Made by a program: the position numbers and the translations under genes
Source: Escherichia coli
GTDB lineage: Bacteria; Pseudomonadota; Gammaproteobacteria; Enterobacterales; Enterobacteriaceae
DNA length: 64,000 nt
Direction: 5' to 3' (one strand)
Assembly (NCBI RefSeq): GCF_044647545.1
Contig: NZ_CP172818.1
Notes under the pieces: generated by a model
The model's database searches: none
The model's input: the letters and a program-made list of their open reading frames with translations, nothing else
Told to the model about the DNA's origin: nothing
Shown: in pieces, positions 1 through 64,000 of the stretch
Layout: each line of letters begins with the position of its first letter
Numbering within the stretch: position 1 is the first letter of the stretch

Positions 1-1320
1 GGATGCCAGAATGCGCGAACATCGATAGTACGATAGTCGCCTTTATCTTCCAGGGTAAAACACAGTCGTCCCAGCCCCGGCGCTTTCATGCCAAATAACA
101 GCGTAAGTTGTTTTTCCGGTTCAACGACAATCACTTTCCAGCTATCCACCGCATCGCCGGTCTGCAAATATTCACGCTCCGGGCGGCCTTTCGCCAGCTT
201 ATGACCGATCGCGCGGTCCATCAACGCCCGGGTTTGCCACAAAATGTTGCCAAAGAAATAACGCTCTTTACCGCCGATTTGATTCACCACCTGCCATAAA
301 GCCGCAAGACTGGCGGACGTTTTAACGGTAAACCCCGCCTGTTTGGCGAAATAACCGTACTCCGGTCGCCAGCGGGCAAAGGCCTGAGCGTCGTAGCCCC
401 AGTCGCTGGAGTTGACCAGCTTTTCTTCTTCTTTCAGGGTGCGACGTACCGCGTCATCGAAAGCAATCAGCCGTTGTGGGATGAGTGCACGTAACGCGGT
501 GTCATCTGCCAGCAGATCGTGTTTCAGCCCCTGAATCAACGCTTTGGCGGTGGTGGGCGGTACGGAAGTAATCACATTGAGAAACCACACCGAAATCCAG
601 CGGGTCGGAAAGGGGATGGGGATCAACCAGCGGCGCTTACCGCTCACCGCCATAAAATGTTCAAACTGTTGCTGATAACTGAGCACTTCTGGTCCGGCGG
701 CTTCGAAGATGCGATGTTCGCTGGCCGGATGATCTAACAGCGCCACCAGATAGTGCAGCAAGTTTTCCAGCGCGATGGGCGTGGTGCGTGAACGAACCCA
801 GCGTGGCGGCGTTAACACTGGCAGGTTGTAGACCATATCGCGCATGACTTCGAACGCCGCTGAACCTGCACCAACGATTATTCCGGCACGCAATTCGGTC
901 ACCGGGACACCCGCTTCACGAAGAATATCCGCCGTAGCCTGACGGGCGCGCAGATGGTCAGACTGCTCATGTGCCGGGGCCTGCAACGAACTGAGAAAGA
1001 TTAATTGCTTAACTGGGACTTCACGTAGCGCATCGCGGACGTTGAGAGCCACCTGGCGCTCCTGAGCGATAAAATCGCCGCCTTCGCCCATGCTGTGCAC
1101 CAGAAAATAGACCGTATCGATATCCTGCAACAGGGCCGGAAGGTTATCCGGCCAGCTGAGATCGACTTTATGGCAACTGACGTTTGCCAGTTGCAGCTTT
1201 GCAAGCCTGTCGACATGACGTGCCGCCGCCAGGATCTGATGCCCTTGCTGGCTGAGTGTGTGCACCAGATGCTGACCAATATAGCCACTGGCACCGAGAA
1301 CTAAAATGCGTTGCGGCACG
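1..1320 (-). CDS. ybjT: NAD(P)-dependent epimerase/dehydratase-family protein YbjT, 5' portion (3' end lies beyond window start)
   Basis: Stop-free minus-strand frame from window edge to GTG at 1320-1318, preceded by GGAGG; N-terminus [16 protein letters not shown] is a Rossmann GxxGxxG motif; not in ORF track because of GTG start. Confidence 0.8.
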
Positions 1321-1329
1321 TCTCCCTCC

Positions 1330-2331
1330 TTAACGCGCCAGGAATGCGCGCCAGTGGGCGGCGACTTCCGCCAGCTGAGCGCGCGAGACGTCAAGATGCG
1401 TCACCAGGCGGACAATCGGCGAGGCGTTAATCAGCACGTTTCTCGCTTTCATGTATTCGCCTAACGCGGCAGCATTTTCTTCCCCGACGCGAACAAACAG
1501 CATATTGGTGTCCTGACGCATCACATCCGCGCCTGCTTCACGCAGCTGCTCCGCCATCCAGGCAGCGTTGTCGTGGTCTTCCTGCAAGCGCGCAACGTTA
1601 TTTTTCAGGGCATATATTCCGGCGGCAGCCAGAATGCCGGACTGGCGCATCCCACCGCCGGTCATTTTCCGCCAGCGAATGGCACGTTTAATGTAATCAC
1701 GATTACCGACGAGTAATGAACCGACTGGCGTCCCAAGACCTTTCGACAGGCAAATGGTGAACGAATCACAATATTGTGTGATCTCTTTCAGTTCGCAGCC
1801 GTAAGCCACCACAGCATTAAAGATGCGCGCACCGTCCACATGCAGCGCCAGATTGCGCTCGCGGGTAAATTCCCATGCTTCTTTGAGGTATTCACGCGGC
1901 AGCACTTTGCCGTTGTGAGTGTTTTCCAGACTGAGTAATTTGGTGCGGGCGAAATGGATATCGTCGGGTTTGATTTTCATCGCCACTTTATCCAGCGGTA
2001 GCGTGCCGTCGGCAGCCGCGTCGATGGGTTGCGGTTGAATACTGCCCAGCACCGCCGCGCCACCGGCTTCAAACAGATAGTTATGCGCGGCCTGACCGAC
2101 AATATACTCTTCGCCGCGTTCACAGTGACTGAGCAGAGCGACCAGGTTGGCCTGAGTGCCGGTAGGCAGAAAAATGGCGGCTTCTTTACCGGAAAGCTCT
2201 GCTGCATAGTCCTGCAGAGCATTAACGGTAGGGTCGTCTCCGTAAACGTCGTCCCCAACCGGGGCGGCCATCATCGCTTCGAGCATGGCGCGGCTCGGTC
2301 GGGTAACGGTATCACTGCGTAAATCAATCAT
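1330..2331 (-). CDS. ltaE: low-specificity L-threonine aldolase (PLP-dependent)
   Basis: 333-aa ORF; N-terminus [12 protein letters not shown] and overall sequence recognised as threonine aldolase family. Confidence 0.92.
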
Positions 2332-2367
2332 GGCATGTCCTTATTATGACGGGAAATGCCACCCTTT

Positions 2368-4086
2368 TTACCTTAGCCAGTTCGTTTTCGCCAGTTCGAT
2401 CACTTCATCACCGCGTCCGCTGATGATTGCGCGCAACATATACAAGCTAAATCCTTTGGCCTGTTCAAGTTTGATCTGCGGTGGAATGGCTAACTCTTCT
2501 TTGGCTACTACCACATCCACCAACACCGGACCGTCGATGGAAAAGGCGCGTTGCAGGGCTTCATCGACTTCAGAGGCTTTTTCCACGCGAATACCCGTAA
2601 TTCCGCACGCTTCGGCAATGCGGGCAAAGTTGGTGTCGTGCAGCTCAGTACCGTCTGTCAGGTAGCCTCCGGCTTTCATCTCCATCGCCACAAAGCCCAG
2701 CACGCTGTTATTAAAGACGATAATTTTCACTGGCAATTTCATCTGCATTACTGAGAGGAAATCGCCCATCAACATACTGAAACCGCCATCGCCGCACATG
2801 GCGACCACCTGACGTTCCGGCTCGGTTGCCTGCGCACCCAGCGCCTGCGGCATGGCGTTAGCCATCGAACCGTGGTTAAACGAACCTAACAGACGACGCT
2901 TGCCGTTCATTTTCAGATAACGCGCTGCCCATACTGTCGGCGTACCAACGTCACAGGTGAAAATAGCGTCATCGGCGGCAAAATGACTAATTTGCTGCGC
3001 CAGATATTGCGGGTGAATGGCTTTCTCGCTCGGTTTAGCTAAATCGTCCAGCCCTTTGCGGGCATCGCGGTAATCTTCCAGCGCTTTATCCAGAAACTTG
3101 CGATCGGTTTTTTCTTCCACCAATGGCAGCAATGCACGCAGAGTCGACTTGATATCGCCGACCAGTGCCATATCTACCTTGCTGTGCGCACCAATGCTAG
3201 CTGGATTAATATCAATCTGAATAATTTTTGCATCGGTCGGGTAGAAAGCACGGTAGGGAAATTGCGTGCCGAGCAGCACTAACGTGTCGGCGTTCATCAT
3301 GGTATGGAAACCTGACGAGAAGCCGATTAATCCCGTCATTCCGACATCATACGGATTATCGTATTCGACATGTTCTTTACCGCGCAGGGCATGAACAATA
3401 GGCGCTTTAATTTTCCCGGCAAACTCAACTAACTCTTTATGCGCCCCCGCGCAGCCGCTGCCACACATCAGGGCGATATTGCTGGAATAACGCAGCAGTT
3501 GCGCCAGTTTGCGTAACTCTTCTTCTTCCGGCGTCACGACTGGTTGTGGCGCATGATACCAGTGCGTGGTTGCCCCTTCTGGCGCAGGTTTTAACGCCAC
3601 GTCGCCCGGTAACACGACAACGGAAACGCCACGGTTTAGCACCGCTTTGCGCATGGCAATCGCCAGCACTTGTGGGATTTGCTCCGGGCTGGAAACCAGC
3701 TCGCAATAGTGACTACATTCGCGGAATAACTCTTGTGGGTGGGTTTCCTGGAAATAGCCGCTGCCAATTTCGCTGGAGGGAATATGAGCGGCAATCGCCA
3801 GTACCGGAACGTGATTGCGGTGGCAATCGAACAGGCCGTTGATTAAGTGCAGGTTACCGGGACCGCACGATCCGGCACAGACCGCCAGTTCTCCGCTAAG
3901 TTGTGCTTCAGCGCCAGCGGCAAACGCCGCCACTTCTTCATGCCGGGTGGACATCCACTCGATGGTGCCCATGCGATTAAGACTGTCACTAAGACCGTTC
4001 AGAGAGTCGCCCGTGACTCCCCAGATGCGTTTCACTCCTGCCGATTCGAGTGTTTTGGCGATATAAGCTGCAACCGTTTGTTTCAT
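2368..4086 (-). CDS. poxB: pyruvate oxidase (ubiquinone), thiamine-diphosphate/FAD enzyme
   Basis: 572-aa ORF; TPP-enzyme architecture with GDGG motif ([10 protein letters not shown]); recognised sequence. Confidence 0.95.
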
Positions 4087-4218
4087 GGTTCTCCATCTCC
4101 TGAATGTGATAACGGTAACAAGTTTAGTTCATCTGACGGAGGGGGAAGGGATGGGAGAAAAAGGAGGCACTAACGGTTAAATAGCCCGATGAAAGGAATA
4201 TCATCGGGCATAAGGCGA

Positions 4219-5187
4219 TTATGCGAGAACCAAATCCCCCTGCGGATGGCAGGAGCAGGCCAGTACGTAACCTTCAGCGATTTCGGCGTCGGTCAGCGTC
4301 ATTGTGCTGCTCACCGTATATTCACCGGAAACCACTTTCGTCTTACAGCAGCCGCAAACACCTGCGCGGCAGGCGGCGACAACCGGAACGTTATTGCTTT
4401 CCAGCGCCTCCAGTAGCGTGGTGCCAACCGGGGCGTAAAATTCTCGTGCCGGTTGCAGTTTGGTGAATTTCAGACCGCTGGTCGCCGCTTCCGCTACTGG
4501 GGTGAAGAATTTCTCTTTAAAGAAACGCGTCACGCCGAGCGCTTTCACTTCCTGCTCTACCCAATCCATATATGGAGCAGGGCCACAGGTCATCACGGTA
4601 CGTGAGGCTAAATCAGGGACACCTGCCAGCAGTTCGCGAGTGAGACGACCAGCGATAAAGCCTTCGGTAACGTTATTTTCCGCCACCAGCGTTACCGGAT
4701 AGTTACGCCACTCATCGGCGAAAATCACATCCTGCGGCGTACGCACGTTGTAGATCACCTGCACATCGGCCTGTGGACGGTTCTTCGCCAGCCAGCGACG
4801 CATCGACATAATCGGCGTAACGCCGCAGCCTGCCGCCAGCAACAGGAATTTATCTTCTGCTTTATCGTCGCAGGTAAATTCCCCCATCGCGTCCGAAAGC
4901 CAGAGATAATCACCGCGTTTTACATCGCGCGTCAGCCACCGGGAGCCGACACCGTCATCAATCCGCCGCACAGTCAGGGTGATGTATTCACTCACGCCTG
5001 GCGTGGAGGAAATGGTGTAAGCACGCAGCGTTTCCGCTGAGTTACGCACGCTGACCAGTGCATATTGCCCGGCGCGATATGGGTAGTAATCGTGGCAAAT
5101 CAGGGAAATCGTCCACACATCCGGCGTTTCTTGCGTAATGTGATGAACCTGCATCCGCCACGGGCATTGATTCGTTGGCATCGTCAT
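4219..5187 (-). CDS. hcr: NADH oxidoreductase for hybrid-cluster protein (FAD/NAD-binding plus C-terminal 2Fe-2S ferredoxin domain)
   Basis: ORF 4219-5193; start taken at internal Met (MTMPTNQ) for 322 aa; C-terminal Cys cluster CRAGVCGCC...C; 11 bp downstream of hcp. Confidence 0.88.
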   Translation of the reverse strand: MTMPTNQCPWRMQVHHITQETPDVWTISLICHDYYPYRAGQYALVSVRNSAETLRAYTISSTPGVSEYITLTVRRIDDGVGSRWLTRDVKRGDYLWLSDAMGEFTCDDKAEDKFLLLAAGCGVTPIMSMRRWLAKNRPQADVQVIYNVRTPQDVIFADEWRNYPVTLVAENNVTEGFIAGRLTRELLAGVPDLASRTVMTCGPAPYMDWVEQEVKALGVTRFFKEKFFTPVAEAATSGLKFTKLQPAREFYAPVGTTLLEALESNNVPVVAACRAGVCGCCKTKVVSGEYTVSSTMTLTDAEIAEGYVLACSCHPQGDLVLA

Positions 5188-5198
5188 CGACAAACTCC

Positions 5199-6851
5199 TT
5201 ACGCGCTCAACAGTTGCTTCATGTCTTCTTCAACAGTGGTGATAGAACGCAGGCCGAATTTCTCGTTCAGCACCGCCAGCAGGTCTGGTGTCAGGAAACC
5301 AGGTGCAGTCGGGCCGGTGACGATATTTTTCACACCCAGAGAAAGCAGCGTCAGCAGAATGACAATCGCTTTCTGTTCAAACCAGGAGAGCACCAGCGAC
5401 AGCGGCAGATCGTTGACTCCGCAGCCCAGTTTCTCTGCCAGCGTTACCGCCAGAATAATTGCTGAGTAAGCATCGTTACACTGACCAGCATCTACCAGAC
5501 GCGGCAGACCTTCGATATCGCCAAACTCAAGTTTATTAAAGCGATATTTACCGCAAGCGAGGGTCAGGATCAGGCAGTCATCCGGCACGCTGGTGGCGAA
5601 ATCGGTGAAGTAGTGACGCTCGCCGCGTGCGCCGTCACAGCCGCCAAGCAGGAAGATATGACGCAGTTTTTCACGGCTCACCAGATCAATCAGCGTATCG
5701 GCTGCGCCAAGCAGTGTCTGGCGACCAAAGCCCACGGTGATCAGGTGCGGAATTTCGCTGTACGGGAAGCCCGCCATCTGTTGCGCCTGGGCGATGACCG
5801 CAGAGAAATCTTCGCCATCCAGATGACGCACACCCGGCCAGCCAACGATGCTGCGGGTCCAGATACGATCGTCATAAGCGCCTACGGTTGGGTCGATGAT
5901 GCAGTTCGAGGTCATCACGATGGGGCCAGGGAAACGAGCGAACTCCACTTGCTGATTCTGCCAGCCGCTGCCGTAGTTACCGACCAGATGCTTGAATTTA
6001 CGCAGCTCCGGGTAGCCATGCGCAGGCAGCATTTCACCGTGGGTGTAGACATTAACGCCCGTGCCTTCGGTCTGTTCCAGCAGGTTGTAGAGATCTTTGA
6101 GATCGTGACCGGAAATCAGAATGCATTTACCTGCCGTCGCTTTGACGTTGACCTGGGTTGGCGTCGGGTGACCGTATTTACTGGTTTCGCCTGCATCCAG
6201 AATGCTCATCACTTTGAAGTTCATCTGGCCGATTTCCATTGAACACTCAAGAAGCGCGTTCATATCGGCAGGCCAGGTCCCCAGCCACGCCATGATTTTA
6301 TGGTACTGGGCATAAATATCGTTGTCGTATTGACCGAGAACATGCGCGTGTTCCATATAGGCCGCCGCACCTTTCAGGCCATACAGGCACAGCAGACGCA
6401 GGCCGAGAATGTTTTCGCCAATCGCCGCTTTATCTTTGTTAGGGGTAAATTCTGCTGCCTGACGTTGCAGCTCGCCGAGATCGTCGCTCACCAGTTGCAG
6501 GTCAGCCATCGGGTTATCGACGTGCGCGTTGGCATCTACAGCCAGGCATTGTGCTTTCAGCGCCTCGCGCAGGACAATCGCTTCACGAGCGTAGCCGACA
6601 ATTCGCGGAGAATCGAAGTTAACGTTGGTCAGGGTTGAGAAAAAGGCACGTGGCGCAAAGCTGTCTACATCGTGGTTGATGATGCCGTATTCACGTGCTT
6701 TCACTGCCCAGGCCGAAAGCCCTTGCAGCGTCGCGATGAGTAAATCCTGAAGGTCAGAGGTTTCCGCCGTTTTACCACACATCCCCTGCGCGTATGAGCA
6801 GCCGTTTCCTGCCGGAGTACGGATAGTTTGTTCACATTGCACACAAAACAT
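5199..6851 (-). CDS. hcp: hybrid-cluster protein (hydroxylamine reductase)
   Basis: ORF 5199-6884; start taken at MFCVQCEQT (N-terminal Cys cluster) for 550 aa; recognised sequence. Confidence 0.92.
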
Positions 6852-6993
6852 GATCACACCTTTAAAGTTATATTTAATATGCATGTTTAAGGTTAAGACG
6901 CTTAACGCGGGGATAAAAGGGATTTTTCATGCAACTTTAAGGGAGATTGATTTAGCGCAATTTTGGCGGCAGGGATCTACCGCCAGAGAGGTA

Positions 6994-7893
6994 TTATGCA
7001 GAGAAAAAGGCGATGAGAATCGGCACTAACAGACTAAGAATAAAACCGTGAACAATCGCCGCCGGGACCATATCCAGCCCGCCAGTACGTTGAAGAACGG
7101 GCAGGGTGAAATCCATCGATGTGGCACCGCATAAGCCCAGTGCAGTAGAGCGGCTGCGGCGAATCAGCCCAGGGATCAACATAATAGCAATCAGCTCACG
7201 GGCCAGATCATTAAAAAACGCCGCGCTCCCGATTACCGGACCAAAAGATTCGGTCAATAAAATACCGGAAAGAGAATACCAGCCGAAACCGGAGGCCATT
7301 GCCAGCGCGGTATTGATGGGAAGATCAAGAATAAAGGCGTTAATTAAACCACCAATTAATGAACTGGCAACCACCACCACGGCGACAATCATTCCCCGGC
7401 GATTAAGGACAATCTGCTTTAAGGTCATGCCATTATTGCGCAACTGAATACCGACGAGGAAAAGTAGCAGAATTAAGGTGTATTCACTGGCTTCGGTCGC
7501 GTGTTGTAAGAAAGCCAGTCCACTCAGGCCAATGGCAAAACCAATCACTACTACGCCGCACAGTTTTAGCGACTCCAGCGCCATCGCAATACGCGATGGG
7601 AGTTTTTCTTGCTGGTGGTAGTTGCGCCACGGCAGACCGCGCTCCAGCCACATCAGGGCGGCAATATTACACAGTAAAATAACGGTAATACTGACAGCAG
7701 AATAATGCAGAATCGCCAACAGGTTACTGGCGAGGTTATCGAGAAACGCCAGACTGATACCCATAAAAAAGAGAATGAGGTAAACCATCCAACTTAATAG
7801 CTGATTAATAACTTTTAATGCAGCTTTTTGGCGAAGCGGAATGAGGTAACCCAAAATCAGGGGAACCAGAATGATTAACAGCCCAGAAAACAT
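6994..7893 (-). CDS. lysO: inner-membrane lysine exporter LysO/YbjE
   Basis: ORF 6994-7941, highly hydrophobic; start placed at MFSGLLIILVPL (299 aa) from recalled length, upstream in-frame Met possible. Confidence 0.8.
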   Translation of the reverse strand: MFSGLLIILVPLILGYLIPLRQKAALKVINQLLSWMVYLILFFMGISLAFLDNLASNLLAILHYSAVSITVILLCNIAALMWLERGLPWRNYHQQEKLPSRIAMALESLKLCGVVVIGFAIGLSGLAFLQHATEASEYTLILLLFLVGIQLRNNGMTLKQIVLNRRGMIVAVVVVASSLIGGLINAFILDLPINTALAMASGFGWYSLSGILLTESFGPVIGSAAFFNDLARELIAIMLIPGLIRRSRSTALGLCGATSMDFTLPVLQRTGGLDMVPAAIVHGFILSLLVPILIAFFSA

Positions 7894-8297
7894 GAAAACC
7901 CAGTCCTTGCAAAGATGAAGTCGAAATGCGCGATGACACACTACTGAAAGCGGAAGGACGAGTAAAGTTGCAATTAAAAGGAAATGTTATGCATCAGGAG
8001 CAGGGGATTTTTATTATGTTGCATTGTTGTGGTCTCTTCCATGTGCATTAAGCCACTGGCGAGGAGCGCAAATCGCCGATCGTTTCCTGTAGGCCGGGGC
8101 AGCCCACATAATGTGGGCTGAGGGCGCGTTTTACAGGGATCAAACTTACCGGTCGCGCGAGAAGTCCAACTTCAGCCCGAGGTTCATGTGGCTTCCTGGC
8201 CTTCGGGAACCGCTTCAGCGTATTGACGCCACCAAGACCCGTGGTTCGGTAACGTCGAAGATAAAACAACCAGGGCAGATAAAGTGCCAATGCTTAA

Positions 8298-8993
8298 TTA
8301 ATTACGTTTTTCCAGTAGAGTCCGGTAAATCAGACCACCGATAATACCGCCGACAATTGGCACCACCCAGAAGAACCACAATTGTTCTAACGCCCAGCCG
8401 CCCTGGAAGATAGCAACCGCGGTGCTGCGCGCCGGGTTAACAGAAGTGTTAGTCACCGGAATACTGATTAAGTGAATCAGGGTTAAGGCCAGACCAATAG
8501 CGATCGGCGCAAAACCTGCCGGAGCGAATTTGTCGGTTGCGCCGTGGATCACCAGCAGGAAACCTGCACTCAATACCAGTTCAACTACCAGCGCGGAAAG
8601 CATGGAATAACCGCCTGGCGAATGCTCGCCATAACCGTTAGAAGCAAAACCGCTGGCTGCCGCGTCAAAACCTGTTTTACCACTGGCAATTAAATACAGC
8701 AGCGCCGCCGCAACAATACCGCCGACAACCTGGGCAATTACGTAGCCAACGACTTCTTTTGCCGGAAAACGTCCGCCAGCCCATAAACCAATAGTGACCG
8801 CCGGGTTAAAATGACCACCAGAAATATGACCAACAGCGAAGGCCATCGTCAGAACGGTCAGACCGAATGCCAGCGCCACGCCGGCAAAACCAATGCCTAA
8901 TTCCGGGAAGCCTGCGGCCAGTACGGCACTACCACAGCCACCAAAAACAAGCCAGAAAGTACCAAAACATTCAGCTGCTAATTTTCTGAACAT
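8298..8993 (-). CDS. aqpZ: aquaporin Z water channel
   Basis: ORF 8298-8999; two NPA motifs ([14 protein letters not shown]); start at MFRKLAAE for 231 aa. Confidence 0.93.
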
Positions 8994-9339
8994 ATCCACC
9001 TCAATTAAAAATTGACCCTGTGAAAAATATGGTCGTTTTATAGGGTCGTCGTAAAAAAGTGACGACGGAAATAATGCGCGGCTATTTTAAAAACGAAGGC
9101 GAGTCATTCACCAGATAAATAAATCCAGTAAATTTGATTTAGGGCAACAGCGGGTTGCCCCATATAGTCATTTGTCTGATTGACAGTGTAGTGCAAGCAA
9201 AAGATTTAATCCTTTAGGCGTAATAAAAAATAATTTATCATGCTAATTATTTGATTTTGTTGTTTTTGCAGGCTTATCAGCAAGAGGGAGTATAACGCGA
9301 TTATTCGCTCATTTTTCAGACATTTGCCATGCTTAAATG

Positions 9340-9352
9340 TGATGTCATCACG
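9340..9352. promoter_or_regulatory. 13-bp palindrome GTGATG-T-CATCAC about 70 bp upstream of ybjD start; candidate operator
   Basis: Perfect 6-bp inverted arms around a central T, read directly from sequence; function not established. Confidence 0.3.
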
Positions 9353-9418
9353 TATTAGCAAGGCCTTTCCCGTTATACTGCCAGCGTAAAGGATAAGTCA
9401 CATATTTCTGGAGGGGAT

Positions 9419-11077
9419 ATGATTCTTGAGCGCGTTGAAATTGTGGGTTTTCGCGGTATCAACCGTTTGTCGTTGATGCTGGAACAAAACAACGTCCTGA
9501 TTGGGGAGAACGCGTGGGGTAAATCCAGCTTGCTGGACGCCTTAACCCTGCTGCTATCGCCAGAATCAGATCTCTACCATTTTGAGCGCGACGATTTCTG
9601 GTTCCCGCCGGGAGATATCAACGGGCGAGAACATCATCTGCATATTATTTTGACCTTCCGCGAATCGCTGCCAGGCCGACATCGGGTTCGCCGCTATCGA
9701 CCGCTGGAAGCGTGCTGGACGCCATGCACCGATGGCTATCACCGTATTTTTTATCGTCTGGAAGGGGAGAGTGCGGAAGACGGCAGCGTGATGACACTCC
9801 GCAGTTTTCTCGATAAAGACGGACATCCGATTGATGTCGAGGATATTAACGATCAGGCACGCCATCTGGTGCGTTTAATGCCGGTGCTGCGCTTGCGTGA
9901 TGCCCGTTTTATGCGCCGTATTCGTAACGGCACGGTGCCAAATGTCCCTAATGTGGAAGTCACCGCGCGCCAGCTCGATTTCCTCGCCCGTGAGTTATCC
10001 TCACATCCGCAAAATCTCTCTGATGGGCAGATTCGTCAGGGACTTTCCGCAATGGTACAGCTGCTTGAGCATTATTTCTCTGAGCAGGGGGCCGGACAGG
10101 CGCGATATCGTTTAATGCGGCGGCGAGCCAGCAATGAGCAACGAAGTTGGCGCTATCTGGATATCATCAACCGGATGATTGACCGACCTGGAGGGCGCTC
10201 GTATCGGGTTATTTTGCTCGGCCTGTTTGCTACTTTGTTGCAGGCAAAAGGCACATTGCGACTGGATAAAGACGCCCGTCCATTGTTGCTGATCGAAGAT
10301 CCAGAAACCCGTTTACACCCCATTATGCTTTCAGTTGCCTGGCATCTGTTGAATCTTCTGCCATTGCAGCGCATTGCCACCACCAACTCTGGCGAGCTGC
10401 TTTCGTTAACGCCGGTAGAGCATGTTTGCCGACTGGTACGTGAGTCCTCGCGCGTTGCCGCCTGGCGTCTGGGGCCGAGTGGTTTGAGTACCGAAGATAG
10501 CCGACGCATATCCTTTCACATTCGTTTTAACCGTCCGTCATCGCTGTTTGCACGCTGCTGGCTGCTGGTGGAAGGGGAAACGGAAACCTGGGTTATCAAT
10601 GAACTGGCGCGTCAGTGCGGACATCATTTTGATGCTGAAGGGATCAAGGTCATTGAGTTTGCCCAGTCCGGGCTAAAGCCACTGGTTAAATTTGCCCGGC
10701 GAATGGGGATTGAATGGCATGTACTGGTCGATGGCGATGAAGCAGGGAAGAAATATGCCGCTACGGTACGCAGCCTGTTGAATAACGATCGGGAAGCCGA
10801 ACGAGAACATTTAACGGCGTTACCGGCGCTGGATATGGAACATTTTATGTATCGCCAGGGATTTTCCGATGTGTTCCACCGCGTGGCGCAAATCCCGGAA
10901 AATGTACCGATGAATCTGCGCAAAATTATCTCGAAAGCGATCCATCGCTCTTCCAAACCCGATCTTGCCATTGAAGTGGCAATGGAGGCCGGACGTCGTG
11001 GTGTGGACTCCGTACCGACGCTGCTGAAAAAAATGTTCTCACGCGTGCTGTGGCTGGCGCGCGGTCGCGCGGATTAA
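9419..11077 (+). CDS. ybjD: OLD-family ATP-dependent endonuclease-like protein (N-terminal ABC/AAA ATPase, C-terminal Toprim-like region)
   Basis: 552-aa ORF; Walker A GENAWGKSS near N-terminus; acidic Toprim-like motifs LLVEGETE and LVDGDEAGK in C-terminal third. Confidence 0.85.
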   Translation: MILERVEIVGFRGINRLSLMLEQNNVLIGENAWGKSSLLDALTLLLSPESDLYHFERDDFWFPPGDINGREHHLHIILTFRESLPGRHRVRRYRPLEACWTPCTDGYHRIFYRLEGESAEDGSVMTLRSFLDKDGHPIDVEDINDQARHLVRLMPVLRLRDARFMRRIRNGTVPNVPNVEVTARQLDFLARELSSHPQNLSDGQIRQGLSAMVQLLEHYFSEQGAGQARYRLMRRRASNEQRSWRYLDIINRMIDRPGGRSYRVILLGLFATLLQAKGTLRLDKDARPLLLIEDPETRLHPIMLSVAWHLLNLLPLQRIATTNSGELLSLTPVEHVCRLVRESSRVAAWRLGPSGLSTEDSRRISFHIRFNRPSSLFARCWLLVEGETETWVINELARQCGHHFDAEGIKVIEFAQSGLKPLVKFARRMGIEWHVLVDGDEAGKKYAATVRSLLNNDREAEREHLTALPALDMEHFMYRQGFSDVFHRVAQIPENVPMNLRKIISKAIHRSSKPDLAIEVAMEAGRRGVDSVPTLLKKMFSRVLWLARGRAD

Positions 11078-12066
11078 CCGCGAAACATCGTGGCCATTTG
11101 TGGCTGAATAGCGTCGAGCATCTCATAGCGCCGACGGTATTCAGCCCGTTTTTTACTGGCGATTTCGGCAATCTCTTTTCGTGCTATCTGTGCTGGAAGG
11201 CGGTAATGGCGTTCAGCATCACATACGCCGCCAACCGACTCCCAGAACGCGTTGTAATCGGCATGGATCTTGCCTTCTTTATCACGATAACGCAGGCTGC
11301 GGTAAATATGCGTTTCATTGCTGACGGCAATAATCTGCTCTACCTGCAAACGTTGGGCAAACAGACAGGCCGCTTCCATCACGAGGCGTTTGGGAAATAG
11401 CCCGTGGCAGGCTTTCGTCGCATTCTGGATTTCCTGGTGTGGAATTTCCCATTTTGCGCCTTGCAGTCCGCCAATAAACATCGTCCTTTTCCCCTGATAT
11501 TCACACAGGGTAAACGTGAGCTCTGCCAGAGGAATACCTTCGCTGTTGCGGAACAGGATGGTGCTGTCACCTTCTTTATCCATTGAGATCATCATGGTCA
11601 GCTCAAGCGTGAACTGCTCGCCGTTTTTGCCTTCCAGCTTCGCCAGTTGCAGCCCGGGGGTATTCAAATATAAGCTGAATTCTTCCGCCGACATACACCC
11701 GCGGAGTAACGCATAATGGTAACGTAACGCCTCCAGCAATTGCTTACGGCTAAGATTCGCCGCAAGGTAAGGGCGATGTAGACGTACAGGCAGTCGCGGC
11801 TGGCGCGTTAACAACACATTGAGATTAGGCCAGTGGGAAAGTTCGTTCATCCACTCAACGCTTAAACGCGGCATAATCAACGAGCGCAGCAAAAATTTCT
11901 GGCGAAAACTACGGCGATGCCAGAATTTACCCGGCCGACACTGTCCACGTGCCAGACTAAGAAAAAGTGACAGGCTGCTGAGAGATTCAGATGGCGTAAA
12001 GGTCCGTTCAGTTAGCTGCGACATATTCATGAAATCAATGATTATACATGACGTCGATTTCACCAT
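11074..12066 (-). CDS. ybjX: VirK/YbjX-family protein (DUF535)
   Basis: 330-aa ORF; stop codon overlaps ybjD stop by 4 bp (convergent); identity from recalled sequence and position. Confidence 0.75.
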   Translation of the reverse strand: MVKSTSCIIIDFMNMSQLTERTFTPSESLSSLSLFLSLARGQCRPGKFWHRRSFRQKFLLRSLIMPRLSVEWMNELSHWPNLNVLLTRQPRLPVRLHRPYLAANLSRKQLLEALRYHYALLRGCMSAEEFSLYLNTPGLQLAKLEGKNGEQFTLELTMMISMDKEGDSTILFRNSEGIPLAELTFTLCEYQGKRTMFIGGLQGAKWEIPHQEIQNATKACHGLFPKRLVMEAACLFAQRLQVEQIIAVSNETHIYRSLRYRDKEGKIHADYNAFWESVGGVCDAERHYRLPAQIARKEIAEIASKKRAEYRRRYEMLDAIQPQMATMFRG

Positions 12067-12180
12067 TGCGTATCTTAACCAAACATCAATAGTGTGATTA
12101 CTAACGTAAATTTTAGGGTTTTGTTGATATTTCGTTGAAGTTAATGACCCGGATTGGCATATGGAGTATTCAGAATATTT

Positions 12181-13296
12181 ATGAAAAAGCGGAAAACCGT
12201 GAAGAAGCGTTACGTTATTGCGCTGGTGATAGTCATCGCCGGACTGATTACGTTATGGAGAATTCTTAACGCACCCGTTCCGACTTATCAGACGCTGATT
12301 GTGCGCCCCGGTGATTTACAGCAAAGCGTGCTGGCGACCGGAAAGCTGGACGCGCTGCGTAAGGTTGACGTGGGCGCGCAGGTCAGCGGTCAGTTGAAAA
12401 CGCTGTCGGTGGCGATTGGCGATAAAGTAAAAAAAGACCAGCTTTTAGGGGTTATTGATCCTGAACAGGCTGAAAACCAGATCAAGGAGGTGGAAGCAAC
12501 GCTGATGGAGCTACGCGCGCAGCGGCAGCAGGCGGAAGCGGAGCTGAAACTGGCGCGGGTGACGTATTCCCGTCAGCAACGTCTTGCACAAACGCAAGCG
12601 GTTTCACAGCAGGATCTCGATACCGCCGCGACGGAGATGGCTGTGAAACAGGCGCAAATTGGCACCATTGACGCGCAAATCAAGCGCAATCAGGCCTCAC
12701 TCGATACGGCTAAAACCAATCTCGATTACACCCGCATCGTTGCCCCGATGGCCGGGGAAGTCACGCAAATCACCACTCTGCAAGGCCAGACGGTGATTGC
12801 CGCACAACAAGCACCGAACATTCTGACGCTGGCAGATATGAGCACCATGCTGGTAAAAGCGCAGGTTTCTGAAGCGGATGTAATCCACCTGAAGCCGGGG
12901 CAAAAAGCCTGGTTTACGGTGCTTGGCGATCCGCTGACGCGCTATGAGGGGCAAATCAAGGATGTGCTACCGACGCCGGAAAAGGTTAACGACGCTATTT
13001 TCTATTACGCCCGTTTTGAAGTCCCCAACCCCAATGGTTTGCTGCGGCTGGATATGACCGCGCAAGTGCATATTCAGCTCACCGATGTGAAAAATGTGCT
13101 GACGATCCCTCTGTCGGCGTTAGGCGATCCGGTTGGCGATAATCGTTATAAAGTCAAATTGTTGCGTAATGGTGAAACACGCGAGCGTGAAGTGACGATT
13201 GGCGCACGTAACGATACCGATGTTGAGATTGTCAAAGGGCTGGAAGCTGGCGATGAAGTGGTGATTGGTGAGGCCAAACCAGGAGCTGCGCAATGA
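12181..13296 (+). CDS. macA: macrolide efflux periplasmic adaptor (membrane fusion protein)
   Basis: ORF 12154-13296; start at [16 protein letters not shown] (371 aa); coiled-coil-rich MFP sequence; stop overlaps macB start. Confidence 0.88.
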
Positions 13297-15239
13297 CACC
13301 CTTGCTCGAATTAAAGGATATTCGTCGCAGCTATCCTGCCGGTGATGAGCAGGTTGAGGTGCTGAAGGGCATCAGCCTCGATATTTATGCCGGTGAGATG
13401 GTGGCGATTGTCGGCGCTTCAGGTTCCGGTAAATCGACCCTGATGAATATTCTCGGCTGCCTGGATAAGGCCACCAGCGGCACCTATCGCGTCGCCGGTC
13501 AGGATGTTGCCACGCTGGACGCCGATGCGCTGGCGCAACTACGCCGCGAGCATTTCGGCTTTATTTTCCAGCGTTACCATTTGCTTTCGCATTTAACCGC
13601 CGAGCAGAACGTTGAAGTACCCGCCGTCTATGCTGGTCTTGAGCGGAAACAGCGGCTGCTTCGCGCCCAGGAGTTGCTGCAACGACTGGGGCTGGAAGAC
13701 CGTACAGAGTATTATCCGGCACAGCTTTCGGGTGGTCAGCAACAGCGTGTCAGCATCGCGCGGGCATTGATGAACGGCGGTCAGGTAATTCTTGCCGATG
13801 AACCAACCGGCGCACTGGACAGCCATTCTGGCGAAGAGGTGATGGCGATCCTGCATCAGCTGCGCGATCGCGGGCATACGGTGATTATCGTTACCCACGA
13901 TCCGCAGGTCGCTGCTCAGGCCGAGCGGGTGATCGAAATTCGCGACGGCGAAATTGTGAGCAATCCTCCCGCCATTGAAAAAGTGAATGTTGCTGGCGGG
14001 ACGGAACCTGTTGTCAACACGGCGTCTGGCTGGCGGCAGTTTGCCAGCGGTTTTAACGAGGCGCTGACGATGGCATGGCGGGCGCTGGCAGCGAATAAAA
14101 TGCGTACTTTACTGACCATGCTGGGGATTATTATCGGTATTGCGTCGGTGGTTTCAATTGTCGTGGTGGGCGACGCCGCCAAACAAATGGTGCTGGCGGA
14201 TATTCGTTCTATTGGTACGAATACTATTGATGTCTATCCCGGAAAAGATTTTGGCGATGACGATCCGCAATATCAGCAGGCGCTGAAGTACGACGACTTA
14301 ATCGCCATCCAAAAACAACCGTGGGTCGCCTCAGCCACACCTGCCGTCTCGCAAAACCTGCGCCTGCGTTATAACAATGTTGATGTGGCTGCCAGTGCCA
14401 ATGGCGTGAGCGGCGATTATTTTAATGTCTATGGCATGACCTTCAGTGAAGGGAACACCTTTAATCAGGAGCAGCTGAACGGTCGTGCGCAGGTCGTAGT
14501 TCTCGACAGTAATACTCGCCGCCAGCTTTTCCCCCATAAAGCCGATGTGGTTGGCGAGGTGATTCTGGTCGGCAATATGCCCGCCAGAGTCATTGGTGTG
14601 GCGGAAGAAAAACAGTCGATGTTTGGTAGCAGTAAAGTGCTGCGTGTCTGGCTACCTTACAGCACGATGTCCGGGCGAGTTATGGGCCAGTCGTGGCTCA
14701 ACTCCATTACTGTCAGGGTGAAAGAAGGATTTGACAGCGCCGAGGCGGAACAGCAACTCACGCGTTTACTTTCACTGCGCCACGGTAAGAAGGATTTCTT
14801 TACCTGGAACATGGACGGCGTCTTGAAAACCGTTGAAAAGACCACACGTACTTTACAACTGTTTCTGACGCTGGTGGCGGTGATTTCGCTAGTGGTGGGC
14901 GGTATTGGTGTAATGAATATTATGCTGGTGTCAGTGACCGAGCGGACGCGGGAAATTGGCATTCGCATGGCTGTAGGTGCGCGAGCAAGCGATGTTTTGC
15001 AACAGTTCCTGATCGAAGCCGTACTGGTTTGCCTGGTCGGTGGCGCGTTGGGAATAACACTGTCACTGTTAATTGCTTTCACCTTGCAGCTTTTCTTACC
15101 TGGCTGGGAGATTGGTTTTTCACCGTTGGCGCTGCTGCTGGCGTTTCTCTGCTCGACGGTCACCGGGATTTTATTTGGCTGGTTACCCGCACGAAATGCG
15201 GCACGACTGGATCCAGTAGATGCTCTGGCACGAGAGTAA
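13293..15239 (+). CDS. macB: macrolide efflux ABC transporter, fused ATPase-permease
   Basis: 648-aa ORF; Walker [13 protein letters not shown] signature LSGGQQQR, C-terminal FtsX-like permease. Confidence 0.93.
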
Positions 15240-15311
15240 TTTTTGAGATAAAAATGCCAGCCGATCGGGCTGGCATTTTGCCTTTAGGATGTACACAATG
15301 AGACAGAAGAG

Positions 15312-15536
15312 CTATGCGACTGCCGCTTCTACTTCGACGGGCACAATAACACTGGCGTGATTGCCTTTTGGCCCCTGGTGGACATCAAACTGAACGGATT
15401 GTCCAGCTTTTAGCGTTCTGTAACCATCCATCTGAATGGTGGAATAATGAGCGAAAATATCTTCGCCGCCGCCTTCAGGGCAGATGAAACCAAACCCTTT
15501 GGCATTGTTGAACCACTTAACAGTACCCTTTTCCAT
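15312..15536 (-). CDS. cspD: cold-shock-domain protein CspD (stationary-phase replication inhibitor)
   Basis: ORF 15312-15566; start at MEKGTVKWFNNAKGFGFI (74 aa); RNP1-like KGFGFI motif. Confidence 0.9.
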   Translation of the reverse strand: MEKGTVKWFNNAKGFGFICPEGGGEDIFAHYSTIQMDGYRTLKAGQSVQFDVHQGPKGNHASVIVPVEVEAAVA

Positions 15537-15858
15537 GCTTCGACATCCTTCGCAAATCTTATACAAGTAAGATGGAATAAACCGGGGTCAGAGAGGGGGC
15601 TGTTCAAAACCTCGCCAACTCTAGAAATACAATTTAGAGAATTAGGGCGAGCCGTCAAGCATTTGACAGGGGCCAGGGGGCAGGTATGAATCAAAAATTT
15701 GAAGCAGTTAACGCTATTGACAGGAATGTGACAGATGTCGCTGATGCCAACGATAGATGATAGTTATCTATCATGTGGAGTAGATTGGTCAGGCAAATAA
15801 GCTCTTGTCAGCGGCAGGGCGTTCTGCCGATAACCGTAACCGAAGATGATAACTGACA

Positions 15859-16179
15859 ATGGGTAAAACGAACGACTGGCTGGACTTTGATCAACTGGCG
15901 GAAGAAAAAGTTCGCGACGCGCTAAAACCGCCATCTATGTATAAAGTGATATTAGTCAATGATGATTACACTCCGATGGAGTTTGTTATTGACGTGTTAC
16001 AAAAATTCTTTTCTTATGATGTAGAACGTGCAACGCAATTGATGCTCGCTGTTCACTACCAGGGGAAGGCCATTTGCGGAGTCTTTACCGCCGAGGTTGC
16101 AGAAACCAAAGTGGCGATGGTGAACAAGTACGCGAGGGAGAATGAGCATCCATTGCTGTGTACGCTAGAAAAAGCCTGA
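15859..16179 (+). CDS. clpS: ClpS adaptor for ClpAP (N-degron recognition)
   Basis: 106-aa ORF immediately upstream of clpA; recognised sequence. Confidence 0.92.
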
Positions 16180-16209
16180 ATGCAGGCATAAAAATTGGGG
16201 GAGGTGCCT

Positions 16210-18486
16210 ATGCTCAATCAAGAACTGGAACTCAGTTTAAATATGGCTTTCGCCAGAGCGCGCGAGCACCGTCATGAGTTTATGACCGTCGAGCACTTGT
16301 TACTGGCGCTGCTCAGTAACCCATCTGCCCGGGAGGCGCTGGAAGCGTGTTCTGTGGATTTGGTTGCGCTCCGTCAGGAACTGGAAGCCTTTATTGAACA
16401 AACCACACCCGTTCTGCCTGCCAGTGAAGAGGAGCGCGACACACAGCCGACGCTGAGTTTTCAGCGTGTACTGCAACGTGCGGTCTTCCATGTCCAGTCC
16501 TCCGGTCGCAATGAGGTTACCGGTGCAAACGTTCTGGTCGCTATCTTTAGCGAACAGGAGTCGCAGGCGGCATATCTGTTGCGTAAACATGAAGTCAGCC
16601 GTCTCGATGTGGTGAACTTTATCTCTCATGGCACGCGTAAAGACGAGCCGACACAGTCTTCTGATCCTGGCAGCCAGCCAAACAGCGAAGAACAAGCTGG
16701 TGGGGAGGAACGTATGGAGAATTTCACGACGAACCTGAATCAGCTTGCGCGCGTGGGCGGAATCGACCCACTGATTGGTCGTGAGAAGGAGCTGGAACGT
16801 GCTATTCAGGTTCTCTGCCGTCGCCGTAAAAACAACCCGCTGCTGGTGGGGGAATCTGGTGTCGGTAAAACCGCGATTGCGGAAGGTCTTGCCTGGCGAA
16901 TTGTTCAGGGCGATGTGCCGGAAGTGATGGCTGACTGTACGATTTACTCTCTCGATATCGGTTCTCTGTTAGCGGGCACAAAATATCGCGGCGACTTTGA
17001 AAAACGTTTTAAAGCGTTGCTCAAGCAGCTGGAGCAGGACACTAACAGCATCCTGTTTATTGATGAGATCCACACCATTATCGGTGCGGGGGCAGCGTCT
17101 GGTGGTCAGGTTGATGCGGCTAACCTAATCAAACCGTTGCTCTCCAGCGGTAAAATTCGCGTAATTGGTTCGACAACCTATCAGGAGTTCAGCAACATTT
17201 TCGAGAAAGACCGTGCTCTGGCGCGTCGCTTCCAGAAAATTGATATTACTGAACCTTCGATCGAAGAAACTGTTCAAATCATCAATGGCCTGAAACCGAA
17301 GTACGAAGCGCACCATGACGTGCGTTATACCGCAAAAGCGGTGCGTGCAGCGGTAGAGCTGGCGGTGAAATACATTAACGATCGTCATCTGCCGGATAAA
17401 GCCATTGACGTTATCGACGAAGCGGGCGCTCGCGCACGCCTGATGCCGGTAAGCAAACGCAAGAAAACCGTTAATGTGGCGGATATTGAGTCTGTGGTGG
17501 CCCGTATTGCGCGCATTCCAGAGAAGAGTGTTTCGCAGAGTGACCGCGATACCCTGAAAAACCTCGGCGATCGCCTGAAAATGCTGGTCTTCGGTCAGGA
17601 TAAAGCCATTGAGGCGCTGACTGAAGCCATTAAGATGGCGCGTGCAGGTTTAGGTCACGAACATAAACCGGTCGGTTCGTTCCTGTTTGCCGGTCCTACC
17701 GGGGTCGGGAAAACAGAGGTGACGGTACAGCTTTCGAAAGCTTTGGGCATTGAGCTTCTGCGCTTTGATATGTCCGAGTATATGGAACGCCATACCGTCA
17801 GCCGTCTGATTGGTGCGCCTCCGGGATACGTTGGTTTTGATCAGGGGGGGCTGCTGACCGATGCGGTAATCAAGCATCCGCACGCGGTACTGCTGCTGGA
17901 CGAAATCGAGAAAGCGCATCCGGACGTGTTCAATATTCTGTTGCAGGTGATGGACAACGGTACGCTGACCGATAACAACGGACGCAAAGCGGACTTCCGT
18001 AACGTGGTATTGGTGATGACCACCAACGCCGGGGTACGAGAAACTGAGCGTAAATCGATTGGTCTTATCCACCAGGATAACAGCACCGATGCGATGGAAG
18101 AGATCAAGAAGATCTTTACACCGGAATTCCGTAACCGTCTCGACAACATTATCTGGTTTGATCATCTGTCAACCGACGTGATCCATCAGGTGGTGGATAA
18201 ATTCATCGTCGAGTTGCAGGTTCAGCTGGATCAGAAAGGTGTTTCTCTGGAAGTGAGCCAGGAAGCGCGTAACTGGCTGGCCGAGAAAGGTTACGACCGG
18301 GCAATGGGCGCTCGTCCGATGGCGCGTGTCATCCAGGACAACCTGAAAAAACCGCTCGCCAACGAACTGCTGTTTGGTTCGCTGGTGGACGGCGGTCAGG
18401 TCACCGTCGCGCTGGATAAAGAGAAAAATGAGCTGACTTACGGATTCCAGAGTGCACAAAAGCACAAGGCGGAAGCAGCGCATTAA
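16210..18486 (+). CDS. clpA: ATP-dependent Clp protease ATP-binding subunit ClpA
   Basis: ORF 16195-18486; two AAA+ modules with Walker A GESGVGKT and GPTGVGKT; start at [10 protein letters not shown] (758 aa). Confidence 0.95.
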
Positions 18487-18510
18487 TCTGATTGTCAGGT
18501 AGGTTGGTCA

Positions 18511-18549
18511 AGTCCGTAATCTCGAAAGAGGTTGCGGACTTTTTATTTA
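18511..18549 (+). terminator. putative intrinsic terminator downstream of clpA
   Basis: Imperfect hairpin AGTCCG...CGGACT followed by TTTTATTT. Confidence 0.55.
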
Positions 18550-18738
18550 TGGGGTGGAACGGTGAAAACCCTATTTTTGGAGGTGAAGGTAAGTTGTTGA
18601 TAATTAGTGCTGCTGGAAAAGGTAAGGATAAAAAAGGGTGACAGCAGGAAAATGAGATGGTTTTGCTTTATTAACAACGGACTAAACGTGTAGTATTTGA
18701 TTCACTCCGACAATAAAAGAAAATCAAAGTTGAAATGG

Positions 18739-18826
18739 GTTCACTGCCGTACAGGCAGCTTAGAAATTCACTGGTAACATACTCCACCCGCCCACCATGT
18801 TCACTGCCGTACAGGCAGATAAAATG
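18739..18826. CRISPR. orphan CRISPR remnant: two 28-bp type I-F-like repeats flanking one 32-bp spacer, no cas genes in window
   Basis: Repeat 1 GTTCACTGCCGTACAGGCAGCTTAGAAA (18739-18766); spacer 18767-18798; repeat 2 GTTCACTGCCGTACAGGCAGATAAAATG (18799-18826), degenerate at 3' end. Confidence 0.7.
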
Positions 18827-18828
18827 CG

Positions 18829-18858
18829 AAAAAAAAAGCTCGCACTTTCGTACGAGCT
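18829..18858 (-). terminator. intrinsic terminator of serW
   Basis: Minus-strand hairpin AGCTCG...CGAGCT followed by a 9-nt U run (plus-strand A run 18829-18837). Confidence 0.65.
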
Positions 18859-18870
18859 CTTCTTTAAATA

Positions 18871-18958
18871 TGGCGGTGAGGGGGGGATTCGAACCCCCGA
18901 TACGTTGCCGTATACACACTTTCCAGGCGTGCTCCTTCAGCCACTCGGACACCTCACC
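18871..18958 (-). tRNA. serW: tRNA-Ser (anticodon GGA), class II with long variable arm
   Basis: Reverse complement reads GGTGAGGTGTCCGAGTGGCTGAAGGAGCACGCCTGGAAAGTG...GGTTCGAATCC...CTCACCGCCA; anticodon loop CTGGAAA; 3' CCA encoded. Confidence 0.9.
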
Positions 18959-19143
18959 AAATTGTTTTGCTACCAAACCTCATGGGTGGCAACGGGGCGC
19001 TACTATAGGGAGTTGGAGTAAAACGGTCAAGAAGAATTTTAATGATAATTATTGTTTGCTCATACTGTAAACAAGTTGTGCAGTATATCTACATCGAGAC
19101 AAGTTATGGACTTATACTTCCAAAGTACTTCATACATATCACA

Positions 19144-19170
19144 AAATAAAAAGGCCGGTTAAACCGACCT
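19144..19170 (-). terminator. intrinsic terminator downstream of infA
   Basis: Hairpin AGGCCGGTT/AACCGACCT (one mismatch) followed on minus strand by a U-rich run (plus-strand A run 19144-19151). Confidence 0.6.
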
Positions 19171-19211
19171 TTTACTCGTTCTTTCTCTTCGCCCATCAGG
19201 CGGTAAAACAA

Positions 19212-19433
<222 letters not shown>

Positions 19434-19714
19434 ATCCTCTGGGGTATCACTACCGTAATTTGAACCGGCAAGATAATGCCGAAGTTCTGTAAATAAGTAA
19501 AGATTTGCGCGCTAAATCGCAACAAACAGGTTCGGCACATTACTCCGAAAACACACGGCTAAGCCGCACCAAAAGCGCAACGTATAAGGGAGCGGTGAGA
19601 TAAACGATGGGCGTTACCTGACGCGAAAAATTCCTTATCGGCAGCGGGGTAATGAGCGTAACCAACTCTGCGACCGCAATTATAACACTCTGGGGAGAAA
19701 TGTGCCGAAAACAT

Positions 19715-20419
19715 TCATTCTTGTGGTGAAAACAAGCACCGTGGTACCCAGAATTTATTCGGCAATCGTCCGAGGCGCATTTGATTGAGATAATTGAGGT
19801 AATCCCGGCGGGGAATTTCGCAGGCACCAAGCGACGCTGTGTGATCGTTAAGGACCTGGCAGTCGATAAGTTTACCGCCATGACCGATAAATTCCTCACA
19901 GAATACCAGAAGCGCCGTTTTAGACGCATTTTCCATCCGGCTGAACATGGACTCGCCACAAAATAGTGTTCCCTGGGCCACACCGTACATACCGCCAACA
20001 AGCTCATCTTCACACCAGACTTCGATGGAGTGGGCATGACCGAGTTCGTGAAGACGATGGTAGGCTTCGACCACGCCACGCGTGATCCAGGTTCCTTCTT
20101 CGCGATCGCTGGCACAGCCTTCAATGACCTGACCAAAGGCGTAATTCATCGTGACACGATAGGGCGAGCGTTTATGAAATCGTTTCATACTACGGCTGAT
20201 ATGCAATGATTCAGGCCATAGTACCGCGCGAGGATCGGGCGACCACCAGAGGATGGGGTCGCCTGGAGAAAACCACGGGAAAATACCACGCTGATAAGCC
20301 ATTAACAGGCGCGCAGGGCTAAGATCGCCCCCCAGTGCCAGCAGGCCGTTAGGCTCACGTAATGCGCCTTCCGGGGAAGGGAAGGCTATTGAATGGCGAG
20401 AAAGCTGAACCAGGCGCAT
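19715..20419 (-). CDS. aat: leucyl/phenylalanyl-tRNA--protein transferase
   Basis: 234-aa ORF; recognised sequence; position upstream of cydCD-trxB. Confidence 0.92.
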
Positions 20420-20460
20420 GACCGCAAAACTCCACGCAAGTCGGATCGTTCAATAATAGC

Positions 20461-22182
20461 TTACAAACCCTGCTTAAACTGGTAATAACGCCCCTGTCTG
20501 GCAAGCAGTTCTGCGTGAGTACCTTGCTCAATAATTTGCCCGTTGTCCATCACTATTATTTGTTGGAAACGAGAGAGTCCGCGAAGTCGATGGGTGACCA
20601 TTAACACCGTTTTCTCGCACATCATTTCTGCAAGCAATTCAAGGATCTGACTTTCGGTTGTGGCATCTAAGCCTTCTGTAGGTTCATCCAGCAATACCAG
20701 CGGCGCATCATGTAACAGCGCACGGGCGATAGCCAGACGGCGCAGTTCACCACCGGAGAGCTGGCGTCCGCCTTCACCTAACCAACTGTTGAGACCTGCA
20801 TCCTCGAGCAGCTTCTCCAGACCAACGCGACGTAAGATCTCCGCCAGAGCCTCATCACTACTGCCAGGTGAGGCGAGTAACAGATTATCACGCAGCGTGG
20901 CGCTAAACAGATGCACTCGCTGTGGCACAACGCTGATGGTCTGTCGTAGAGTCGCTTCATTCAGGCTGGCTATGGGGCTATCGTTAAGCAAAATCTCGCC
21001 CTGTTGCGGGTCCCATGCGCGGGTCAGCAGTTGTAACAATGTTGATTTGCCGCATCCGGTTCGCCCGAGAATCGCTATATGTTCTCCGGCGTTTACCTGA
21101 AGAGAAATCCCTTTAAGTGCCTGTTGGGATTGCTCCGGATAAGTGAACTGAACATCCCGTAACGTCAGCGAAACGCGATCGGCAACACGAGTTTGGGTAT
21201 CAGGGAAAGTGACCTCCGGTTTTTGATCCGTTAAGTCAGTGATCCGTACGGCAGAGGCAATGACTTGCCCCAGATGCTGAAATGCACCCGTTACTGGTGC
21301 CAGTGCTTCAAACGCGGCTAACGCGCAGAAGACAAACAGGGCAATTAACGCGCCGGGTTGAGCATTGCCGCCAACGCCGCCAGACGCCATCCACAGCATC
21401 AGGATCACCGCTAACGCGCCAATGAGCAGCATTATCGCTTGTGACAATGCGGTGAGTTCAGATTGACGACGTTGCGCTTCCAGCCACTGAATTTCGGTAT
21501 TCTCTAACTGCGTGCGATAACGATCGCTGGCACCAAAAATGGTCAGCTCAGCTTGCCCTTGCAGCCAGGCCGTCAGTTGTTGGCGATACTGCCCGCGAAG
21601 ATGAGTCAGATTTTGCCCGGTGCTTTTTCCCGCACGATAAAACAGTGGTGGCATAAGGAAAAGCGTCAGTAACATAATGCCGCCCAGCGTAAAGGCGAGG
21701 GTGAAATCAAGGAAACTTAACCCGATTGTCACCACCATAATCACCACAAAAGCGCCTACCAGCGGTGAGATAACGCGCAGGTAAAGATGATCGAGCGTAT
21801 CAACATCCGCCACCACGCGGTTGAGTAATTCGCCCTGACGATAGCGCGCCAGTCCGGCAGGGGAGAGGGGCAGTAATTTGCTGAAGGTGTAAATGCGCAG
21901 ATGCTGCAACACGCGGAAAGTCGCGTCGTGACTTACCAGACGTTCAAAATAGCGCCCGGCAGTACGGGTGATTGCTGCGCCACGCACGCCCGCAGCGGGT
22001 AGCATATAGTTGAAGCTGTACAGTCCGGCAACCCCCGCTACCGCTGAGGCGGAGAGGAACCAGCCGGAAAGTGTCAACAGACCGATACTGGCGAGCAGCG
22101 TGACAATTGCCAGCACAATACCAAGACTTAACATCCATTTATGACGTTTATACAGTGCCAGATAGGGTAGCAAAGCGCGCAT
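20461..22182 (-). CDS. cydC: glutathione/cysteine ABC exporter subunit CydC
   Basis: 573-aa ORF; N-terminal transmembrane domain plus ABC ATPase with Walker A GRTGCGKST and LSGGELRR. Confidence 0.93.
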   Translation of the reverse strand: MRALLPYLALYKRHKWMLSLGIVLAIVTLLASIGLLTLSGWFLSASAVAGVAGLYSFNYMLPAAGVRGAAITRTAGRYFERLVSHDATFRVLQHLRIYTFSKLLPLSPAGLARYRQGELLNRVVADVDTLDHLYLRVISPLVGAFVVIMVVTIGLSFLDFTLAFTLGGIMLLTLFLMPPLFYRAGKSTGQNLTHLRGQYRQQLTAWLQGQAELTIFGASDRYRTQLENTEIQWLEAQRRQSELTALSQAIMLLIGALAVILMLWMASGGVGGNAQPGALIALFVFCALAAFEALAPVTGAFQHLGQVIASAVRITDLTDQKPEVTFPDTQTRVADRVSLTLRDVQFTYPEQSQQALKGISLQVNAGEHIAILGRTGCGKSTLLQLLTRAWDPQQGEILLNDSPIASLNEATLRQTISVVPQRVHLFSATLRDNLLLASPGSSDEALAEILRRVGLEKLLEDAGLNSWLGEGGRQLSGGELRRLAIARALLHDAPLVLLDEPTEGLDATTESQILELLAEMMCEKTVLMVTHRLRGLSRFQQIIVMDNGQIIEQGTHAELLARQGRYYQFKQGL

Positions 22183-23949
22183 TTAAATCTCCTCCTGACG
22201 ATGGGCCAGCAATGTGGCGAAAGGACCACCAGCCACGCTTAATTCCGCGTAACGTCCTTGCTCAATAATCTGACCATCCTGCATTACCCAAATGACATCC
22301 CAGTCAGCAAGATCTTCTAACTGGTGGGTGACCATTAACGTTGTCTGGCGCAGAGAGGCGGCATTAAGCGCCTCCATTACGCGCTGTTCACTGTGAGCAT
22401 CAAGGCTGGCAGCGGGTTCATCCAACAGTAATAGCGAACAGGGATTTAGTAATGCTCGGGCCACCGCCACGCGCTGTGCCTGCCCCACGGAAAGACGGGC
22501 AGCCTGGTCACCAACAGGCGTATCAATGCCTTGCGGCAGGAGCGGTAGAAACTCACTGACCCAGGCGTTATCCAGCGCTGTTTGTAACTCTTGTTCGCTG
22601 GCATCAGGTCGCGCCAGTAGTACGTTATCCCGTAATGTTGCTGCCGGTAATTGTGGGTTTTGCCCAACCCAGGAGAGATGTTTACGCCATGATTCCGGTG
22701 ATAAATCGCGTAATTCTATCCCGTTGATTCGTAGCGATCCCTGATATGAGAGAAAACCAGAAAGCGCGTTCAGCAGTGAGCTTTTACCTGAACCGCTGCG
22801 ACCAACCAACACTGCACGTTGGCCTGCTGGCAAAGTAAAGTTCAGCGGTCCAGCCAGCGTTTTACCTTCTGGTGATGTAATAAACAGATCCTCGGCTTCA
22901 ATGGTCACCGGATCGGTTGATGCTAATTCCGCCTCACCACGTTGCGGATGGGCGAGCGGGGTTTCCATAAACGTTTTCAGACTGTCAGCTGCGCCAACAG
23001 CCTGGGCTTTAGCATGATAAAACGTACCGAGATCGCGTAATGGCTGGAAAAACTCCGGCGCAAGGATCAGGGCCAGAAAACCCGCAGCCAGCGTCACGCC
23101 AGTATCGTAGTGACCAAAATCCAGCTCGCCGAGATAGGAAAAACCAAAGTAGACCGCCACCAGCGCAATTGACAGCGAGGTAAAAAATTCGAGAATGCCG
23201 GAGGATAAAAACGCCAGCCGTAGTACTTCCATTGTCCGTTGGCGGAAATCTTCCGAAGCAGAACGAATACTTTCAATTTCAGCTTCACCACGACCAAAAA
23301 TACGCAGTGTTTCCATGCCGCGCAGGCGATCGAGGAAATGCCCACTTAAGCGAGCAAGAGCGAGAAAGTTACGTCGGTTAGCATCGGCAGCCCCCATTCC
23401 AACCAGCGCCATAAACAACGGAATTAACGGTGCTGTGCCCAGCAGAATGAGCGCCGCAGCCCAGTTAGAGGGGAAGATCGCCACCACAATCAGCAACGGC
23501 ACCGACACTGCCAGCGCCATTTGCGGCAGGTAGCGTGCATAGTAATCATGCATATCGTCAATTTGCTCGAGTACCAGCGTCGCCCAGCTCCCCGCCGGTT
23601 TACCCTGAATCCACGCTGGCCCTGCTTGTTGCAGACGGTCGAGAACCTGACGGCGGATGGCAAAGCGGATATGCTGCCCGGCGTGATAACCCACCCGTTC
23701 GCGTAACCAGACCACCCATGCGCGCAGTACAAAGGTCAGAACCAGTAACGTAAAGGGAAGCAGCAGGGCTTCACGGGGAATATTCTCCATAATCATATGT
23801 TGCAGAATTCGCGCCATGAACCAGGCCTGGGCAATGATCAATATGCCGCTCACAAAGCCCAGCAGACGAGAAATATTCAGCCAACGTTGGGAGATGACGC
23901 TTTGCTGTTTTAACCAGCGGGTTAACTCTTTTTGACGGGATTTATTCAT
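22183..23949 (-). CDS. cydD: glutathione/cysteine ABC exporter subunit CydD
   Basis: 588-aa ORF; Walker [10 protein letters not shown], signature LSVGQAQR; directly abuts cydC. Confidence 0.93.
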   Translation of the reverse strand: MNKSRQKELTRWLKQQSVISQRWLNISRLLGFVSGILIIAQAWFMARILQHMIMENIPREALLLPFTLLVLTFVLRAWVVWLRERVGYHAGQHIRFAIRRQVLDRLQQAGPAWIQGKPAGSWATLVLEQIDDMHDYYARYLPQMALAVSVPLLIVVAIFPSNWAAALILLGTAPLIPLFMALVGMGAADANRRNFLALARLSGHFLDRLRGMETLRIFGRGEAEIESIRSASEDFRQRTMEVLRLAFLSSGILEFFTSLSIALVAVYFGFSYLGELDFGHYDTGVTLAAGFLALILAPEFFQPLRDLGTFYHAKAQAVGAADSLKTFMETPLAHPQRGEAELASTDPVTIEAEDLFITSPEGKTLAGPLNFTLPAGQRAVLVGRSGSGKSSLLNALSGFLSYQGSLRINGIELRDLSPESWRKHLSWVGQNPQLPAATLRDNVLLARPDASEQELQTALDNAWVSEFLPLLPQGIDTPVGDQAARLSVGQAQRVAVARALLNPCSLLLLDEPAASLDAHSEQRVMEALNAASLRQTTLMVTHQLEDLADWDVIWVMQDGQIIEQGRYAELSVAGGPFATLLAHRQEEI

Positions 23950-24004
23950 TGCACGCTTAGCAGGTGAGTTATCAGAATTATTTGCAGAGCAATGTTACAA
24001 CGAG

Positions 24005-24044
24005 GAAAAAATAAAGGCGACCCATAGTCGCATGGTGTCGCCTT
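24005..24044 (-). terminator. putative intrinsic terminator downstream of trxB
   Basis: Minus-strand stem GGCGAC/GTCGCC with a large loop, followed by UUUAUUUUUU. Confidence 0.45.
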
Positions 24045-24071
24045 CTTTACTTTTGTTACTGATTTGTAAAA

Positions 24072-25154
<1,083 letters not shown>

Positions 25155-25580
25155 TCAAATTCTCCCGTCATTATCACCTCTGCTACTTAAATTTCCCGCT
25201 TTATAAGCCGATTAAATGATGAATAAACGCCCCTGTTAATGAATATCTGGCATGTTGTACTAAAAATCGATGTTTTGCTTTGACAATCCCCTGGTGTTTT
25301 GCGAAAACATTCGAGGAAGAAAAAAACAGTATTCTTATATGCGCATAACCATGCATGTAAATACCATGTTTACCGTGCTAGTGAAATCTACGTATGGCGT
25401 GGACAGACGCCATTCGTGATGTCGATAGCTGCCACAAGGCAACGGTCTTCTCACCGTAGACCCAGGCATTGCGCGCCGTGAATCTTCATGATTTCGGTCT
25501 ATCGTGACGGGTAGCGACTCTGAACAGTGATGTTTCAGGGTCAGACAGGAGTAGGGAAGGAATACAGAGAGACAATAATA

Positions 25581-26075
25581 ATGGTAGATAGCAAGAAGCG
25601 CCCTGGCAAAGATCTCGACCGTATCGATCGTAACATTCTTAATGAGTTGCAAAAGGATGGGCGTATTTCTAACGTCGAGCTTTCTAAACGTGTGGGACTT
25701 TCCCCAACGCCGTGCCTTGAGCGTGTGCGTCGGCTGGAAAGACAAGGGTTTATTCAGGGCTATACGGCGCTGCTGAACCCCCATTATCTGGATGCATCAC
25801 TTCTGGTATTCGTTGAGATTACTCTGAATCGTGGCGCACCGGATGTGTTTGAACAATTCAATACCGCTGTACAAAAACTTGAAGAAATTCAGGAGTGTCA
25901 TTTAGTATCCGGTGATTTCGACTACCTGTTGAAAACACGCGTGCCGGATATGTCAGCTTACCGTAAGTTGTTGGGGGAAACCCTGCTGCGTCTGCCTGGC
26001 GTCAATGACACACGGACATACGTTGTTATGGAAGAAGTCAAGCAGAGTAATCGTCTGGTTATTAAGACGCGCTAA
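25581..26075 (+). CDS. lrp: leucine-responsive regulatory protein (AsnC/Lrp family)
   Basis: ORF 25527-26075; start at MVDSKKRPGKDLDRIDR (164 aa); HTH plus RAM domain recognised. Confidence 0.93.
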   Translation: MVDSKKRPGKDLDRIDRNILNELQKDGRISNVELSKRVGLSPTPCLERVRRLERQGFIQGYTALLNPHYLDASLLVFVEITLNRGAPDVFEQFNTAVQKLEEIQECHLVSGDFDYLLKTRVPDMSAYRKLLGETLLRLPGVNDTRTYVVMEEVKQSNRLVIKTR

Positions 26076-26115
26076 CACGGAACAGGTGCAAAATCGGCGT
26101 ATTTTGATTACACTC

Positions 26116-26131
26116 CTGTTAATCCATACAG
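26116..26131 (+). promoter_or_regulatory. LexA (SOS) box CTGTTAATCCATACAG upstream of ftsK
   Basis: CTG-N10-CAG with AT-rich centre, 79 bp upstream of ftsK start; ftsK is known to carry an SOS-inducible promoter (dinH). Confidence 0.6.
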
Positions 26132-26209
26132 CAACAGTACTGGGGTAACCTGGTACTGTTGTCCGTTTTAGCATCGGGCAGGAAAAGCCTGTAACCTGGA
26201 GAGCCTTTC

Positions 26210-29200
26210 TTGAGCCAGGAATACACTGAAGACAAAGAAGTCACATTGACAAAGTTAAGTAGCGGCCGCCGCCTTCTGGAGGCGTTGCTGATCCTTATTG
26301 TCCTGTTTGCCGTCTGGTTGATGGCTGCCTTACTAAGCTTTAACCCTTCGGACCCCAGCTGGTCGCAAACGGCCTGGCATGAACCTATCCATAATTTAGG
26401 TGGGATGCCCGGTGCATGGCTGGCAGATACGCTGTTCTTTATTTTTGGCGTGATGGCTTACACCATTCCCGTCATTATTGTCGGCGGTTGTTGGTTTGCC
26501 TGGCGTCATCAGTCCAGCGACGAATACATTGATTATTTTGCCGTTTCGCTACGCATCATTGGCGTTTTGGCGCTCATCCTTACCTCCTGTGGTCTGGCGG
26601 CAATCAACGCTGACGATATCTGGTATTTTGCCTCCGGTGGCGTCATTGGCAGCTTACTGAGCACTACGCTACAACCACTGCTACACAGTAGCGGGGGAAC
26701 TATTGCACTGCTCTGCGTTTGGGCAGCGGGCCTGACGCTGTTCACCGGTTGGTCATGGGTGACCATTGCTGAAAAACTCGGCGGCTGGATTTTAAATATT
26801 CTTACCTTCGCCAGTAATCGTACCCGTCGCGATGATACCTGGGTCGATGAAGATGAGTATGAAGACGACGAAGAATATGAAGAAGATGAAAGTCACGGCA
26901 AACAGCATGAATCACGCCGTGCCCGTATTCTTCGCGGCGCGCTAGCGCGTCGTAAACGGTTGGCGGAAAAATTCATTAATCCGATGGGGCGGCAAACAGA
27001 CGCTGCGTTGTTCTCCGGTAAGCGGATGGATGATGACGAAGAGATTACCTACACTGCACGCGGTGTGGCTGCCGACCCTGACGACGTCCTCTTTTCGGGC
27101 AATCGTGCAACGCAGCCAGAATATGACGAGTACGATCCATTATTAAACGGTGCGCCAATTACCGAACCTGTTGCTGTAGCAGCTGCTGCTACCACGGCGA
27201 CACAAAGCTGGGCTGCACCGGTTGAACCTGTGACTCAGACGCCGCCAGTTGCCTCTGTTGATGTTCCACCTACGCAACCTACAGTAGCCTGGCAGCCTGT
27301 ACCGGGGCCGCAAACAGGAGAACCGGTTATTGCACCTGCACCGGAAGGTTACCCACAGCAGTCACAATATGCGCAGCCTGCAGTGCAATATAATGAGCCG
27401 CTGCAACAACCTGTACAGCCACAGCAGCCGTATTATGCGCCTGCAGCGGAACAGCCTGTGCAACAACCTTACTACGCTCCTGCGCCGGAACAGTCTGCGC
27501 AACAGCCGTATTACGCCCCTGCGCCAGAACAATCGGTGGCAGGTAACGCCTGGCAAGCCGAAGAGCAGCAATCCACTTTTGCTCCACAGTCTACATACCA
27601 GACTGAGCAAACTTATCAGCAGCCAGCCGCTCAGGAGCCGTTGTACCAACAGCCGCAACCCGTTGAACAGCAGCCTGTTGTGGAGCCTGAACCCGTTGTA
27701 GAAGAGACAAAACCCGCGCGTCCGCCGCTTTACTATTTTGAAGAAGTGGAAGAGAAGCGTGCCCGTGAACGTGAACAACTTGCGGCCTGGTATCAACCGA
27801 TTCCTGAACCGGTTAAAGAACCAGAACCGATCAAATCTTCGCTGAAAGCACCTTCTGTTGCAGCAGTACCTCCAGTGGAAGCCGCTGCCGCTGTTTCCCC
27901 TCTGGCATCTGGCGTGAAAAAAGCGACACTGGCGACGGGGGCTGCCGCAACCGTTGCCGCGCCAGTCTTCAGTCTGGCAAATAGCGCTGGACCGCGTCCG
28001 CAGGTCAAAGAGGGGATTGGCCCGCAGTTGCCACGACCGAAACGCATCCGCGTGCCAACTCGTCGTGAACTGGCGTCTTACGGTATTAAGCTGCCCTCAC
28101 AGCGTGCGGCAGAAGAAAAAGCCCGTGAAGCTCAGCGCAATCAGTACGATTCCGGCGATCAGTATAACGATGATGAAATCGATGCGATGCAGCAGGATGA
28201 ACTGGCACGTCAGTTCGCCCAGACACAGCAGCAACGCTATGGCGAACAGTATCAACATGATGTGCCCGTGAACGCAGAAGATGCAGATGCTGCGGCAGAG
28301 GCTGAACTGGCTCGTCAGTTTGCTCAAACTCAACAACAACGTTATTCCGGCGAACAACCTGCTGGGGCGAATCCGTTCACTCTGGATGATTTTGAATTTT
28401 CGCCAATGAAAGCGTTGCTGGATGATGGTCCACACGAACCGCTGTTTACGCCAATTGTTGAACCTGTACAGCAGCCGCAACAACCGAAAGTTGCACCGCA
28501 GCAGCAATATCAGCAGCCGCAACAGCCGGTTGCACCACAGCCGCAATATCAGCAGCCGCAACAGCCGGTTGCGCCGCAGCCGCAGTATCAGCAGCCACAA
28601 CAACCGGTTGCGCCGCAGCCGCAATATCAGCAGCCACAACAGCCAGTTGCGCCGCAGCCGCAGTATCAGCAGCCACAACAGCCAGTTGCGCCACAGCCGC
28701 AGGATACCCTGCTTCATCCGCTGTTGATGCGTAATGGCGACAGCCGTCCGTTGCATAAACCGACGACGCCGCTGCCTTCTCTGGATTTGTTGACGCCGCC
28801 GCCGAGCGAAGTGGAGCCGGTAGATACCTTTGCTCTTGAACAAATGGCGCGTCTGGTGGAAGCGCGTCTGGCTGATTTCCGTATTAAAGCCGATGTCGTC
28901 AATTATTCTCCGGGGCCGGTTATCACTCGCTTTGAATTGAACCTGGCACCGGGCGTAAAAGCGGCGCGTATTTCTAACTTGTCACGTGACCTTGCCCGTT
29001 CACTTTCGACGGTGGCGGTGCGTGTCGTTGAAGTTATTCCTGGCAAACCCTATGTAGGTCTGGAGTTACCGAATAAAAAACGACAAACCGTTTATCTGCG
29101 TGAAGTTTTGGATAACGCCAAATTCCGCGATAATCCGTCGCCATTAACCGTGGTGCTGGGTAAAGATATCGCCGGTGAGCCGGTGGTTGCCGATCTGGCG

Positions 29201-30244
29201 AAAATGCCGCACTTGTTGGTTGCGGGGACTACCGGTTCCGGTAAGTCTGTCGGTGTGAACGCGATGATCCTGAGCATGCTTTATAAAGCACAGCCAGAAG
29301 ATGTTCGTTTCATCATGATCGACCCGAAAATGCTGGAGCTTTCGGTTTATGAAGGCATTCCACACCTGTTAACGGAAGTCGTTACTGATATGAAAGATGC
29401 CGCCAACGCGCTGCGCTGGTGTGTTAACGAGATGGAGCGTCGTTATAAACTGATGTCTGCGCTGGGTGTGCGTAATCTGGCGGGTTATAACGAAAAAATT
29501 GCTGAAGCCGATAGGATGATGCGTCCGATTCCAGACCCGTACTGGAAGCCGGGTGACAGTATGGATGCCCAGCATCCGGTGCTGAAAAAAGAACCGTACA
29601 TTGTGGTGTTGGTGGACGAATTTGCCGACCTGATGATGACGGTAGGTAAAAAAGTGGAAGAGCTGATAGCACGTCTGGCGCAAAAAGCCCGTGCCGCGGG
29701 TATCCACCTCGTACTGGCAACGCAGCGTCCATCGGTTGATGTTATTACTGGTCTGATTAAAGCGAATATTCCGACCCGTATCGCCTTTACCGTATCCAGT
29801 AAGATTGACTCACGTACCATTCTTGATCAGGCTGGCGCGGAATCACTGCTGGGTATGGGGGATATGCTTTACTCTGGGCCGAACTCCACGTTGCCGGTAC
29901 GTGTTCATGGTGCTTTTGTTCGCGATCAGGAAGTTCATGCCGTGGTGCAGGACTGGAAAGCGCGTGGCCGCCCACAGTATGTTGATGGCATCACCTCCGA
30001 CAGTGAAAGCGAAGGTGGCGCGGGCGGTTTCGATGGCGCTGAAGAACTGGATCCGTTGTTCGATCAGGCGGTACAGTTTGTCACTGAAAAACGCAAAGCA
30101 TCAATTTCTGGCGTACAGCGTCAGTTCCGCATTGGTTATAACCGTGCAGCGCGTATTATCGAACAGATGGAAGCGCAGGGGATTGTCAGCGAACAGGGGC
30201 ACAACGGTAATCGTGAAGTGCTGGCCCCACCGCCGTTTGACTAA
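26210..30244 (+). CDS. ftsK: DNA translocase FtsK (N-terminal membrane domain, long Pro/Gln-rich linker, C-terminal motor and gamma domain)
   Basis: 1344-codon ORF starting at TTG ([11 protein letters not shown]); Walker A GTTGSGKS; C-terminal winged-helix gamma region; repetitive PQ linker. Confidence 0.93.
28479..28705 (+). repeat. in-frame 39-bp tandem repeats (about 5.5 copies) encoding [13 protein letters not shown] units in the FtsK linker
   Basis: CAGCAGCCGCAACAGCCGGTTGCACCACAGCCGCAATAT repeated head-to-tail with a few substitutions; a second shorter repeat family ([13 protein letters not shown], 3 copies) lies at about 27400-27540. Confidence 0.85.
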
Positions 30245-30256
30245 TTAATGCATCGT

Positions 30257-30294
30257 ATGCCGGAAAAGGCGCGGTAGCGTCGCATCCGGCACTC
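30257..30294 (-). repeat. REP (repetitive extragenic palindromic) element between ftsK and lolA
   Basis: Minus strand reads GCCGGATGCGACGCTACCGCGCCTTTTCCGGCATAC, close to the REP consensus GCCGGATGCGGCG...CCGGCCTAC. Confidence 0.65.
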
Positions 30295-30402
30295 TATCAA
30301 CTGAAAATTCAGTATTTTCTTCTTTCCTCAAGCTGATTATTAGCCTGGAATAGAGAGTAGAGGGAGCTCCCGGTCGGGAGTGACGTAATTTGAGGAATAA
30401 TG

Positions 30403-31014
30403 ATGAAAAAAATTGCTATCACCTGTGCATTACTCTCAAGCTTAGTAGCAAGCAGCGTTTGGGCTGATGCCGCAAGCGATCTGAAAAGCCGCCTGGATAA
30501 AGTCAGCAGCTTCCACGCCAGCTTCACACAAAAAGTGACTGACGGTAGCGGCGCGGCGGTGCAGGAAGGTCAGGGCGATCTGTGGGTCAAACGTCCAAAC
30601 TTATTCAACTGGCATATGACTCAACCTGACGAAAGCATTCTGGTTTCTGACGGTAAAACACTGTGGTTCTATAACCCGTTCGTTGAGCAAGCTACGGCAA
30701 CCTGGCTGAAAGATGCCACCGGTAATACGCCGTTTATGCTGATTGCCCGCAACCAGTCCAGCGACTGGCAGCAGTACAATATCAAACAGAATGGCGATGA
30801 CTTTGTCCTGACGCCGAAAGCCAGCAATGGCAATCTGAAGCAGTTCACCATTAACGTGGGACGTGATGGCACAATCCATCAGTTTAGCGCGGTGGAGCAG
30901 GACGATCAGCGCAGCAGTTATCAGCTGAAATCCCAGCAAAATGGGGCTGTGGATGCAGCGAAATTTACCTTCACCCCGCCGCAAGGCGTCACGGTAGATG
31001 ATCAACGTAAGTAG
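30403..31014 (+). CDS. lolA: outer-membrane lipoprotein carrier protein LolA
   Basis: ORF 30400-31014; signal peptide [21 protein letters not shown]; 203 aa from second Met. Confidence 0.92.
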
Positions 31015-31024
31015 AGGCACCTGA

Positions 31025-32368
31025 GTGAGCAATCTGTCGCTCGATTTTTCGGATAATACTTTTCAACCTCTGGCCGCGCGTATGCGGCCAGAAAATTTAG
31101 CACAGTATATCGGCCAGCAACATTTGCTGGCTGCGGGGAAGCCGTTGCCGCGCGCTATCGAAGCCGGGCATTTGCATTCTATGATCCTCTGGGGGCCACC
31201 GGGTACCGGCAAAACAACCCTCGCTGAAGTGATTGCCCGCTATGCGAACGCTGATGTGGAACGTATTTCTGCTGTCACCTCTGGCGTGAAAGAGATTCGC
31301 GAGGCGATTGAGCGCGCTCGGCAAAACCGCAATGCAGGTCGCCGCACTATTCTTTTTGTTGACGAAGTTCACCGTTTCAACAAAAGCCAGCAGGATGCGT
31401 TTCTGCCACATATTGAAGACGGCACCATCACTTTTATTGGTGCAACCACTGAAAACCCGTCATTTGAGCTTAATTCGGCACTGCTTTCCCGTGCCCGTGT
31501 CTATCTGCTGAAATCCCTCAGTACAAAGGATATTGAGCAAGTACTGACTCAGGCGATGGAAGACAAAACTCGTGGCTATGGTGGTCAGGATATAGTTCTG
31601 CCAGATGAAACACGACGCGCCATTGCTGAACTGGTGAATGGCGACGCGCGCCGGGCGTTAAATACGCTGGAAATGATGGCGGATATGGCCGAAGTCGATG
31701 ATAGCGGTAAGCGGGTCCTGAAGCCTGAATTACTGACCGAAATCGCCGGTGAACGTAGCGCCCGCTTTGATAACAAAGGCGATCGCTTTTACGATCTCAT
31801 TTCCGCACTGCATAAGTCGGTACGTGGTAGCGCACCCGATGCGGCGCTGTACTGGTATGCGCGAATTATTACTGCCGGAGGCGATCCGTTATATGTCGCG
31901 CGTCGCTGTCTGGCGATTGCGTCTGAAGATGTGGGTAATGCTGATCCACGAGCGATGCAGGTGGCAATTGCGGCCTGGGATTGCTTTACTCGCGTTGGCC
32001 CGGCGGAAGGTGAACGCGCCATTGCTCAGGCGATTGTTTACCTCGCCTGCGCGCCAAAAAGCAACGCTGTCTACACCGCGTTTAAAGCCGCGCTGGCCGA
32101 TGCTCGCGAACGTCCCGATTATGACGTGCCGGTTCATTTGCGTAATGCGCCGACGAAATTAATGAAGGAAATGGGCTACGGGCAGGAATATCGTTACGCT
32201 CATGATGAAGCAAACGCTTATGCTGCCGGTGAGGTTTATTTCCCGCCGGAAATAGCACAAACACGCTATTATTTCCCGACAAACAGGGGCCTTGAAGGCA
32301 AGATTGGCGAAAAGCTCGCCTGGCTGGCTGAACAGGATCAAAATAGCCCCATAAAACGCTACCGTTAA
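31025..32368 (+). CDS. rarA: replication-associated recombination protein A (AAA+ ATPase, MgsA/WRNIP1 family)
   Basis: 447-codon ORF with GTG start; Walker [10 protein letters not shown]. Confidence 0.92.
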
Positions 32369-32437
32369 TGTTATCGTTGCGGTAATGTTGTTACTGTATC
32401 CCTGTGGTCGCAGGCTGTGGCCACATCTCCCATTTAA

Positions 32438-33751
<1,314 letters not shown>

Positions 33752-33770
33752 TACCCAATTTTTCTGAATC

Positions 33771-33797
33771 TAAAAAGCGCCTGCGGGCGCTTTTTTT
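33771..33797 (+). terminator. intrinsic terminator of serS
   Basis: AAAAAGCGCC-TGCG-GGCGCTTTTTTT: GC stem plus 7-nt T run. Confidence 0.75.
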
Positions 33798-33805
33798 GTC
33801 TCCCT

Positions 33806-33819
33806 TTGATACCGAACAA
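33806..33819 (+). promoter_or_regulatory. FNR-type site TTGATACCGAACAA upstream of dmsA
   Basis: TTGAT-N4-AACAA matches FNR consensus TTGAT-N4-ATCAA in 8 of 10 half-site positions; dmsABC is an anaerobically induced operon. Confidence 0.5.
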
Positions 33820-33989
33820 TAATTACGCCTCACTTACACGTAATACTACTTTCGAGTGAAAATCTACCTATCTCTTTGATTTTCAAATTATTCGATATAT
33901 ATAAGCCTATATAGCGACCTGCTATAGAAATAATTACACAATACGGTTTGTTACTGGAATCAATCGTGAGCAAGCTTGAGTGAGCCATT

Positions 33990-36434
33990 ATGAAAACGAA
34001 AATCCCTGATGCGGTATTGGCTGCTGAGGTGAGTCGCCGTGGTTTGGTAAAAACGACAGCGATCGGCGGCCTGGCAATGGCCAGCAGCGCATTAACATTA
34101 CCTTTTAGTCGGATTGCGCACGCTGTTGATAGTGCCCTTCCAGCAAAGTCAGACGAAAAGGTAATCTGGAGCGCCTGTACAGTTAACTGTGGTAGCCGCT
34201 GCCCGCTACGTATGCACGTTGTGGACGGTGAAATTAAATATGTTGAAACGGATAATACCGGCGATGACAACTATGACGGCCTGCACCAGGTGCGCGCCTG
34301 TCTGCGTGGGCGTTCCATGCGTCGCCGTGTCTACAATCCGGACCGCCTGAAATATCCGATGAAACGAGTCGGGGCGCGCGGTGAAGGCAAATTCGAGCGC
34401 ATTAGCTGGGAAGAAGCCTACGACATCATCGCGACCAATATGCAGCGCCTGATCAAAGAGTACGGCAACGAGTCTATCTATCTGAACTATGGTACCGGTA
34501 CGCTGGGCGGCACCATGACCCGCTCCTGGCCGCCGGGAAATACCCTGGTCGCTCGCCTGATGAACTGCTGCGGCGGTTATCTGAACCATTACGGTGACTA
34601 CTCTTCCGCGCAAATTGCGGAAGGTTTGAACTATACCTACGGCGGCTGGGCAGATGGTAACAGCCCGTCGGATATCGAAAACAGTAAACTGGTAGTGCTG
34701 TTTGGTAATAACCCTGGCGAAACGCGAATGAGTGGCGGTGGGGTGACTTACTATCTTGAACAGGCGCGTCAGAAATCTAATGCTCGCATGATCATCATCG
34801 ATCCGCGCTATACCGACACCGGAGCCGGGCGCGAAGATGAGTGGATCCCCATTCGTCCGGGAACAGATGCCGCACTGGTTAACGGTCTGGCGTATGTCAT
34901 GATCACCGAAAACCTGGTGGATCAGGCATTCCTCGATAAATATTGCGTTGGCTACGACGAGAAAACACTGCCAGCCAGTGCGCCGAAAAATGGTCACTAT
35001 AAAGCTTATATTCTGGGTGACGGGCCAGATGGCGTGGCTAAAACGCCGGAATGGGCCTCGCAAATCACTGGTGTTCCGGCAGACAAAATCATCAAATTGG
35101 CCCGTGAAATCGGTAGTACCAAACCGGCGTTTATCAGCCAGGGATGGGGCCCGCAGCGTCACGCTAACGGTGAAATCGCAACCCGTGCTATCTCGATGCT
35201 GGCGATTCTGACCGGTAACGTTGGTATTAACGGAGGCAACAGTGGCGCGCGTGAAGGTTCATACAGCTTACCGTTTGTCCGTATGCCGACCCTCGAAAAC
35301 CCGATCCAGACCAGCATTTCGATGTTTATGTGGACCGATGCCATTGAACGTGGCCCGGAAATGACAGCGCTGCGTGATGGTGTGCGCGGGAAAGATAAGC
35401 TGGATGTGCCGATCAAAATGATCTGGAACTATGCCGGTAACTGCCTGATTAATCAGCATTCTGAAATCAACCGTACCCATGAAATCCTTCAGGATGATAA
35501 GAAGTGCGAGCTGATTGTGGTTATCGACTGCCACATGACCTCATCGGCGAAATACGCTGACATCCTGCTGCCTGACTGCACCGCTTCAGAACAGATGGAC
35601 TTTGCACTGGATGCATCCTGCGGGAATATGTCTTACGTGATTTTCAACGATCAGGTGATTAAACCGCGCTTTGAATGTAAGACCATCTATGAAATGACCA
35701 GCGAACTGGCAAAACGTCTTGGCGTTGAGCAACAGTTTACTGAGGGCCGTACCCAGGAAGAGTGGATGCGGCATCTGTATGCCCAGTCGCGGGAAGCGAT
35801 TCCTGAACTGCCAACGTTTGAAGAGTTCCGTAAGCAGGGGATCTTTAAAAAGCGCGACCCACAAGGGCATCACGTTGCTTATAAAGCTTTCCGTGAAGAT
35901 CCGCAGGCAAATCCACTGACCACGCCATCGGGGAAAATTGAGATTTATTCGCAGGCGCTGGTTGACATTGCCGCTACCTGGGAATTGTCAGAAGGTGATG
36001 TGATCGATCCACTGCCGATCTACACGCCGGGCTTTGAAAGTTATCAGGATCCGCTGAACAAACAGTATCCGCTGCAGCTTACGGGTTTCCACTATAAATC
36101 TCGCGTTCACTCAACTTACGGCAACGTTGATGTGCTGAAAGCAGCTTGCCGTCAGGAAATGTGGATCAACCCGCTTGATGCGCAAAAACGCGGTATCAAC
36201 AACGGCGATAAAGTCAGGATCTTTAACGATCGTGGTGAGGTTCATATTGAGGCGAAAGTGACGCCACGAATGATGCCGGGTGTGGTCGCACTGGGTGAAG
36301 GTGCCTGGTATGACCCGGATACAAAACGTGTCGATAAGGGCGGTTGTATTAACGTACTGACCACTCAACGTCCGTCTCCTCTCGCTAAGGGGAATCCGTC
36401 ACATACAAACCTTGTTCAGGTTGAAAAGGTGTAA
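33990..36434 (+). CDS. dmsA: DMSO reductase catalytic subunit A (molybdopterin, Tat-exported)
   Basis: 814-aa ORF; twin-arginine signal SRRGLVKTTAIGGLAMA; N-terminal Cys cluster CTVNCGSRCP. Confidence 0.95.
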   Translation: MKTKIPDAVLAAEVSRRGLVKTTAIGGLAMASSALTLPFSRIAHAVDSALPAKSDEKVIWSACTVNCGSRCPLRMHVVDGEIKYVETDNTGDDNYDGLHQVRACLRGRSMRRRVYNPDRLKYPMKRVGARGEGKFERISWEEAYDIIATNMQRLIKEYGNESIYLNYGTGTLGGTMTRSWPPGNTLVARLMNCCGGYLNHYGDYSSAQIAEGLNYTYGGWADGNSPSDIENSKLVVLFGNNPGETRMSGGGVTYYLEQARQKSNARMIIIDPRYTDTGAGREDEWIPIRPGTDAALVNGLAYVMITENLVDQAFLDKYCVGYDEKTLPASAPKNGHYKAYILGDGPDGVAKTPEWASQITGVPADKIIKLAREIGSTKPAFISQGWGPQRHANGEIATRAISMLAILTGNVGINGGNSGAREGSYSLPFVRMPTLENPIQTSISMFMWTDAIERGPEMTALRDGVRGKDKLDVPIKMIWNYAGNCLINQHSEINRTHEILQDDKKCELIVVIDCHMTSSAKYADILLPDCTASEQMDFALDASCGNMSYVIFNDQVIKPRFECKTIYEMTSELAKRLGVEQQFTEGRTQEEWMRHLYAQSREAIPELPTFEEFRKQGIFKKRDPQGHHVAYKAFREDPQANPLTTPSGKIEIYSQALVDIAATWELSEGDVIDPLPIYTPGFESYQDPLNKQYPLQLTGFHYKSRVHSTYGNVDVLKAACRQEMWINPLDAQKRGINNGDKVRIFNDRGEVHIEAKVTPRMMPGVVALGEGAWYDPDTKRVDKGGCINVLTTQRPSPLAKGNPSHTNLVQVEKV

Positions 36435-36444
36435 GGAGTAACCG

Positions 36445-37062
36445 ATGACAACCCAGTATGGATTTTTTATTGATTCCAGCCGTTGCACCGGTTGCAAAAC
36501 CTGCGAGCTGGCCTGTAAAGACTACAAAGATTTGACACCAGAAGTCAGTTTCCGCCGCATTTATGAATATGCTGGCGGCGACTGGCAGGAAGATAACGGT
36601 GTCTGGCACCAGAACGTGTTTGCCTACTATCTGTCGATTTCATGTAACCACTGCGAAGATCCGGCTTGTACTAAAGTCTGCCCGAGCGGTGCGATGCATA
36701 AACGTGAAGATGGTTTTGTTGTGGTCGATGAAGATGTGTGCATTGGCTGCCGCTACTGCCATATGGCTTGCCCGTATGGCGCACCGCAATATAACGAAAC
36801 GAAAGGCCATATGACCAAATGCGATGGTTGTTATGACCGTGTTGCGGAGGGGAAAAAGCCGATCTGTGTTGAATCTTGCCCGCTGCGGGCGCTGGATTTC
36901 GGCCCTATCGACGAGCTGCGTAAAAAACATGGCGATCTGGCGGCCGTTGCGCCGTTGCCGCGAGCTCACTTTACCAAACCGAATATTGTGATCAAACCCA
37001 ATGCCAACAGCCGCCCGACCGGGGATACCACTGGCTATCTGGCAAACCCGAAGGAGGTGTGA
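36445..37062 (+). CDS. dmsB: DMSO reductase iron-sulfur subunit B
   Basis: 205-aa ORF with four ferredoxin-type Cys clusters (CTGCKTCELAC, CNHCEDPAC, CIGCRYCHMAC, CDGC...C). Confidence 0.95.
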   Translation: MTTQYGFFIDSSRCTGCKTCELACKDYKDLTPEVSFRRIYEYAGGDWQEDNGVWHQNVFAYYLSISCNHCEDPACTKVCPSGAMHKREDGFVVVDEDVCIGCRYCHMACPYGAPQYNETKGHMTKCDGCYDRVAEGKKPICVESCPLRALDFGPIDELRKKHGDLAAVAPLPRAHFTKPNIVIKPNANSRPTGDTTGYLANPKEV

Positions 37063-37063
37063 G

Positions 37064-37927
37064 ATGGGAAGTGGATGGCATGAATGGCCGCTGATGATCT
37101 TCACGGTCTTCGGGCAATGTGTAGCGGGTGGTTTTATCGTTCTGGCTTTGGCGCTGCTCAAAGGCGACCTGCGAGCAGAAGCCCAGCAGCGTGTTATTGC
37201 CTGCATGTTTGGTTTATGGGTGCTGATGGGCATTGGCTTTATCGCCTCTATGCTTCATCTTGGTTCACCGATGCGCGCCTTTAACTCGCTCAACCGGGTA
37301 GGGGCTTCAGCACTCAGTAACGAAATCGCCAGCGGTTCGATCTTTTTTGCTGTTGGTGGCATCGGCTGGTTACTGGCAATGCTGAAAAAGCTGTCACCGG
37401 CATTGCGTACGCTGTGGCTGGTGGTGACGATGGTTCTTGGCGTCATCTTTGTCTGGATGATGGTGCGTGTGTATAACAGCATTGATACCGTTCCGACCTG
37501 GTACAGCATCTGGACGCCGATGGGCTTCTTCCTGACGATGTTTATGGGCGGCCCGTTACTGGGTTACCTGTTGTTGAGTCTGGCTGGCGTCGATGGCTGG
37601 GCGATGCGTCTGCTGCCAGCAATTTCTGTACTGGCACTGGTAGTGAGTGGCGTGATGTCAGTGATGCAGGGCGCAGAGCTGGCGACTATTCATAGTTCTG
37701 TGCAGCAGGCCGCAGCGCTGGTGCCGGACTATGGTGCGCTGATGTCCTGGCGGATCGTGCTTTTGGCTGTTGCCCTGTGCTTGTGGATTGCACCACAGCT
37801 AAAAGGTTATCAGCCTGCGGTTCCGCTACTTTCCGTATCATTCATTCTGCTTCTGGCAGGGGAATTAATCGGTCGTGGCGTATTCTATGGTTTGCATATG
37901 ACCGTGGGGATGGCCGTCGCAAGCTAA
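37064..37927 (+). CDS. dmsC: DMSO reductase membrane anchor subunit C
   Basis: ORF 37001-37927; start at MGSGWHEWPLMIF (287 aa), 2 bp after dmsB stop; polytopic hydrophobic. Confidence 0.9.
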   Translation: MGSGWHEWPLMIFTVFGQCVAGGFIVLALALLKGDLRAEAQQRVIACMFGLWVLMGIGFIASMLHLGSPMRAFNSLNRVGASALSNEIASGSIFFAVGGIGWLLAMLKKLSPALRTLWLVVTMVLGVIFVWMMVRVYNSIDTVPTWYSIWTPMGFFLTMFMGGPLLGYLLLSLAGVDGWAMRLLPAISVLALVVSGVMSVMQGAELATIHSSVQQAAALVPDYGALMSWRIVLLAVALCLWIAPQLKGYQPAVPLLSVSFILLLAGELIGRGVFYGLHMTVGMAVAS

Positions 37928-37934
37928 TCATAAC

Positions 37935-37968
37935 AACCGGGGTTTCGGCCCCGGTTCTCTTTTATTTC
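37935..37968 (+). terminator. intrinsic terminator after dmsC (overlaps 3' end of convergent ycaC)
   Basis: AACCGGGG-TTTCGG-CCCCGGTT perfect 8-bp stem followed by CTCTTTTATTT. Confidence 0.65.
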
Positions 37969-38588
37969 TGCTTCGTTAACGTGTCATAACTGGTCATCAA
38001 ATTACGATAATCAGGAATATGGTTAGAGAACAACGTCGCCAGTCCTTCAATATCATTACGCCAGTCGCGATGCAGCTCGCACGCCACGCCGAACCATGTC
38101 ATCAATTGCGCACCAGCTTGCGACATGCGATCCCACGCCGAATGCCGGGTAATTTCATTAAAGGTCCCTGACGCGTCAGTCACGACAAAGACGTCAAACC
38201 CTTCTTCAATGGCTGAAAGCGCCGGGAATGCCACGCAAACTTCGGTTACCACACCGGCAATAATTAACTGTTTTTTACCTGTCGCTTTGACAGCTTTTAC
38301 AAAATCTTCGTTATCCCAGGCGTTAATATTTCCCGGGCGAGCAATGTAAGGTGCATCGGGAAACTGTGCTTTCAGTTCTGGAACTAATGGGCCGTTAGGA
38401 CCGGTTTCAAAACTGGTGGTAAGAATAGTAGGTAAGTTGAAATACTTAGCCAGGTCACCCAGCGCCAGCACGTTATTTTTAAACTTATCGGGTTCGATAT
38501 CCCGTACAAGGGAAAGTAAACCAGCCTGGTGATCAACAAGCAAAACGGCAGCATCATTTTTATCAAGACGAACATACGGTTTGGTCAT
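37962..38588 (-). CDS. ycaC: isochorismatase-family hydrolase YcaC
   Basis: 208-aa ORF; cysteine hydrolase family sequence recognised. Confidence 0.85.
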   Translation of the reverse strand: MTKPYVRLDKNDAAVLLVDHQAGLLSLVRDIEPDKFKNNVLALGDLAKYFNLPTILTTSFETGPNGPLVPELKAQFPDAPYIARPGNINAWDNEDFVKAVKATGKKQLIIAGVVTEVCVAFPALSAIEEGFDVFVVTDASGTFNEITRHSAWDRMSQAGAQLMTWFGVACELHRDWRNDIEGLATLFSNHIPDYRNLMTSYDTLTKQK

Positions 38589-38902
38589 CCTCTTCTCCTT
38601 TCGAGAGTCAGTGGTACGTCTGAAATCGGTCAGACGCGATGCATTGCTCTGAAAGCATAGACGGGAAATATGAGTTTGCTGTGACCATGAAATTTTTCGA
38701 CTGAACGAAGCGTATGAAATTTGTGTTAGATCAATAAAAACAATCAGATGAGATTAATCGTCTCTCCAGCATTAGCGTTATGAATGAGTAATATAAATCG
38801 ATAATACCTCCGCTGCGATATGCGCGTATTTTCACCCATTGACAATGTTTTTGGCGGTGGCATGATGCGCATGAAATTTGAACTTCCTCACGGTTTTAAT
38901 TC

Positions 38903-40051
38903 ATGTCCACGTATACCCGGCCTGTCATGCTTTTGCTGTCTGGCCTGCTTTTGTTGACTCTGGCGATCGCAGTGTTAAATACACTCGTGCCGCTTTGGCT
39001 CGCCCAGGAACACATGTCCACATGGCAGGTAGGCGTTGTCAGCTCATCCTATTTTACCGGCAACCTGGTCGGTACATTGCTGACAGGGTATGTCATTAAG
39101 CGCATTGGCTTTAACCGCAGCTATTATCTGGCCTCCTTCATTTTTGCCGCTGGCTGTGCCGGCCTTGGCCTGATGATTGGATTCTGGAGCTGGTTGGCTT
39201 GGCGTTTTGTCGCCGGCGTCGGCTGTGCCATGATTTGGGTGGTTGTTGAGAGCGCGCTGATGTGCAGTGGGACGTCACGTAACCGTGGGCGTTTGCTTGC
39301 TGCGTATATGATGGTTTATTACGTGGGAACGTTTTTAGGCCAGTTACTGGTCAGCAAAGTCTCAACCGAGTTGATGAGTGTATTGCCGTGGGTTACAGGT
39401 TTGACGTTGGCAGGAATCTTACCGCTGTTGTTTACGCGTGTCCTGAATCAGCAGACTGAAAACCATGATTCGACGTCAATTACGTCAATGCTAAAACTCC
39501 GTCAGGCGCGGCTTGGCGTGAATGGCTGCATTATCTCAGGAATCGTTCTGGGATCTCTATATGGCCTGATGCCGCTGTACCTCAATCACAAAGGGGTGAG
39601 CAATGCCAGCATTGGTTTCTGGATGGCGGTACTGGTCAGTGCGGGTATCCTTGGACAATGGCCGATTGGACGTCTGGCGGATAAGTTTGGTCGACTGCTG
39701 GTGTTGCGTGTTCAGGTCTTTGTCGTCATTCTCGGCAGTATCGCGATGCTTAGCCAGGCGGCGATGGCCCCAGCGTTATTCATCCTCGGTGCCGCTGGCT
39801 TTACGCTATATCCGGTGGCGATGGCATGGGCTTGCGAGAAAGTTGAACATCATCAACTGGTGGCGATGAACCAGGCCTTACTGTTGAGCTATACTGTGGG
39901 AAGTCTGCTTGGCCCGTCATTTACTGCCATGCTAATGCAGAATTTCTCCGATAATTTATTGTTTATCATGATCGCCAGCGTATCGTTTATCTATTTGCTG
40001 ATGCTGCTTCGCAACGCCGGTCATACGCCGAAACCCGTTGCTCACGTGTAA
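38903..40051 (+). CDS. ycaD: MFS transporter YcaD
   Basis: 382-aa ORF, 12-TMS-like hydrophobic profile. Confidence 0.85.
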
Positions 40052-40260
40052 ATGAATTCAAGCAGAGTGTGAACTTACTGTTTCACACTCTGCTTTTTTG
40101 TTTCTTCTATCTGACTTGCTTTATTCCAAATTTTATTCGTTTAAAAATAAAATGTGCAGCAGGTTATAATTTTGCATTTCGCTATTTCCGCACTTCTTAT
40201 TTGCCGCGCATAATCCCTCGTTTTACAGATGCCCCTTTAATTTTGGCGAAGGATTTGTCT

Positions 40261-41691
40261 ATGGCTGGGAATGTTCAGGAAAAACAGCTGCGATGGTACA
40301 ACATTGCGCTGATGTCTTTTATCACTGTCTGGGGTTTTGGCAACGTTGTTAATAACTATGCCAACCAGGGGCTGGTGGTTGTTTTTTCATGGGTGTTTAT
40401 CTTTGCGCTCTATTTCACACCTTATGCGCTAATTGTTGGTCAGTTAGGTTCGACCTTCAAAGATGGGAAGGGCGGGGTCAGTACCTGGATTAAACACACG
40501 ATGGGACCCGGACTGGCTTACCTCGCCGCGTGGACCTACTGGGTGGTGCATATTCCCTATCTGGCACAAAAACCCCAGGCAATACTGATTGCGCTCGGTT
40601 GGGCGATGAAAGGCGACGGTTCGCTAATCAAAGAATATTCAGTCGTAGCGTTACAGGGGTTAACGCTGGTGCTGTTTATCTTCTTTATGTGGGTTGCTTC
40701 ACGCGGTATGAAATCGCTGAAAATCGTCGGTTCTGTGGCAGGGATTGCGATGTTTGTTATGTCGCTCCTGTATGTGGCGATGGCGGTAACCGCGCCTGCG
40801 ATTACTGAAGTGCATATTGCGACCACAAACATTACCTGGGAAACGTTCATTCCTCATATCGACTTTACCTACATCACCACTATTTCAATGCTGGTTTTCG
40901 CGGTTGGCGGAGCAGAGAAGATTTCTCCTTACGTTAATCAAACGCGCAACCCAGGAAAAGAATTTCCAAAAGGGATGTTATGCCTGGCGGTGATGGTTGC
41001 GGTTTGTGCCATTCTGGGCTCGCTGGCGATGGGGATGATGTTTGATTCGCGTAATATCCCGGATGACTTAATGACTAACGGTCAGTATTACGCCTTTCAG
41101 AAACTGGGCGAGTATTACAACATGGGTAATACTTTAATGGTGATTTACGCCATTGCGAATACCCTGGGACAAGTAGCTGCGCTGGTATTCTCGATTGATG
41201 CCCCGCTTAAAGTGCTATTAGGTGATGCTGACAGCAAATATATTCCAGCCAGTCTATGTCGTACCAACGCTTCTGGTACGCCCGTTAATGGCTATTTTCT
41301 GACCCTGGTGCTGGTGGCAATTCTGATTATGCTGCCGACTCTCGGCATCGGTGATATGAACAATCTCTATAAATGGCTGTTGAATCTTAACTCGGTAGTG
41401 ATGCCGCTGCGTTATTTATGGGTATTTGTTGCATTTATTGCAGTCATTCGCCTGGCGCAGAAATATAAGCCGGAATATGTCTTTATTCGTAATAAGTCTC
41501 TGGCAATGACCGTCGGGATTTGGTGTTTTGCCTTTACCGCTTTTGCCTGCCTGACGGGGATTTTCCCGAAAATGGAAGCCTTCACCGCAGAGTGGACCTT
41601 CCAGTTGGCGCTGAATGTTGCAACGCCGTTTGTGCTGGTTGGATTAGGACTGATATTCCCGCTGCTGGCGCGTAAAGCGAATAGTAAATAA
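40261..41691 (+). CDS. ycaM: APC-superfamily amino-acid transporter YcaM
   Basis: ORF 40069-41691; start placed at MAGNVQEKQLRWYNIALMSF (476 aa) because the upstream in-frame stretch is AT-rich and promoter-like. Confidence 0.8.
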   Translation: MAGNVQEKQLRWYNIALMSFITVWGFGNVVNNYANQGLVVVFSWVFIFALYFTPYALIVGQLGSTFKDGKGGVSTWIKHTMGPGLAYLAAWTYWVVHIPYLAQKPQAILIALGWAMKGDGSLIKEYSVVALQGLTLVLFIFFMWVASRGMKSLKIVGSVAGIAMFVMSLLYVAMAVTAPAITEVHIATTNITWETFIPHIDFTYITTISMLVFAVGGAEKISPYVNQTRNPGKEFPKGMLCLAVMVAVCAILGSLAMGMMFDSRNIPDDLMTNGQYYAFQKLGEYYNMGNTLMVIYAIANTLGQVAALVFSIDAPLKVLLGDADSKYIPASLCRTNASGTPVNGYFLTLVLVAILIMLPTLGIGDMNNLYKWLLNLNSVVMPLRYLWVFVAFIAVIRLAQKYKPEYVFIRNKSLAMTVGIWCFAFTAFACLTGIFPKMEAFTAEWTFQLALNVATPFVLVGLGLIFPLLARKANSK

Positions 41692-42600
41692 TTATTGTGG
41701 TCGGTGACGCTGACTCTGGCAGATCTGACCCGTTTTTACATAATCGAGAAATGCGCGCAAGCCGCAGGACATATACTGGCGGTTTGGATAATAGATCTGG
41801 AAGCCTGGACGCTCTGTGATCCAGTCTTCCAGTACACATTCTAAACGACCGGTATCAAGGTACTCCTTGATCTGTTCATAGAGCAAATACCCGATACCAG
41901 CACCCATCAAAACGGCATCCAGTTCAGCATCAACATCATCCAGAATGATATTTCCTGCGACAGCAATTTCCAGCTCCTTTGCAAATTGCCAGTGGAAAGG
42001 TTTGCCGCTGGGATAACGAAAAACGACACATTGATGATTAAGCAGATCATGAGGATGGCGGGGTTTGCCATATCTTGCAAAGTACTCTGGCGTTGCTGCT
42101 ACACATAATTTCACTGGTGGGCCGATCGCCACGCTGATCATATCTTTTTCGACGATGCCACTAAGTCGAACGCCAGCGTCAAAGCCCTGCTGGACGATAT
42201 CAACAAGAGAGTCGTCAGTTGTGAGCTCGACTTTAATATCAGGATATTCACGTGTGAAACCAACCAGTAAAGGCATTAAAAATATACGTGCAGCTACCCG
42301 GGCGGCATTGATTTTGAGCGTACCTGTCGGTGTCAGACGAAAATCATTCATCTCATCTAACATGATCTGAATTTCGTCGAAAGCTGGGCGCAATCGTTCA
42401 TAGAGATTAGAACCCGCTTCCGTTAACGATACGCTTCGGGTTGTCCGATTGAATAAGCGAATTTTAAGACGTTGTTCCAGTGTTTTAATACTATGGCTAA
42501 TGGCGGACGAGGATAAGCCTAACTCATCGCCCGCTGCACGAAAGCTTTGATTACGGGCCACAGCAAAGAAAGTGGCAAAGTCAGACATATTCATCCGCAT
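41692..42600 (-). CDS. ycaN: LysR-family transcriptional regulator YcaN
   Basis: 302-aa ORF; N-terminal HTH plus LysR substrate-binding domain; divergent from ycaK. Confidence 0.85.
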   Translation of the reverse strand: MRMNMSDFATFFAVARNQSFRAAGDELGLSSSAISHSIKTLEQRLKIRLFNRTTRSVSLTEAGSNLYERLRPAFDEIQIMLDEMNDFRLTPTGTLKINAARVAARIFLMPLLVGFTREYPDIKVELTTDDSLVDIVQQGFDAGVRLSGIVEKDMISVAIGPPVKLCVAATPEYFARYGKPRHPHDLLNHQCVVFRYPSGKPFHWQFAKELEIAVAGNIILDDVDAELDAVLMGAGIGYLLYEQIKEYLDTGRLECVLEDWITERPGFQIYYPNRQYMSCGLRAFLDYVKTGQICQSQRHRPQ

Positions 42601-42699
42601 TAGTGAAAATCCTTCATTAACTCATCCTGAATCATCACGTTTACAGGATGATGCCGCCTGCGTAAAGTGCGCTCCAGAACTTAACGTGGAGGTAAAATT

Positions 42700-43290
42700 A
42701 TGCAGTCTGAACGTATTTATTTGGTATGGGCCCATCCTCGTCATGATTCATTGACCGCACATATTGCTGATGCGATCCATCAGCGGGCAATGGAGCGGAA
42801 AATACAGGTGACGGAACTCGATTTATATCGGCGTAATTTCAACCCGGTGATGACGCCGGAAGATGAACCAGACTGGAAGAATATGGATAAACGTTATTCT
42901 CCAGAGGTTCATCAGCTTTATTCAGAGCTGCTTGAACATGACACGTTAGTGGTGGTTTTTCCTCTCTGGTGGTACAGCTTCCCGGCAATGCTAAAAGGAT
43001 ATATTGACAGAGTATGGAATAATGGTCTGGCTTATGGAGAGGGGCATAAATTACCATTCAATAAAGTTCGTTGGGTGGCGTTGGTAGGGGGAGACAAAGA
43101 GTCATTTGTCCAGATGGGCTGGGGAAAAAATATAAGCGATTATTTGAAAAATATGTGCAGTTATCTTGGTATTGAAGATGCCGATGTCACTTTCTTGTGT
43201 AATACAGTGGTATTCGATGGGGAAGAACTTCACGCGAGCTATTATCAGTCGTTATTATCTCAGGTACGGGATATGGTAGATGCACTATAA
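42700..43290 (+). CDS. ycaK: flavodoxin-like NAD(P)H oxidoreductase YcaK
   Basis: 196-aa ORF; flavodoxin-2 fold sequence recognised. Confidence 0.85.
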   Translation: MQSERIYLVWAHPRHDSLTAHIADAIHQRAMERKIQVTELDLYRRNFNPVMTPEDEPDWKNMDKRYSPEVHQLYSELLEHDTLVVVFPLWWYSFPAMLKGYIDRVWNNGLAYGEGHKLPFNKVRWVALVGGDKESFVQMGWGKNISDYLKNMCSYLGIEDADVTFLCNTVVFDGEELHASYYQSLLSQVRDMVDAL

Positions 43291-43332
43291 GATGTATTAA
43301 AAACGCTGTAGCAGAATGAAGCGCGGAATAAC

Positions 43333-43362
43333 AAAGCGGCAACTCAATAAAGTTGCCGCTTT
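43333..43362. terminator. bidirectional intrinsic terminator between convergent ycaK and pflA
   Basis: AAAGCGGCAACT-CAATAA-AGTTGCCGCTTT: perfect 9-bp stem flanked by A run and T run. Confidence 0.7.
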
Positions 43363-43371
43363 ACGGGGAAA

Positions 43372-44112
43372 TTAGAACATTACCTTATGACCGTACTGCT
43401 CAAGAATGCCTTTCACGCGTTCCATGGTCTCTTTCTTCGGTGGTTTAACACCATCAAGTTTGTATTCTTCACCCATCGCCACCCATTTGTGTTTGCCCAG
43501 CTCGTGGTAGGGGAGAAGCTCGATTTTCTCAACGTTGCCCATATCACGGGTAAATTCACCGAGGCGATGCGCTGAATCGTCATCGTCAGACCAGCCTGGG
43601 ACAACAACGTAGCGGATCCACACCTTCACATTTTTATTCGCCAGATATTTAGCAAACTCCAGCGTGCGGTGGTTGGAAACTCCAACCAGATTTTGGTGGA
43701 TCTCGTCGTTCATCTGTTTGAGATCGAGCATTACCAGGTCGGTTACTTCCAGCAGTTCATCAATCACCGGATCGTAACGACGAACAAAACCGTTGGTGTC
43801 CAGACAGGTATGAATGCCTTCTTTTTTGCAGGCGCGGAACCAGTCACGAACAAACTCAGCTTGTAGGATTGCCTCACCGCCGGATGCGGTAACGCCGCCG
43901 CCGGAAGCGTTCATAAAGTGGCGATAGGTCACCACTTCCTTCATCAAATCTTCAACGGTAACTTCTTTACCGCCATGCGTATCCCAGGTGTCGCGGTTAT
44001 GACAATACAGGCAGCGCATCAGGCAGCCCTGGAAAAAGGTGATAAAGCGAATACCCGGGCCGTCTACGGTTCCACAGGATTCAAAGGAGTGAATGCGACC
44101 AATAACTGACAT
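43372..44112 (-). CDS. pflA: pyruvate formate-lyase activating enzyme (radical SAM)
   Basis: ORF 43372-44139; start at [15 protein letters not shown] (246 aa); radical-SAM CxxxCxxC in [10 protein letters not shown]. Confidence 0.93.
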
Positions 44113-44234
44113 TGCGGTGTTTCTCCAGATGTGGCCCATCTGAGGCCGTGTTGGTGCGCAGCTCGAAGGCTACGTCGAGTCTGTTTTGGCAGTCACCTTA
44201 AAGTATAGATAGCTGACAAAAAAGGCTCTCGTGC

Positions 44235-44260
44235 TAAAAAAGGCCCCACTTTCGTGGAGC
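44235..44260 (-). terminator. intrinsic terminator of pflB
   Basis: Minus-strand hairpin GGCUCCAC-GAAA-GUGGGGCC (one G-U pair) followed by UUUUUU. Confidence 0.7.
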
Positions 44261-44303
44261 CTTTATTGTACGCTTTTTACTGTACGATTTCAGTCAAAAC
44301 TAA

Positions 44304-46586
44304 TTACATAGATTGAGTGAAGGTACGAGTAATAACGTCCTGCTGCTGTTCTTTAGTCAGCGAGTTGAAACGTACTGCGTAGCCAGATACACGGATGGTC
44401 AGCTGCGGATATTTTTCCGGGTTTTCCATCGCGTCGAGCAGCATTTCACGGTTCATCACGTTAACGTTCAGGTGCTGACCACCTTCGATGGATGCTTCGT
44501 GGTGGAAGTAACCATCCATCAGACCAGCCAGGTTGGTCTTACGAACTTCGTCGTCTTTACCCAGTGCGTTCGGAACGATAGAGAAGGTGTAGGAGATACC
44601 ATCTTTAGCGTAAGCAAACGGCAGTTTAGCAACGGAAGTCAGAGAGGCTACAGCACCTTTCTGGTCACGACCGTGCATCGGGTTAGCACCCGGTCCGAAC
44701 GGCGCGCCAGCACGACGACCGTCTGGGGTGTTACCAGTTTTCTTACCATACACAACGTTAGAAGTGATGGTCAGAACAGACTGAGTCGGGATTGCGTCAC
44801 GGTAGGTGTGCAGTTTCTGAATTTTCTTCATGAAACGTTCTACCAGGTCAACAGCCAGGTCATCTACACGCGGATCGTTGTTACCAAACTGCGGGTATTC
44901 GCCTTCGATTTCGAAGTCGATAGCCAGACCGTCTTCGTCACGAATCGGTTTAACTTTCGCATATTTGATTGCAGACAGGGAGTCTGCAGCAACGGACAGA
45001 CCAGCGATACCACACGCCATGGTGCGGATAACGTCACGGTCGTGCAGCGCCATCAGAGAGGCTTCGTAGCTGTACTTGTCGTGCATGTAGTGGATGATGT
45101 TCAGTGCAGTGATGTACTGTTTAGCCAGCCAGTCCATGAAGTGATCCATGCGCTCCATCACTTCATCGTAGTTCAGGAGATCGCCTTTGATCGGTTCAGA
45201 CTTCGGACCAACCTGCATTTTCAGTTTTTCGTCAACGCCGCCGTTGATTGCGTACAGCATGGTTTTCGCCAGGTTTGCACGCGCACCGAAGAACTGCATT
45301 TGTTTACCAACGATCATCGGGCTTACGCAGCAAGCAATAGCGTAGTCATCGTTGTTGAAGTCCGGACGCATCAGGTCATCGTTCTCATACTGCAGAGAAG
45401 AGGTGTCGATGGACACTTTAGCGGCGAATTTCTTGAAGTTCAGCGGCAGTTTTTCAGACCACAGAATGGTCATGTTCGGTTCCGGAGACGGACCCATGGT
45501 GTACAGGGTGTTCAGGAAACGGAAGCTGTTTTTGGTAACCAGGGTACGACCGTCGAGGCCCATACCACCGATAGATTCGGTTGCCCAGATCGGGTCGCCA
45601 GAGAACAGTTCATCGTATTCCGGAGTACGCAGGAAGCGAACCATACGCAGTTTCATGACCAGGTGGTCAACCATTTCCTGCGCTTCTTGTTCGGTGATCT
45701 TGCCAGCTTTCAGGTCACGTTCGATGTACACATCCAGGAAGGTGGAGGTACGACCGAAGGACATTGCAGCACCGTTCTGAGACTTAACAGCAGCCAGGTA
45801 GCCGAAGTAAGTCCACTGGATAGCTTCCTGAGCGTTGGTAGCCGGACCAGAGATGTCGTAGCCGTATTTCGCAGCCATTTCTTTCATCTGACCCAGAGCG
45901 CGGTGCTGTTCAGCGATTTCTTCGCGCAGACGGATAGTCTGTTCCAGGTTTACGCCGTTTTCCAGATCAGCCTGCAGAGAAGTGAACTGTGCCAGTTTGT
46001 CTTTCATCAGGTAGTCGATACCGTACAGCGCAACGCGACGGTAGTCACCGATGATACGACCACGGCCATATGCATCTGGCAGACCGGTCAGAACACCAGA
46101 TTTACGGCAACGCAGGATGTCCGGAGTGTAAACGTCGAACACGCCCTGGTTGTGAGTTTTACGGTATTCAGTGAAGATTTTTTTGATCATCGGATCCAGT
46201 TCGCGGTTGTACGCTTTGCAGGAACCTTCGATCATTTTGATACCACCGAACGGGATAAGAGCACGTTTCAGCGGAGCTTCAGTCTGCAGACCAACGATTT
46301 TCTCAAGCTGCTTGTTGATGTAGCCAGCGTCGTGAGAGGTGATGGTGGAAGCAACAGCGGTGTCAAAGTCAACTGGCGCGTGAGTGCGGTTTTCCAGTTT
46401 AACGCCTTCCATTACTTTGTCCCACAGGGTGGTGGTCGCTTCAGTAGCGCCAGCCAGGAAGGACTCGTCACCCTCGTACGGAGTGTAGTTTTTCTGAATG
46501 AAGTCACGGACGTTTACTTCATTCTGCCAGTCACCTTTGGTAAAACCTTCCCAGGCTGTGGCTAACTTTTCATTAAGCTCGGACAT
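44304..46586 (-). CDS. pflB: pyruvate formate-lyase (glycyl radical enzyme)
   Basis: 760-aa ORF; C-terminal glycyl-radical motif RVSGYAVRF; recognised sequence. Confidence 0.97.
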
Positions 46587-46640
46587 GTAACACCTACCTT
46601 CTTAAGTGGATTTTTTATTTACTGCGTACTTCGACAACCA

Positions 46641-47498
46641 TTAATGGTGGTCGTTTTCACGCAGGTAAATGACCCAGTATGTCAACCCAACCAACAAACC
46701 ACCACCGATAATGTTGCCGATCGTAACCGGAATCAGGTTATCAGTGATGAAATTCATCACGGTCAGGTGAGAAAAATTTTCCGGTGCTGAACCGACTGCG
46801 GTCCAAAATTCCGGGGATGCGAAGTCGCGGATTACAATACCCATCGGGATCATAAACATGTTTGCGATACTGTGCTCAAAACCGCTGGCAACAAACATCG
46901 CGACCGGCAACACCATAATGAACGCTTTATCCATCAGGCTGCGGCCAGAATAACTCATCCATACTGCCAGACATACCATCAGGTTTGCCAGGATACCAAG
47001 GCAGACGGCCTCAATAAAAGTATGGTGCACTTTGTGGTCGGCGGTTTGTAGGACGTTTAGTCCCCATTGACCATTCGCGGTCATATACTCGCCGGAAAGC
47101 CACATTAAAAGTACAAACAGCAGTGCGCCGACCAGGTTGCCAAAATAGACATTTAGCCAGTTTTTCGCCAACTGACCCCAGGTGATGCGCCCACTCGCCT
47201 TAGCAACAACAATCAACACTGTGGAAGTAAAGAGATCGGCTCCGCAGACAACACAAAGAATCAGCCCCAGAGAGAAGCAAATGCCGCCAACCAGTTTTGC
47301 CATGCCGAAGGGCATTGTTCCTGTGCCAGTGGTTGCTGTGATATAGAAGACGAATGCGATTGAGATGAAAACACCGGCGGTAATCGCCAGATAGAAAGTC
47401 TTAAGCGGATGTTTCGTTGCTTTATAGACACCTGCCTCTTCGGCCACTTTGGCCATTGCTGCAGGAAGTAAAAGATCAAAAGGGTTGTCAGCTTTCAC
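46641..47498 (-). CDS. focA: formate channel FocA (FNT family)
   Basis: ORF 46641-47837; start placed at GTG (VKADNPFDLLLPAAMAK) for 285 aa. Confidence 0.85.
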   Translation of the reverse strand: MKADNPFDLLLPAAMAKVAEEAGVYKATKHPLKTFYLAITAGVFISIAFVFYITATTGTGTMPFGMAKLVGGICFSLGLILCVVCGADLFTSTVLIVVAKASGRITWGQLAKNWLNVYFGNLVGALLFVLLMWLSGEYMTANGQWGLNVLQTADHKVHHTFIEAVCLGILANLMVCLAVWMSYSGRSLMDKAFIMVLPVAMFVASGFEHSIANMFMIPMGIVIRDFASPEFWTAVGSAPENFSHLTVMNFITDNLIPVTIGNIIGGGLLVGLTYWVIYLRENDHH

Positions 47499-47558
47499 AC
47501 TAACTCTCTCTTTATTAAGTCGGCGACGAGATACTAACAAAGCATTATAGATGAGAAA

Positions 47559-47572
47559 TTGATATAGATCAT
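47559..47572. promoter_or_regulatory. FNR-like palindrome TTGATATAGATCAT in the focA-pflB promoter region
   Basis: TTGAT-N4-ATCAT, 9 of 10 match to FNR consensus; about 60 bp upstream of focA start in a 400-bp AT-rich leader. Confidence 0.5.
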
Positions 47573-47903
47573 ATCTCGCCTGGCTTATAGGCCCGTAACT
47601 CGCATGGTTTTTATGCAAATACGGAGTAAATGTTTGATTATCCAAATAAAAATAAATTTTAAAAATTAACAAATGAGTTGAATTTTTTCCGCATCCTCCG
47701 CTAAAACAGTTAATTAAAAGGGAGCACCAGGCGAATAAAGTAACAATATCGATCGTATTTATTAAATATAAATTACCGATATTTAACTTTATAATTACAA
47801 TTATTTTGTTAATGCAAATATATGTAAAGCGGGGCATTAAAAAAACGCCCCGTAATATAACTCAGACGAATCATTAAGCCTACATTGCGTAGGCTATTTG
47901 ATT

Positions 47904-49664
47904 TTATTTTGCCCAGAATGCTGCTTTGGCGCGCTGCAGCTTTTCGTAGGCCTTCAACAACGACTGATGTGCAGCAAACGCGTGCAGATCGCTATCTACT
48001 GGTTGCAAGCCATAAAACGCCGCTTCGCCGCTCATTGCCGCACTGGCGGCTTCCACGGCATCTGCGCCGTACATGCGAACAAACGCATTCAGATATTGCA
48101 GCGGCTGGCGATCTTCTTCCTGCGCCAGTAATAACAACGTTTGCAGGCAGCGATAATAGTTGGCGCGTTCCGGACTAAATACTGATGAGTTAAACTCCAT
48201 CGTCCATTCGGTCCAGACCAGAGCCTGTTCCAGATCGCCACCAGCCAGCGCCAGCATGGCTTTTAATTCTCCGATACGCAGGGTGTACCAACCGTTATCC
48301 GACCCGGTCGCCAGACCCAACAGCTCACGCACGCGAGTAAAGTCATCAAAACCTTCTTCATCCAGTTGCTCGATAAGGTTCAGGTAATCTTCTTTTTCCC
48401 ACTCGCTGCCTGGTAACGAAAGAATCGTTTCACGTAAATGGCTGCCCATACTGTTATTCGCCAGCCACAGATCTTCAGCCGGATAAATATCGGACATGCC
48501 AGGCACGATAATTCGGCAAGCATAAACGCCCAGATGCTCGTAATCGGCAATATAAACTTCTTTATCTTCTTTGTTGAAGATAGCCATCAGCGTAGCAAAC
48601 TCTTCTTCCGTAGTGCCGGAGAAATTCCAGTCCACAAACGGATAATCGGCATCCTGCTTGAACAGGTCCCAGGAGATTAAACCGCTGGAATCGATAAAGT
48701 GCGTTTCGAGGTTGGTATGTTCAGCAACTTCTTCATCATCGAAGGTTGGCGGAGTAAACACATCCAAATCTTTCAGGCCACGACCTTGCAGCAGCTCGGT
48801 CACGGTACGTTCCAGTGCTACGCCAAAATCAGGATGCGCACCGAAAGAGGCAAAGCAGGTGCCGTTAGCAGGATTAAACAGAACCACGCAAATCACCGGA
48901 TACTGGCCGCCAAGCGAACCATCATAAGCAAAGATTGGGAAACCTTCTGCTTCCAGTGTTTCGATCGCTTCAACCACCGCTGGGTAACGCGCCAGCACGT
49001 CTGCCGGGATTTCCGGCAAGCTGATGCTTTCAGCAATAATGCGGTTTTTCACGTAGCGTTCGAAAACTTCGGACAATCCCTGAACGCGTGCTTCGTTACG
49101 GGTATTGCCAGCAGACATACCGTTAGAAACGTACAAGTTACCAATGATATTCATCGGAATATAAATGGTCTGGTTGTCGGACTGGCGCGTAAACGGTAGA
49201 CCGCAAATACCACGATCTTCGTTACCGGATTGCAGGTCAATCAGCATACTACCGGTCAGTTCATTCTCCGGATCGTAAAATGCGCGCAGACGGTCATCGA
49301 GCAGCCCTTCTGGTACATCGTCATTTTCGGTCAGTGGGAACCATTTTTCGTTGGGATAATGCACGAATGGGCCGTTGGCGATGGTTTCGCCCAGCCAGAA
49401 GTCCGCAAAAAAGTAGTTGGTTGAGAGACGCTCGAAATATTCACCGAGGGCAGAAGCCAGCGCCGCTTTTTTGGTTGCGCCTTTACCGTTGGTAAAACAC
49501 AGTGCGCACTCTTTGTCGCGAATATGTACAGACCAGACATTAGGCACGGGATTCAGCCAGGAGGCCTCTTCAATCTGAAAACCGAGGTCTGAAAGTTTTT
49601 GCTGGAAGCGTGCGATGGAATCTTCCAGAGCGGCATCTTTGCCGGGGATAAATGTTTGCGTCAT
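47904..49664 (-). CDS. ycaO: YcaO-domain protein (ATP-dependent amide activation family)
   Basis: ORF 47904-49697; start at MTQTFIPGKDAALED (586 aa); recognised YcaO sequence. Confidence 0.9.
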   Translation of the reverse strand: MTQTFIPGKDAALEDSIARFQQKLSDLGFQIEEASWLNPVPNVWSVHIRDKECALCFTNGKGATKKAALASALGEYFERLSTNYFFADFWLGETIANGPFVHYPNEKWFPLTENDDVPEGLLDDRLRAFYDPENELTGSMLIDLQSGNEDRGICGLPFTRQSDNQTIYIPMNIIGNLYVSNGMSAGNTRNEARVQGLSEVFERYVKNRIIAESISLPEIPADVLARYPAVVEAIETLEAEGFPIFAYDGSLGGQYPVICVVLFNPANGTCFASFGAHPDFGVALERTVTELLQGRGLKDLDVFTPPTFDDEEVAEHTNLETHFIDSSGLISWDLFKQDADYPFVDWNFSGTTEEEFATLMAIFNKEDKEVYIADYEHLGVYACRIIVPGMSDIYPAEDLWLANNSMGSHLRETILSLPGSEWEKEDYLNLIEQLDEEGFDDFTRVRELLGLATGSDNGWYTLRIGELKAMLALAGGDLEQALVWTEWTMEFNSSVFSPERANYYRCLQTLLLLAQEEDRQPLQYLNAFVRMYGADAVEAASAAMSGEAAFYGLQPVDSDLHAFAAHQSLLKAYEKLQRAKAAFWAK

Positions 49665-49793
49665 GAAAATCACTTTAGTCGTACGGAAAGCGCGCAATAA
49701 TACGGGTTTTATCTCAAAGGCGCTATCACCGCCGCCATGCCGATGAACTGTTGGCTATGCTTTTAGCGGATAAACCACGATAAGAGCATAAAA

Positions 49794-50486
49794 ATGAAGG
49801 CGTTCGATCTCCACCGTATGGCATTTGATAAAGTGCCTTTTGATTTCCTTGGCGAAGTGGCACTACGTAGTCTTTATACCTTTGTACTGGTTTTTTTGTT
49901 CCTCAAAATGACCGGAAGACGCGGTGTGCGGCAGATGTCGCTGTTTGAAGTGTTAATCATTCTGACGCTGGGTTCAGCGGCGGGAGATGTGGCGTTTTAT
50001 GATGATGTGCCGATGGTCCCGGTACTTATCGTCTTTATTACTCTGGCGTTGTTATACCGCCTGGTAATGTGGTTGATGGCGCACAGTGAAAAACTGGAAG
50101 ATCTACTGGAAGGTAAGCCGGTTGTCATTATTGAAGATGGCGAGCTGGCCTGGTCGAAACTCAATAACTCCAACATGACGGAATTTGAGTTCTTTATGGA
50201 GCTACGATTGCGCGGTGTGGAACAGCTGGGGCAGGTACGTCTGGCGATTCTCGAAACCAACGGGCAAATCAGTGTCTATTTCTTTGAAGATGACAAGGTG
50301 AAACCGGGGTTACTTATTTTACCCAGTGACTGTACTCAGCGTTACAAAGTGGTGCCGGAGTCGGCGGACTATGCCTGCATTCGTTGCAGTGAAATCATTC
50401 ATTTGAACGCGGGGGAAAAACAATTATGTCCGCGCTGTGCAAATCCAGAATGGACGAAGGCAAGTCGGGCAAAACGGGTGACCTGA
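49794..50486 (+). CDS. ycaP: DUF421-family inner-membrane protein YcaP
   Basis: 230-aa ORF with N-terminal TM segments; divergent from ycaO. Confidence 0.8.
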   Translation: MKAFDLHRMAFDKVPFDFLGEVALRSLYTFVLVFLFLKMTGRRGVRQMSLFEVLIILTLGSAAGDVAFYDDVPMVPVLIVFITLALLYRLVMWLMAHSEKLEDLLEGKPVVIIEDGELAWSKLNNSNMTEFEFFMELRLRGVEQLGQVRLAILETNGQISVYFFEDDKVKPGLLILPSDCTQRYKVVPESADYACIRCSEIIHLNAGEKQLCPRCANPEWTKASRAKRVT

Positions 50487-50684
50487 CAGTAAAAACATCG
50501 GCTTTTTGCTAATAATCCGAGAGATTCTTTTGTGTGATGCAAGCCACATGTTTGCCCTCAACGGTTTTACTCATTGCGATGTGTGTCACTGAATGATAAA
50601 ACCGATAGCCACAGGAATAATGTATTACCTGTGGTCGCAATCGATTGACCGCGGGTTAATAGCAACGCAACGTGGTGAGGGGAA

Positions 50685-51773
50685 ATGGCTCAAATCTTCA
50701 ATTTTAGTTCTGGTCCGGCAATGCTACCGGCAGAGGTGCTTAAACAGGCTCAACAGGAACTGCGTGACTGGAACGGTCTTGGTACGTCGGTGATGGAAGT
50801 GAGTCACCGGGGCAAAGAGTTCATTCAGGTTGCAGAGGAAGCCGAGAAGGATTTTCGCGATCTTCTTAACATCCCCTCCAACTACAAAGTATTGTTCTGC
50901 CATGGCGGCGGTCGCGGTCAGTTTGCTGCTGTTCCGCTGAATATTCTCGGTGATAAAACCACCGCAGATTATGTTGATGCCGGTTACTGGGCGGCAAGTG
51001 CCATTAAAGAAGCGAAAAAATATTGCACGCCTAATGTCTTCGACGCCAAAGTGACTGTTGATGGTCTGCGCGCGGTTAAGCCAATGCGCGAATGGCAACT
51101 CTCTGATAATGCTGCTTATATGCATTACTGCCCGAATGAAACCATCGACGGTATCGCTATCGACGAAACGCCAGACTTCGGCAAAGATGTGGTGGTCGCC
51201 GCCGACTTCTCTTCAACCATTCTTTCCCGTCCGATTGACGTCAGCCGTTATGGTGTAATTTACGCTGGCGCGCAGAAAAATATCGGCCCGGCTGGCCTGA
51301 CAATCGTCATCGTTCGTGAAGATTTGCTGGGCAAAGCGAATATCGCGTGTCCGTCGATTCTGGATTATTCCATTCTCAACGATAACGATTCCATGTTCAA
51401 CACGCCGCCGACATTTGCCTGGTACTTATCTGGCCTGGTCTTCAAATGGCTGAAAGCGAACGGCGGTGTGGTTGCAATGGATAAAATCAATCAGCAAAAA
51501 GCAGAACTGCTATATGGGGTGATTGATAACAGCGATTTCTACCGCAATGACGTGGCGAAAGCTAACCGTTCGCGGATGAACGTGCCGTTCCAGTTGGCGG
51601 ACAGTGCGCTTGACAAATTGTTCCTTGAAGAGTCTTTTGCTGCAGGCCTTCATGCACTGAAAGGTCACCGTGTGGTCGGCGGAATGCGTGCGTCTATTTA
51701 TAACGCCATGCCACTGGAAGGCGTTAAAGCGCTGACAGACTTCATGGTTGAGTTCGAACGCCGTCACGGCTAA
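50685..51773 (+). CDS. serC: phosphoserine aminotransferase
   Basis: 362-aa [18 protein letters not shown]; PLP aminotransferase class V recognised. Confidence 0.95.
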
Positions 51774-51792
51774 TGTCGAAATTTTGCATAAT

Positions 51793-51820
51793 CCCCACAG
51801 CCAGCCTGTGGGGTTTTTAT
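51793..51820 (+). terminator. intrinsic terminator/attenuator between serC and aroA
   Basis: CCCCACAG-CCAGC-CTGTGGGG perfect 8-bp stem followed by TTTTTATTT. Confidence 0.7.
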
Positions 51821-51843
51821 TTCTGTTGTAGAGAGTTGAGTTC

Positions 51844-53127
51844 ATGGAATCCCTAACGTTACAACCCATCGCTCGTGTCGATGGCACTATTAATCTGCCC
51901 GGTTCCAAGAGCGTTTCTAACCGCGCTTTATTGCTGGCGGCATTAGCACACGGCAAAACAGTATTAACCAATCTGCTGGATAGCGATGACGTGCGCCATA
52001 TGCTGAATGCATTAACAGCGTTAGGGGTAAACTATACGCTTTCAGCCGATCGTACGCGTTGCGAAATTATCGGTAACGGTGGGCCATTACACGCAGAAAG
52101 TGCCCGGGAGTTGTTCCTCGGTAACGCCGGAACGGCAATGCGTCCGCTGGCGGCAGCACTTTGCCTGGGTAGCAATGATATTGTACTGACCGGTGAACCG
52201 CGAATGAAAGAACGCCCGATTGGTCATCTGGTGGATGCGCTGCGCCAGGGCGGGGCGAAGATCACTTACCTGGAACAAGAAAATTATCCGCCATTGCGTT
52301 TACAGGGCGGCTTTACTGGCGGCAACGTTGATGTTGATGGCTCCGTTTCAAGCCAGTTCCTCACCGCACTGTTAATGACTGCACCTCTTGCGCCGGAAGA
52401 TACGGTGATTCGTATTAAAGGCGATCTGGTTTCTAAACCTTATATCGACATCACCCTCAATCTGATGAAGACGTTTGGTGTTGAAATTGAAAATCAGCAC
52501 TATCAACAATTTGTCGTAAAAGGGGGGCAGTCTTATCAGTCTCCGGGTACTTATTTGGTCGAAGGCGATGCATCCTCGGCTTCTTATTTCCTGGCAGCAG
52601 CAGCAATCAGAGGCGGCACTGTAAAAGTGACCGGCATTGGACGCAACAGTATGCAGGGTGATATTCGCTTTGCTGATGTGCTGGAAAAAATGGGTGCGAC
52701 CATTTGCTGGGGCGATGATTATATTTCCTGCACGCGTGGTGAACTGAACGCCATTGATATGGATATGAACCATATTCCTGATGCGGCGATGACCATTGCC
52801 ACGGCGGCGTTATTTGCAAAAGGCACCACCACGCTGCGCAATATCTATAACTGGCGTGTTAAAGAGACCGATCGCCTGTTTGCGATGGCAACAGAACTGC
52901 GTAAAGTTGGTGCGGAAGTCGAAGAGGGGCACGATTACATTCGTATCACTCCTCCGGAAAAACTGAACTTTGCCGAGATCGCCACTTATAATGATCACCG
53001 GATGGCGATGTGTTTCTCGCTAGTGGCGTTGTCAGATACACCAGTGACGATTCTTGATCCCAAATGCACGGCCAAAACATTTCCGGATTATTTCGAGCAG
53101 CTGGCGCGGATTAGCCAGGCAGCCTGA
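51844..53127 (+). CDS. aroA: 3-phosphoshikimate 1-carboxyvinyltransferase (EPSP synthase)
   Basis: 427-aa ORF; N-terminal [17 protein letters not shown] motif. Confidence 0.95.
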
Positions 53128-53166
53128 ATGAACAACGGGCAATAAATAGCCAAATCTTTCTTTATC

Positions 53167-53198
53167 AAAACGTCGGCACATTGTCGGCGTTTTTTTTC
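53167..53198 (+). terminator. putative intrinsic terminator after aroA
   Basis: CGUCGGC-ACAUU-GUCGGCG stem (two G-U pairs) followed by an 8-nt T run. Confidence 0.55.
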
Positions 53199-53295
53199 GG
53201 ACCTTGTGAGTCATTTTGATTAATGGTAGCGTCGCTTGTCAATGTAAGTTGTTGATACATAATATTTATATATGATTAATCAACGGATGATTCAC

Positions 53296-54060
53296 ATGAA
53301 GAATACTAAATTACTGCTGGCGATTGCGGCCTCTGCAGCATTACTGACAGGGTGTCAAAATACCCACGGTATTGATACCAATATGGCTATCAGCTCAGGT
53401 TTAAATGCCTATAAAGCAGCAACGTTAAGCGATGCTGATGCAAAAGCGATTGCCAATCAGGGCTGTGCCGAAATGGACAGCGGCAATCAAGTCGCAAGTA
53501 AATCCAGCAAGTACGGTAAACGTCTGGCAAAAATCGCCAAAGCATTGGGTAACAATATTAATGGCACGCCGGTCAACTATAAGGTTTATATGACCAGCGA
53601 CGTCAACGCATGGGCGATGGCGAACGGCTGTGTTCGTGTCTACAGTGGCCTGATGGACATGATGAACGACAACGAAATTGAAGGCGTTCTGGGCCATGAA
53701 CTGGGCCACGTCGCGTTGGGTCACTCGCTGGCTGAAATGAAAGCTTCTTATGCGATCGTTGCCGCACGTGATGCGATTTCCGCTACCAGCGGTGTGGCTT
53801 CCCAGCTTTCTCGCTCACAATTAGGTGATATCGCAGAAGGCGCGATCAATGCTAAATACTCCCGCGATAAAGAGTCCGAAGCAGATGATTTCTCCTTTGA
53901 TCTGTTGAAGAAACGTGGCATCAGCACCCAGGGGCTGGTTGGCAGCTTTGAAAAATTGGCCAGCCTGGATGGCGGTCGTACCCAGTCCATGTTTGACTCT
54001 CACCCACCATCAACAGAGCGTGCGCAACACATCCGTGATCGTATCGCCTCTGGTAAGTAA
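53296..54060 (+). CDS. ycaL: M48-family metallopeptidase lipoprotein YcaL
   Basis: ORF 53272-54060; start at MKNTKLLLAIAASAALLTGCQN (lipobox LTGC); zinc motif HELGHVALGH. Confidence 0.85.
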   Translation: MKNTKLLLAIAASAALLTGCQNTHGIDTNMAISSGLNAYKAATLSDADAKAIANQGCAEMDSGNQVASKSSKYGKRLAKIAKALGNNINGTPVNYKVYMTSDVNAWAMANGCVRVYSGLMDMMNDNEIEGVLGHELGHVALGHSLAEMKASYAIVAARDAISATSGVASQLSRSQLGDIAEGAINAKYSRDKESEADDFSFDLLKKRGISTQGLVGSFEKLASLDGGRTQSMFDSHPPSTERAQHIRDRIASGK

Positions 54061-54182
54061 ATCATTGTCATCTTTCGGGCTGGTCTTCTGCCAGCCCGCT
54101 ATAATTGCGCAATAAATCCCCATCTGAATACAGACAAAACTGGTTTTTGCACACAACGTTAACGATTTGTGGCGTCGGCGCG

Positions 54183-54188
54183 TATAAT
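54183..54188 (+). promoter_or_regulatory. candidate -10 hexamer TATAAT upstream of cmk
   Basis: Perfect TATAAT about 45 bp before cmk start; no good -35 at 17 bp spacing. Confidence 0.3.
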
Positions 54189-54232
54189 GCGCGCGGTTAT
54201 GTTAACGGTACGCCTGTTTTAAGGAGATAAAG

Positions 54233-54916
54233 ATGACGGCAATTGCCCCGGTTATTACCATTGATGGCCCAAGCGGTGCAGGGAAAGGCACCTTGTGTAA
54301 GGCTATGGCGGAAGCGTTGCAATGGCATCTGCTGGATTCGGGTGCAATTTATCGCGTACTGGCACTGGCGGCATTACATCACCATGTTGATGTTGCTTCG
54401 GAAGATGCGCTGGTGCCGCTGGCATCCCATCTGGATGTACGTTTTGTGTCGACCAATGGCAATCTGGAAGTGATCCTCGAAGGGGAAGATGTCAGCGGCG
54501 AAATTCGTACTCAGGAAGTGGCGAATGCTGCTTCACAAGTCGCGGCATTCCCACGCGTTCGTGAAGCATTATTGCGTCGCCAACGCGCGTTTCGCGAATT
54601 ACCAGGCCTGATTGCCGATGGCCGCGACATGGGAACGGTGGTATTCCCTGATGCGCCAGTGAAAATTTTCCTTGACGCCTCCTCGGAAGAACGTGCGCAT
54701 CGCCGCATGCTACAGTTGCAGGAGAAGGGCTTTAGTGTTAACTTTGAGCGCCTTTTGGCCGAGATCAAAGAACGCGACGACCGCGATCGTAACCGAGCGG
54801 TAGCGCCACTGGTTCCGGCAGCCGATGCTTTAGTGTTGGATTCCACCACCTTAAGCATTGAGCAAGTGATTGAAAAAGCGCTACAATACGCGCGCCAGAA
54901 ATTGGCTCTCGCATAA
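54233..54916 (+). CDS. cmk: cytidylate kinase
   Basis: 227-aa ORF; P-loop GPSGAGKGT. Confidence 0.93.
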
Positions 54917-55026
54917 GCGACCGAATTTGCAGTACCCCCGTTGCAATGGAATGACAGCGGGTATGTTAAACAACCCCATCCGGCATGGAGCCAGGTGGAC
55001 GTTAAATATAAACCTGAAGATTAAAC

Positions 55027-56700
55027 ATGACTGAATCTTTTGCTCAACTCTTTGAAGAGTCCTTAAAAGAAATCGAAACCCGCCCGGGTTCTATCGTTCG
55101 TGGCGTTGTTGTTGCTATCGACAAAGACGTAGTACTGGTTGACGCTGGTCTGAAATCTGAGTCCGCCATCCCGGCTGAGCAGTTCAAAAACGCCCAGGGC
55201 GAGCTGGAAATCCAGGTAGGTGACGAAGTTGACGTTGCTCTGGACGCAGTAGAAGACGGCTTCGGTGAAACTCTGCTGTCCCGTGAGAAAGCTAAACGTC
55301 ACGAAGCTTGGATCACGCTGGAAAAAGCTTACGAAGATGCTGAAACTGTTACCGGTGTTATCAACGGCAAAGTTAAGGGCGGCTTCACTGTTGAGCTGAA
55401 CGGTATTCGTGCGTTCCTGCCAGGTTCTCTGGTAGACGTTCGTCCGGTGCGTGACACTCTGCACCTGGAAGGAAAAGAGCTTGAATTCAAAGTAATCAAG
55501 CTGGATCAGAAGCGCAACAACGTTGTTGTTTCTCGTCGTGCCGTTATCGAATCCGAAAACAGCGCAGAGCGCGATCAGCTGCTGGAAAACCTGCAGGAAG
55601 GCATGGAAGTTAAAGGTATCGTTAAGAACCTCACTGACTACGGTGCATTCGTTGATCTGGGCGGCGTTGACGGCCTGCTGCACATCACTGATATGGCCTG
55701 GAAACGCGTTAAGCATCCGAGCGAAATCGTCAACGTGGGCGACGAAATCACTGTTAAAGTGCTGAAGTTCGACCGCGAACGTACCCGTGTATCCCTGGGC
55801 CTGAAACAGCTGGGTGAAGATCCGTGGGTAGCTATCGCTAAACGTTATCCGGAAGGTACCAAACTGACTGGTCGCGTGACCAACCTGACCGACTACGGCT
55901 GCTTCGTTGAAATCGAAGAAGGCGTTGAAGGCCTGGTACACGTTTCCGAAATGGATTGGACCAACAAAAACATCCACCCGTCCAAAGTTGTTAACGTTGG
56001 CGATGTAGTGGAAGTTATGGTTCTGGATATCGACGAAGAACGTCGTCGTATCTCCCTGGGTCTGAAACAGTGCAAAGCTAACCCGTGGCAGCAGTTCGCG
56101 GAAACCCACAACAAGGGTGACCGTGTTGAAGGTAAAATCAAGTCTATCACTGACTTCGGTATCTTCATCGGCCTGGACGGCGGCATCGACGGCCTGGTTC
56201 ACCTGTCTGACATCTCCTGGAACGTTGCAGGCGAAGAAGCAGTTCGTGAATACAAAAAAGGCGACGAAATCGCTGCAGTTGTTCTGCAGGTTGACGCAGA
56301 ACGTGAACGTATCTCCCTGGGCGTTAAACAGCTCGCAGAAGATCCGTTCAACAACTGGGTTGCTCTGAACAAGAAAGGCGCTATCGTAACCGGTAAAGTA
56401 ACTGCAGTTGACGCTAAAGGCGCAACCGTAGAACTGGCTGACGGCGTTGAAGGTTACCTGCGTGCTTCTGAAGCATCCCGTGACCGCGTTGAAGACGCTA
56501 CCCTGGTTCTGAGCGTTGGCGACGAAGTTGAAGCTAAATTCACCGGCGTTGATCGTAAAAACCGCGCAATCAGCCTGTCTGTTCGTGCGAAAGACGAAGC
56601 TGACGAGAAAGATGCAATCGCAACTGTTAACAAACAGGAAGATGCAAACTTCTCCAACAACGCAATGGCTGAAGCTTTCAAAGCAGCTAAAGGCGAGTAA
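55027..56700 (+). CDS. rpsA: 30S ribosomal protein S1
   Basis: 557-aa ORF with six S1 repeats; recognised sequence. Confidence 0.97.
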
Positions 56701-56784
56701 TTCTCTGACTCTTCGGGATTTTTATTCCGAAGTTTGTTGAGTTTACTTGACAGATTGCAGGTTTCGTCCTGTAATCAAGCACTA

Positions 56785-56804
56785 AGGGCGGCTACGGCCG
56801 CCCT
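56785..56804 (+). terminator. stem-loop between rpsA and ihfB (partial terminator or processing site)
   Basis: AGGGCGGC-TACG-GCCGCCCT perfect 8-bp GC stem without a following T run. Confidence 0.4.
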
Positions 56805-56859
56805 TAATCAATGCAGCAACAGCAGCCGCTTAATTTGCCTTTAAGGAACCGGAGGAATC

Positions 56860-57144
56860 ATGACCAAGTCAGAATTGATAGAAAGACTTGCCACCCAGCA
56901 ATCGCACATTCCCGCCAAGACGGTTGAAGATGCAGTAAAAGAGATGCTGGAGCATATGGCCTCGACTCTTGCGCAGGGCGAGCGTATTGAAATCCGCGGT
57001 TTCGGCAGTTTCTCTTTGCACTACCGCGCACCACGTACCGGACGTAATCCGAAGACTGGCGATAAAGTAGAACTGGAAGGAAAATACGTTCCTCACTTTA
57101 AACCAGGTAAAGAACTGCGCGATCGCGCCAATATTTACGGTTAA
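56860..57144 (+). CDS. ihfB: integration host factor beta subunit
   Basis: 94-aa [14 protein letters not shown]; HU/IHF family recognised. Confidence 0.95.
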
Positions 57145-57171
57145 GTTTTTACTCAAACTTGAACGCGAGAA

Positions 57172-57195
57172 AAGCACCTGTCGGGTGCTTTTTTC
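57172..57195 (+). terminator. intrinsic terminator of ihfB
   Basis: AAAAGCACC-TGTCG-GGTGCTTTTTT. Confidence 0.7.
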
Positions 57196-57349
57196 ATTTC
57201 TCTAATCTGGAACTGGAAGCTGCCTCGCAGAGTTTTGAGCAGTTTTCACCCTATCGTTAAATTCTTCTGAACGTGCCTCGGGGAACGCAAAACACCCACC
57301 AGACAACCGTTCAACAAAGTTGCACACTTTCTATAAACAGGGAGGGTGC

Positions 57350-59614
57350 ATGAAAATAACGACAGTCGGCGTATGCATAATTTGCGGAATTTTTCCGTTG
57401 CTGATTTTGCCCCAATTGCCAGGGACAGTAACCCTTGCGTTTCTGACTCTCTTCGCCTGTGTACTGGCATTTATCCCTGTTAAAACCGTCCGTTATATCG
57501 CGCTGACGTTGCTGTTTTTTCTTTGGGGCATATCAGCGGCAAAGCAAATTTTGTGGGCAGGAGAAACCTTAACTGGCGCGACGCAGGATGCAATAGTTGA
57601 GATCACTGCTACTGACGGCATGACCACTCATTACGGTCAAATCACTCATCTACAAAGTCGACGTATATTCCCTGCGCCAGGCCTCGTACTGTATGGCGAA
57701 TATCTTCCGCAAGCGGTTTGTGCCGGACAAGTATGGTCAATGAAACTCAAAGTTCGTGCAGTTCATGGCCAACTTAATGATGGCGGCTTTGATAGCCAGC
57801 GTTATGCCATTGCCCAGCATCAGCCGCTGACCGGCCGCTTTCTGCAGGCAAGTGTCATTGAACCGAATTGTAGCCTGCGTGCACAGTATCTGGCGTCATT
57901 ACAAACAACGCTGCAACCCTATCCGTGGAATGCGGTTATTCTTGGTTTAGGTATGGGGGAACGGTTATCCGTTCCCAAAGAAATCAAAAATATCATGCGC
58001 GATACTGGAACGGCGCATTTAATGGCGATATCGGGATTGCATATCGCTTTTGCGGCGTTGCTGGCTGCCGGACTCATTCGCAGTGGACAAATTTTTCTGC
58101 CTGGGCGCTGGATCCACTGGCAAATGCCATTAATTGGCGGAATCTGCTGTGCTGCTTTTTATGCCTGGCTGACTGGGATGCAACCTCCTGCATTGCGTAC
58201 CGTGGTGGCGCTTGCCATGTGGGGAATGCTTAAGTTAAGTGGGCGACAGTGGAGTGGCTGGGATGTATGGATATGTTGTCTGGCGGCAATTTTGCTGATG
58301 GATCCTGTTGCCATTCTTTCGCAAAGTTTATGGCTCTCTGCCGCTGCGGTCGCGGCGCTGATTTTTTGGTATCAGTGGTTTCCCTGTCCGGAGTGGCAAC
58401 TGCCGCCAGTATTGCGCGCGGTTGTTGCCCTCATCCATCTACAACTGGGAATCACGCTCCTGCTAATGCCTGTGCAAATCGTCGTATTTCATGGCATTAG
58501 TCTGACCTCGTTTATTGCAAACCTATTTGCAATTCCCCTGGTGACATTTATCACGGTTCCGTTGATCCTCGCCGCGATGGTTATGCATTTAAGCGGGCCG
58601 TTAATCGTGGAGCAAGGAGTATGGTTTCTTGCCGACCGGTCTTTGGCTTTGCTTTTCTGGGGGTTAAAGAGTTTGCCAGAAGGGTGGATCAACATTGCTG
58701 AACGTTGGCAATGGCTATCATTTTCCCCATGGTTCTTACTGGTGGTATGGCGATTAAACGCCTGGCGAACGTTGCCAGCAATGTGTGTGGCTGGAGGCTT
58801 GCTGATGTGCTGGCCGCTGTGGCAAAAACCTCGACCTGACGAGTGGCAAGTGTACATGCTTGATGTCGGGCAAGGGCTGGCAATGGTGATAGCCAGAAAC
58901 GGCAAAGCGATTCTCTATGACACGGGACTGGCCTGGCCTGAAGGGGATAGTGGGCAACAACTGATTATCCCCTGGCTCCACTGGCATAATCTTGAACCGG
59001 AAGGCGTTATTCTGAGTCATGAACATCTGGATCACCGGGGAGGGCTGGACTCAATATTGCATACATGGCCGATGTTATGGATCAGAAGTCCGTTAAACTG
59101 GGAACACCATCAGCCCTGTGTGCGTGGCGAAGCGTGGCAATGGCAAGGATTGCGTTTCAGCGCGCACTGGCCTTTACAAGGTAGCAACGATAAAGGAAAT
59201 AACCATTCCTGTGTGGTTAAGGTTGATGACGGGACGAATAGCATTCTTCTAACCGGTGATATTGAAGCCCCTGCTGAACAAAAGATGCTAAGCCGTTACT
59301 GGCAGCAAATGCAGGCAACATTACTTCAGGTACCTCACCATGGCAGTAATACCTCATCATCGTTGCCATTAATTCAGCGAGTGAATGGAAAAGTGGCACT
59401 CGCATCGGCATCGCGCTATAACGCATGGCGACTGCCCTCAAGCAAAGTTAAACATCGCTATCAACAACAGGGTTATAAGTGGCTTGATACTCCACATCAG
59501 GGTCAAATAACGGTCAATTTTTCAGCGCAAGGCTGGCGGATTAGCAGCCTCAGAGAGCAAATTTTACCTCGTTGGTATCATCAGTGGTTTGGCGTGCCAG
59601 TGGATAACGGGTAG
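57350..59614 (+). CDS. ycaI: ComEC/Rec2-family inner-membrane protein with C-terminal metallo-beta-lactamase-like domain
   Basis: ORF 57320-59614; start at MKITTVGVCIICGIF (754 aa); polytopic N-terminal half; HxHxDH motif (SHEHLDHRGG). Confidence 0.85.
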   Translation: MKITTVGVCIICGIFPLLILPQLPGTVTLAFLTLFACVLAFIPVKTVRYIALTLLFFLWGISAAKQILWAGETLTGATQDAIVEITATDGMTTHYGQITHLQSRRIFPAPGLVLYGEYLPQAVCAGQVWSMKLKVRAVHGQLNDGGFDSQRYAIAQHQPLTGRFLQASVIEPNCSLRAQYLASLQTTLQPYPWNAVILGLGMGERLSVPKEIKNIMRDTGTAHLMAISGLHIAFAALLAAGLIRSGQIFLPGRWIHWQMPLIGGICCAAFYAWLTGMQPPALRTVVALAMWGMLKLSGRQWSGWDVWICCLAAILLMDPVAILSQSLWLSAAAVAALIFWYQWFPCPEWQLPPVLRAVVALIHLQLGITLLLMPVQIVVFHGISLTSFIANLFAIPLVTFITVPLILAAMVMHLSGPLIVEQGVWFLADRSLALLFWGLKSLPEGWINIAERWQWLSFSPWFLLVVWRLNAWRTLPAMCVAGGLLMCWPLWQKPRPDEWQVYMLDVGQGLAMVIARNGKAILYDTGLAWPEGDSGQQLIIPWLHWHNLEPEGVILSHEHLDHRGGLDSILHTWPMLWIRSPLNWEHHQPCVRGEAWQWQGLRFSAHWPLQGSNDKGNNHSCVVKVDDGTNSILLTGDIEAPAEQKMLSRYWQQMQATLLQVPHHGSNTSSSLPLIQRVNGKVALASASRYNAWRLPSSKVKHRYQQQGYKWLDTPHQGQITVNFSAQGWRISSLREQILPRWYHQWFGVPVDNG

Positions 59615-59650
59615 AATATGCGGCTATTTCAACAAATGCTGGTTTTTTGA

Positions 59651-61399
59651 ATGCATAACGACAAAGATCTCTCTACGTGGCAGACATTCCGCCGACTGTG
59701 GCCAACCATTGCGCCTTTTAAAGCGGGTCTGATCGTGGCGGGCGTAGCGTTAATCCTCAACGCAGCCAGCGATACCTTCATGTTATCGCTCCTTAAGCCA
59801 CTTCTTGATGATGGCTTTGGTAAAACAGATCGCTCCGTGCTGGTGTGGATGCCGCTGGTGGTGATCGGGCTGATGATTTTGCGTGGTATCACCAGCTATG
59901 TCTCCAGCTACTGTATCTCCTGGGTATCAGGAAAGGTGGTAATGACCATGCGTCGCCGCCTGTTTGGTCACATGATGGGAATGCCGGTTTCATTCTTTGA
60001 CAAACAGTCAACGGGTACGCTGTTGTCACGTATCACCTACGATTCCGAACAGGTTGCTTCTTCCTCTTCCGGCGCACTGATTACTGTTGTGCGTGAAGGT
60101 GCGTCGATCATCGGCCTGTTCATCATGATGTTCTATTACAGTTGGCAACTGTCGATCATTTTGATTGTGCTGGCACCGATTGTTTCGATTGCGATTCGCG
60201 TTGTATCGAAGCGTTTTCGCAATATCAGTAAAAACATGCAGAACACCATGGGGCAGGTGACCACCAGCGCCGAACAAATGCTGAAAGGCCATAAAGAAGT
60301 ATTGATTTTCGGTGGTCAGGAAGTGGAAACGAAACGCTTCGATAAAGTCAGCAACCGAATGCGTCTTCAGGGGATGAAAATGGTTTCAGCCTCTTCTATC
60401 TCTGATCCGATCATTCAGCTGATCGCCTCTTTGGCGCTGGCGTTTGTTCTGTATGCGGCAAGCTTCCCAAGTGTCATGGATAGCCTGACTGCCGGTACGA
60501 TTACCGTTGTTTTCTCTTCAATGATTGCACTTATGCGTCCGCTGAAATCGCTGACCAACGTTAACGCCCAGTTCCAGCGCGGTATGGCGGCTTGTCAGAC
60601 GCTGTTTACCATTCTGGACAGTGAGCAGGAGAAAGACGAAGGTAAGCGCGTGATCGAGCGTGCGACTGGCGACGTGGAATTCCGCAATGTCACCTTTACT
60701 TATCCGGGACGTGACGTACCCGCATTGCGTAACATCAACCTGAAAATTCCGGCAGGGAAGACGGTTGCTCTGGTTGGACGCTCTGGTTCAGGTAAATCAA
60801 CCATCGCCAGCCTGATCACGCGTTTTTACGATATTGATGAAGGCGAAATCCTGATGGATGGTCACGATCTGCGCGAGTATACCCTGGCGTCGTTACGTAA
60901 CCAGGTTGCTCTGGTGTCGCAGAATGTCCATCTGTTTAACGATACGGTTGCCAACAACATTGCTTACGCAAGGACTGAACAGTACAGCCGTGAGCAAATT
61001 GAAGAAGCGGCGCGTATGGCCTACGCTATGGACTTCATCAATAAGATGGATAACGGTCTCGATACAGTGATTGGTGAAAACGGCGTGCTGCTCTCTGGCG
61101 GTCAGCGTCAGCGTATTGCTATCGCTCGAGCCTTGTTGCGTGATAGCCCGATTCTGATTCTGGACGAAGCTACCTCGGCTCTGGATACCGAATCCGAACG
61201 TGCGATTCAGGCGGCACTGGATGAGTTGCAGAAAAACCGTACCTCTCTGGTGATTGCCCACCGCTTGTCTACCATTGAAAAGGCAGACGAAATCGTGGTC
61301 GTCGAGGATGGTGTCATTGTGGAACGCGGTACGCATAACGATTTGCTTGAGCACCGTGGCGTTTACGCGCAACTTCACAAAATGCAGTTTGGCCAATGA
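59651..61399 (+). CDS. msbA: lipid A flippase MsbA (ABC exporter)
   Basis: 582-aa ORF; Walker [10 protein letters not shown], signature LSGGQRQR. Confidence 0.95.
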
Positions 61400-62382
61400 T
61401 CGAAAAAATCTGGTCTGGTGAATCCCCTTTGTGGCGGCTATTGCTGCCACTCTCCTGGTTGTATGGCCTGGTGAGTGGCGCGATCCGTCTTTGCTATAAA
61501 CTAAAACTGAAGCGCGCCTGGCGTGCCCCCGTACCGGTTGTCGTGGTTGGTAATCTCACCGCAGGCGGCAACGGAAAAACCCCGGTCGTTGTCTGGCTGG
61601 TGGAACAGTTGCAACAGCGCGGTATTCGCGTGGGGGTCGTATCGCGGGGATATGGTGGTAAGGCTGAATCTTATCCGCTGTTATTGTCGGCAGATACCAC
61701 CACAGCACAGGCGGGTGATGAACCTGTGTTGATTTATCAACGCACTGATGCGCCTGTTGCGGTTTCTCCCGTGCGTTCTGATGCGATAAAAGCCATTCTG
61801 GCGCAACACCCTGATGTGCAGATCATCGTAACCGACGACGGTTTACAGCATTACCGTCTGGCGCGTGATGTGGAAATTGTCGTTATTGATGGTGTGCGTC
61901 GCTTTGGCAATGGCTGGTGGTTGCCGGCGGGGCCAATGCGTGAGCGAGCGGGGCGCTTAAAGTCGGTTGATGCGGTAATCGTCAACGGTGGTGTCCCCCG
62001 CAGCGGTGAAATCCCCATGCATCTGCTGCCGGGTCAGGCGGTGAATTTACGTACCGGTACGCGTTGTGACGTTACTCAGCTTGAACATGTAGTGGCGATG
62101 GCGGGGATTGGACATCCGCCGCGCTTTTTTGCCACGCTGAAGATGTGCGGCGTACAACCGGAAAAATGTGTACCGCTGGCCGATCATCAGTCTTTGAACC
62201 ATGCGGATGTCAGCGCGTTGGTAAACGCCGGGCAAACGCTGGTAATGACTGAAAAGGATGCGGTTAAATGCCGGGCCTTTGCAGAAGAAAATTGGTGGTA
62301 TTTGCCTGTAGACGCACAGCTTTCAGGTGATGAACCAGCGAAACTGCTTGCGCAACTAACCTCGCTGGCTTCTGGCAACTAG
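61396..62382 (+). CDS. lpxK: tetraacyldisaccharide 4'-kinase
   Basis: 328-aa ORF overlapping msbA stop by 4 bp; P-loop-like [12 protein letters not shown]. Confidence 0.93.
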
Positions 62383-62418
62383 TTACGCCGCGGCAGCGTT
62401 CGATTGATGGAGTCATGA

Positions 62419-63651
62419 ATGTCGCTGCCGCACCTCTCTCTTGCTGATGCGCGTAATCTTCACCTCGCCGCGCAAGGCCTGTTAAACAAACCCCGCCGTC
62501 GAGCGTCGTTGGAGGATATTCCGGCAACGATCTCCCGCATGTCCTTGCTGCAAATCGATACCATCAATATTGTTGCCCGTAGCCCATATCTGGTGCTTTT
62601 CAGTCGTCTGGGAAATTATCCTGCCCAGTGGCTGGATGAGTCTCTGGCGCGTGGCGAATTAATGGAATACTGGGCGCATGAAGCCTGCTTTATGCCGCGT
62701 AGCGATTTTCGTCTTATTCGCCACCGCATGCTGGCACCTGAAAAAATGGGCTGGAAATACAAAGACGCCTGGATGCAGGAACATGCGGCGGAAATTGCAC
62801 TGTTAATTCAGCATATTCATGATAAGGGGCCAGTACGTTCAGCCGATTTTGAGCATCCTCGTAAAGGGGCGAGCGGCTGGTGGGAGTGGAAGCCGCATAA
62901 ACGACATCTGGAAGGTTTATTTACTGCCGGAAAGGTGATGGTGATTGAACGGCGCAACTTCCAGCGCGTTTATGATTTAACTCACCGTGTCATGCCTGAC
63001 TGGGATGATGAGCGCGATCTCGTTTCGCAAGCAGAAGCAGAAATCATCATGCTGGATAACAGTGCGCGTAGCCTGGGAATATTTCGCGAACAGTGGCTGG
63101 CAGATTACTACCGGCTAAAACGTCCGGCACTGGCGGCGTGGCGTGAAGCGAGGGCTGAACAGCAGCAAATCATTGCTGTGCATGTTGAAAAATTGGGCAA
63201 TCTTTGGCTGCATGCTGATTTGCTGCCGCTACTCGAGCGTGCGCTGGCCGGAAAGCTCACTGCAACGCACAGCGCGGTACTTTCGCCTTTTGATCCTGTT
63301 GTCTGGGATCGCAAACGCGCAGAGCAGCTTTTTGATTTTAGCTACCGGCTGGAGTGCTATACCCCAGCGCCGAAACGCCAGTATGGCTATTTTGTTCTGC
63401 CGTTATTACATCGTGGGCAATTAGTTGGGCGAATGGATGCCAAAATGCATCGCCAGACAGGCATCCTTGAAGTTATCTCTCTGTGGTTACAGGAAGGCAT
63501 TAAACCAACGACAACGCTGCAAAAAGGGTTACGTCAGGCGATTACTGATTTCGCTAACTGGCAGCAGGCAACGCGGGTGACATTAGGACGCTGCCCGCAA
63601 GGCCTCTTTACTGATTGCCGCACCGGCTGGGAAATAGACCCCGTCGCATAA
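62419..63651 (+). CDS. ycaQ: winged-helix DNA-binding protein YcaQ (AlkZ-like HTH_42 family, DNA glycosylase family)
   Basis: 410-aa ORF; recognised YcaQ sequence; contains QID segment (LLQIDTINIVAR) near N-terminus. Confidence 0.85.
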   Translation: MSLPHLSLADARNLHLAAQGLLNKPRRRASLEDIPATISRMSLLQIDTINIVARSPYLVLFSRLGNYPAQWLDESLARGELMEYWAHEACFMPRSDFRLIRHRMLAPEKMGWKYKDAWMQEHAAEIALLIQHIHDKGPVRSADFEHPRKGASGWWEWKPHKRHLEGLFTAGKVMVIERRNFQRVYDLTHRVMPDWDDERDLVSQAEAEIIMLDNSARSLGIFREQWLADYYRLKRPALAAWREARAEQQQIIAVHVEKLGNLWLHADLLPLLERALAGKLTATHSAVLSPFDPVVWDRKRAEQLFDFSYRLECYTPAPKRQYGYFVLPLLHRGQLVGRMDAKMHRQTGILEVISLWLQEGIKPTTTLQKGLRQAITDFANWQQATRVTLGRCPQGLFTDCRTGWEIDPVA

Positions 63652-63702
63652 ATGATTATGATAAGATTTATGCATTCATAACCCGATCCATCTGGAGGAA
63701 CT

Positions 63703-64000
<298 letters not shown>

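Follow-up and report, generated by a model that had tools for sequence, protein, structure and literature searches.

What is the GC-rich, palindromic block that lies between lysO (ybjE) and aqpZ in the Escherichia coli DNA analysed here (a stretch of 64 kb, referred to below as the window)? The initial annotation left several answers standing, from a dispersed repeat to a small RNA or a leader of lysO. We find the block to be an already known element, the repeat described both as TRIP1a and as RRS-lysO, at its known site. The best explanation overall, to which we give a probability of roughly 85%, is that positions 8027-8262 constitute a degenerate and rearranged allele of this repeat that is without replication-risk function.

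A structured block in the lysO-aqpZ spacer

The spacer is bounded by the ATG of lysO (minus strand) at 7893 and the stop codon of aqpZ (minus strand) at 8298, giving a measured length close to the 400 bp first estimated, and the flanking genes are about 99% identical to E. coli. The features of interest at this level are:

7894..8297, no strand: lysO (ybjE)-aqpZ intergenic spacer, 404 bp, delimited from ORFs and annotated homologues; chromosomal site of TRIP1a / RRS-lysO (PMC10888264, PMC11194060)
8100..8120, plus strand: exact palindrome, hairpin H1, CAGCCCACAT-A-ATGTGGGCTG
8048..8290, minus strand: 80-codon TTG ORF from a mechanical ORF list, judged spurious
8111..8344, plus strand: 77-codon ORF overlapping the 80-codon ORF, judged spurious

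The palindromic block is real and non-random. The perfect inverted repeat reported at 8100-8120 is exact and in fact slightly better than described, with 10-nt arms separated by a single nucleotide, and the surrounding 29-mer is found a single time in the window and in none of 100 shuffles. A longer imperfect palindrome had also been proposed, and here 8081-8121 pairs with 8172-8212 at 74% identity. Folding of both strands, suggested earlier as a check, turns the plus strand of 8060-8265 into one long imperfect hairpin (-84.1 kcal/mol, z = -3.2, none of 200 shuffles being as stable), while the minus strand reaches -75.9 kcal/mol (z = -2.1). At 57-62%, the GC content of 8050-8250 exceeds that of most of the directly adjoining 100-bp windows (36-44%).

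Repeat-derived sequence extends from about 8027 to 8262. The initial annotation had placed the element at 8048-8290, which are the limits of the 80-codon ORF and not of the element, though the block it pointed to is genuine. It had also taken the two small ORFs for noise, and rightly so: they are spurious because this is non-coding repeat DNA, its variation follows base-pairing and not codons, and it carries many indels relative to an otherwise identical strain, E. coli 142.

Established families of dispersed repeats

The block was first likened to REP/PU and ERIC/IRU elements. With REP/BIME, ERIC/IRU, BoxC and transposase-mobilised MITEs it shares a dispersed, intergenic, palindromic and GC-rich character, the element occurs in either orientation at one site in different strains, and the Klebsiella copies adjoin REP-like sequences. 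The sequences themselves nevertheless fail to match. A REP consensus (GCC[GT]GATGCG[GA]CG-type unit) finds no match in the spacer even with two mismatches, and Rfam reports no naRNA4/REP there, its only match to the window spacer being a chance one to HOTAIR_3 (E = 4). ERIC/IRU is a 127-bp unit with the conserved core GTGACTGGGGTGAGCG, and this core has no match in the spacer at up to three mismatches. Nor does the BoxC/PIT/TMECO motif, CCCTCNCCC-N3-6-GGGNGAGGG-N3-GGGNGAGGG (PMC4666352), match anywhere in the window; BoxC was an early guess from the GC-rich block of K-12 and N-01, and was dropped on the unmatched TMECO consensus. Even GTAGGCCGG, initially said to resemble the start of REP/PU units, is the 5' arm of stems P3/P4 of TRIP1.

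Comparison of forward and reverse alleles sets the ends of the element (ACAAAC...GCAACAA), and neither terminal inverted repeats nor a target-site duplication are recognised there; phage sequences give no match, and the E. coli copies are confined to five or six fixed loci. A phage origin was rejected on the basis of a Klebsiella-type copy, which is without a match in 50,697 phage records. Taken together, these results make membership of any of these families barely credible.

The block is TRIP1a, the replication-risk sequence of lysO

TRIP1 was first listed by Rudd (1999), and its copy TRIP1a sits in the aqpZ-ybjE spacer of K-12 (Li et al. 2024, Genes 15:236, PMC10888264). Intact TRIP1a is 266 bp long with 62-65% GC and a predicted 'double-Y' fold of about -144 kcal/mol, and it is found in 70% of 6,725 E. 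coli genomes, in forward orientation in 3,448 and in reverse in 1,255; TRIP1b-e occupy four other fixed loci, and recombination between copies leads to large inversions (PMC10888264). Pham et al. (2024, NAR 52:6392, PMC11194060) describe TRIP1 as a 'Replication Risk Sequence' (RRS). In their account RRS-lysO and RRS-dusC each measure 222 bp and lie about 650 kb from dif, with RRS-lysO located 168-389 bp upstream of lysO in K-12 (PMC11194060); the length of the intact repeat is thus given as 222-266 bp (PMC10888264, PMC11194060).

The sense strand of the RRS contains a G-quadruplex (G4), GGGGGTGCAGGGGGCGGCGG, together with extensive hairpins, and folds on the lagging-strand template once the fork unwinds, whereupon the folded RRS blocks the polymerase and a RecA/SSB-coated gap of up to 2 kb results (PMC11194060). 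The G4 blocks polymerases and is required on the lagging template for gap formation; inverted RRS copies produce no gaps, yet still complement (PMC11194060). Deletion of both RRS copies is tolerated only with compensating amplification, at least one element being conditionally essential in K-12, and the same authors caution that any fast-folding structure might block lagging-strand synthesis (PMC11194060).

Anatomy of the window allele

With four family types as query, BLAST finds TRIP1-like matches at only two places in the 64-kb window, 8070-8140 and 8172-8243. Both are the same part of TRIP1, corresponding to positions ~19-111 of the K-12 query region (305 nt, L002 2002-2306, beginning about 25 nt upstream of the published 222-bp RRS). 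Combined with alignment to other alleles, this divides the block as follows:

8027..8069, minus strand: relic of P5, the 3'-terminal stem of a reverse-oriented TRIP1 (alignment with strain 142 and N-01)
8070..8140, plus strand: forward TRIP1 5' segment (BLAST; part of the covariance-model match 8084-8209)
8141..8250, minus strand: decayed reverse TRIP1 5' half (BLAST and alignment with strain 142)

What had been compared to a single, ERIC-like palindromic unit is therefore two partial TRIP1 5' halves placed head to head. The forward segment is a well-formed member of the family, comprising the P1 5' arm AAATCGCC, the 5' arms of P2-P4, H1, and the 5' side and loop of H2 (GGGCGCGTTTTACAGGGAT), and by BLAST it is 91.8% identical to K-12 TRIP1a and 95.9% identical to a relative located between yegH and asmA. 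H1, at 8100-8120, is the first 'AYGGAY' hairpin of the family, with its loop mutated from CAUGGAUG to CAU-AAUG. The reverse half is more eroded. At 8141-8167 only a remnant of the P4 3' arm and H2 survives, H1 (8172-8194) is destroyed, the P4-P2 5' arms occupy 8195-8220, the P1 arm (8218-8227) has degenerated to GCGTATTGAC, and the 5' tail lies at 8225-8250. On the minus strand 8172-8243 is 74.7% identical to positions 19-92 of K-12 TRIP1a, reversed, and the reverse half plus the aqpZ-proximal flank (8172-8297) matches reverse-type alleles of this locus at about 84% identity. At the opposite end, the P5 relic keeps one arm, GGAGCGC at 8063-8069, the other having mutated to TTGTGGTCTC at 8027-8036, and alignment with the reverse-type alleles of N-01, A10 and strain 142 shows that the G4/GC-hairpin segment expected after P5 is deleted.

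The window element thus occupies the TRIP1 site in the aqpZ-lysO (ybjE) spacer as a fragmentary member, without full-length homology to the 222-266 bp TRIP1/RRS. The allele has lost the G4 together with the GC hairpin, H3 and the 3' arms of P1-P2. Searching the 64-kb window for the G4 motif with up to three mismatches gives no match, and a G3+ quadruplex pattern is likewise absent from the spacer. The 'double-Y' structure, in which P1-P4 surround H1 and H2 and are followed by the GC hairpin and P5, is represented by H1 and the 5' arms alone. A covariance model of the 158-position family core, built with strain 142 and one yegH-asmA copy kept out, scores intact copies at 159-182 bits, including both copies kept out, against 30.2 bits for the window (8084-8209, E = 6e-6), whose match runs over model positions 24-115 and contains a 42-nt insertion. 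Here the missing 3' arms are replaced by the inverted second copy, which mimics P3/P4.

Distribution in E. coli and other enterobacteria

The suggestion that the block might be a dispersed repeat is borne out, in that the segment has matches elsewhere in essentially all E. coli genomes, with a median of two per genome; when 5,426 complete E. coli genomes were searched with sensitive settings, all but one gave matches. None of these genomes has a match covering 80% of 8040-8297, however, so the window-type allele is represented zero times. Matches are instead part-wise, to 8070-8140 at 92-96% and to 8172-8297 at about 84%, the latter falling in the lysO-aqpZ spacer of other strains and the best of the former between yegH and asmA. 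Two diagnostic 39-40-mers of the window allele are also absent from JGI metagenome contigs. Forward K-12-type alleles number 4,029 and reverse A10-type alleles 984 among the same 5,426 genomes, in agreement with the counts of Li et al., and alignment of the spacers of K-12, N-01 and the window reveals one ~270-bp element lying in opposite orientations in K-12 and N-01, and pieces of both orientations in the window spacer.

Several further arrangements came to light. About 400 of the 5,426 E. coli genomes carry neither the K-12-type nor the A10-type allele. In E. coli SCU-123 (L005 1284-1604) an internal deletion in the same spacer joins the distal arm of the GC hairpin to the P4 region (…CCCCCTGCACCCCCGGCCTTCGGGG…). 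The yegH-asmA copy, the closest relative of the window's forward segment (96%), represents a sixth TRIP1-like locus that Li et al. (2024) do not list among their five; some E. coli carry it at full length (L006 1493-1770), and in K-12 it is 5'-truncated, with only the 3' half present (L066 ~3510-3660). Its 3' half is divergent but compensated (CCAGGGTGGTGG...CCACCCTGG; ACGTTCAC...GTGAACG).

A pattern scan of one genome per species yielded 51 loci, and 55 distinct copies of the family were analysed. All of the loci are from Enterobacteriaceae except three in MAG bins with Klebsiella- or E. coli-like sequence, and homologues occur in Klebsiella, Citrobacter, Raoultella, Kluyvera, Enterobacter and Pseudocitrobacter. 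The MAG matches (L018, L019 and L035, labelled Desulfacinum, 'Proteobacteria bacterium' and Sporobacter termitidis) might be taken for a wide taxonomic spread, but are probably bin contamination, since they combine Klebsiella- or E. coli-type TRIP1 with Klebsiella REPs and enterobacterial flanks. Klebsiella pneumoniae has about 12 TRIP1 copies per genome, including a tandem pair (L008 1066-1340 and 1503-1777), each copy preceded by a REP-like GCCGGGTGGCGGC...CCTTACCCGGCCTAC unit; this copy number is far above the two 'positionally conserved' RRS of E. coli. In one Escherichia whittamii copy (L047 ~8516-8760), about 75 nt of GC-rich sequence are inserted between the P2 3' arm and H3.

Comparison with strain 142 and origin of the allele

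The nearest genome is that of E. coli strain 142 (NZ_CP048337.1, L065), which is 99.8% identical over window positions 9000-33000. Between 1 and 14228 the two are identical except for a substitution at 7032 and the following feature:

7997..8294, no strand: patch differing from strain 142 (pairwise alignment)

Within this patch, 7997-8248 holds 47 substitutions, 9 bases present only in the window and 63 present only in strain 142; two isolated differences lie beyond it, G/A at 8284 and one extra T at 8294. In strain 142 TRIP1a is intact and in reverse orientation, scoring 180.6 bits with the covariance model. A patch of about 71% identity inside 14 kb of identity is unusual for ordinary divergence, which counts against our reading of the block.

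One way to account for it would be a sequencing or assembly artefact, the true locus being an intact reverse TRIP1a as in strain 142 that was mis-assembled into a fold-back chimera. The identity with strain 142 across 14.2 kb, broken only by the patch and one further base, is as expected under this explanation, as are the uniqueness of the allele against 5,426 genomes and its absence from metagenome contigs; the head-to-head layout looks like a fold-back, and cloned RRS has been reported as unsequenceable by standard protocols without extra heat (PMC11194060). A recent fold-back would however produce near-identical arms, and these are only 74% alike. Moreover, the forward arm resembles another paralogue, of yegH-asmA type, more closely (96%) than it does the local reverse arm (87.5%), and the differences from strain 142 reach into the AT-rich, unstructured flank at 7997-8030, where the window has AGGAGCAG in common with K-12. 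The flanks are also error-free, indicating an assembly that is otherwise of high quality. We therefore regard an artefact as improbable.

We argue instead that the patch is probably a real, old and recombined allele that was moved by a short recombination tract; its features also speak against random errors of sequencing. It reads as a natural allele on account of AGGAGCAG, which the left edge of the window keeps in common with K-12 and which is deleted in strain 142, and of the well-formed forward segment. Its most likely origin is an exchange between TRIP1 copies of opposite orientation, through recombination or gene conversion at their palindromic hairpins, with a subsequent deletion, and a short recombination tract would then have brought it into, or removed it from, an otherwise clonal background. 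A donor allele was found neither among the 5,426 E. coli genomes nor in the JGI metagenomes.

Three simpler histories were considered. A plain crossover between forward-type and reverse-type alleles is ruled out as the sole origin, as the left flank of the window bears a reverse-type P5 relic, and a recent fold-back duplication is ruled out by the dissimilarity of the arms. Decay in situ from the strain 142 allele is unlikely given that the window retains AGGAGCAG. Whatever the precise route, the window and strain 142 form a natural near-isogenic pair over 14 kb, in which RRS-lysO is destroyed in one member and intact (in reverse) in the other.

Family-wide structure and the TwoAYGGAY motif

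Across the 55 copies a structure of 63 pairs has 98.2% of its cells paired, compared with 34-47% when partners are slid. Compensatory changes affect 24 of the 63 pairs (387 cells versus 124 ± 9 in shuffles), and they fall in the closing stem P1 and in P5, in H1, in H2 (inner stem) and in the GC hairpin overlapping the G4 tract. G.U cells outnumber A.C cells by 92 to 19 in the family alignment, which suggests that one strand folds, the strand with the G4. This wobble asymmetry and covariation fit either RNA or a single-stranded lagging template. The G4 layout itself (G3-5 / G3-5 / GG / GG) is kept in all three subfamilies (A4 columns 268-314), and in the hairpin overlapping it the complementary arm covaries, with 8 compensated pairs, so the hairpin, in addition to the quadruplex or in its place, seems to be under selection.

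The Rfam family TwoAYGGAY (RF01731) aligns end to end with many TRIP1 copies in cmscan, at 27-42.7 bits. The best match, L026 6-173 (minus strand), reaches 42.7 bits (E = 3.7e-5 when searched alone), and other copies score 27-31 bits (among them L038 335-502, L045 1336-1475 and L002 2037-2176), so that no copy attains the gathering score of 43 bits. The Klebsiella and Citrobacter copies on L008-L012 have no match to RF01731, and neither does the window spacer at E <= 10. Intact family members have an AUGGAU first loop, a CA-N-GGA-Y-G second loop and a covarying P1; the first of these loops was fixed by our search pattern, the second was free. The window lacks the pair of adjacent AYGGAY-looped hairpins closed by P1, since its first loop reads AU-AAU, its second hairpin is truncated and the P1 3' arm is missing.

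Could the block then be a functional structured RNA, whether a small RNA from the aqpZ 3' UTR, a leader of lysO, or an RNA of the TwoAYGGAY class acting through GGA loops, for instance on CsrA? The covariation and G.U excess of the intact family, its recurrent near-threshold matches to TwoAYGGAY, and a window plus strand that folds better than shuffles are what such an RNA should display. The loops CACAUGGAUGUG and UACAGGGAUGU also resemble RUACARGGAUGU, the CsrA SELEX consensus. CsrA binding to TRIP1 loops is speculation on our part.

At the window locus, though, loop 1 is without GGA, hairpin 2 is truncated, the closing stems are missing, and Rfam gives no TwoAYGGAY match even at E <= 10. 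No promoter-like or terminator-like site is present in the spacer, the forward segment is antisense to both neighbouring genes, and the allele occurs in none of the 5,426 complete E. coli genomes. The CsrA table of Potts et al. (CLIP-seq and expression) has 'No' for ybjE and dusC in all four of its yes/no columns, whatever each column stands for, and aqpZ was absent from the files searched. Finally, covariation and tolerance of G.T are equally expected if it is sense-strand ssDNA that folds, as Pham et al. show. Family context bears on the leader idea in particular: the commonest setting of the 55 copies (L002-L063) is between convergent genes, and a crude ORF-based count has only 9 of 50 downstream genes co-oriented with the element (29 of 41 for upstream genes), a context that speaks against a 5' leader. 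The earlier proposals of an aqpZ 3' UTR small RNA or a lysO leader are thus left without support, the more so as the allele differs even in a near-identical strain, and we consider a functional RNA here very improbable.

As an observation on the neighbouring sequence, the K-12 allele has a strong canonical aqpZ terminator (AAAAAAAGGCCTGACATTACGCCAGGCCTT, plus strand; L002 2293-2352, against window 8251-8297), which is missing from the window and from reverse-type alleles.

For the family as a whole, by contrast with the window, the resemblance to TwoAYGGAY points to what may be a so far unreported bridge between an RNA motif of unknown function and an experimentally defined DNA replication element; among 12 papers mentioning TwoAYGGAY we found none on TRIP1 or RRS. 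We put forward tentatively, at rather less than even odds, that TRIP1/RRS is the enterobacterial branch of the 'TwoAYGGAY RNA' motif, which would be either an ssDNA gap structure or also a structured transcript. If so, an Rfam 'RNA' would be an ssDNA structure provoking replication gaps, and would then also be present in Psychromonas, Clostridiales and gut metagenomes; alternatively, the RRS would act via a structured transcript too, possibly one that binds CsrA. The window would in that case represent a naturally occurring knock-out, with strain 142 as its otherwise isogenic partner.

Function of the window copy

In the published mechanism the sense strand of an intact RRS folds fast during lagging-strand synthesis and blocks the polymerase, with a transient gap and topological relief as the outcome. 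Having lost the G4 and half of the fold, the window copy would no longer be a replication-risk sequence. As far as its sequence allows us to judge, it is most likely an inert relic with no dedicated function. The good folding of the remnant (z = -3.2, plus strand) counts against loss of function; what is left would be an imperfect palindrome of about 130 nt, able to form a hairpin or cruciform. The strain presumably relies on its dusC copy (TRIP1c), outside the window.

In itself the window is of little importance, since it holds a known repeat, decayed, at a known site, and an intact copy at the lysO site is already missing from roughly a quarter to a third of E. coli genomes. It does illustrate the instability of sites that provoke gaps, and the gap-and-RecA biology of this site would explain why it is so heavily rearranged.

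Comparison with known systems

The closest known system is TRIP1a itself, which shares the aqpZ-ybjE site with the window element and is 92% identical to it in the 5' segment; at this locus the repeat is in general forward, reverse or missing among genomes. Intact TRIP1a measures 266 bp and folds at about -144 kcal/mol; in the window, two partial 5' halves face each other head to head and fold at about -84 kcal/mol. Seen as RRS-lysO, the forward segment has the K-12 orientation, in which the sense strand is the plus strand and the lagging-strand template, but the G4 carried by RRS-lysO is absent from the window allele, and gap formation is for that reason not expected.

REP/BIME, ERIC (IRU) and BoxC (PIT/TMECO) are like TRIP1 in being intergenic, palindromic, dispersed enterobacterial repeats of variable spacers, and differ from it in sequence, unit length, copy number and fold.

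TwoAYGGAY, which in the alignment of Weinberg et al. (2010) is a multi-copy repeat in Psychromonas and includes an AGGGAC second loop (PMC2864571), has in common with the TRIP1 family, though not with the window, a long closing stem, two adjacent hairpins with AUGGAU and A-N-GGA-Y loops, an 'AG' junction and several copies per genome. TRIP1 has in addition a 3' domain of about 110 nt (G4/GC hairpin and P5), and whereas TwoAYGGAY is filed as an RNA of unknown function, the RRS has a demonstrated effect at the level of DNA.

Follow-up and report, generated by a model that had tools for sequence, protein, structure and literature searches.

The window analysed here is a 64-kb stretch of an E. coli genome in which aqpZ, on the minus strand, and ybjD, on the plus strand, are divergently oriented. 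The spacer between them (8994-9418) is 425 bp long, non-coding and AT-rich, with a GC content of 37% compared with 51% in the window, and in this respect the preliminary description of the locus is borne out. It corresponds to positions 916048-916472 of K-12, where no annotation lies between the two genes. K-12 and the window differ at three bases of the spacer, none of them inside the palindromes described below, and the Shine-Dalgarno (SD) sequence of aqpZ reads GTGGTGG in K-12, with a SNP at 9001 relative to the window. The product of ybjD was lately proposed to be a Class 1 OLD protein, with 'oldB' as the gene name (PMC13261556).

The spacer was matched at ≥95% identity in 5,424 of 5,426 complete E. 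coli genomes. Its median of one place per genome in these 5,424 led us to reject a repeated element (REP/BIME, ERIC or MITE). Within-species identity to the window, taken over six 65-nt tiles in about 5,400 E. coli genomes, was 88, 76, 46, 95, 27 and 70%, figures that are dominated by a few common SNPs and are therefore uninformative on the palindromes.

Four perfect inverted repeats lie in the spacer (Table 1). All four had been noticed in the preliminary description, at coordinates that were 1-4 nt off: palindrome 1 had been put at 9010-9044, palindrome 3 at about 9141-9159 (off by 1-2 nt) and palindrome 4 at 9340-9352 (off by 1 nt). Palindrome 2 had been given 7-bp arms, CGTCGTC, a 7-mer that is absent from the sequence; the repeat reads GTCGTCGTaaaaaagTGACGACG in full and has 6-bp arms in either of two registers. 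The centre of palindrome 4 is 74 nt 5' of the ybjD ATG.

The number of repeats was compared with that in 2000 dinucleotide-preserving shuffles of the 425-nt spacer, using 6-bp seeds and loops of ≤25 nt. Twelve seeds were observed, against 4.4 ± 2.8 in the shuffles (P = 0.019). For GC-rich seeds, with arms of at least 50% GC, the excess was six against 0.74 ± 1.04 (P = 0.0015), and these six correspond to the four palindromes. The lone 7-bp GC-rich repeat has P ~0.08. Measured against the shuffles, then, GC-rich repeats are denser than chance would give, and single repeats are each only weakly significant.

Table 1. Positions of features in the aqpZ-ybjD spacer and at its borders
Feature	Position	Strand	Sequence	Remarks	Source
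aqpZ start codon	8993-8991	minus	ATG		sequence
aqpZ SD	8996..9002	minus	GAGGTGG		sequence
Palindrome 1 (hairpin B)	9014..9047	minus	GACCCT 9014-9019 / AGGGTC 9042-9047, 22-nt gap	leader +131..+164; RNA GACCCU-22 nt-AGGGUC	sequence
Palindrome 2 (hairpin A)	9045..9067	minus	RNA (C)GUCGUC-loop-GACGAC(G)	leader +111..+133
Palindrome 2, register one			GTCGTC 9045-9050 / GACGAC 9061-9066		sequence
Palindrome 2, register two			CGTCGT 9047-9052 / ACGACG 9062-9067		sequence
Candidate aqpZ promoter P2	9113->9084	minus	TGGTGA 9113->9108, 18 nt, TAAAAT 9089->9084	inferred start near 9077
Palindrome 3 (SL1)	9142..9160	minus	GGGCAAC 9142-9148 / GTTGCCC 9154-9160, loop AGCGG	leader +18..+36; GGGCAAC-5 nt-GUUGCCC	sequence
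TATAGT box	9163-9168	plus	TATAGT	E. coli-specific; serves plus-strand start 9176
aqpZ promoter P1	-10 9191->9185, start 9177	minus	CTACACT	184-nt 5'UTR	Kim 2012
Palindrome 4	9339-9351, centre 9345		GTGATG-T-CATCAC		sequence
Shared -10 region	9366..9386	both	TATACT (plus), reverse TATAAC	TATACT to start 9386; TATAAC to minus-strand start 9366
ybjD promoter	-10 9374-9379, start 9386	plus	TATACT	start 7 nt after box	Cappable-seq
ybjD start codon	9419	plus	ATG		sequence

Transcription starts and promoters

Transcription starts were taken from two independent published data sets. The supplement of Kim 2012 (PMC3415461) lists an aqpZ start at U00096.2 915454 on the minus strand, supported by 23 reads only, with a UTR of 184 and an upstream sequence that ends ...GCACTACACTGTCAATCA, as well as a further minus-strand start at 915643 with 10 reads. 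Plus-strand starts at U00096.2 915663 (score 4.90) and 915453 (score 3.59) are given by Cappable-seq (supplement of Ettwiller 2016, PMC4782308). We were able to place these four starts base-exactly on the window, at 9177 (minus), 9366 (minus), 9386 (plus) and 9176 (plus), respectively. The mapping of starts for both genes that the preliminary description had proposed could thus be answered from published maps, with 9177 for aqpZ and 9386 for ybjD. With aqpZ starting at 9177 and carrying a 184-nt 5'UTR, palindromes 1-3 are part of the transcribed aqpZ leader RNA, in agreement with their earlier assignment to the minus-strand upstream or leader region.

A -10 box of the form CTAYRCT with C at -13 is of the sigma-S type, and the sigma-S -10 element reportedly reads CTAYACT with C at -13. 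The aqpZ promoter P1 has a box of this type about 7 nt 5' of the mapped start, and a CTAYRCT-like box was found in 49 of 57 distinct aqpZ upstream sequences. On the other side of the spacer, an exact TATACT precedes ybjD in 75 of 80 distinct upstream regions, and position -13 is C in 51 of the 80. Both boxes, CTACACT or CTATGCT for aqpZ and (C/T)TATACT for ybjD, thus resemble those of sigma-S-dependent promoters in being conserved and lying 7 nt before the start; unlike them, ybjD of E. coli has T rather than C at -13, and it is by its box that this promoter would be of the sigma-S type. We suggest that aqpZ and ybjD use these two sigma-S-type boxes, conserved across Enterobacteriaceae. The literature cites aqpZ as sigma-S dependent (PMC3141248 and works cited there), and a CFT073 probe upstream of aqpZ was transcribed in vitro by sigma-S holoenzyme (PMC3141248).

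The starts at 9386 and 9366 flank a single TATACT/TATAAC box, which is the arrangement of a bidirectional promoter. Bidirectional promoters are reported to share one -10 region and to have starts typically 18 bp apart; the two starts here differ in being 20 bp apart, and the one on the minus strand has 10 reads. The plus-strand start at 9176 is served by a TATAGT box that is absent from other genera in the family comparison, and palindrome 3 lies just 5' of this box on the plus strand. Regarding earlier reports, Peano 2015 mentions neither aqpZ nor ybjD, a paper on acid stress deals with unrelated questions, and the ExcludonFinder paper lists only ybjD-ybjX.

Two stem-loops in the aqpZ leader

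A YbjD scan with one genome per species yielded 80 loci, which belong to some 25 genera of Enterobacteriaceae. In 68 of these aqpZ lies divergently upstream of ybjD, with spacers of 276-817 nt. Most of the aqpZ-ybjD spacer is unalignable across genera, and some elements are conserved. Read in the aqpZ sense, their order is the CTAYRCT box, AAGGAAT..CATCACATTGCCYTAAATCAAATTT, ATTTATTTAACTGGYGAAGGGATG, TTTCTA(A/G)AATA, hairpin A, hairpin B, an A/U-rich tract and TTGAGGTGG-ATG; the TTGAGGTGG-N-TATG at the aqpZ start is nearly invariant among 57 genera-level sequences. The footprinting across Enterobacteriaceae that had been proposed for the palindromes therefore has a divided outcome: palindromes 1 and 2 have family-wide stem-loop counterparts, and palindromes 3 and 4 are specific to E. 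coli or Escherichia.

Hairpin A was studied with a covariance model spanning ATTTATTTAAC to the hairpin, which was used to align 58 loci. The model matched once in each of these loci, without a further match in 588 kb, and once within the 64-kb window. Over the eight pairs of the stem, with statistics that are inflated by the relatedness of the sequences and by fitting the alignment to the structure, 81.5% of cells were paired against 75.1 ± 0.9 in shuffles (reached by 0 of 500) and 18-73% in slid controls, all below the observed value; 20 cells were changed on both sides against 8.3 ± 2.4 (0 of 500), and the covariation score was 0.282 against 0.187, exceeding all 500 shuffles. Compensatory changes are seen in E. 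albertii (GTCGCC/GGCGAC), in locus L059 (TGTTATT/AATAACA) and in Citrobacter (TCATCGT/GCGATGA), and K. pneumoniae has the variant TTTATCGT/ACGATAAA. The loops are 5-11 nt long, the register shifts between genera, and on the aqpZ-sense strand there are 65 G-U-type pairs against 31 A-C-type pairs. With loop length and register varying and G-U pairs in excess, hairpin A fits an RNA stem-loop and not an operator of fixed spacing. The loop CCCUUU is conserved; in Kluyvera this C/U loop persists on an unrelated stem, and a TCGTCAT hairpin occupies the position held elsewhere by hairpin B. These results indicate that hairpin A is a structured RNA element conserved across genera in both sequence and pairing.

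Hairpin B behaves differently. A hairpin is present at its position in nearly all of 63 non-redundant leaders, and its stem sequences are unrelated across genera (CCGGG/CCCGG, CCGTGCGC/GCGCGCGG, GGCACG/CGTGC and CGGTACAGG/CCTGTTACCG are examples). The median folding energy at this position is -11.8 kcal/mol in a 54-nt window with a median z of -1.6 over the 63 leaders, the z-scores of single genomes being modest. The hairpin ends about 20 nt 5' of the aqpZ ATG and is followed by an interrupted U-rich tract, in E. coli by AAUUUUUAAUU and then the SD; the 12 nt 3' of the stem hold a median of six T, and at least six in 58% of 64 leaders. In E. coli the fold is more stable on the plus strand (-15.1 kcal/mol) than in the aqpZ sense (-8.1 kcal/mol), and uncompensated mismatches occur in E. 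whittamii, E. albertii and one E. coli strain. Judged from these sequences, what is conserved in hairpin B is only the presence of a GC-rich stem-loop with a U-rich tract behind it, not its sequence.

A GC-rich stem kept in structure only, with a U-rich tract behind it, is the signature of an intrinsic terminator. It is possible, though unlikely in our view, that hairpin B is a leader terminator (attenuator) at which transcription would partly stop before the ribosome-binding site, and that read-through would depend on which of two structures forms, hairpin A or a helix of its 5' arm and loop with a conserved segment upstream, GAAGGGAUG; the leader would then be an undescribed cis-regulatory RNA. 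A simple terminator scan lists hairpin B of one Enterobacter locus (L043), with eight pairs of which seven are GC, a 6-nt loop and the tail ACGTTTATTA; in K. oxytoca it flags the plus strand at hairpin B instead. Between GAAGGGAUG and the hairpin A segment formed by the 5' arm and loop, 69.2% of cells are able to pair, against 31-58% when slid. The resulting helix, GAAGGGAUG:CAUCCCUUU, would compete with hairpin A, and RNAfold chooses this pairing in Citrobacter and Enterobacter. The conserved C/U loop of hairpin A, found also on the unrelated Kluyvera stem, would fit such a partner, and the leader is matched by no Rfam family. As in intrinsic terminators and in leader attenuators such as those of pyrBI and trp, a GC-rich stem drifts in sequence while its position and the U-rich tract downstream are kept, and a candidate competing helix lies upstream.

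Against an attenuator, the alternative helix has no covariation beyond column composition (69.2% against 68.5 ± 0.7 in shuffles, with 78 of 500 reaching the observed value, and a score of 0.149 against 0.150). Hairpin B of E. coli, a 6-bp stem (four GC) with a 22-nt interior, is not listed by the scan, and the E. coli leader has neither the G-run nor the C-run. The U-tract is interrupted and doubles as the A/U-rich region usual 5' of an SD. The leader also departs from pyrBI and trp in having no leader peptide, a candidate that we rejected by inspection since small leader ORFs vary in frame and length between genera, and in having no known premature 3' end, there being no aqpZ entry among the listed rows of the Adams 2021 3'-end table.

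Further searches of the leader were negative. In Rfam 15 the sole match at E ≤ 1 in window positions 7800-9600 was a Tetrahymena snoRNA model, scoring 24 against a gathering score of 100 bits, and a permissive threshold gave nothing in the aqpZ leaders of Enterobacter, Klebsiella, Citrobacter, Raoultella and Kluyvera. A plain MAFFT alignment of 36 full leaders gave no consensus structure with RNAalifold, as the hairpins differ in register and loop length; a covariance-model alignment was used in its place. For the full leader, the folding z-score is -2.0 in E. coli and -3.3 in Enterobacter. In the E. coli fold UCGCCUU pairs with GAGGUGG of the SD, but this segment is not conserved, and SD pairing was therefore not accepted as a feature common to the leaders. 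The segments ACAAGGAAUGA and GAAGGGAUGU resemble the CsrA SELEX consensus, and both are absent from the E. coli leader. A literature search found no description of the aqpZ leader.

Palindromes 3 and 4

As RNA, palindrome 3 forms a stem-loop, SL1, which folds in E. coli with -13.7 kcal/mol (z = -3.2) and which other genera form weakly or not at all (median z -0.4). The 3' arm reads (G)TTGCCC in the aqpZ sense, corresponding to the left arm GGGCAAC on the plus strand, and falls within the conserved block TTGCCYTAAATCAAA. Perfect pairing with the other arm is confined to E. coli proper: in E. albertii, E. whittamii and the cryptic clades that arm is broken and reads GGGGGAA(C/G), and in other genera AAGGAAT takes its place, so that no more than a weak, bulged stem can form.

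The centre of palindrome 4 falls at -41 of the ybjD start, and the repeat covers +15..+27 as counted from the distal minus-strand start. It was not found outside Escherichia, where other genera keep only a GTGTCA-like sequence that forms a -35 at 18-nt spacing from the ybjD TATACT. In four Escherichia lineages (L003, L004, L007 and E. albertii) an arm is broken, at another base in each and with no compensation. Since both half-sites are not kept in related species, we rejected palindrome 4 as a conserved transcription-factor palindrome. Within E. coli, 30% of about 5,400 genomes carry a SNP in the 39 nt around it; in two variants that we examined the changes fall at 9361 or at the centre base, and the arms are intact. 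A SlyA-like half-site, TTAGCAAG at 9355-9362, was likewise rejected, not being conserved even within Escherichia.

The position of palindrome 4 invites comparison with class II CRP/FNR-type sites, which are centred at -41.5 and read TGTGA-N6-TCACA. Its left half, AAATGTGAT, is a perfect match to the CRP half-site consensus. A CRP operator was nevertheless rejected, as the repeat reads TGTGA-TGTCA-TCAC, with odd symmetry and an N5 spacer against N6, which puts the right half out of register; unlike such sites, it is also not conserved outside Escherichia.

The preliminary description had offered regulator binding sites or leader RNA structure as the meaning of the palindromes. If they were DNA operators for dimeric factors, GTGATG-T-CATCAC would be an activator or repressor site for ybjD, and hairpin A would be an operator lying downstream of the aqpZ start. 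We consider this very unlikely overall, and unlikely for hairpins A and B as protein operators. Palindrome 4 does sit at -41 of a mapped start with a poor -35 and has the left half just described; its arms survive in the two variant E. coli, one of which changes just the centre base, and the 13-mer AATGTGATGTCAT recurs in the aqpZ leaders of six Enterobacter-group loci, borderline above chance. Its loss outside Escherichia, the uncompensated breaks in four lineages and the N5 spacing speak against such a site, as does palindrome 3 being perfect only in E. coli proper. The stems of the leader hairpins vary between genera in sequence, loop length and register, those of hairpin B having no common sequence, and the G-U excess of hairpin A fits RNA; this variation disfavours an operator for a dimeric protein. 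By comparison with sites known to us we identified no regulator site in the spacer, nor did we find one listed for it in the literature, and a GalR prediction that we found concerns another spacer, ybjE-aqpZ. Of the two earlier alternatives, leader RNA structure is thus upheld on the aqpZ side by the 9177 start and the kept stem-loops, and the operator half is unsupported. We found no evidence tying any palindrome to ybjD control; its location at -41 makes a regulator role for palindrome 4 possible.

At the other extreme, all four palindromes might have arisen by accident in an AT-rich spacer, as neutral features of one lineage. None of them is perfect outside E. coli proper, each alone is only weakly significant, and the 65-nt tile identities, dominated as they are by a few SNPs, show no extra constraint on the palindrome segments. 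This explanation seems to us most improbable, as GC-rich repeats exceed the shuffles and tens of genera carry counterparts at the positions of hairpins A and B, with compensatory change. For palindromes 3 and 4 themselves, the comparison points to repeats that are recent, perfected only in E. coli on partly conserved sequence, and with no apparent function.

A proposed role for the aqpZ leader

We think it fairly probable that the stretch is an ordinary divergent promoter region of the sigma-S type, with an aqpZ leader whose two conserved stem-loops act as RNA. The repeats, the conservation and the covariation are observed here and the starts are taken from the literature; from these we infer the functional roles. 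Transcription from 9177 produces the 184-nt leader, so that palindromes 1-3 exist as RNA, and palindromes 1 and 2 are in this reading the E. coli versions of two family-wide stem-loops just 5' of the ribosome-binding site. Hairpins A and B most likely act on the RNA; they may protect the aqpZ message from decay and set the context of its translation, or may bring about partial termination in the leader.

The ompA 5'UTR stabiliser is said to consist of two stem-loops with A/U-rich single strands, the second adjoining the SD. The aqpZ leader also belongs to a membrane-protein mRNA and has two stem-loops with A/U-rich spacers, the proximal one ending about 20 nt before the start codon and leaving the SD uncovered. 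It differs in that its first hairpin, at +17 or +18 from the 9177 start, is not at the 5' end, and stem sequences are unrelated; the likeness would be one of layout.

It is possible, although we rather doubt it, that aqpZ has a second promoter, P2, at the conserved TGGYGA-18-TAnAAT, and that hairpins A and B act like the ompA stabiliser. P2 would give a leader of about 84 nt, starting about 10 nt before hairpin A, closer to an ompA-type stem near the 5' end, and it is compatible with the explanation that we prefer. In 30 genera the invariant columns of this region are the T and G of TGGYGA and T-A-n-A-A-T, where hexamer position 3 varies (A/G/C); they coincide with key -35 and -10 positions, and a conserved A/T-rich tract lies upstream. 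On the other hand, the -35 matches at three of six positions only, the promoter scan does not list P2, and Kim 2012 has no start there. The strong sequence conservation of the leader blocks could reflect elements at the DNA level, such as an internal promoter, rather than RNA.

A bolder possibility, which we regard as quite unlikely, is that the aqpZ leader is an undescribed cis-regulatory RNA switch of Enterobacteriaceae of which E. coli would have a degenerate version. The C/U loop of hairpin A would pair with GAAGGGAUG and, together with hairpin B, may sense a ligand, a protein or an sRNA, and the hairpins may decide whether transcription or translation enters the water-channel gene.

Current concepts are unchanged by the results on the aqpZ leader and the ybjD promoter; the main practical lesson is that the palindromes are not to be interpreted as operators. 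The regulation of aqpZ and the physiology of AqpZ are still debated, and the leader with its family-wide conserved blocks and two stem-loops, as we prefer to read it, offers a mutable target on which post-transcriptional control could be tested. For ybjD, the analysis supplies a mapped start and a near-invariant -10 of the sigma-S type. Going by this promoter sequence, the two together suggest expression in stationary phase or under stress, and that ybjD would behave as a chromosomal core gene rather than as part of a defence island.

Sequence differences around and within the aqpZ leader

The position in the aqpZ Shine-Dalgarno at which the window and K-12 MG1655 differ carries a T>A change in K-12, converting GAGGTGG to GTGGTGG, whereas our comparison of leaders found GAGGTGG retained in the window strain and in all other genera. 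aqpZ may therefore be less well translated in K-12 MG1655.

The spacer 3' of aqpZ, between lysO and aqpZ, could be aligned between the window and K-12 through a hairpin (cagcccacat..atgtgggctg) and roughly 35 nt more. Beyond that point the two sequences are unalignable, with K-12 longer by 90 bp; judging from this alignment, a segment here, 3' of aqpZ, varies between strains.

The order of the leader hairpins is altered in Kluyvera and relatives (L067, L070-L073 and L080 of the 80 loci in our YbjD scan). The stem of their first hairpin, TATGCCTGCC/GGCAGGTATA, is unrelated to that of the other loci, but the C/U-rich loop is unchanged, and a TCGTCAT-CCTTT-GTGACGA hairpin adjoins the Shine-Dalgarno.

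We also found the exact 13-mer AATGTGATGTCAT of palindrome 4, which lies on the ybjD side of the aqpZ-ybjD spacer in E. coli, in six loci of Enterobacter, Lelliottia and Huaxiibacter. There it lies within the aqpZ leader, at the position corresponding to E. coli palindrome 3; a rough estimate puts the chance of this recurrence at 0.05-0.1 after multiple testing.

Features of the aqpZ-ybjD region and its flanks
Feature	Window position	Basis or detail
lysO-aqpZ spacer	7894-8297	window vs K-12 alignment
Hairpin in lysO-aqpZ spacer	8100-8120	
aqpZ Shine-Dalgarno substitution	9001	window vs K-12 comparison
aqpZ start pair	9177 (-)/9176 (+)	published starts
13-mer of palindrome 4	9336-9348	in aqpZ leader of L033, L043, L047, L051, L052, L053
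ybjD start pair	9366 (-)/9386 (+)	published starts
ybjD -10 region	9372-9386	
3' end antisense to ybjD	~10192	K-12 917246 (-)

Paired and antisense transcript ends

Published start sites mapped onto the window form two opposite-strand pairs. Those of the ybjD pair are 20 bp apart and have a TATACT/TATAAC box in common, and those of the aqpZ pair directly abut, base to base; the plus-strand start of the latter could be artefactual, or could mark a genuine promoter (TATAGT) peculiar to E. coli. Inside ybjD, a strong antisense 3' end is listed in the tables of Adams 2021, and the ExcludonFinder paper describes ybjD-ybjX as a convergent excludon.

Conservation of ybjD

Among Enterobacteriaceae, ybjD (oldB) is a core gene kept in synteny, with 80-99% amino-acid identity across the 80 loci. 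One Salmonella enterica subsp. diarizonae locus (L023) has ybjD, with aqpZ not found within 3 kb upstream. Another record, though titled 'Chryseobacterium sp. 18061' (L040), carries a typical Enterobacteriaceae aqpZ-ybjD locus with an 86% identical YbjD; it is probably mislabelled or a contaminant.

The sigma-S-type -10 of ybjD, (C)TATACT, is near-invariant in the window and all 80 loci. Such conservation, together with a -10 of this type, is unusual for a gene billed as phage defence.

Follow-up and report, generated by a model that had tools for sequence, protein, structure and literature searches.

The locus analysed here raises the question of what an OLD-family ATPase-nuclease does when it is encoded alone, amid housekeeping genes, in the chromosome of Escherichia coli. 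In the window (the whole 64-kb stretch of DNA that was analysed), an ATG-initiated ORF coding for 552 aa plus stop occupied positions 9419..11077 on the + strand, exactly as claimed in a preliminary description of this DNA, and was supported by the ORF list, RefSeq and Pfam. Its sequence was 100% identical to RefSeq ybjD of strain FDAARGOS_497, which carries the label 'ybjD: ATP-dependent endonuclease'. This ORF is ybjD, a core gene of E. coli (K-12 b0876; proposed name oldB), which belongs to Pfam family DUF2813 and to the E. coli 'y-ome'. That ybjD encodes a standalone OLD-family ATPase-nuclease is already known and was published before: Schiltz et al. 2019 placed YbjD in Class 1 of the OLD proteins (PMC6755086), and the Atahualpa 2026 micropublication characterised it in vivo and reported it as a Class 1 OLD (PMC13261556). 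What is added here is the synteny across the whole order, the data on selection and the description of an apparently Class 2-type C-terminal region. Papers on SGI1 also use the name 'ybjD', there only as an annotation label for GajA beside a UvrD-like gene, and these were set aside.

A Shine-Dalgarno sequence, GGAGGGG (9410..9416, + strand), was read 2 nt 5' of the ATG. A candidate terminator (11102..11155, + strand), composed of a 15-nt inverted repeat and a T-run, lay within the 3' end of the convergent ybjX and included a terminator-like site at 11133-11150, identified by consensus match only. The aqpZ gene was divergent from ybjD, and a promoter consensus scan of the 419-bp spacer between them detected no sigma-70-like site; on the other side, ybjX overlapped ybjD by 4 bp and was followed by macAB. 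There was no Rfam match in positions 7800-12300 at E<=0.1, and the repeat search gave just short two-copy matches without evident meaning. The whole window consisted of housekeeping genes, and no defence island was found within its 64 kb.

Family assignment was sought with sequence profiles and predicted structures, both of which had been proposed as checks. Pfam recognised DUF2813 over aa 1-375 (E=3.5e-160) and OLD-like_TOPRIM (PF20469) over aa 376-440 (E=7.8e-16), while AAA_15 (E=9e-9), AAA_29 and SMC_N matched aa 1-50; these scores were far beyond chance level. Among PADLOC models, GajA (7e-80) and Old (2e-24) came first, and the AriA model matched aa 1-51 only. A profile search against the PDB retrieved Thermus OLD (2.3e-22) and GajA (2.5e-20). 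With the full-length AF2 model (pLDDT 89.7), Foldseek ranked GajA first (1.6e-19) and also returned Thermus OLD (1.7e-17). No NCBIfam model reached its curated cut-off, and the only matches there were N-terminal P-loop matches to MADS3, RecF and PtuA. P2 Old was too distant from YbjD to be reached by tblastn at 1e-6. The OLD-family ATPase-Toprim architecture previously read from the sequence is thus backed by Pfam, PADLOC, the PDB profile search and the predicted structure, and there is very little doubt that YbjD is a standalone OLD-family ABC ATPase-Toprim protein. Residue conservation was counted over 93 homologs displaying 28-54% identity.

The ATPase head is of the Rad50/SMC-like ABC type and is formed by aa 1-160 and 286-375, split by an insertion at aa 161-285. 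Its N-terminal lobe (9419..9898, + strand), covered by AAA_15, AAA_29 and SMC_N and beta-rich in the model, aligned to Thermus OLD 1-140 and to GajA in the PDB profile search. The Walker A motif GENAWGKSS (P-loop) was located where it had been announced, at 9503..9529 (+ strand; aa 29-37), with K35 at 9521-9523; it was well conserved for G29 (92/93), E30 (93/93) and G34 (91/93), and K35 was kept in 82/93 homologs, with Arg in 10. The helical insertion (9899..10273, + strand) displayed helices at 177-277, with low pLDDT at 172-175 and 229-241, and had the lowest amino-acid identity among the five YbjD domains. According to the model and alignment, it takes the same topological place as the dimerisation domain of Thermus OLD (PMC7049728) and presumably serves for dimerisation in YbjD too. 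The pentapeptide LSDGQ (aa 200-204), considered as an ABC signature motif, was discarded: it was not conserved in the family and falls in this insertion. The C-terminal lobe (10274..10543, + strand) carried the Walker B residues E293-D294, the D-loop H300 and, at the H-loop position, N323. In the alignment, Thermus E276, H283 and H310 corresponded to E293, H300 and N323, so that in both proteins Glu takes the place of the Walker B Asp and the D-loop contains a His; an Asn variant at the H-loop position was mentioned by Schiltz 2020. Conservation was uneven in this lobe, being high for H300 (92/93), E296 (87/93) and E293 (82/93), and relaxed for N323 (54/93) and for the second Walker B acidic residue, D294, which varied among the homologs (47/93).

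These features bear on how the ATPase may work. The reported K35A mutant kept its phenotype and was more toxic rather than inactive (PMC13261556). Since the second Walker B acid and the H-loop are degenerate and K35A is not inactivating, the head would act mainly as a nucleotide-binding switch and not as a motor, the ATP-bound state restraining the protein as in GajA. We rate this ATP-switch regulation slightly below an even chance; that ATP-bound means 'off' is suggested by one mutant from one short report and by analogy with GajA.

The ATPase head is followed by the Toprim nuclease (aa 376-470) and then by a C-terminal helical bundle (aa 471-552). The Toprim domain (10544..10828, + strand) was delineated by PF20469 and by a four-stranded beta/alpha fold in the models. 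Both acidic stretches noticed earlier were present, LLVEGETE at aa 382-389 (nt 10562-10585) and LVDGDEAGK at aa 436-444 (nt 10724-10750), and structure prediction gave a Toprim fold whose catalytic Glu and DxD were invariant or nearly so. The first stretch includes the motif E385-G-E387-T-E389 (10571..10585, + strand), in which E385 (93/93) would be the metal A and E389 (92/93) the metal B glutamate, E387 being likewise invariant (93/93). The second includes D438-G-D440 (10730..10738, + strand; 92/93 and 93/93), the DxD motif attributed to metal A. E385/E389 mapped to E400/E404 of Bp OLD (Burkholderia pseudomallei) and E377/D381 of Thermus OLD, and D438/D440 to Bp D455/D457 and Thermus D431/D433.

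Beyond the Toprim domain, the C-terminal domain (10829..11074, + strand), Class 2-type in the model, was composed of helices 473-490, 500-510, 513-527 and 534-549. It contains the putative metal B ligands D472-M-E474 (10832..10840, + strand; D472 89/93, E474 93/93), whose order and x-spacing are those of Bp T506-x-E508 and Thermus S478-x-E480. Further on, the candidate catalytic lysine K513 (10955..10957, + strand) belongs to an invariant S-K-P motif (K513 and P514 93/93) and, as does Bp K562, comes from the helical domain. The YbjD nuclease residues therefore mapped one-to-one onto Bp OLD E400/E404/D455/D457/T506/E508/K562. No conserved basic residue occurred at +7 from E474, the site of R487 in Class 1 Thermus OLD and K550 in P2 Old; this position (481) was Gly in 92/93 homologs. 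When the C-terminal region (CTR) was modelled (pLDDT 95.2) and submitted to Foldseek, Bp OLD 6NK8 (TM 0.68, E=6.3e-7) and 6NJW from Xcc OLD (Xanthomonas campestris; TM 0.70) were matched over ~200 columns, and Thermus 6P74 ranked 18 with TM 0.39.

From this mapping, based on sequence order and fold similarity, it is quite probable that YbjD possesses a two-metal, Class 2-type nuclease site. Metal A would be held by E385/D438/D440 and metal B by E389/D472/E474, with K513 contributed from the helical bundle; such an arrangement would be that of Class 2 (Bp OLD/GajA-type) and not that of the Thermus/P2 Class 1. The class label depends on the criterion. By context (a gene standing by itself, next to neither a helicase nor a reverse transcriptase nor a split partner) YbjD falls in Class 1; by structure (no C-terminal helical domain and an Arg/Lys ~7 residues past the metal-B Glu) it does not, and the catalytic region concealed by the context-based 'Class 1' label is of Class 2 type.

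A GajA-like site invites the explanation that YbjD is an orphaned Gabija-type GajA that lost GajB and now cooperates with UvrD, Rep or RecBCD, a host SF1 helicase whose gene lies at another locus. Fold of the CTR and location of the catalytic lysine follow Class 2, the GajA HMMs scored far above the Old HMM, full-length Foldseek put GajA first, and Class 2 OLDs were reported to be nested within Class 1 diversity (PMC12796447). Yet, no UvrD-like gene was seen beside ybjD family genes at the ~90 loci examined, and the toxicity of YbjD is RecBC-independent (PMC13261556), which makes this pairing improbable. Homologs retrieved by their C-terminal half only were also considered as possible GajA proteins with a GajB neighbour, and turned out to be likewise standalone DUF2813 proteins.

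The seven nuclease residues (E385, E389, D438, D440, D472, E474 and K513) were kept in 89-93/93 homologs and were conserved more strictly than the ATPase motifs, which suggests that the native role of YbjD probably needs the nuclease. Across Enterobacterales, the Toprim domain and the ATPase C-lobe were among the most conserved YbjD domains, the Toprim domain ranking top in 3/6 comparisons.

The distribution of ybjD was that of a core gene. Of the complete E. coli genomes, 5424/5426 carried it, and in 80 Enterobacterales species its slot was fixed between lysO/hcp and cspD-clpS (hcp and lysO serving only as position markers in this survey), with aqpZ, ybjX and macAB coming and going around it. 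The observation that ybjD stands alone between aqpZ and ybjX/macAB, without a partner gene, was borne out and could be extended to these 80 species as well as to Vibrio, Motilimonas and Chitinilyticum: no neighbour was conserved across the 80 Enterobacterales loci, and the neighbours differed in the latter three genera and in metagenomic homologs. YbjX, AqpZ and MacA gave no PADLOC match. As a candidate partner, ybjX was rejected; besides lacking such a match, it was missing in many of the species possessing ybjD and its dN/dS was 3-8 times higher. No phage homolog was recorded in 50,697 genomes, and the plasmid-labelled entries among the matches listed were chromosomes, chromids or chromosomal fragments. 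In 79/80 species the ORF was intact, the one exception (locus L068) displaying an indel, and dN/dS was about 0.015-0.03, at or below the values of aqpZ and macAB. Generic traits of defence modules (patchy occurrence, island or mobile location, fast evolution) were not those of ybjD, which behaves like a vertically inherited housekeeping/core gene, a result that is new here.

The same data address the idea that ybjD is a relic, decaying or devoid of function, whose motifs are leftovers. This could be argued from the lack of a reported knockout phenotype (PMC13261556) and from the use, in laboratories, of the stretch between aqpZ and ybjD for neutral insertions; in the lesion-tolerance paper concerned, ybjD names only that integration site (PMC9203016). 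However, the intact ORFs and low dN/dS values just described, the persistence of the catalytic residues in homologs down to 28% identity and the detection of a ybjD transcript (PMC13261556) all oppose it, and the relic reading is effectively refuted by the selection analysis.

Far more weight must be given to the proposal that YbjD truly is a standalone anti-phage nuclease of Class 1, in which a phage cue would trigger cleavage of phage or host DNA or of tRNA, as for P2 Old. Every characterised bacterial OLD protein acts in defence (PMC10568477), the top PADLOC models were defence proteins of the GajA and Old types, and the 2026 micropublication adopted this reading. There, pBAD induction of YbjD at a non-toxic inducer level reduced the plaquing of Bas18 and Bas20 and gave smaller plaques with Bas64-68 (PMC13261556). 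These effects were weak and seen on overexpression only, and the Keio ybjD knockout was the same as its parent against 68 BASEL phages (PMC13261556). Moreover, the overexpression phenotype survived mutation of the acidic residues and even removal of the entire Toprim domain, and phenotype and toxicity were RecBC-independent, unlike those of P2 Old (PMC13261556). An invariant nuclease site would remain unexplained if defence worked without the nuclease, and the distribution of ybjD described above is the opposite of that of a defence gene, from its near-universal presence, order-wide synteny and low dN/dS to the lack of phage copies, of true plasmids among the matches listed and of a defence island in the window. 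We therefore consider an anti-phage nuclease a serious possibility, although a rather doubtful one. The preliminary description is upheld as regards OLD family membership, and the anti-phage role that it implies is weakened by the knockout, by the Toprim-independent effect and by the core-gene-like evolution.

Being Toprim-independent, the overexpression effect would more probably be a by-product of too much ATPase/insertion domain. Selection bears hardest on the nuclease site, yet the published phenotype is nuclease-independent; the real function has thus probably still to be observed. In the explanation proposed here, YbjD would act alone, without a conserved partner gene, and its native job would be a conserved, nuclease-requiring cellular function in nucleic acid surveillance or processing. 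Whether this native role lies outside defence, YbjD not being a mobile anti-phage module, we consider evenly balanced; core conservation alone is compatible with defence. Two observations count against a non-defence role: the only reported phenotypes are anti-phage, in line with the other bacterial OLD proteins, and ybjD is non-essential (PMC13261556) with no known housekeeping phenotype. As a whole, the explanation appears only slightly better than an even bet, a figure set by its weakest layers.

A more far-reaching scenario is that the YbjD/DUF2813 clade is a 'domesticated' Class 2-type (GajA-like) OLD that lost its helicase partner or never had one, became fixed in the chromosomes of Enterobacterales and related Gammaproteobacteria and ensures nuclease-dependent DNA or RNA housekeeping, the anti-phage effect being an overexpression artefact. 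Taken with all its parts, this scenario is speculative and, at present, unlikely. Class 1 OLDs have been put at 0.45% of genomes on the basis of DefenseFinder (quoted in PMC12392090), a value that would probably leave out the near-universal enterobacterial ybjD clade.

Compared with known systems, YbjD combines traits of several. Class 2 Bp OLD and Xcc OLD (6NK8, 6NJV/W/X) and GajA of Bacillus cereus (8SM3) resemble it in the Toprim domain and C-terminal helical bundle, and Bp and Xcc OLD, like YbjD, have the full set of two-metal ligands with a Lys from the helical domain. Sequence identity to Class 2 OLDs is nevertheless just 12-18%, none of the loci examined displayed an adjacent UvrD/PcrA/Rep-like helicase (GajB), and Gabija GajA is patchy and island-borne whereas ybjD is chromosomal and core. 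Class 1 OLDs (Thermus scotoductus 6P74, phage P2 Old and Vibrio cholerae OLD) are isolated single genes, as is ybjD, and share with it the ABC ATPase with a helical insertion and the Toprim domain. In contrast to the Class 1 structures, YbjD displays the helical domain and K513, and P2 Old is lethal to recBC cells and depends on its nuclease, neither of which holds for YbjD. In PARIS, the AriA ATPase and the AriB Toprim are separate proteins, instead of the one fused polypeptide of YbjD. A precedent for a non-defence OLD is provided by Cran1, a Class 5 ATPase-nickase from Saccharolobus islandicus (PMC12796447). Going by its published description, Cran1 has a homogeneous taxonomic range, seems to be inherited vertically and has no link to defence, the same evolutionary signature as that of YbjD in Enterobacterales. 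It is archaeal, essential and cell-cycle regulated (PMC12796447), while ybjD is bacterial and dispensable. Should the domestication scenario prove true, YbjD would be the bacterial counterpart of archaeal Cran1.

In the ORF list, ybjD appeared as an intact frame of 552 codons (9419-11077, + strand), and a ribosome-binding site, GGAGGGG (9410-9416), was read upstream of it. The DNA was 100% identical in E. coli FDAARGOS_497, where the RefSeq label is 'ybjD: ATP-dependent endonuclease'. The preliminary description had placed this frame correctly, together with three motifs of its product, i.e. GENAWGKSS (aa 29-37, nt 9503-9529), LLVEGETE (aa 382-389) and LVDGDEAGK (aa 436-444). As an OLD-family gene, ybjD is already described: the family was defined with E. 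coli YbjD (b0876) as query and E. coli was counted in Class 1, i.e. among single isolated genes (Schiltz et al. 2019, PMC6755086), while a 2026 micropublication reported its transcription and proposed the name oldB (PMC13261556). The finding thus restates published work on a known family; the observation is confirmed and its interpretation supported.

Assignment to the OLD family held at the profile level. Pfam placed DUF2813 on aa 1-375 (E=3.5e-160) and OLD-like_TOPRIM on aa 376-440 (E=7.8e-16), with P-loop matches AAA_15, AAA_29, AAA_21 and SMC_N at the N-terminus, and PADLOC returned GajA models (best 7e-80) and Old (2e-24). The PADLOC match to AriA was limited to the first 51 residues, and no NCBIfam model scored above cut-off for YbjD. 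A profile of 93 family members retrieved Thermus scotoductus OLD (2.3e-22) and Bacillus cereus GajA (2.5e-20) from the PDB, with PtuA, then Rad50, SMC, RecN and RecF heads as lower matches. The proposed Toprim fold was borne out by a confident AlphaFold2 model, built from the alignment of these 93 family members (mean pLDDT 89.7, pTM 0.89), whose best Foldseek matches were GajA (1.6e-19), Thermus OLD (1.7e-17) and retron Eco8 OLD.

The Class 2 site of Burkholderia OLD comprises E400/D455/D457 for metal A, E404/T506/E508 for metal B, and K562 from a C-terminal helical domain (Schiltz 2019, PMC6755086). Thermus OLD, of Class 1, is devoid of this domain and uses R487, at +7 from E480; E543 and K550 of P2 Old are likewise spaced (Schiltz 2020). 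The YbjD counterparts were E385/D438/D440, E389/D472/E474 and an invariant K513 in a helical bundle (helices 473-549), a bundle that likens YbjD to Class 2 proteins (Burkholderia, Xanthomonas, GajA), whereas the +7 Arg/Lys of Thermus OLD and P2 Old had a near-invariant Gly as counterpart (position 481, +7 from E474). When residues 358-552 were modelled separately (pLDDT 95.2), the fold matched the whole of two Class 2 C-terminal regions, namely Burkholderia 6NK8 (E=6.3e-7, TM 0.68) and Xanthomonas 6NJW (TM 0.70); GajA came next and Thermus OLD ranked 18 (TM 0.39). As modelled, YbjD is Class 1 by context and Class 2-type in its catalytic region, which is a statement of fold likeness and not of phylogeny. 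This mismatch fits the report that Class 2 is nested within Class 1 diversity (PMC12796447).

DUF2813 proteins at 30-45% identity occurred in Vibrio, Motilimonas, Chitinilyticum, Aeromonas and Proteus. At seven inspected loci carrying six distant homologs, the gene stood alone each time, neighbours varied by locus and no UvrD-like helicase was found nearby; neither YbjX, AqpZ nor MacA had a PADLOC match. The earlier claim that ybjD has no partner gene was thereby upheld. Giant versions (780-1867 aa) made up 14 of the 150 best family representatives, including P0149, P0163, P0165, P0175, P0196 and P0162 from Anaerobiospirillum (1188 aa). In the latter, a ~220-aa insertion after residue 68 splits the DUF2813 ATPase and a ~490-aa extension without Pfam match follows the Toprim domain.

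This solitary gene belongs to the core genome, being found in 5424/5426 complete E. coli genomes (>=95% DNA identity), and its product is ~90% identical in Salmonella and Citrobacter. Scanning GTDB with one genome for each species gave at least 494 loci; the 80 best were all from Enterobacterales and extended to Serratia, Hafnia, Pectobacterium and Brenneria (64-68% identity). In all 80, ybjD occupied a slot between lysO/hcp and cspD-clpS, whereas aqpZ, ybjX and macAB were each lacking in some lineages (e.g. ybjX in Klebsiella oxytoca, Raoultella, Pectobacterium and Mangrovibacter; macAB in Pectobacterium, Brenneria and Mangrovibacter). The ORF was uninterrupted in 79/80 loci. The remaining one, in Citrobacter amalonaticus AUH_CA_2023_1 (7001-8658), gave a match of 1658 nt, not a multiple of three, with its best HSP from 7329; either a frameshifted pseudogene or an indel in the assembly may explain it. 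Measured against the copy in the window, Nei-Gojobori dN/dS ranged from 0.015 (E. albertii) to 0.029 (Citrobacter), equal to or under aqpZ and macAB and far under ybjX (0.06-0.23). The Toprim domain and ATPase C-lobe were most conserved, the helical insertion least. LSDGQ (aa 200-204, nt 10016-10030) was rejected as an ABC-transporter signature (LSGGQ): since it lies within this insertion and is unconserved in the family, the resemblance to that motif is due to chance.

The divergent neighbour aqpZ is separated from ybjD by 419 bp (9000-9418), in which neither a sigma-70 match (promoter consensus scan) nor an Rfam match was found; in laboratory strains this spacer serves as a neutral site into which lambda int-xis cassettes are integrated (PMC9203016). 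Downstream, the convergent ybjX (VirK family, 11074-12066) overlaps ybjD by 4 bp (11074-11077) and is followed by macAB, cspD and clpSA. This pair is on the ExcludonFinder list of convergent excludons seen in RNA-seq data (PMC12288877), so that transcription of either gene may interfere with that of the other. The sole terminator-like hairpin for ybjD, an inverted repeat (11102-11146) with T-run in the region 11074-11155, lies within ybjX coding sequence. ybjX itself evolves much faster than its neighbours, with repeated losses, dN/dS up to 0.23 and 45-60% identity where YbjD shows 85-91% (loci L002-L081).

No integrase or defence island was found in the other 44 kb of the window, an ordinary housekeeping chromosome (including cydCD, ftsK, rarA, serS, pflB, rpsA and msbA). 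Among 50,697 phage genomes, tblastn (1e-6) found no YbjD homolog except for a match to residues 1-98 in one 2-kb record, a record that we read as host-derived DNA. The plasmid-collection (PLSDB) matches listed were mislabelled chromosomes, chromids (Vibrio and Salinivibrio) or chromosomal fragments. Among records H13-H37 (e.g. NZ_CP134387.1, 88 kb; NZ_CP148327.1, 42 kb; CP125156.1, 5.4 Mb), those with ybjD at ~100% identity were either megabase-sized chromosomes or small pieces with ybjX still adjoining; the E. coli genome count likewise gave 6 'plasmid' places. PLSDB therefore includes mislabelled chromosomal sequence.

Among 93 homologs (28-54% identity), nuclease-region residues E385, G386, E387, D440, G443, E474, K513 and P514 were conserved in 93/93, E389 and D438 in 92/93 and D472 in 89/93. 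In the ATPase, where Thermus K34, E276, H283 and H310 correspond to K35, E293, H300 and N323, conservation reached 82/93 for K35 (Walker A, Arg in 10) and E293 (Walker B), 47/93 for D294 (second Walker B acidic residue) and 54/93 for N323 (H-loop position). From these counts, the nuclease centre is under the strictest selection in the YbjD clade. Yet this centre is dispensable for the sole published phenotype: the anti-phage effect was unchanged by Toprim deletion (378-552) or acidic-residue mutations, lost upon ATPase-domain deletion and kept, with higher toxicity, in mutant K35A (PMC13261556). We infer that laboratory work has yet to reveal the native function. The main rival explanation, a genuine but narrow anti-phage protein, finds its argument in pBAD-induced YbjD, which reduced plaquing of BASEL phages Bas18 and Bas20 and gave smaller plaques with Bas64-68; with the Keio knockout, none of 68 BASEL phages revealed a phenotype and, unlike P2 Old, YbjD did not kill recBC(ts) cells (PMC13261556).

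By analogy with the Burkholderia and Thermus structures, YbjD would dimerise via its helical insertion and perform two-metal phosphodiester cleavage, in which K513 would stabilise the transition state. The degeneracy of its hydrolysis residues, the hyper-toxic mutant K35A and the GajA precedent suggest that the ATPase head may act as a nucleotide-binding switch whose ATP-bound state restrains the enzyme. The native role is the least certain layer; together with the class mismatch, it makes up the modest interest of ybjD. The evolutionary signature of YbjD, which agrees with the reasoning put forward for archaeal Cran1 as a non-defence OLD (PMC12796447), favours a conserved cellular function requiring the nuclease.

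What the first reader, a model, noticed from the sequence alone, without database searches (positions are those of the whole stretch)
11060..12066. Convergent 4-bp stop-codon overlap of ybjD and ybjX
ybjD (plus) ends at 11077 and ybjX (minus) ends at 11074, so the two convergent genes share their terminal 4 bp and leave no room for a terminator between them. Their transcripts must overlap or one must terminate inside the other gene, which implies transcriptional interference or antisense coupling between a defence-like nuclease and a VirK-like gene of unknown function.
Basis: seen in the sequence. Interest (0 to 1): 0.25.

Follow-up and report, generated by a model that had tools for sequence, protein, structure and literature searches.

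The report
Tail-to-tail ybjD/ybjX stop-codon overlap
Two E. coli genes on opposite strands end on the same four bases (TTAA), so each messenger RNA must finish inside the other gene; this is real and conserved, but it is a common, already catalogued arrangement whose regulatory effect has not been tested.

Summary
ybjD (+, 9419-11077) and ybjX (-, from 11074) share TTAA at 11074-11077, as annotated in K-12 MG1655 (b0876/b0877). All 15 related loci that carry ybjX here keep the 4-bp geometry (Escherichia, Citrobacter, Salmonella, two unclassified Enterobacteriaceae), with TTAA, TTAG or CTAG. Klebsiella lacks ybjX at this site.

No convincing intrinsic terminator lies near the junction: hairpins fold no better than shuffles, and the one T-run is not conserved. 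Published data show a bicyclomycin-sensitive Rho termination region on the minus strand at MG1655 917246 (window 10192). That is about 880 nt past the ybjX stop, antisense to ybjD. The likely source is read-through of the ybjX mRNA, whose Salmonella orthologue is PhoP-activated.

ExcludonFinder (NAR 2025) already lists ybjD-ybjX among 165 convergent excludons of MG1655. Four-bp stop/stop overlaps are the known modal class of convergent overlaps, and 58 convergent overlaps were counted in E. coli.

The inference of transcript overlap is right. The inference of regulatory coupling is plausible but untested, and I found no excess sequence constraint to support it. Verdict: real, ordinary, already known, low interest.

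The parts
9419..11077 (+). ybjD CDS (552 aa), a class 1 OLD-family ATPase + Toprim protein; stop TAA at 11075-11077
   Evidence: ORF. RefSeq annotation. Pfam DUF2813 (E 2e-160) plus OLD-like TOPRIM. PADLOC GajA/Old models. MicroPubl 2026 (PMC13261556).
11074..12030 (-). ybjX CDS (318 aa from Met13; the K-12 annotation extends to 12066, 330 aa), DUF535/VirK family; stop TAA is the reverse complement of 11074-11076
   Evidence: ORF. PGAP start at 12030; K-12 start. Pfam DUF535 (E 2e-102). Start-codon correction from TSS mapping (PMC2760140).
11074..11077 (.). TTAA tetramer shared by both CDS (4-bp tail-to-tail overlap); the general form is YTAR
   Evidence: Conserved as TTAA, TTAG or CTAG in 15 of 15 related loci. 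Tetramer class described in PMC2174442.
12075..12091 (-). PhoP box-like direct repeat TATTGA-N5-GGTTAA of the ybjX promoter, 12 nt upstream of a TGAAAT -10 (12057-12062); mapped TSS at about 12048
   Evidence: Single match in the window, against 0.01 expected by chance. Sequence. The Salmonella ybjX proximal box GTATTGACGATTGGTTAAT and the 12-nt spacing come from PMC3335776. The E. coli TSS comes from PMC2760140. The assignment to E. coli is my inference from sequence similarity.
10574..10873 (-). C>G (C-rich, G-poor) stretch of the untranslated minus-strand RNA, 200-500 nt past the ybjX stop; candidate Rho-loading (rut) region
   Evidence: C minus G is +8 to +15 per 100 nt, with 18-21 YC dinucleotides per 100 nt. 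That it acts as a rut site is inference.
10150..10240 (-). Rho-dependent termination region, antisense to ybjD; the published best coordinate MG1655 917246 maps to window 10192. Resolution is coarse because the score uses 800-nt windows.
   Evidence: Adams et al. 2021 Supp. file 2: reads upstream/downstream 299/18 without BCM and 568/545 with BCM; Rho score 15.9; p 6.9e-53. Coordinate mapping.
11133..11155 (+). Weak terminator-like hairpin (5 bp, 8-nt loop) plus T5, 56-78 nt past the ybjD stop and inside ybjX; probably not a dedicated terminator
   Evidence: Pattern scan. Fold energy -10 kcal/mol, z -1.04 against shuffles. The T-run is the antisense of the Lys-Lys codons of ybjX and is broken in Citrobacter and RIT691.
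11068..11082 (.). Small palindrome CGCGG-ATTAA-CCGCG centred on the two stops; it has no U-tract and occurs only in K-12-like strains
   Evidence: z -1.6 and -1.3. Disrupted in E69, MOD1, E. albertii and Salmonella.

Best explanation
This is an ordinary, evolutionarily stable 4-bp tail-to-tail overlap of two unrelated genes, not a dedicated regulatory device. Shown: both reading frames end on TTAA, there is no intergenic DNA, and the geometry is kept wherever ybjX sits beside ybjD. The only changes seen are those that preserve both stops (YTAR). Shown by published data: minus-strand RNA covers at least 800 nt antisense to the 3' part of ybjD, and Rho stops it near window 10192. Inferred: this RNA is the read-through 3' UTR of the ybjX mRNA. 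That mRNA starts at about 12048 from a promoter with a PhoP box 12 nt upstream of the -10. Once ribosomes release at the ybjX stop, the C-rich untranslated RNA (10574-10873) loads Rho. Inferred: the ybjD mRNA likewise runs into ybjX and ends there by Rho, weak hairpins or polymerase collision, because no convincing intrinsic terminator exists. The pair therefore meets the operational definition of a convergent excludon, as already catalogued. Any mutual repression is probably a modest by-product of this layout, with Rho limiting the antisense RNA, and is not a selected switch.
For: Overlap and annotation. Presence in 5424 of 5426 E. coli genomes. Conservation with TTAA, TTAG or CTAG in 15 of 15 ybjX-bearing related loci. 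The YbjD C-terminus LWLARGRAD* is invariant, and the YbjX tail keeps a constant length. No credible intrinsic terminators: with z between -0.8 and -1.6; the T-run is not conserved. No Rfam element. Rho region at 917246, minus strand (PMC7815308). C>G stretch. No sigma-70-like promoter on the minus strand inside ybjD. ybjX promoter, TSS and PhoP box. ExcludonFinder Table 1 lists ybjD-ybjX. Ordinariness: the 4-bp tetramers are the modal class of convergent overlap, 58 convergent overlaps were counted in E. coli, and only 20% of such genes have a predicted intrinsic terminator (PMC2174442). In this window 2 of 6 convergent junctions have no spacer. No extra synonymous constraint in the antisense-covered half of ybjD, 0.447 against 0.461. 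Klebsiella has ybjD without ybjX.
Against: The origin of the minus-strand RNA inside ybjD is inferred and not mapped; an internal antisense promoter is not excluded. The Rho coordinate has low resolution and comes from one growth condition (LB, OD 0.5). No 3' end for ybjD was found in the supplement files held as text, so its termination mode is unknown. Strict conservation of the overlap could reflect selection on the arrangement, not only on the two protein ends. Transcriptional interference needs no sequence conservation, so the absence of synonymous constraint does not rule out a regulatory role.
Confidence: 0.75

Rival explanations
1. Functional excludon. PhoP-activated ybjX transcription reads about 0.5-0.9 kb antisense into ybjD. 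It lowers expression of the potentially cytotoxic OLD-family protein through polymerase collision and/or RNase III cleavage of the RNA duplex, and ybjD transcription acts on ybjX in return. The two genes would then be expressed in a mutually exclusive way.
For: ybjD-ybjX is in the E. coli 'excludome'. Substantial minus-strand RNA lies antisense to ybjD and is restrained by Rho. A conserved PhoP-box promoter architecture sits upstream of ybjX. The arrangement is retained across genera. Chromosomal ybjD gives no phage phenotype, while mild induction from a plasmid does, and higher induction is cytotoxic; this fits a gene that is normally held low.
Against: No reciprocal-expression, rnc or promoter-mutant data exist for this pair. 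p19 dsRNA validation was not feasible for convergent excludons. The ExcludonFinder call is nearly automatic for genes whose CDS overlap. ybjD mRNA is detectable in wild type. Klebsiella keeps ybjD without an adjacent ybjX. There is no excess constraint in the overlapped region. 'ybjD' was reported 2.5-fold up, not down, after cathelicidin treatment of UTI89, although the strandedness of that data is unknown.
Confidence: 0.2
2. An intrinsic, possibly bidirectional, terminator embedded in the coding ends stops both transcripts within a few tens of nt, so the transcript overlap is minimal. The candidates are the CGCGG-ATTAA-CCGCG palindrome at the stops and the hairpin + T5 at 11133-11155.
For: The palindrome folds on both strands (-19.2 and -17.6 kcal/mol in 41-nt contexts). 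A hairpin followed by T5 lies 56 nt past the ybjD stop. Lillo & Krakauer found predicted intrinsic terminators for 20% of convergently overlapping E. coli genes.
Against: None of the folds is better than shuffled sequence (z -0.8 to -1.6). The palindrome has no U-tract and is broken in other Escherichia and in Salmonella. The T5 run is a Lys-Lys codon pair, replaced by CTTCTT in Citrobacter and RIT691. On the minus strand, 299 reads cover the 800 nt upstream of 917246, deep inside ybjD, and termination there is BCM-sensitive.
Confidence: 0.05
3. Annotation artefact: one of the two stops is not the real end of the protein, so there is no true overlap.
For: The 5' end of ybjX is indeed mis-annotated in K-12, which shows that annotation of this gene is not flawless.
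Against: Stop positions are fixed by the reading frame. Both frames are supported by strong Pfam matches that reach residue 313 of 318 in YbjX, and by PADLOC matches that reach residue 549 of 552 in YbjD. The frames stay open to exactly the same position in every genus examined.
Confidence: 0.01

Closest known systems
4-bp convergent (tail-to-tail) stop-codon overlaps in prokaryotes (tetramers TTAA, CTAA, TTAG, CTAG; Lillo & Krakauer 2007, PMC2174442)
   Same: The geometry and tetramer are exactly those of the class. The overlap lies on opposite strands, no intergenic terminator is possible, and the gene pair is in the species for which that paper counted 58 convergent overlaps.
   Different: Nothing substantive. 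This instance is notable only for being conserved across several enterobacterial genera with three of the four possible tetramers.
Convergent excludons (overlapping 3' transcription of neighbouring genes; ExcludonFinder map of E. coli MG1655, PMC12288877)
   Same: ybjD-ybjX is explicitly listed among the 165 convergent excludons. The overlap arises because termination lies inside the neighbour's transcription unit.
   Different: In characterised excludons (for example relBE-ydfV in that paper) opposing expression has been shown. For ybjD-ybjX only the transcript overlap is documented. Here the overlap includes coding sequence, not only UTRs.
Rho-dependent suppression of antisense/read-through transcription in E. 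coli (bicyclomycin-sensitive regions; Adams et al. 2021, PMC7815308)
   Same: The minus-strand RNA antisense to ybjD ends at a BCM-sensitive region (Rho score 15.9) preceded by C-rich, G-poor untranslated RNA.
   Different: The RNA is probably the 3' extension of a bona fide mRNA (ybjX), not a spurious antisense transcript. Its 5' origin has not been mapped.
Bidirectional intrinsic terminators shared by convergent genes
   Same: The context is the same, convergent genes with very close 3' ends.
   Different: There is no GC-rich hairpin flanked by A- and U-tracts at this junction. This defining feature was tested and not met.

Membership tests
4-bp convergent stop-codon overlap class | Two CDS on opposite strands whose 3' ends share exactly 4 bp | tested here: met
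   ybjD ends at 11077 and ybjX at 11074. The same holds in RefSeq K-12 and FDAARGOS_497.
4-bp convergent stop-codon overlap class | The tetramer is TTAA, CTAA, TTAG or CTAG | tested here: met
   TTAA in the window. TTAG in Salmonella and CTAG in RIT691.
4-bp convergent stop-codon overlap class | Both ORFs are genuine protein-coding genes that read to the annotated stop | tested here: met
   Pfam DUF2813 + OLD TOPRIM, and DUF535 covering residues 36-313 of 318. PADLOC GajA match to residue 549 of 552. Frames stay open to the same position in all genera.
Convergent excludon | Transcripts of the two neighbouring genes overlap on opposite strands | not testable with these tools
   No RNA data could be analysed here. 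The literature meets this feature: ExcludonFinder Table 1 and the minus-strand Rho region inside ybjD. Geometry also forces at least 4 nt of overlap.
Convergent excludon | Reciprocal (mutually exclusive) expression of the two genes | not tested
   No data were found for this pair in 16 papers that mention ybjD. One unstranded-or-unknown dataset reports ybjD up after antimicrobial-peptide treatment.
Convergent excludon | RNase III-dependent processing of the RNA duplex | not tested
   p19 dsRNA validation was not feasible for convergent pairs in PMC12288877.
Bidirectional/embedded intrinsic terminator | A stable GC-rich hairpin followed by a U-tract near the 3' ends, conserved in relatives | tested here: not met
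   The scan finds only weak 5-bp stems. Folds have z of -0.8 to -1.6 against shuffles. Neither the T-run nor the palindrome is conserved.
Rho-dependent terminator (minus strand, inside ybjD) | Read-through increases when Rho is inhibited by bicyclomycin | not testable with these tools
   Published: downstream/upstream reads go from 18/299 to 545/568 with BCM, p 6.9e-53.
Rho-dependent terminator (minus strand, inside ybjD) | An untranslated, C-rich, G-poor RNA segment upstream of the termination zone | tested here: met
   C minus G is +8 to +15 per 100 nt over 10574-10873 on the minus-strand RNA. No comparable bias appears on the plus-strand RNA past the ybjD stop.
Multi-gene OLD defence system (Gabija GajA/GajB, retron-OLD) | The OLD gene sits in an operon with its partner (GajB helicase or retron RT/ncRNA) | tested here: not met
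   The neighbours are aqpZ (divergent) and ybjX (convergent, DUF535, no PADLOC hit). No retron or other RNA family was found. This agrees with the class 1 assignment in PMC13261556.

The most novel reading that the evidence does not exclude
ybjX read-through transcription, switched on by PhoP/PhoQ (low Mg2+, antimicrobial peptides, the host environment), acts as a conditional antisense silencer of the OLD-family anti-phage gene ybjD. Envelope or host signals would then tune a potentially self-toxic defence nuclease through a conserved 4-bp tail-to-tail junction, with Rho setting the depth of the antisense transcript.
Probability: 0.15. Interest if true: 0.45.

Novelty: already known. Interest (0 to 1): 0.12.

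Why it matters
As it stands, little. The overlap is in the reference annotation. The class of 4-bp convergent overlaps has been described since the 2000s. The pair is already listed in a published excludon map, and a Rho termination region antisense to ybjD is in a published table.

Its modest value is as a clean, conserved test case. One partner is inducible (ybjX, with a PhoP-type promoter) and the other now has a phenotype (ybjD, or 'oldB', shows anti-phage effects on induction and is cytotoxic at higher levels). A simple experiment could therefore show whether a typical convergent CDS overlap has any regulatory consequence, or is only a compact layout policed by Rho.

Tried and rejected
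1. Intrinsic terminators. The pattern scan and folding of four candidate hairpins gave nothing better than shuffled sequence. Comparative alignment showed the T-run and the palindrome are not conserved. Rejected.

2. Known RNA families in 8000-14000. Rfam found nothing at E<=1.

3. Term-seq 3' ends for ybjD and ybjX. Only one entry, the Rho region, appears in the four Adams et al. supplement files held as text. A coordinate search for 9178xx-9183xx found nothing relevant. Supplements of Dar & Sorek 2018, Nadiras et al. 2018 and ExcludonFinder are not held. The SMRT-Cappable-seq supplements do not mention either gene.

4. A remnant of ybjX in Klebsiella, to decide between loss and insertion. 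tblastn and short blastn found nothing significant. Only 7 nt past the stop are shared between K. michiganensis and RIT691, which is too short to interpret.

5. Excess synonymous constraint in the antisense-covered part of ybjD. None was found.

6. A functional link between YbjD and YbjX as a two-gene defence system. YbjX has no PADLOC hit. Massilia YbjX homologues have no ybjD neighbour. Klebsiella has ybjD without ybjX. Rejected as unsupported.

7. The genome-contig scan returned only 13 loci, because the peptide patterns were strict. Salmonella and Klebsiella were recovered instead through protein searches and contig look-ups.

8. Expression evidence for reciprocity. The only lead is ybjD +1.31 log2 in UTI89 after cathelicidin B22a. 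Its strandedness could not be determined from the text.

I relied on PMC2174442 and on the six convergent junctions in this window.
Full report
**1. What is in the sequence**

The window is Escherichia coli. Bases 9300-12200 are 100% identical to strain FDAARGOS_497, and the region is present in 5424 of 5426 complete E. coli genomes. The + strand reads ...GCG GAT TAA at 11069-11077. The 552-codon ybjD frame (9419-11077) ends with TAA at 11075-11077. The ybjX frame on the minus strand ends with TAA, the reverse complement of 11074-11076.

The two coding sequences therefore share the tetramer TTAA (11074-11077), and there is no intergenic DNA. RefSeq annotates exactly this in FDAARGOS_497. It does the same in K-12 MG1655, where b0876 is 916473..918131 and b0877 is 918128..919120.

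The 12066 start of ybjX is the 330-aa K-12 annotation. PGAP starts at 12030 (318 aa). Mendoza-Vargas et al. 2009 mapped the TSS inside the long ORF and concluded that the protein starts at Met13, as in orthologues (PMC2760140).

**2. What the two genes are**

YbjD matches Pfam DUF2813 (E 2e-160) and the OLD-like TOPRIM domain. It also matches PADLOC GajA and Old models. A 2026 micropublication shows it is a class 1 (stand-alone) OLD protein. Mild induction reduces plaquing of phages Bas18 and Bas20, and higher induction is cytotoxic. The chromosomal knockout has no phage phenotype. The authors note that ybjX is convergent and unlikely to be part of a system with ybjD (PMC13261556).

YbjX is a DUF535/VirK-family protein (E 2e-102) with no hit in PADLOC. 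In Salmonella its promoter is PhoP-activated, with a proximal PhoP box 12 nt upstream of the -10 (PMC3335776). The window carries the corresponding sequence TATTGATGTTTGGTTAA at 12075-12091 on the minus strand. It is a single match against 0.01 expected by chance. It lies 12 nt upstream of TGAAAT (12057-12062), and the mapped E. coli TSS is at about 12048. Assigning PhoP control to the E. coli promoter is my inference from this similarity.

**3. Conservation**

I recovered the junction from the following loci:
- K-12.
- Three E. coli or Escherichia sp. genomes, plus E. albertii, E. whittamii and Escherichia sp. E1V33.
- Three Citrobacter species.
- Two unclassified Enterobacteriaceae, RIT691 and '89'.
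- Two Salmonella enterica genomes that encode the same YbjD protein.

In all 15 loci the two genes are convergent and overlap by exactly 4 bp. The tetramer is TTAA in Escherichia, Citrobacter and '89', TTAG in Salmonella and CTAG in RIT691. Only the outer bases vary (YTAR), which is exactly what preserves both stops.

The YbjD C-terminus ...KMFSRVLWLARGRAD* is almost invariant; Salmonella has V for the first L. The last ~10 residues of YbjX vary in sequence but not in length. YbjD is far better conserved than YbjX: in RIT691 it is 86% identical to E. coli, against 48% for YbjX.

If its stop were lost, ybjD would extend by 9 codons and ybjX by 149 codons. The ybjX stop in particular should therefore be under strong purifying selection.

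Klebsiella has aqpZ-ybjD-macA-macB with no ybjX. This holds for a K. pneumoniae-type locus, for K. michiganensis, and for a record labelled C. koseri with the same layout. A 146-175-bp spacer containing a stem-loop follows ybjD. No remnant of ybjX is detectable there. Whether Klebsiella lost ybjX or the other lineages gained it cannot be decided from these data. Massilia YbjX homologues have no ybjD neighbour.

**4. Where transcription ends**

The consensus scan finds only weak 5-bp stems near the junction. The nearest on the + strand is GACGG-N8-CCGTT followed by T5, at 11133-11155. Four candidates were folded: that hairpin, the CGCGG-ATTAA-CCGCG palindrome centred on the stops (both strands), and a minus-strand stem at 10757-10774. 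All give z-scores of -0.8 to -1.6 against dinucleotide shuffles.

The T5 run is the antisense of two Lys codons of ybjX and becomes CTTCTT in Citrobacter and RIT691. The palindrome is broken in other Escherichia and in Salmonella. Rfam finds nothing in 8000-14000. I therefore reject an embedded intrinsic terminator.

Published data fill the gap for the minus strand. Adams et al. 2021 (eLife, Supp. file 2) list a Rho termination region with best coordinate 917246, minus strand, classified 'antisense ybjD'. DirectRNA-seq reads in the 800-nt windows upstream/downstream are 299/18 without bicyclomycin and 568/545 with it. The Rho score is 15.9 and p is 6.9e-53. The coordinate maps to window 10192, 882 nt past the ybjX stop.

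The minus-strand RNA between the stop and that point contains a 300-nt C>G stretch (10574-10873; C minus G is +8 to +15 per 100 nt). That is the composition expected of a Rho-loading region. The plus-strand RNA past the ybjD stop shows no such bias. No sigma-70-like promoter is predicted on the minus strand inside ybjD. The simplest source of this RNA is read-through of the ybjX mRNA, but that is an inference.

For ybjD, no 3' end is reported in the supplement files held as text. Its termination inside ybjX is required by geometry, but the mechanism is unknown.

**5. What is already known about the arrangement**

ExcludonFinder (Sanmartin et al., NAR 2025) lists ybjD-ybjX among 165 convergent excludons. 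These are pairs detected in at least 50% of 58 MG1655 RNA-seq samples. Three caveats apply:
- Transcript boundaries are set by a 50%-coverage rule, so a pair whose CDS overlap is called almost automatically whenever both genes are expressed.
- The p19 dsRNA validation was not feasible for convergent pairs.
- The paper gives no pair-specific data.

[quoted passage not shown] They counted 58 convergent overlaps in E. coli. Only 23 of the 116 genes involved (20%) had a predicted intrinsic terminator.

The six convergent junctions in this window have the following spacings:

| Junction | Spacing (bp) |
|---|---|
| ybjD/ybjX | -4 |
| ycaM/ycaN | 0 |
| dmsC/ycaC | 34 |
| macB/cspD | 72 |
| ycaK/pflA | 81 |
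| clpA/tRNA-Ser | 406 |

Tight tail-to-tail junctions are thus common.

**6. Does the overlap do anything?**

I looked for indirect signs of function. Synonymous-site divergence in ybjD was measured across eight diverse ybjX-bearing lineages. It is the same in the antisense-covered part (codons 259-552, 0.447) as in the rest (0.461). The last 30 codons are not constrained either (0.486).

This argues against a conserved RNA element. It does not exclude sequence-independent transcriptional interference.

The only expression lead is that 'ybjD' rose 2.5-fold in UTI89 after cathelicidin B22a, together with arnF (PMC6737244). The text does not say whether the data were strand-specific. The rise could be sense ybjD or ybjX read-through, so I could not use it.

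**7. Conclusion**

Both transcripts must end inside the partner gene. For ybjX this happens about 0.5-0.9 kb inside ybjD by Rho. The arrangement is conserved across several enterobacterial genera.

It is nonetheless a member of a well-described, frequent class, it is present in the reference annotation, and it is already listed in a published excludon catalogue. The claim that it 'implies' interference or antisense coupling is a hypothesis without pair-specific evidence. I put a biologically meaningful reciprocal regulation at about 0.15-0.2.

Novelty: already known. Interest: low (0.12).

Noticed in passing
window 41749-41750 (ycaM + ends 41749; ycaN - ends 41750): A second convergent pair in the window abuts with a 0-bp spacer. 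Like ybjD-ybjX, it is listed as a convergent excludon in ExcludonFinder Table 1.
   Followed up: partly
window 12030-12066, minus strand: The K-12 annotation of ybjX (330 aa, start at 12066) is probably 12 codons too long. PGAP and the orthologues start at Met13 (12030), and the mapped TSS (about 12048) lies inside the long ORF. A TGAAAT -10 and a PhoP-box-like repeat sit at the spacing expected for that TSS.
   Followed up: partly
L018 4160-4305, L019 4160-4334, L020 4160-4305: Klebsiella-type loci lack ybjX. ybjD is followed by a 146-175-bp spacer with a 7-8-bp GC-rich stem-loop (CCGCCGT...ACGGCGG, or CTGCCGGG...CCCGGCAG), and then by co-directional macA-macB. L020 is labelled Citrobacter koseri but has the Klebsiella layout and the same coordinates as L018.
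   Followed up: partly
L012, L013 versus the window (ybjD and ybjX orthologues): The evolutionary rates of the two overlapping genes are strikingly unequal. YbjD is 86-87% identical to E. coli where YbjX is only 48% identical. Even so, the junction geometry and the YbjX motif EIASKKRxEYRRRY are kept.
   Followed up: no
window 10627-11073, minus strand: The ybjX reading frame stays open for 149 codons beyond its stop, antisense to the 3' end of ybjD. The ybjD frame would extend only 9 codons past its stop.
   Followed up: no
window 13293-13296 (macA/macB), about 61454-61457 (msbA/lpxK), about 63940-63943 (ycaR/kdsB): Three co-directional 4-bp start/stop overlaps occur in the same window. This illustrates how common 4-bp overlaps are in this genome.
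   Followed up: no
window 9419-11077 (ybjD); literature: 'ybjD' (UTI89_C0880) is reported +1.31 log2 after cathelicidin B22a treatment of E. coli UTI89, together with arnF (PMC6737244). If the library was unstranded, this could be ybjX read-through and not ybjD induction. The text does not say which.
   Followed up: partly
window 11068-11082: In K-12-like strains the two stop codons sit in the loop of a perfect 5-bp palindrome, CGCGG-ATTAA-CCGCG. It is not conserved in other Escherichia lineages or in Salmonella.
   Followed up: yes

Follow-up and report, generated by a model that had tools for sequence, protein, structure and literature searches.

The sequence studied here lies in the intergenic region between the divergent genes cspD and clpS, within a 64-kb stretch of Escherichia coli DNA that we refer to as the window; adding 907,054 to a window coordinate gives the MG1655 coordinate (NC_000913.3). 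The genes and repeats of the locus are as follows.

15312-15536, minus strand: cspD, with its transcription start site (TSS) at 15622, a -10 hexamer TAAATT at 15631-36 and a -35 hexamer TTGACG at 15653-58
15686-15760, plus strand: yljB (b4770), annotated, encoding a 24-aa small protein
15752-15756, plus strand: an extra copy of GATAG, preceding the left arm of the palindrome
15757-15763: left arm of the palindrome, ATGATAG, one half of a perfect 7-bp inverted repeat
15768-15774: right arm of the palindrome, CTATCAT, the other half of that repeat
15859-16179, plus strand: clpS, from the gene annotation

The sequence CGATAGATGATAGTTATCTATCAT was found upstream of clpS as the original prediction had described it, and the placement given there also held: the palindrome is in the divergent cspD/clpS intergenic region, with 85 bp between the end of its right arm and the clpS ATG (15859). 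Its two arms are separated by the 4-bp spacer TTAT. The repetition of GATAG also creates a second, overlapping perfect 7-bp inverted repeat, GATAGAT/ATCTATC. By itself, a 7-bp palindrome is not beyond chance here, because the window contains 85 perfect 7-bp inverted repeats with spacers of 0 to 10 bp (eight of the perfect 7-bp repeats in the window have a spacer of exactly 4), compared to 43.6 ± 5.9 in composition-preserving shuffles. The significance of the palindrome rests instead on other evidence, namely, its conservation and its exact coincidence with an integrase att core.

A feature absent from the original prediction is that the left arm contains the end of yljB: both the TGA stop codon (15758-60) and a following in-frame TAG (15761-63) fall inside it. 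YljB belongs to the small-protein set of Weaver 2019 and is listed among the small open reading frames (ORFs) validated by Western blotting; a homologue is present in Salmonella. In several genera (among sequences L002 to L210), yljB-like ORFs start in a different frame and a compensating indel restores the frame. These frame-shifted orthologs keep the C-terminal half (NVTDVADxNDR) and stop in GATAGATGA. The Citrobacter equivalent is a 14-codon ORF only. Since the DNA under yljB also carries CRP-like and OxyR-like sites, selection could be acting on the peptide or on the DNA.

Upstream of clpS, we assembled the mapped and predicted regulatory features below.

15698-15713: CRP-like site TTTGA-N6-TAACG, centred at -83.5 from the cspD TSS, inside the most conserved intergenic block, AAATTTGAAGCAGTTAACGCTATTG
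15727-15742: CRP-like site TGTGA-N6-TCGCT, centred at -112.5 from the cspD TSS, an 8/10 match, conserved
15716-15733, minus strand: PhoB ChIP-seq motif TGTCACATTCCTGTCAAT (Fitzgerald 2023), just upstream of the palindrome
15731-15767: predicted OxyR site ACAGATGTCGCTGATGCCAACGATAGATGATAGTTAT, from a consensus match
15757-15762, plus strand: likely clpS -35 hexamer ATGATA, a 4/6 match with an 18-bp spacer, conserved across genera
15781-15786, plus strand: clpS -10 hexamer TAGATT (TAAATT in CFT073-type strains), 7 nt upstream of the TSS
15793, plus strand: main clpS TSS, from Cappable-seq (U00096.2 922070, score 35.9)

Published maps place the transcription starts at 15793 for clpS and at 15622 for cspD, and the palindrome is upstream of the main clpS leader and outside it, as expected of the regulatory site that had been proposed. 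In Cappable-seq data (Ettwiller 2016), the clpS start is the dominant TSS on the plus strand between the two genes, and the cspD start is that of Kim 2012; coordinate conversion was checked against the gene coordinates of Kim 2012 and the MG1655 annotation. Relative to the main clpS start, the palindrome spans positions -37 to -20. The arrangement is that of a sigma-70 promoter, with a -10 hexamer about 7 nt from the mapped TSS and a -35-like hexamer spaced 18 bp from it, and the left arm of the palindrome likely acts as the -35 region. On the plus strand at this promoter, a generic promoter scanner did not reach its threshold.

Several further observations were made on the two transcripts. 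A strong TSS inside clpS (window 15954, Cappable-seq score 40.9) coincides with an internal start that Kim 2012 assigned to clpA, and a Term-seq 3' end maps near the end of clpS (window 16156; MG1655 923210). The 5' untranslated region (UTR) of clpS (15793-15870) folds at -21.5 kcal/mol (z = -1.9): UGUCAG (15806-11) pairs with CUGACA (15853-58) directly before the AUG, and the paired segments enclose a GC-rich hairpin, CGGCAGG/CUGCCG. An ATAG or ATAA at 15797-15800 is kept across genera; its distance from the ATAG at 15753 is exactly 44 bp. Rfam also gave a match to the cspA thermoregulator on the minus strand (15380-15641) that stayed below threshold, at 29 bits versus a gathering score of 78; it extends over the 5' UTR and the beginning of the coding sequence of cspD, and probably reflects CspA-family homology.

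CRP sites matching the pair at -83.5 and -112.5 are reportedly described for cspD, and the CRP-like site at 15727-15742 is presumably the distal cspD CRP site reported by Uppal 2014. At the PhoB motif, the ChIP-seq peak is weak (MG1655 922786), and neither cspD nor clpS RNA changed significantly in the phoB deletion (Fitzgerald 2023).

Conservation was examined at two depths. Within the species, 4,744 of 5,386 E. coli genomes shared an identical 60-bp stretch around the palindrome. Of the variants, one type was inspected, a CFT073-like sequence with two mismatches; these lie at 15747 and 15783 and leave the palindrome itself intact. Beyond the species, the comparison took in ClpS-upstream regions from other Enterobacterales together with 120 metagenome loci, which were anchored on a conserved block lying outside the palindrome. 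Across genera of the Enterobacteriaceae, the left arm, spacer and following CT (ATAGATGATAGTTATCT) are kept, as is GTAGATT, which contains the clpS -10 hexamer. The block AAATTTGAAGCAGTTAACGCTATTG can be followed as far as Yersinia and Photorhabdus, and TGTGA-N6-TCGCG is among the conserved intergenic elements of the Enterobacterales and metagenome loci; these two blocks correspond to the CRP-like sites at -83.5 and -112.5, respectively. The right arm behaves differently: it is perfect only in Escherichia and reads CTATGAT, CTAATAC, CTGACAT, etc., elsewhere. The conservation analysis suggested for the palindrome thus gave a divided answer, with the left arm plus TTATCT kept beyond Escherichia and a perfect right arm in Escherichia only.

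A subset of E. coli sequences loses identity to the window inside the palindrome itself. The junction found there, which we designate attL, was present at an identical insertion point in 367 of 5,426 complete E. coli genomes (∼7%), in agreement with a count of 368 genomes whose intergenic region is interrupted at the palindrome. All remaining genomes match the attL junction query only up to window 15773. Three carriers (isolate 127, strain 167, and IHE3034) were annotated, and in each a 10.7- to 10.8-kb element lies between yljB and clpS. The element encodes a tyrosine integrase, AlpA, an icd-like gene product, a D5-type primase, Ssb, a capsid or protease-capsid protein, and a small terminase (TerS). 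The integrase has 412 aa, with Arm-DNA-bind_3 (PF13356) and Phage_integrase (PF00589) domains; its gene begins ∼165 bp from attL and is followed by alpA, and the same layout is seen in L214 and L215. A search for a full-length phage matching the element found none. As in phage-inducible chromosomal islands (PICIs), a kind of phage satellite, the size falls within 10 to 15 kb, an int-alpA-primase/rep module runs in one direction, packaging or capsid-remodelling genes are present, lysis and tail genes are not, and there is a dedicated att site. Judged from its sequence, the gene layout is that of a Gram-negative PICI satellite.

Both ends of the element carry a shared core that occurs as a single copy in empty sites (the window and MG1655). 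The attL cores are ATGATAGTTATtTATCAG and ATGATAGTTATtTATCAT, i.e., ATGATAGTTATtTATCA(G/T), and the attR core, ATGATAGTTATCTATCAT, equals the attB of the window, ATGATAGTTATCTATCAT. Identity between attP and attB is 17/18 and covers exactly 15757-15774, ending at the edges of the palindrome; the one mismatch is C/T at 15768. In all cases examined (the class A metagenome contigs and the three genomes with annotation), this position is occupied by the element's T in attL and by the host's C in attR, which places strand exchange to the left of 15768, within the following segment.

15757-15767: ATGATAGTTAT, the segment of exact attP/attB identity and the published att core

This att site has been described before: in a supplementary table, Fillol-Salom et al. 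2018 (ISME J) list two PICIs, EcCIIHE3034 and EcCI18098, with the att core ATGATAGTTAT and the location cspD-clpS, and give EcCIIHE3034 as NC_017628.1 920272-930825. The published left boundary of the IHE3034 island, 920272, is window position 15757, the first base of the palindrome. Taking these comparisons together, the palindrome is very probably the attB core (attC in the PICI literature) of a P4-type tyrosine integrase carried by EcCIIHE3034-type PICIs, located inside the core promoter of clpS-clpA. In the strain analysed here the site is empty and is only a potential target.

Other candidate junctions were less clear. In the IMG/VR contig L216, an attP junction is present, with the P arm, ATGATAGTTATTTATCAT, and the P' arm contiguous; because attR and clpS are found at the end of the same contig, this junction may stem from a tandem insertion or from mixed assembly and not from a cleanly excised circle. 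A match of L217 to the attP pattern was rejected as a chance match in unrelated AT-rich DNA. A second insertion class, in the human-gut metagenome contigs L116 and L185, was judged a probable chimeric assembly. In these two contigs E. coli sequence runs to ...GATAGTTAT and is followed by low-GC DNA encoding the C terminus of a LacI-family protein. They break at the same base as the PICI junction and share this break point despite their probable chimerism. Isolate 127 (L213, 34358-40237) has a second integrase-bearing island just downstream of clpA, where other strains have tRNA-Ser and infA; the cspD-clpA neighbourhood therefore comprises two independent integration hotspots.

The integration that we propose follows from the mode of action of tyrosine recombinases. 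The two inverted 7-bp arms would be two core-type sites, each bound by one integrase protomer, with cleavage at positions that are predicted ones. Strand exchange itself is placed inside ATGATAGTTAT (15757-15767) by the junction sequences. After integration, attL consists of the host left arm and the element's right arm (T at 15768), adjoining yljB and the int gene, and attR of the element's left flank and the host right arm, adjoining clpS. The arms of the element contain direct repeats of GGTGTAGTTAAT and TGTTCG on both sides of the core, and these are candidate arm-type sites for the arm-binding N-terminal domain of the integrase.

This arrangement resembles the core sites of the lambda and P4 families, in which inverted core sites surround a 6- to 8-bp overlap and arm-type sites lie outside: here too, a short central segment lies between inverted arms, the integrase combines an arm-binding N-terminal domain with a catalytic C-terminal domain, repeats occur in both arms of the element, and int is beside attL. 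For P4-family integrases the usual target is the 3' end of a tRNA gene. In contrast, the PICI integrase considered here appears to target a promoter dyad. The locus and the core ATGATAGTTAT are those of EcCIIHE3034 and EcCI18098, with the window holding the unoccupied form. However, where the table of Fillol-Salom et al. 2018 gives an 11-bp core only, the segment shared by attP and attB here is the whole 18-bp dyad with one C/T mismatch. The dyad also falls on the clpS -35 region and spacer, takes in the yljB stop codon, and overlaps a predicted OxyR half-site.

The OxyR prediction came out of a comparison with known E. coli factors. The classical consensus used for the scan, ATAGnTnnnAnCTAT-N7-ATAGnTnnnAnCTAT, is said to go back to Toledano 1994. 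At 15731-15767 the match is 15/20, the only one of at least 14 in the 64-kb window. Its promoter-proximal half, ATAGaTgatAgTTAT at 15753-15767, overlaps the palindrome, and the extra GATAG supplies the first element, ATAG, which is conserved in Enterobacteriaceae orthologs. We consider it somewhat more probable than the reverse that oxidised OxyR binds 15731-15767, with the proximal half-site over the -35, and activates clpSA during H2O2 stress; such binding is compatible with att-site use of the same DNA.

The four-element ATAG/CTAT motif is that of the oxyS, katG, ahpC, grxA, and dps promoters, and the best consensus matches in known promoters of the MG1655 OxyR regulon score 13 to 17, a range that includes the 15/20 of the clpS site. 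A position weight matrix (PWM) built from seven sites ranks the clpS site third among 63,964 positions, at 11.4 bits, versus 5.9 to 25.9 bits for known sites in leave-one-out scoring. In orthologs the same register scores 12 to 15/20, and it is the best or joint-best match in most of the Enterobacteriaceae orthologs that keep the ATAGATGATAGTTAT block. The literature lists clpS (formerly yljA), or clpSA, as OxyR induced: induction was 4.1-fold in an Hpx- strain, and H2O2 upregulated a reporter for the clpS promoter. As in OxyR-activated promoters, the predicted site lies upstream of and touches the -35 of an OxyR-induced gene. However, at -62 to -26 from the TSS at 15793, it is about 11 bp nearer the start than canonical activated sites such as those of oxyS (ending at -38) and ahpC (-37), a difference that counts against OxyR binding as predicted here. 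RegulonDB held no site for yljA as of 2014. The distal half overlaps the conserved CRP-like site, which alone could account for conservation there. The right arm is unused in the OxyR register (ATAG-N7-TTAT, formed by the extra GATAG and the spacer), so the 7-4-7 dyad is left unexplained by OxyR. Two alternative registers were rejected: a shift by -11 to the canonical spacing gave no more than 10/20, and a register starting at 15753 gave 13/20 but would cover the -10 hexamer. Within the window, the small OxyR PWM scored highest at 38268-38304 (CTGTTTTTTACCTGTCGCTTTGACAGCTTTTACAAAA, 14.3 bits).

With the right arm outside the OxyR register, other readings of the dyad were weighed. One is that the palindrome acts in RNA: in a longer transcript of yljB and clpS it would form a hairpin at the yljB stop, with effects on termination, stability, or translational coupling between the two genes. 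A distant clpS TSS at window 15306 (Kim 2012) would transcribe yljB together with the palindrome, so that longer transcripts may read through both; the stem contains the yljB stop, and the folding energy of the 32-nt RNA is -9 kcal/mol (z = -2.6). In its 139-nt context, however, the sequence folds no better than shuffles (z = -0.5), and the main clpS TSS at 15793 is downstream of the palindrome. An Rfam search gave no match at the palindrome, and the lack of a U-tract, of a terminator call, and of any Term-seq 3' end in the region led us to reject an intrinsic terminator or attenuator. The right arm varies among genera while the left arm shows no compensatory changes, which argues against an RNA stem. 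We therefore regard the hairpin as improbable. Another reading is an operator for another dimeric repressor, Fur-like or TetR-like, or an iteron. The palindrome bears a superficial likeness to GATAAT-type Fur hexamers and to TGATAG/CTATCA tetO half-sites, and clpSA function has been linked to iron pools in the literature. Against the Fur box GATAATGATAATCATTATC, however, the best match at the palindrome is 11/19, short of a criterion of about 13/19 and below the background of the window, which holds 128 matches of at least 12. The tetO-like match is likewise 11/19, with half-sites in the opposite orientation. No MqsA palindrome (ACCT-N2-4-AGGT) occurs in the intergenic region, and no good match to a DnaA box was found. 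The original prediction had also considered an iteron-like site; this suggestion was abandoned, since there are just two GATAG copies where an iteron array would have at least three regular repeats, the neighbours are cspD, yljB, and clpS, and no rep gene or origin is present. Operators of these kinds, and an iteron, are highly improbable.

Of the motif comparison proposed at the outset, the OxyR consensus is what remained, at 15/20 and overlapping the palindrome but off its 7-4-7 register; Fur, MqsA, DnaA, and tetO gave no convincing match. The idea of a dimeric regulator's operator survives in part: the sequence is a protein-recognition dyad in a regulatory region, but the comparative evidence points to a PICI tyrosine integrase and not to a transcriptional regulator as the protein that recognizes the dyad. 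From the motif matches, a regulator probably also binds at the palindrome region.

The integrase attachment core and the host functions of the same bases are not exclusive. Genera in which no insertion was seen also conserve the left arm and spacer. In genera lacking a perfect dyad, conservation of these parts is explained by host function, as a promoter and, probably, as an OxyR site. Use as an att site is a secondary use of a sequence that the host maintains for its promoter and probably for OxyR, not the origin of that sequence. A mobile element can in this way use a target dyad that is fixed in the host by the promoter constraint on the left arm.

The 18-bp segment holds four overlapping features: the core for satellite integration, a promoter -35, the likely half-site of a stress regulator, and the stop codon of a small gene. 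Each of these components is already in the literature or annotation; what is new is the explicit overlap of their functions and a prediction of regulatory rewiring. Since the bases of the att core are also those of the -35 and of the predicted proximal OxyR half-site, integration moves the distal OxyR half-site, together with the CRP and PhoB sites, 10.8 kb from clpSA. The match to the OxyR consensus at attR is 11 to 12/20, versus 15/20 at the empty site. We tentatively suggest, as a possibility that we rate well short of probable, that PICI integration uncouples clpSA from peroxide induction in the ∼7% of E. coli that carry the island and, conversely, that OxyR or RNA polymerase at attB could gate integration by redox state. 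The prediction is that island carriers such as IHE3034 have lost or altered OxyR control (peroxide induction) of clpSA; if true, this uncoupling would change the control of iron pools under oxidative stress in carriers. The gain is mainly one of annotation: a formerly unexplained palindrome is now fully annotated in a model genome.

Follow-up and report, generated by a model that had tools for sequence, protein, structure and literature searches.

The DNA analysed here is a 64-kb stretch of Escherichia coli, referred to below as the window. Between its clpA gene and a tRNA-Ser gene, a short series of CRISPR repeats is found with no cas gene beside it. The features of this intergenic region and of its borders are given below in the order of their coordinates.

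16195-18486: clpA open reading frame, upstream of the array, named from the clpA annotation in homologous loci.
18510-18541, plus strand: intrinsic terminator of clpA, a 14-bp stem followed by TTTATTT, strong in the terminator scan.
18549-18700, plus strand: AT-rich CRISPR leader, homologous to the leader of the cas-linked array CRISPR4.1.
18701-18738, plus strand: degraded repeat-plus-spacer unit of 38 nt, a perfect subsequence of a 60-nt unit of the relatives.
18739-18766, plus strand: repeat R1, an intact type I-F repeat, GTTCACTGCCGTACAGGCAGCTTAGAAA (Rfam CRISPR-DR4, 50.1 bits; hairpin of -8.6 kcal/mol).
18767-18798, plus strand: 32-nt anti-cas1f spacer, TTCACTGGTAACATACTCCACCCGCCCACCAT, corresponding to the antisense strand of cas1f.
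18799-18826, plus strand: terminal repeat R2, GTTCACTGCCGTACAGGCAGATAAAATG, its first 20 nt intact (Cas6f hairpin included) and its last 8 nt degenerate.
18837-18858: hairpin AGCTCGCACTTTCGTACGAGCT, followed by a T-run on the minus strand, found by folding of 18739-18870.
18871-18958, minus strand: tRNA-Ser(GGA), at the position of serW (ARAGORN, Rfam tRNA).

Beyond the tRNA-Ser gene, infA, aat, cydC and cydD are found. The hairpin at 18837-18858 is probably the terminator of serW on the minus strand, and on the plus strand it is likely to form the end of the array transcript, both functions being predicted ones. Rfam matches to sX4, Thr_leader and Plastid-psbl-rps4 were discarded as noise, since they scored far under their gathering scores and overlapped the tRNA or the terminator. 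On the other side of the array, the clpA terminator stands between clpA transcription and the CRISPR leader. When four loci were aligned, the final 50 nt or so of this leader (18651-18700) proved to be nearly invariant. A consensus scan of the leader for a plus-strand sigma-70 promoter returned none, and a looser scan gave weak sigma-70-like candidates, the best of which was TTGGAG-16-GATAAT at 18577/18599 with 8 of 12 matches.

In some genomes (strains JNEC-KY178 and elppa9), an element of the IS200C family is inserted in the clpA-serW intergenic region. In E. coli F11 (L001, NZ_CM184318.1), a 177-nt unit located between the orphan array and the tRNA gene is present three times in tandem (14310-14722); at the start of every copy are the terminator hairpin of serW and the initial bases of the tRNA-Ser region.

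A previous sequence-only reading of this DNA had described two 28-nt repeats around a single 32-nt spacer beside serW, and direct inspection of the sequence and of the tRNA predictions gave the same coordinates and the same neighbour. It had also described the second repeat as degenerate in its last 8 bp, and these bases, ATAAAATG, indeed depart from the consensus. A degenerate 3' end is usual for the leader-distal repeat of a CRISPR array. An identical terminal repeat was present in the other cas-less loci that were compared with the window. The type I-F assignment of the first repeat was borne out by comparison with the Rfam family RF01317 (CRISPR-DR4): R1 scored 50.1 bits for a gathering score of 35 and agreed with the consensus at 27 of its 28 positions. 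R2 obtained 29.7 bits and fell under this threshold because only three of its eight terminal bases fit the consensus.

The 20-nt core common to both repeats was recovered by a repeat finder as an exact direct repeat with a spacing of 60 nt. Even when three mismatches were allowed, this core occurred at just two sites in the 64-kb window, where 0.01 chance matches were expected and where none of 100 shuffles gave two or more. Both R1 and R2 fold into a 5-bp stem closed by a 5-nt loop, .....(((((.....)))))........, with an energy of -8.6 kcal/mol, in agreement with the structure line of RF01317. The feature thus combines a repeat of about 28 nt (R1), a Cas6f-type hairpin, an AT-rich leader on one side with a degenerate repeat at the far end, and a period of 60 nt with a 32-nt spacer, this regularity resting on one interval (a single intact spacer) and on homology to longer arrays. 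It is a real type I-F CRISPR array.

The cognate cas genes that would make it a complete CRISPR-Cas system were not found in the window. When six I-F Cas proteins taken from an I-F-positive strain were compared with the window by tblastn, the sole match was a 24-residue fragment of Cas1f, which corresponds to the spacer itself. Furthermore, the window is nearly identical over about 48 kb to E. coli FDAARGOS_497, with one SNP outside the repeats and with three short variable stretches of the window excluded; the annotation of that genome across the whole window consists of housekeeping genes, from ybjT to kdsB, and contains no cas gene. The earlier statement that the window is devoid of cas genes therefore stands on both the protein search and the gene list of a near-identical genome. 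Since no cas genes adjoin it, the array is an orphan array and not a complete system.

The locus of I-F-positive E. coli is laid out as clpA, leader, CRISPR4.1, cas1f, cas3f, csy1, csy2, csy3, cas6f, tRNA-Ser, CRISPR4.2 and infA. The operon cas1f-cas3f-csy1-csy2-csy3-cas6f occupies the exact position of the window array, as the annotation of strain FDAARGOS_1284 (L003) shows, and the placement of the cas operon at clpA-infA by the sequence-only reading was correct. FDAARGOS_1284 carries a 4-repeat array upstream of cas1f and a 6-repeat array between tRNA-Ser and infA. Its csy1 gene (8279-9586) contains an internal stop and is listed as a pseudogene in the annotation, and therefore the I-F system of this strain may be inactive.

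By blastn, positions 17800-18818 of the window were 90% identical to FDAARGOS_1284, over a stretch that runs from the end of clpA through the leader into the first repeats. The homology broke off 20 bases into the terminal repeat (18818) and was found again from 18826 on, some 64 nt past the stop codon of cas6f, so that relative to this strain the window is without about 8.65 kb comprising the distal array and the cas operon. Further on, the 108 nt at 19040-19147 stand in place of the 637 nt that hold the second array and its leader in the I-F-positive strain. The alignment to an I-F-positive locus that the sequence-only reading had proposed thus yielded mapped breakpoints (18818/18826) and no clean deletion junction: the 7 nt between the homology blocks match neither side, leaving both a junction and any microhomology undefined. 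With the complete I-F systems of E. coli (LF82, UTI89, FDAARGOS_1284 and E69), which are kin of those of Yersinia and Pseudomonas, the window shares the repeat and its hairpin, the leader, the chromosomal site, the CC/GG protospacer-adjacent motif (PAM) and the spacer length of 32 nt. Unlike them, it has no cas1f, cas3f, csy1-3 or cas6f, no CRISPR4.2 between serW and infA, and a single intact spacer.

The sequence-only reading had supposed that the spacer could still carry information, and searches with it revealed a target, the cas1f gene of the I-F system. The spacer (18767-18798) matched the antisense strand of cas1f of FDAARGOS_1284 at 31 of 32 positions, in the context ...TTTACC|TTCGCTGGTAACATACTCCACCCGCCCACCAT|TCACC, with the mismatch at spacer position 4 and a CC preceding the match. 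A second cas1f allele matched at 30 of 32 positions, again with a CC PAM. The match was complete (32/32, CC PAM) with cas1f of E. coli E69 (L010, CP089930.1), in which the exact protospacer lies at 924-955 and a CRISPR4.1 array with 36 or more repeats at 1230-3410; the Cas1f protein of E69 belongs to a divergent allele, with 94.8% identity to that of FDAARGOS_1284. In cas1f, the CC adjoins the leader-proximal end of the match. PMC3506596 places the I-F PAM of E. coli beside the leader-proximal end of the protospacer, as a GG in the target strand, which reads CC on the strand identical to the spacer, and the position observed in cas1f agrees with this definition. The window therefore has what distinguishes an orphan anti-cas array: a spacer matching an I-F cas gene with an I-F PAM, and a site between clpA and serW/infA in a region that is free of cas-F genes throughout the 64-kb window.

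The mismatch with the commonest cas1f allele, at position 4, falls in the PAM-proximal seed and should weaken direct interference; for this allele, priming is therefore more likely than direct interference.

Other origins of the spacer were also considered. No match was found among 50,697 phage records, and the search of 72,556 plasmids returned chance-level partial matches only, one of them in cas1f of a Vitreoscilla plasmid; a phage or plasmid origin was rejected on these searches. The spacer is not an in-situ remnant of a deleted cas1f, as it is inverted relative to this gene, whose direction is the same as that of clpA, and is bordered by full repeats on both sides. Self-targeting inside the window, which the sequence-only reading had put forward as a possibility, was dismissed, no second site being present in the window within 12 mismatches on either strand.

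In complete E. coli genomes, the 32-mer of the spacer was found in 2578 genomes and at 2582 places in total, the majority of them at the clpA-serW intergenic locus and, in I-F-positive strains, inside cas1f. With 2582 places for 2578 genomes, at most four genomes can carry the spacer and its cas1f target together. Among the E. coli matches listed, all lay at the array locus or in cas1f, except a single 23-nt match at chance level (E = 6). The cas1f gene itself was present in 241 of the 5426 complete E. coli genomes. The anti-cas1f spacer or near variants of it are thus kept in about 2300 genomes across lineages and almost never occur together with cas1f.

The spacer of the window is identical to that of O157:H7 strains, and K-12 (MG1655, L005) and F11 have an A at position 6 instead of the T of the window. 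ST131 possesses a different single spacer, which matches cas3f at 31 of 32 positions and has a CC PAM. In the three-repeat arrays, the first spacer matches cas3f with several mismatches, 3 of them in the case of L002. In all the cas-less loci compared (the window, K-12, F11, L002 and L007), the surviving spacers match I-F cas genes, and so do both spacers of strain 14EC001 (L006). K-12 and F11 have a substitution in the terminal repeat, G17A, that disrupts the stem of the hairpin, and the anti-cas1f spacer of 14EC001 is shortened by 4 nt to a length of 28 nt. These two changes show lineage-specific decay of the orphan array.

The description of the array as one of two repeats is exact for the intact repeats, but it missed a third, degraded unit at 18701-18738. 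In the closest relatives of the window, at least 15 genomes, the layout is leader, repeat, anti-cas3f spacer, repeat, anti-cas1f spacer and terminal repeat (three repeats), and this unit is their sole difference from the window across positions 12000-26000. The 60-nt unit of these relatives consists of a repeat and the anti-cas3f spacer GGAACAATCTTGCAAAGGCTGTGAAAGTTGGC. Over a 6.7-kb alignment with FDAARGOS_497 there were no mismatches, and all of the 22 deleted bases, distributed over 15 gaps, were located within the unit. The 38-mer was a perfect subsequence of the unit in none of 200,000 shuffles. It has retained all 18 A residues and has lost 11 G, 6 C and 5 T, a pattern in which every A was spared in only 6 of 200,000 trials with random deletions. 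Folding revealed no hairpin left in 18701-18738, and the 38-mer was not found elsewhere in the 5426 complete E. coli genomes, in the GTDB representative genomes or in the JGI metagenomes.

A second private stretch, at about 7998-8300 in the lysO-aqpZ intergenic region, consists of a GC-rich multi-copy repeat in which mismatches and indels are mixed; positions 7950-8350 are covered to at most 61% by any complete E. coli genome, with flanks identical to FDAARGOS_497. In an internally repetitive stretch of the ftsK linker (28466-28700), the window departs from FDAARGOS_497 by clustered A/G differences and by an indel of 3 nt; the blast alignments are ambiguous there because of the internal repeats.

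For the 38-nt stretch, the most likely origin is either an error of the assembly or a lesion private to this genome. Since the two private anomalies, at 18701-18738 and about 7998-8300, both lie in repetitive DNA that forms hairpins, within a sequence that is clonal elsewhere, we suggest a local error of assembly or polishing rather than biology for both. That the 38-mer is a real private lesion, in which one localised event removed 22 scattered G, C and T residues and no A, seems improbable. If it were true, it would point to an unusual base-selective process that made multiple deletions in a CRISPR unit, or else to a selective pressure to silence one spacer. A wrecked unit next to the leader could also impair the integration of new spacers at the leader-repeat junction.

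The array is already known, as the short type I-F array without cas genes that is present in most E. coli at this site. It is CRISPR4.1-2 in the nomenclature of the Mojica group, where this name designates the orphan I-F array of the CRISPR-III locus (PMC3903273), and CRISPR3 in that of Touchon & Rocha; the locus has been known since 2010, which the sequence-only reading overlooked. Touchon & Rocha 2010 (PMC2886076) reported that CRISPR3 spacers match the I-F genes cas1, cas3 and csy2 and proposed an 'anti-CRISPR' role for them. According to what is related in the 2021 review of the Mojica group (PMC8616872), Almendros et al. 2016 (Nat Microbiol 1:16081) demonstrated the expression of arrays of this kind, which destroy plasmids that bring in I-F cas genes. 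The orphan CRISPR4.1-2 arrays described (Diez-Villasenor 2010; Touchon & Rocha 2010; Almendros 2014, 2016) have the locus, repeat and leader of the window, the terminal repeat ending in ATAAAATG, one or two spacers matching I-F cas genes and no cas-F genes; only the 38-nt degraded unit distinguishes the window from them.

The array can also be likened to the mini-arrays and solitary repeat units of phages and mobile elements (Faure 2019; Medvedeva 2019), which, as they are presented in PMC8616872, also have one spacer, lack cas genes and use Cas proteins in trans. According to the same account, these are carried by mobile elements and are directed at competitors or at the host, whereas the array of the window is chromosomal and vertically inherited, occupies a core intergenic region and is aimed at the very cas genes that would activate it.

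Two histories of the locus have been published. Touchon & Rocha (PMC2886076) argued that the cas-less array is ancestral, and the Mojica group (PMC8616872) favours a loss of the operon driven by self-targeting spacers. The view of the sequence-only reading, that the array is the footprint left after loss of the system, corresponds to one of these two histories. The array is also more than a passive remnant, since according to the literature it is expressed and prevents the uptake of I-F cas genes.

From these data, the best explanation is very probably that the window carries an orphan I-F anti-cas array at clpA-serW which excludes the I-F system from the lineage. The array would be transcribed from its leader and would remain harmless and inactive as long as I-F Cas proteins are absent. 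A mobile element bringing an I-F cas operon would supply Cas6f, the Csy complex and Cas2-3. The incoming Cas6f would then cut the pre-crRNA at the two intact hairpins and release CUUAGAAA-spacer-GUUCACUGCCGUACAGGCAG, in which R1 would provide the 8-nt 5' handle CUUAGAAA of the crRNA. Once loaded with this crRNA, the Csy complex would guide Cas2-3 to the incoming cas1f, leading to destruction of the carrier DNA, and an imperfect match would lead to primed acquisition of further spacers. The net effect would be that the lineage stays free of the I-F system. The anatomy of the array, the homology of its leader, the spacer target with its PAM, the window without cas genes and the near-exclusive distribution of spacer and target were computed in the present analysis; expression, interference and priming are taken from Almendros et al. 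2016 as conveyed by PMC8616872. In spite of the damage to its leader-proximal unit, the allele of the window would be expected to work still.

A different reading of the same locus is that of an inert fossil, a neutral leftover of a lost I-F system which persists by inertia in a small stretch between genes and has no function in this strain. Signs of decay speak for it, namely the degraded unit of the window, the stem mutation of K-12 and F11 and the truncated spacer of 14EC001, as do the seed mismatch between the spacer and the common cas1f allele and a leader with no clear promoter in consensus scans. Against neutral persistence, the surviving spacers of all five cas-less loci and both spacers of 14EC001 match I-F cas genes and not random targets, and the anti-cas1f spacer or its variants persist in about 2300 genomes almost never in company of cas1f. 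The 50 nt of the leader that adjoin the array are nearly invariant, and the literature, through the account in PMC8616872, reports both expression and interference. We consequently regard an inert fossil as unlikely, and the anti-cas array as the better reading.

Regulation of host genes by a crRNA-like small RNA made from the mini-array, independently of I-F Cas proteins, is very improbable. Such a role has been considered for other orphan arrays, among them one in Listeria (PMC8616872), but our analysis found no support for it: on neither strand does the window hold another site that differs from the spacer by 12 mismatches or fewer, and the listed E. coli matches all lie at the array locus or in cas1f, bar the 23-nt one with E = 6. 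Still less credible, to the point of being negligible, is the proposal that the locus is not CRISPR at all and that the duplicated 20-mer is part of a tRNA-associated or terminator structure, an idea to which its distance of 45 nt from a tRNA gene and its position next to the terminator hairpin of that gene lend some colour. R1 lies above the curated Rfam threshold for CRISPR-DR4, the repeats also make up arrays of 4, 6 and at least 36 units adjoining I-F cas genes at this locus in other strains, and the 60-nt period with a 32-nt spacer is canonical. The two outcomes that the sequence-only reading had named as fatal to its proposal, a repeat without a known family and a non-CRISPR structure linked to the tRNA, were thus both contradicted, the former by the RF01317 score of R1 in the repeat-database comparison.

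The orphan I-F anti-cas array described here adds one more allele to a known picture, and annotation pipelines should label such loci as orphan I-F 'anti-cas' arrays. In this picture, a CRISPR array would immunise the bacterium against CRISPR-Cas itself, which would help to explain the rarity of the I-F system in E. coli (241 of 5426 complete genomes).
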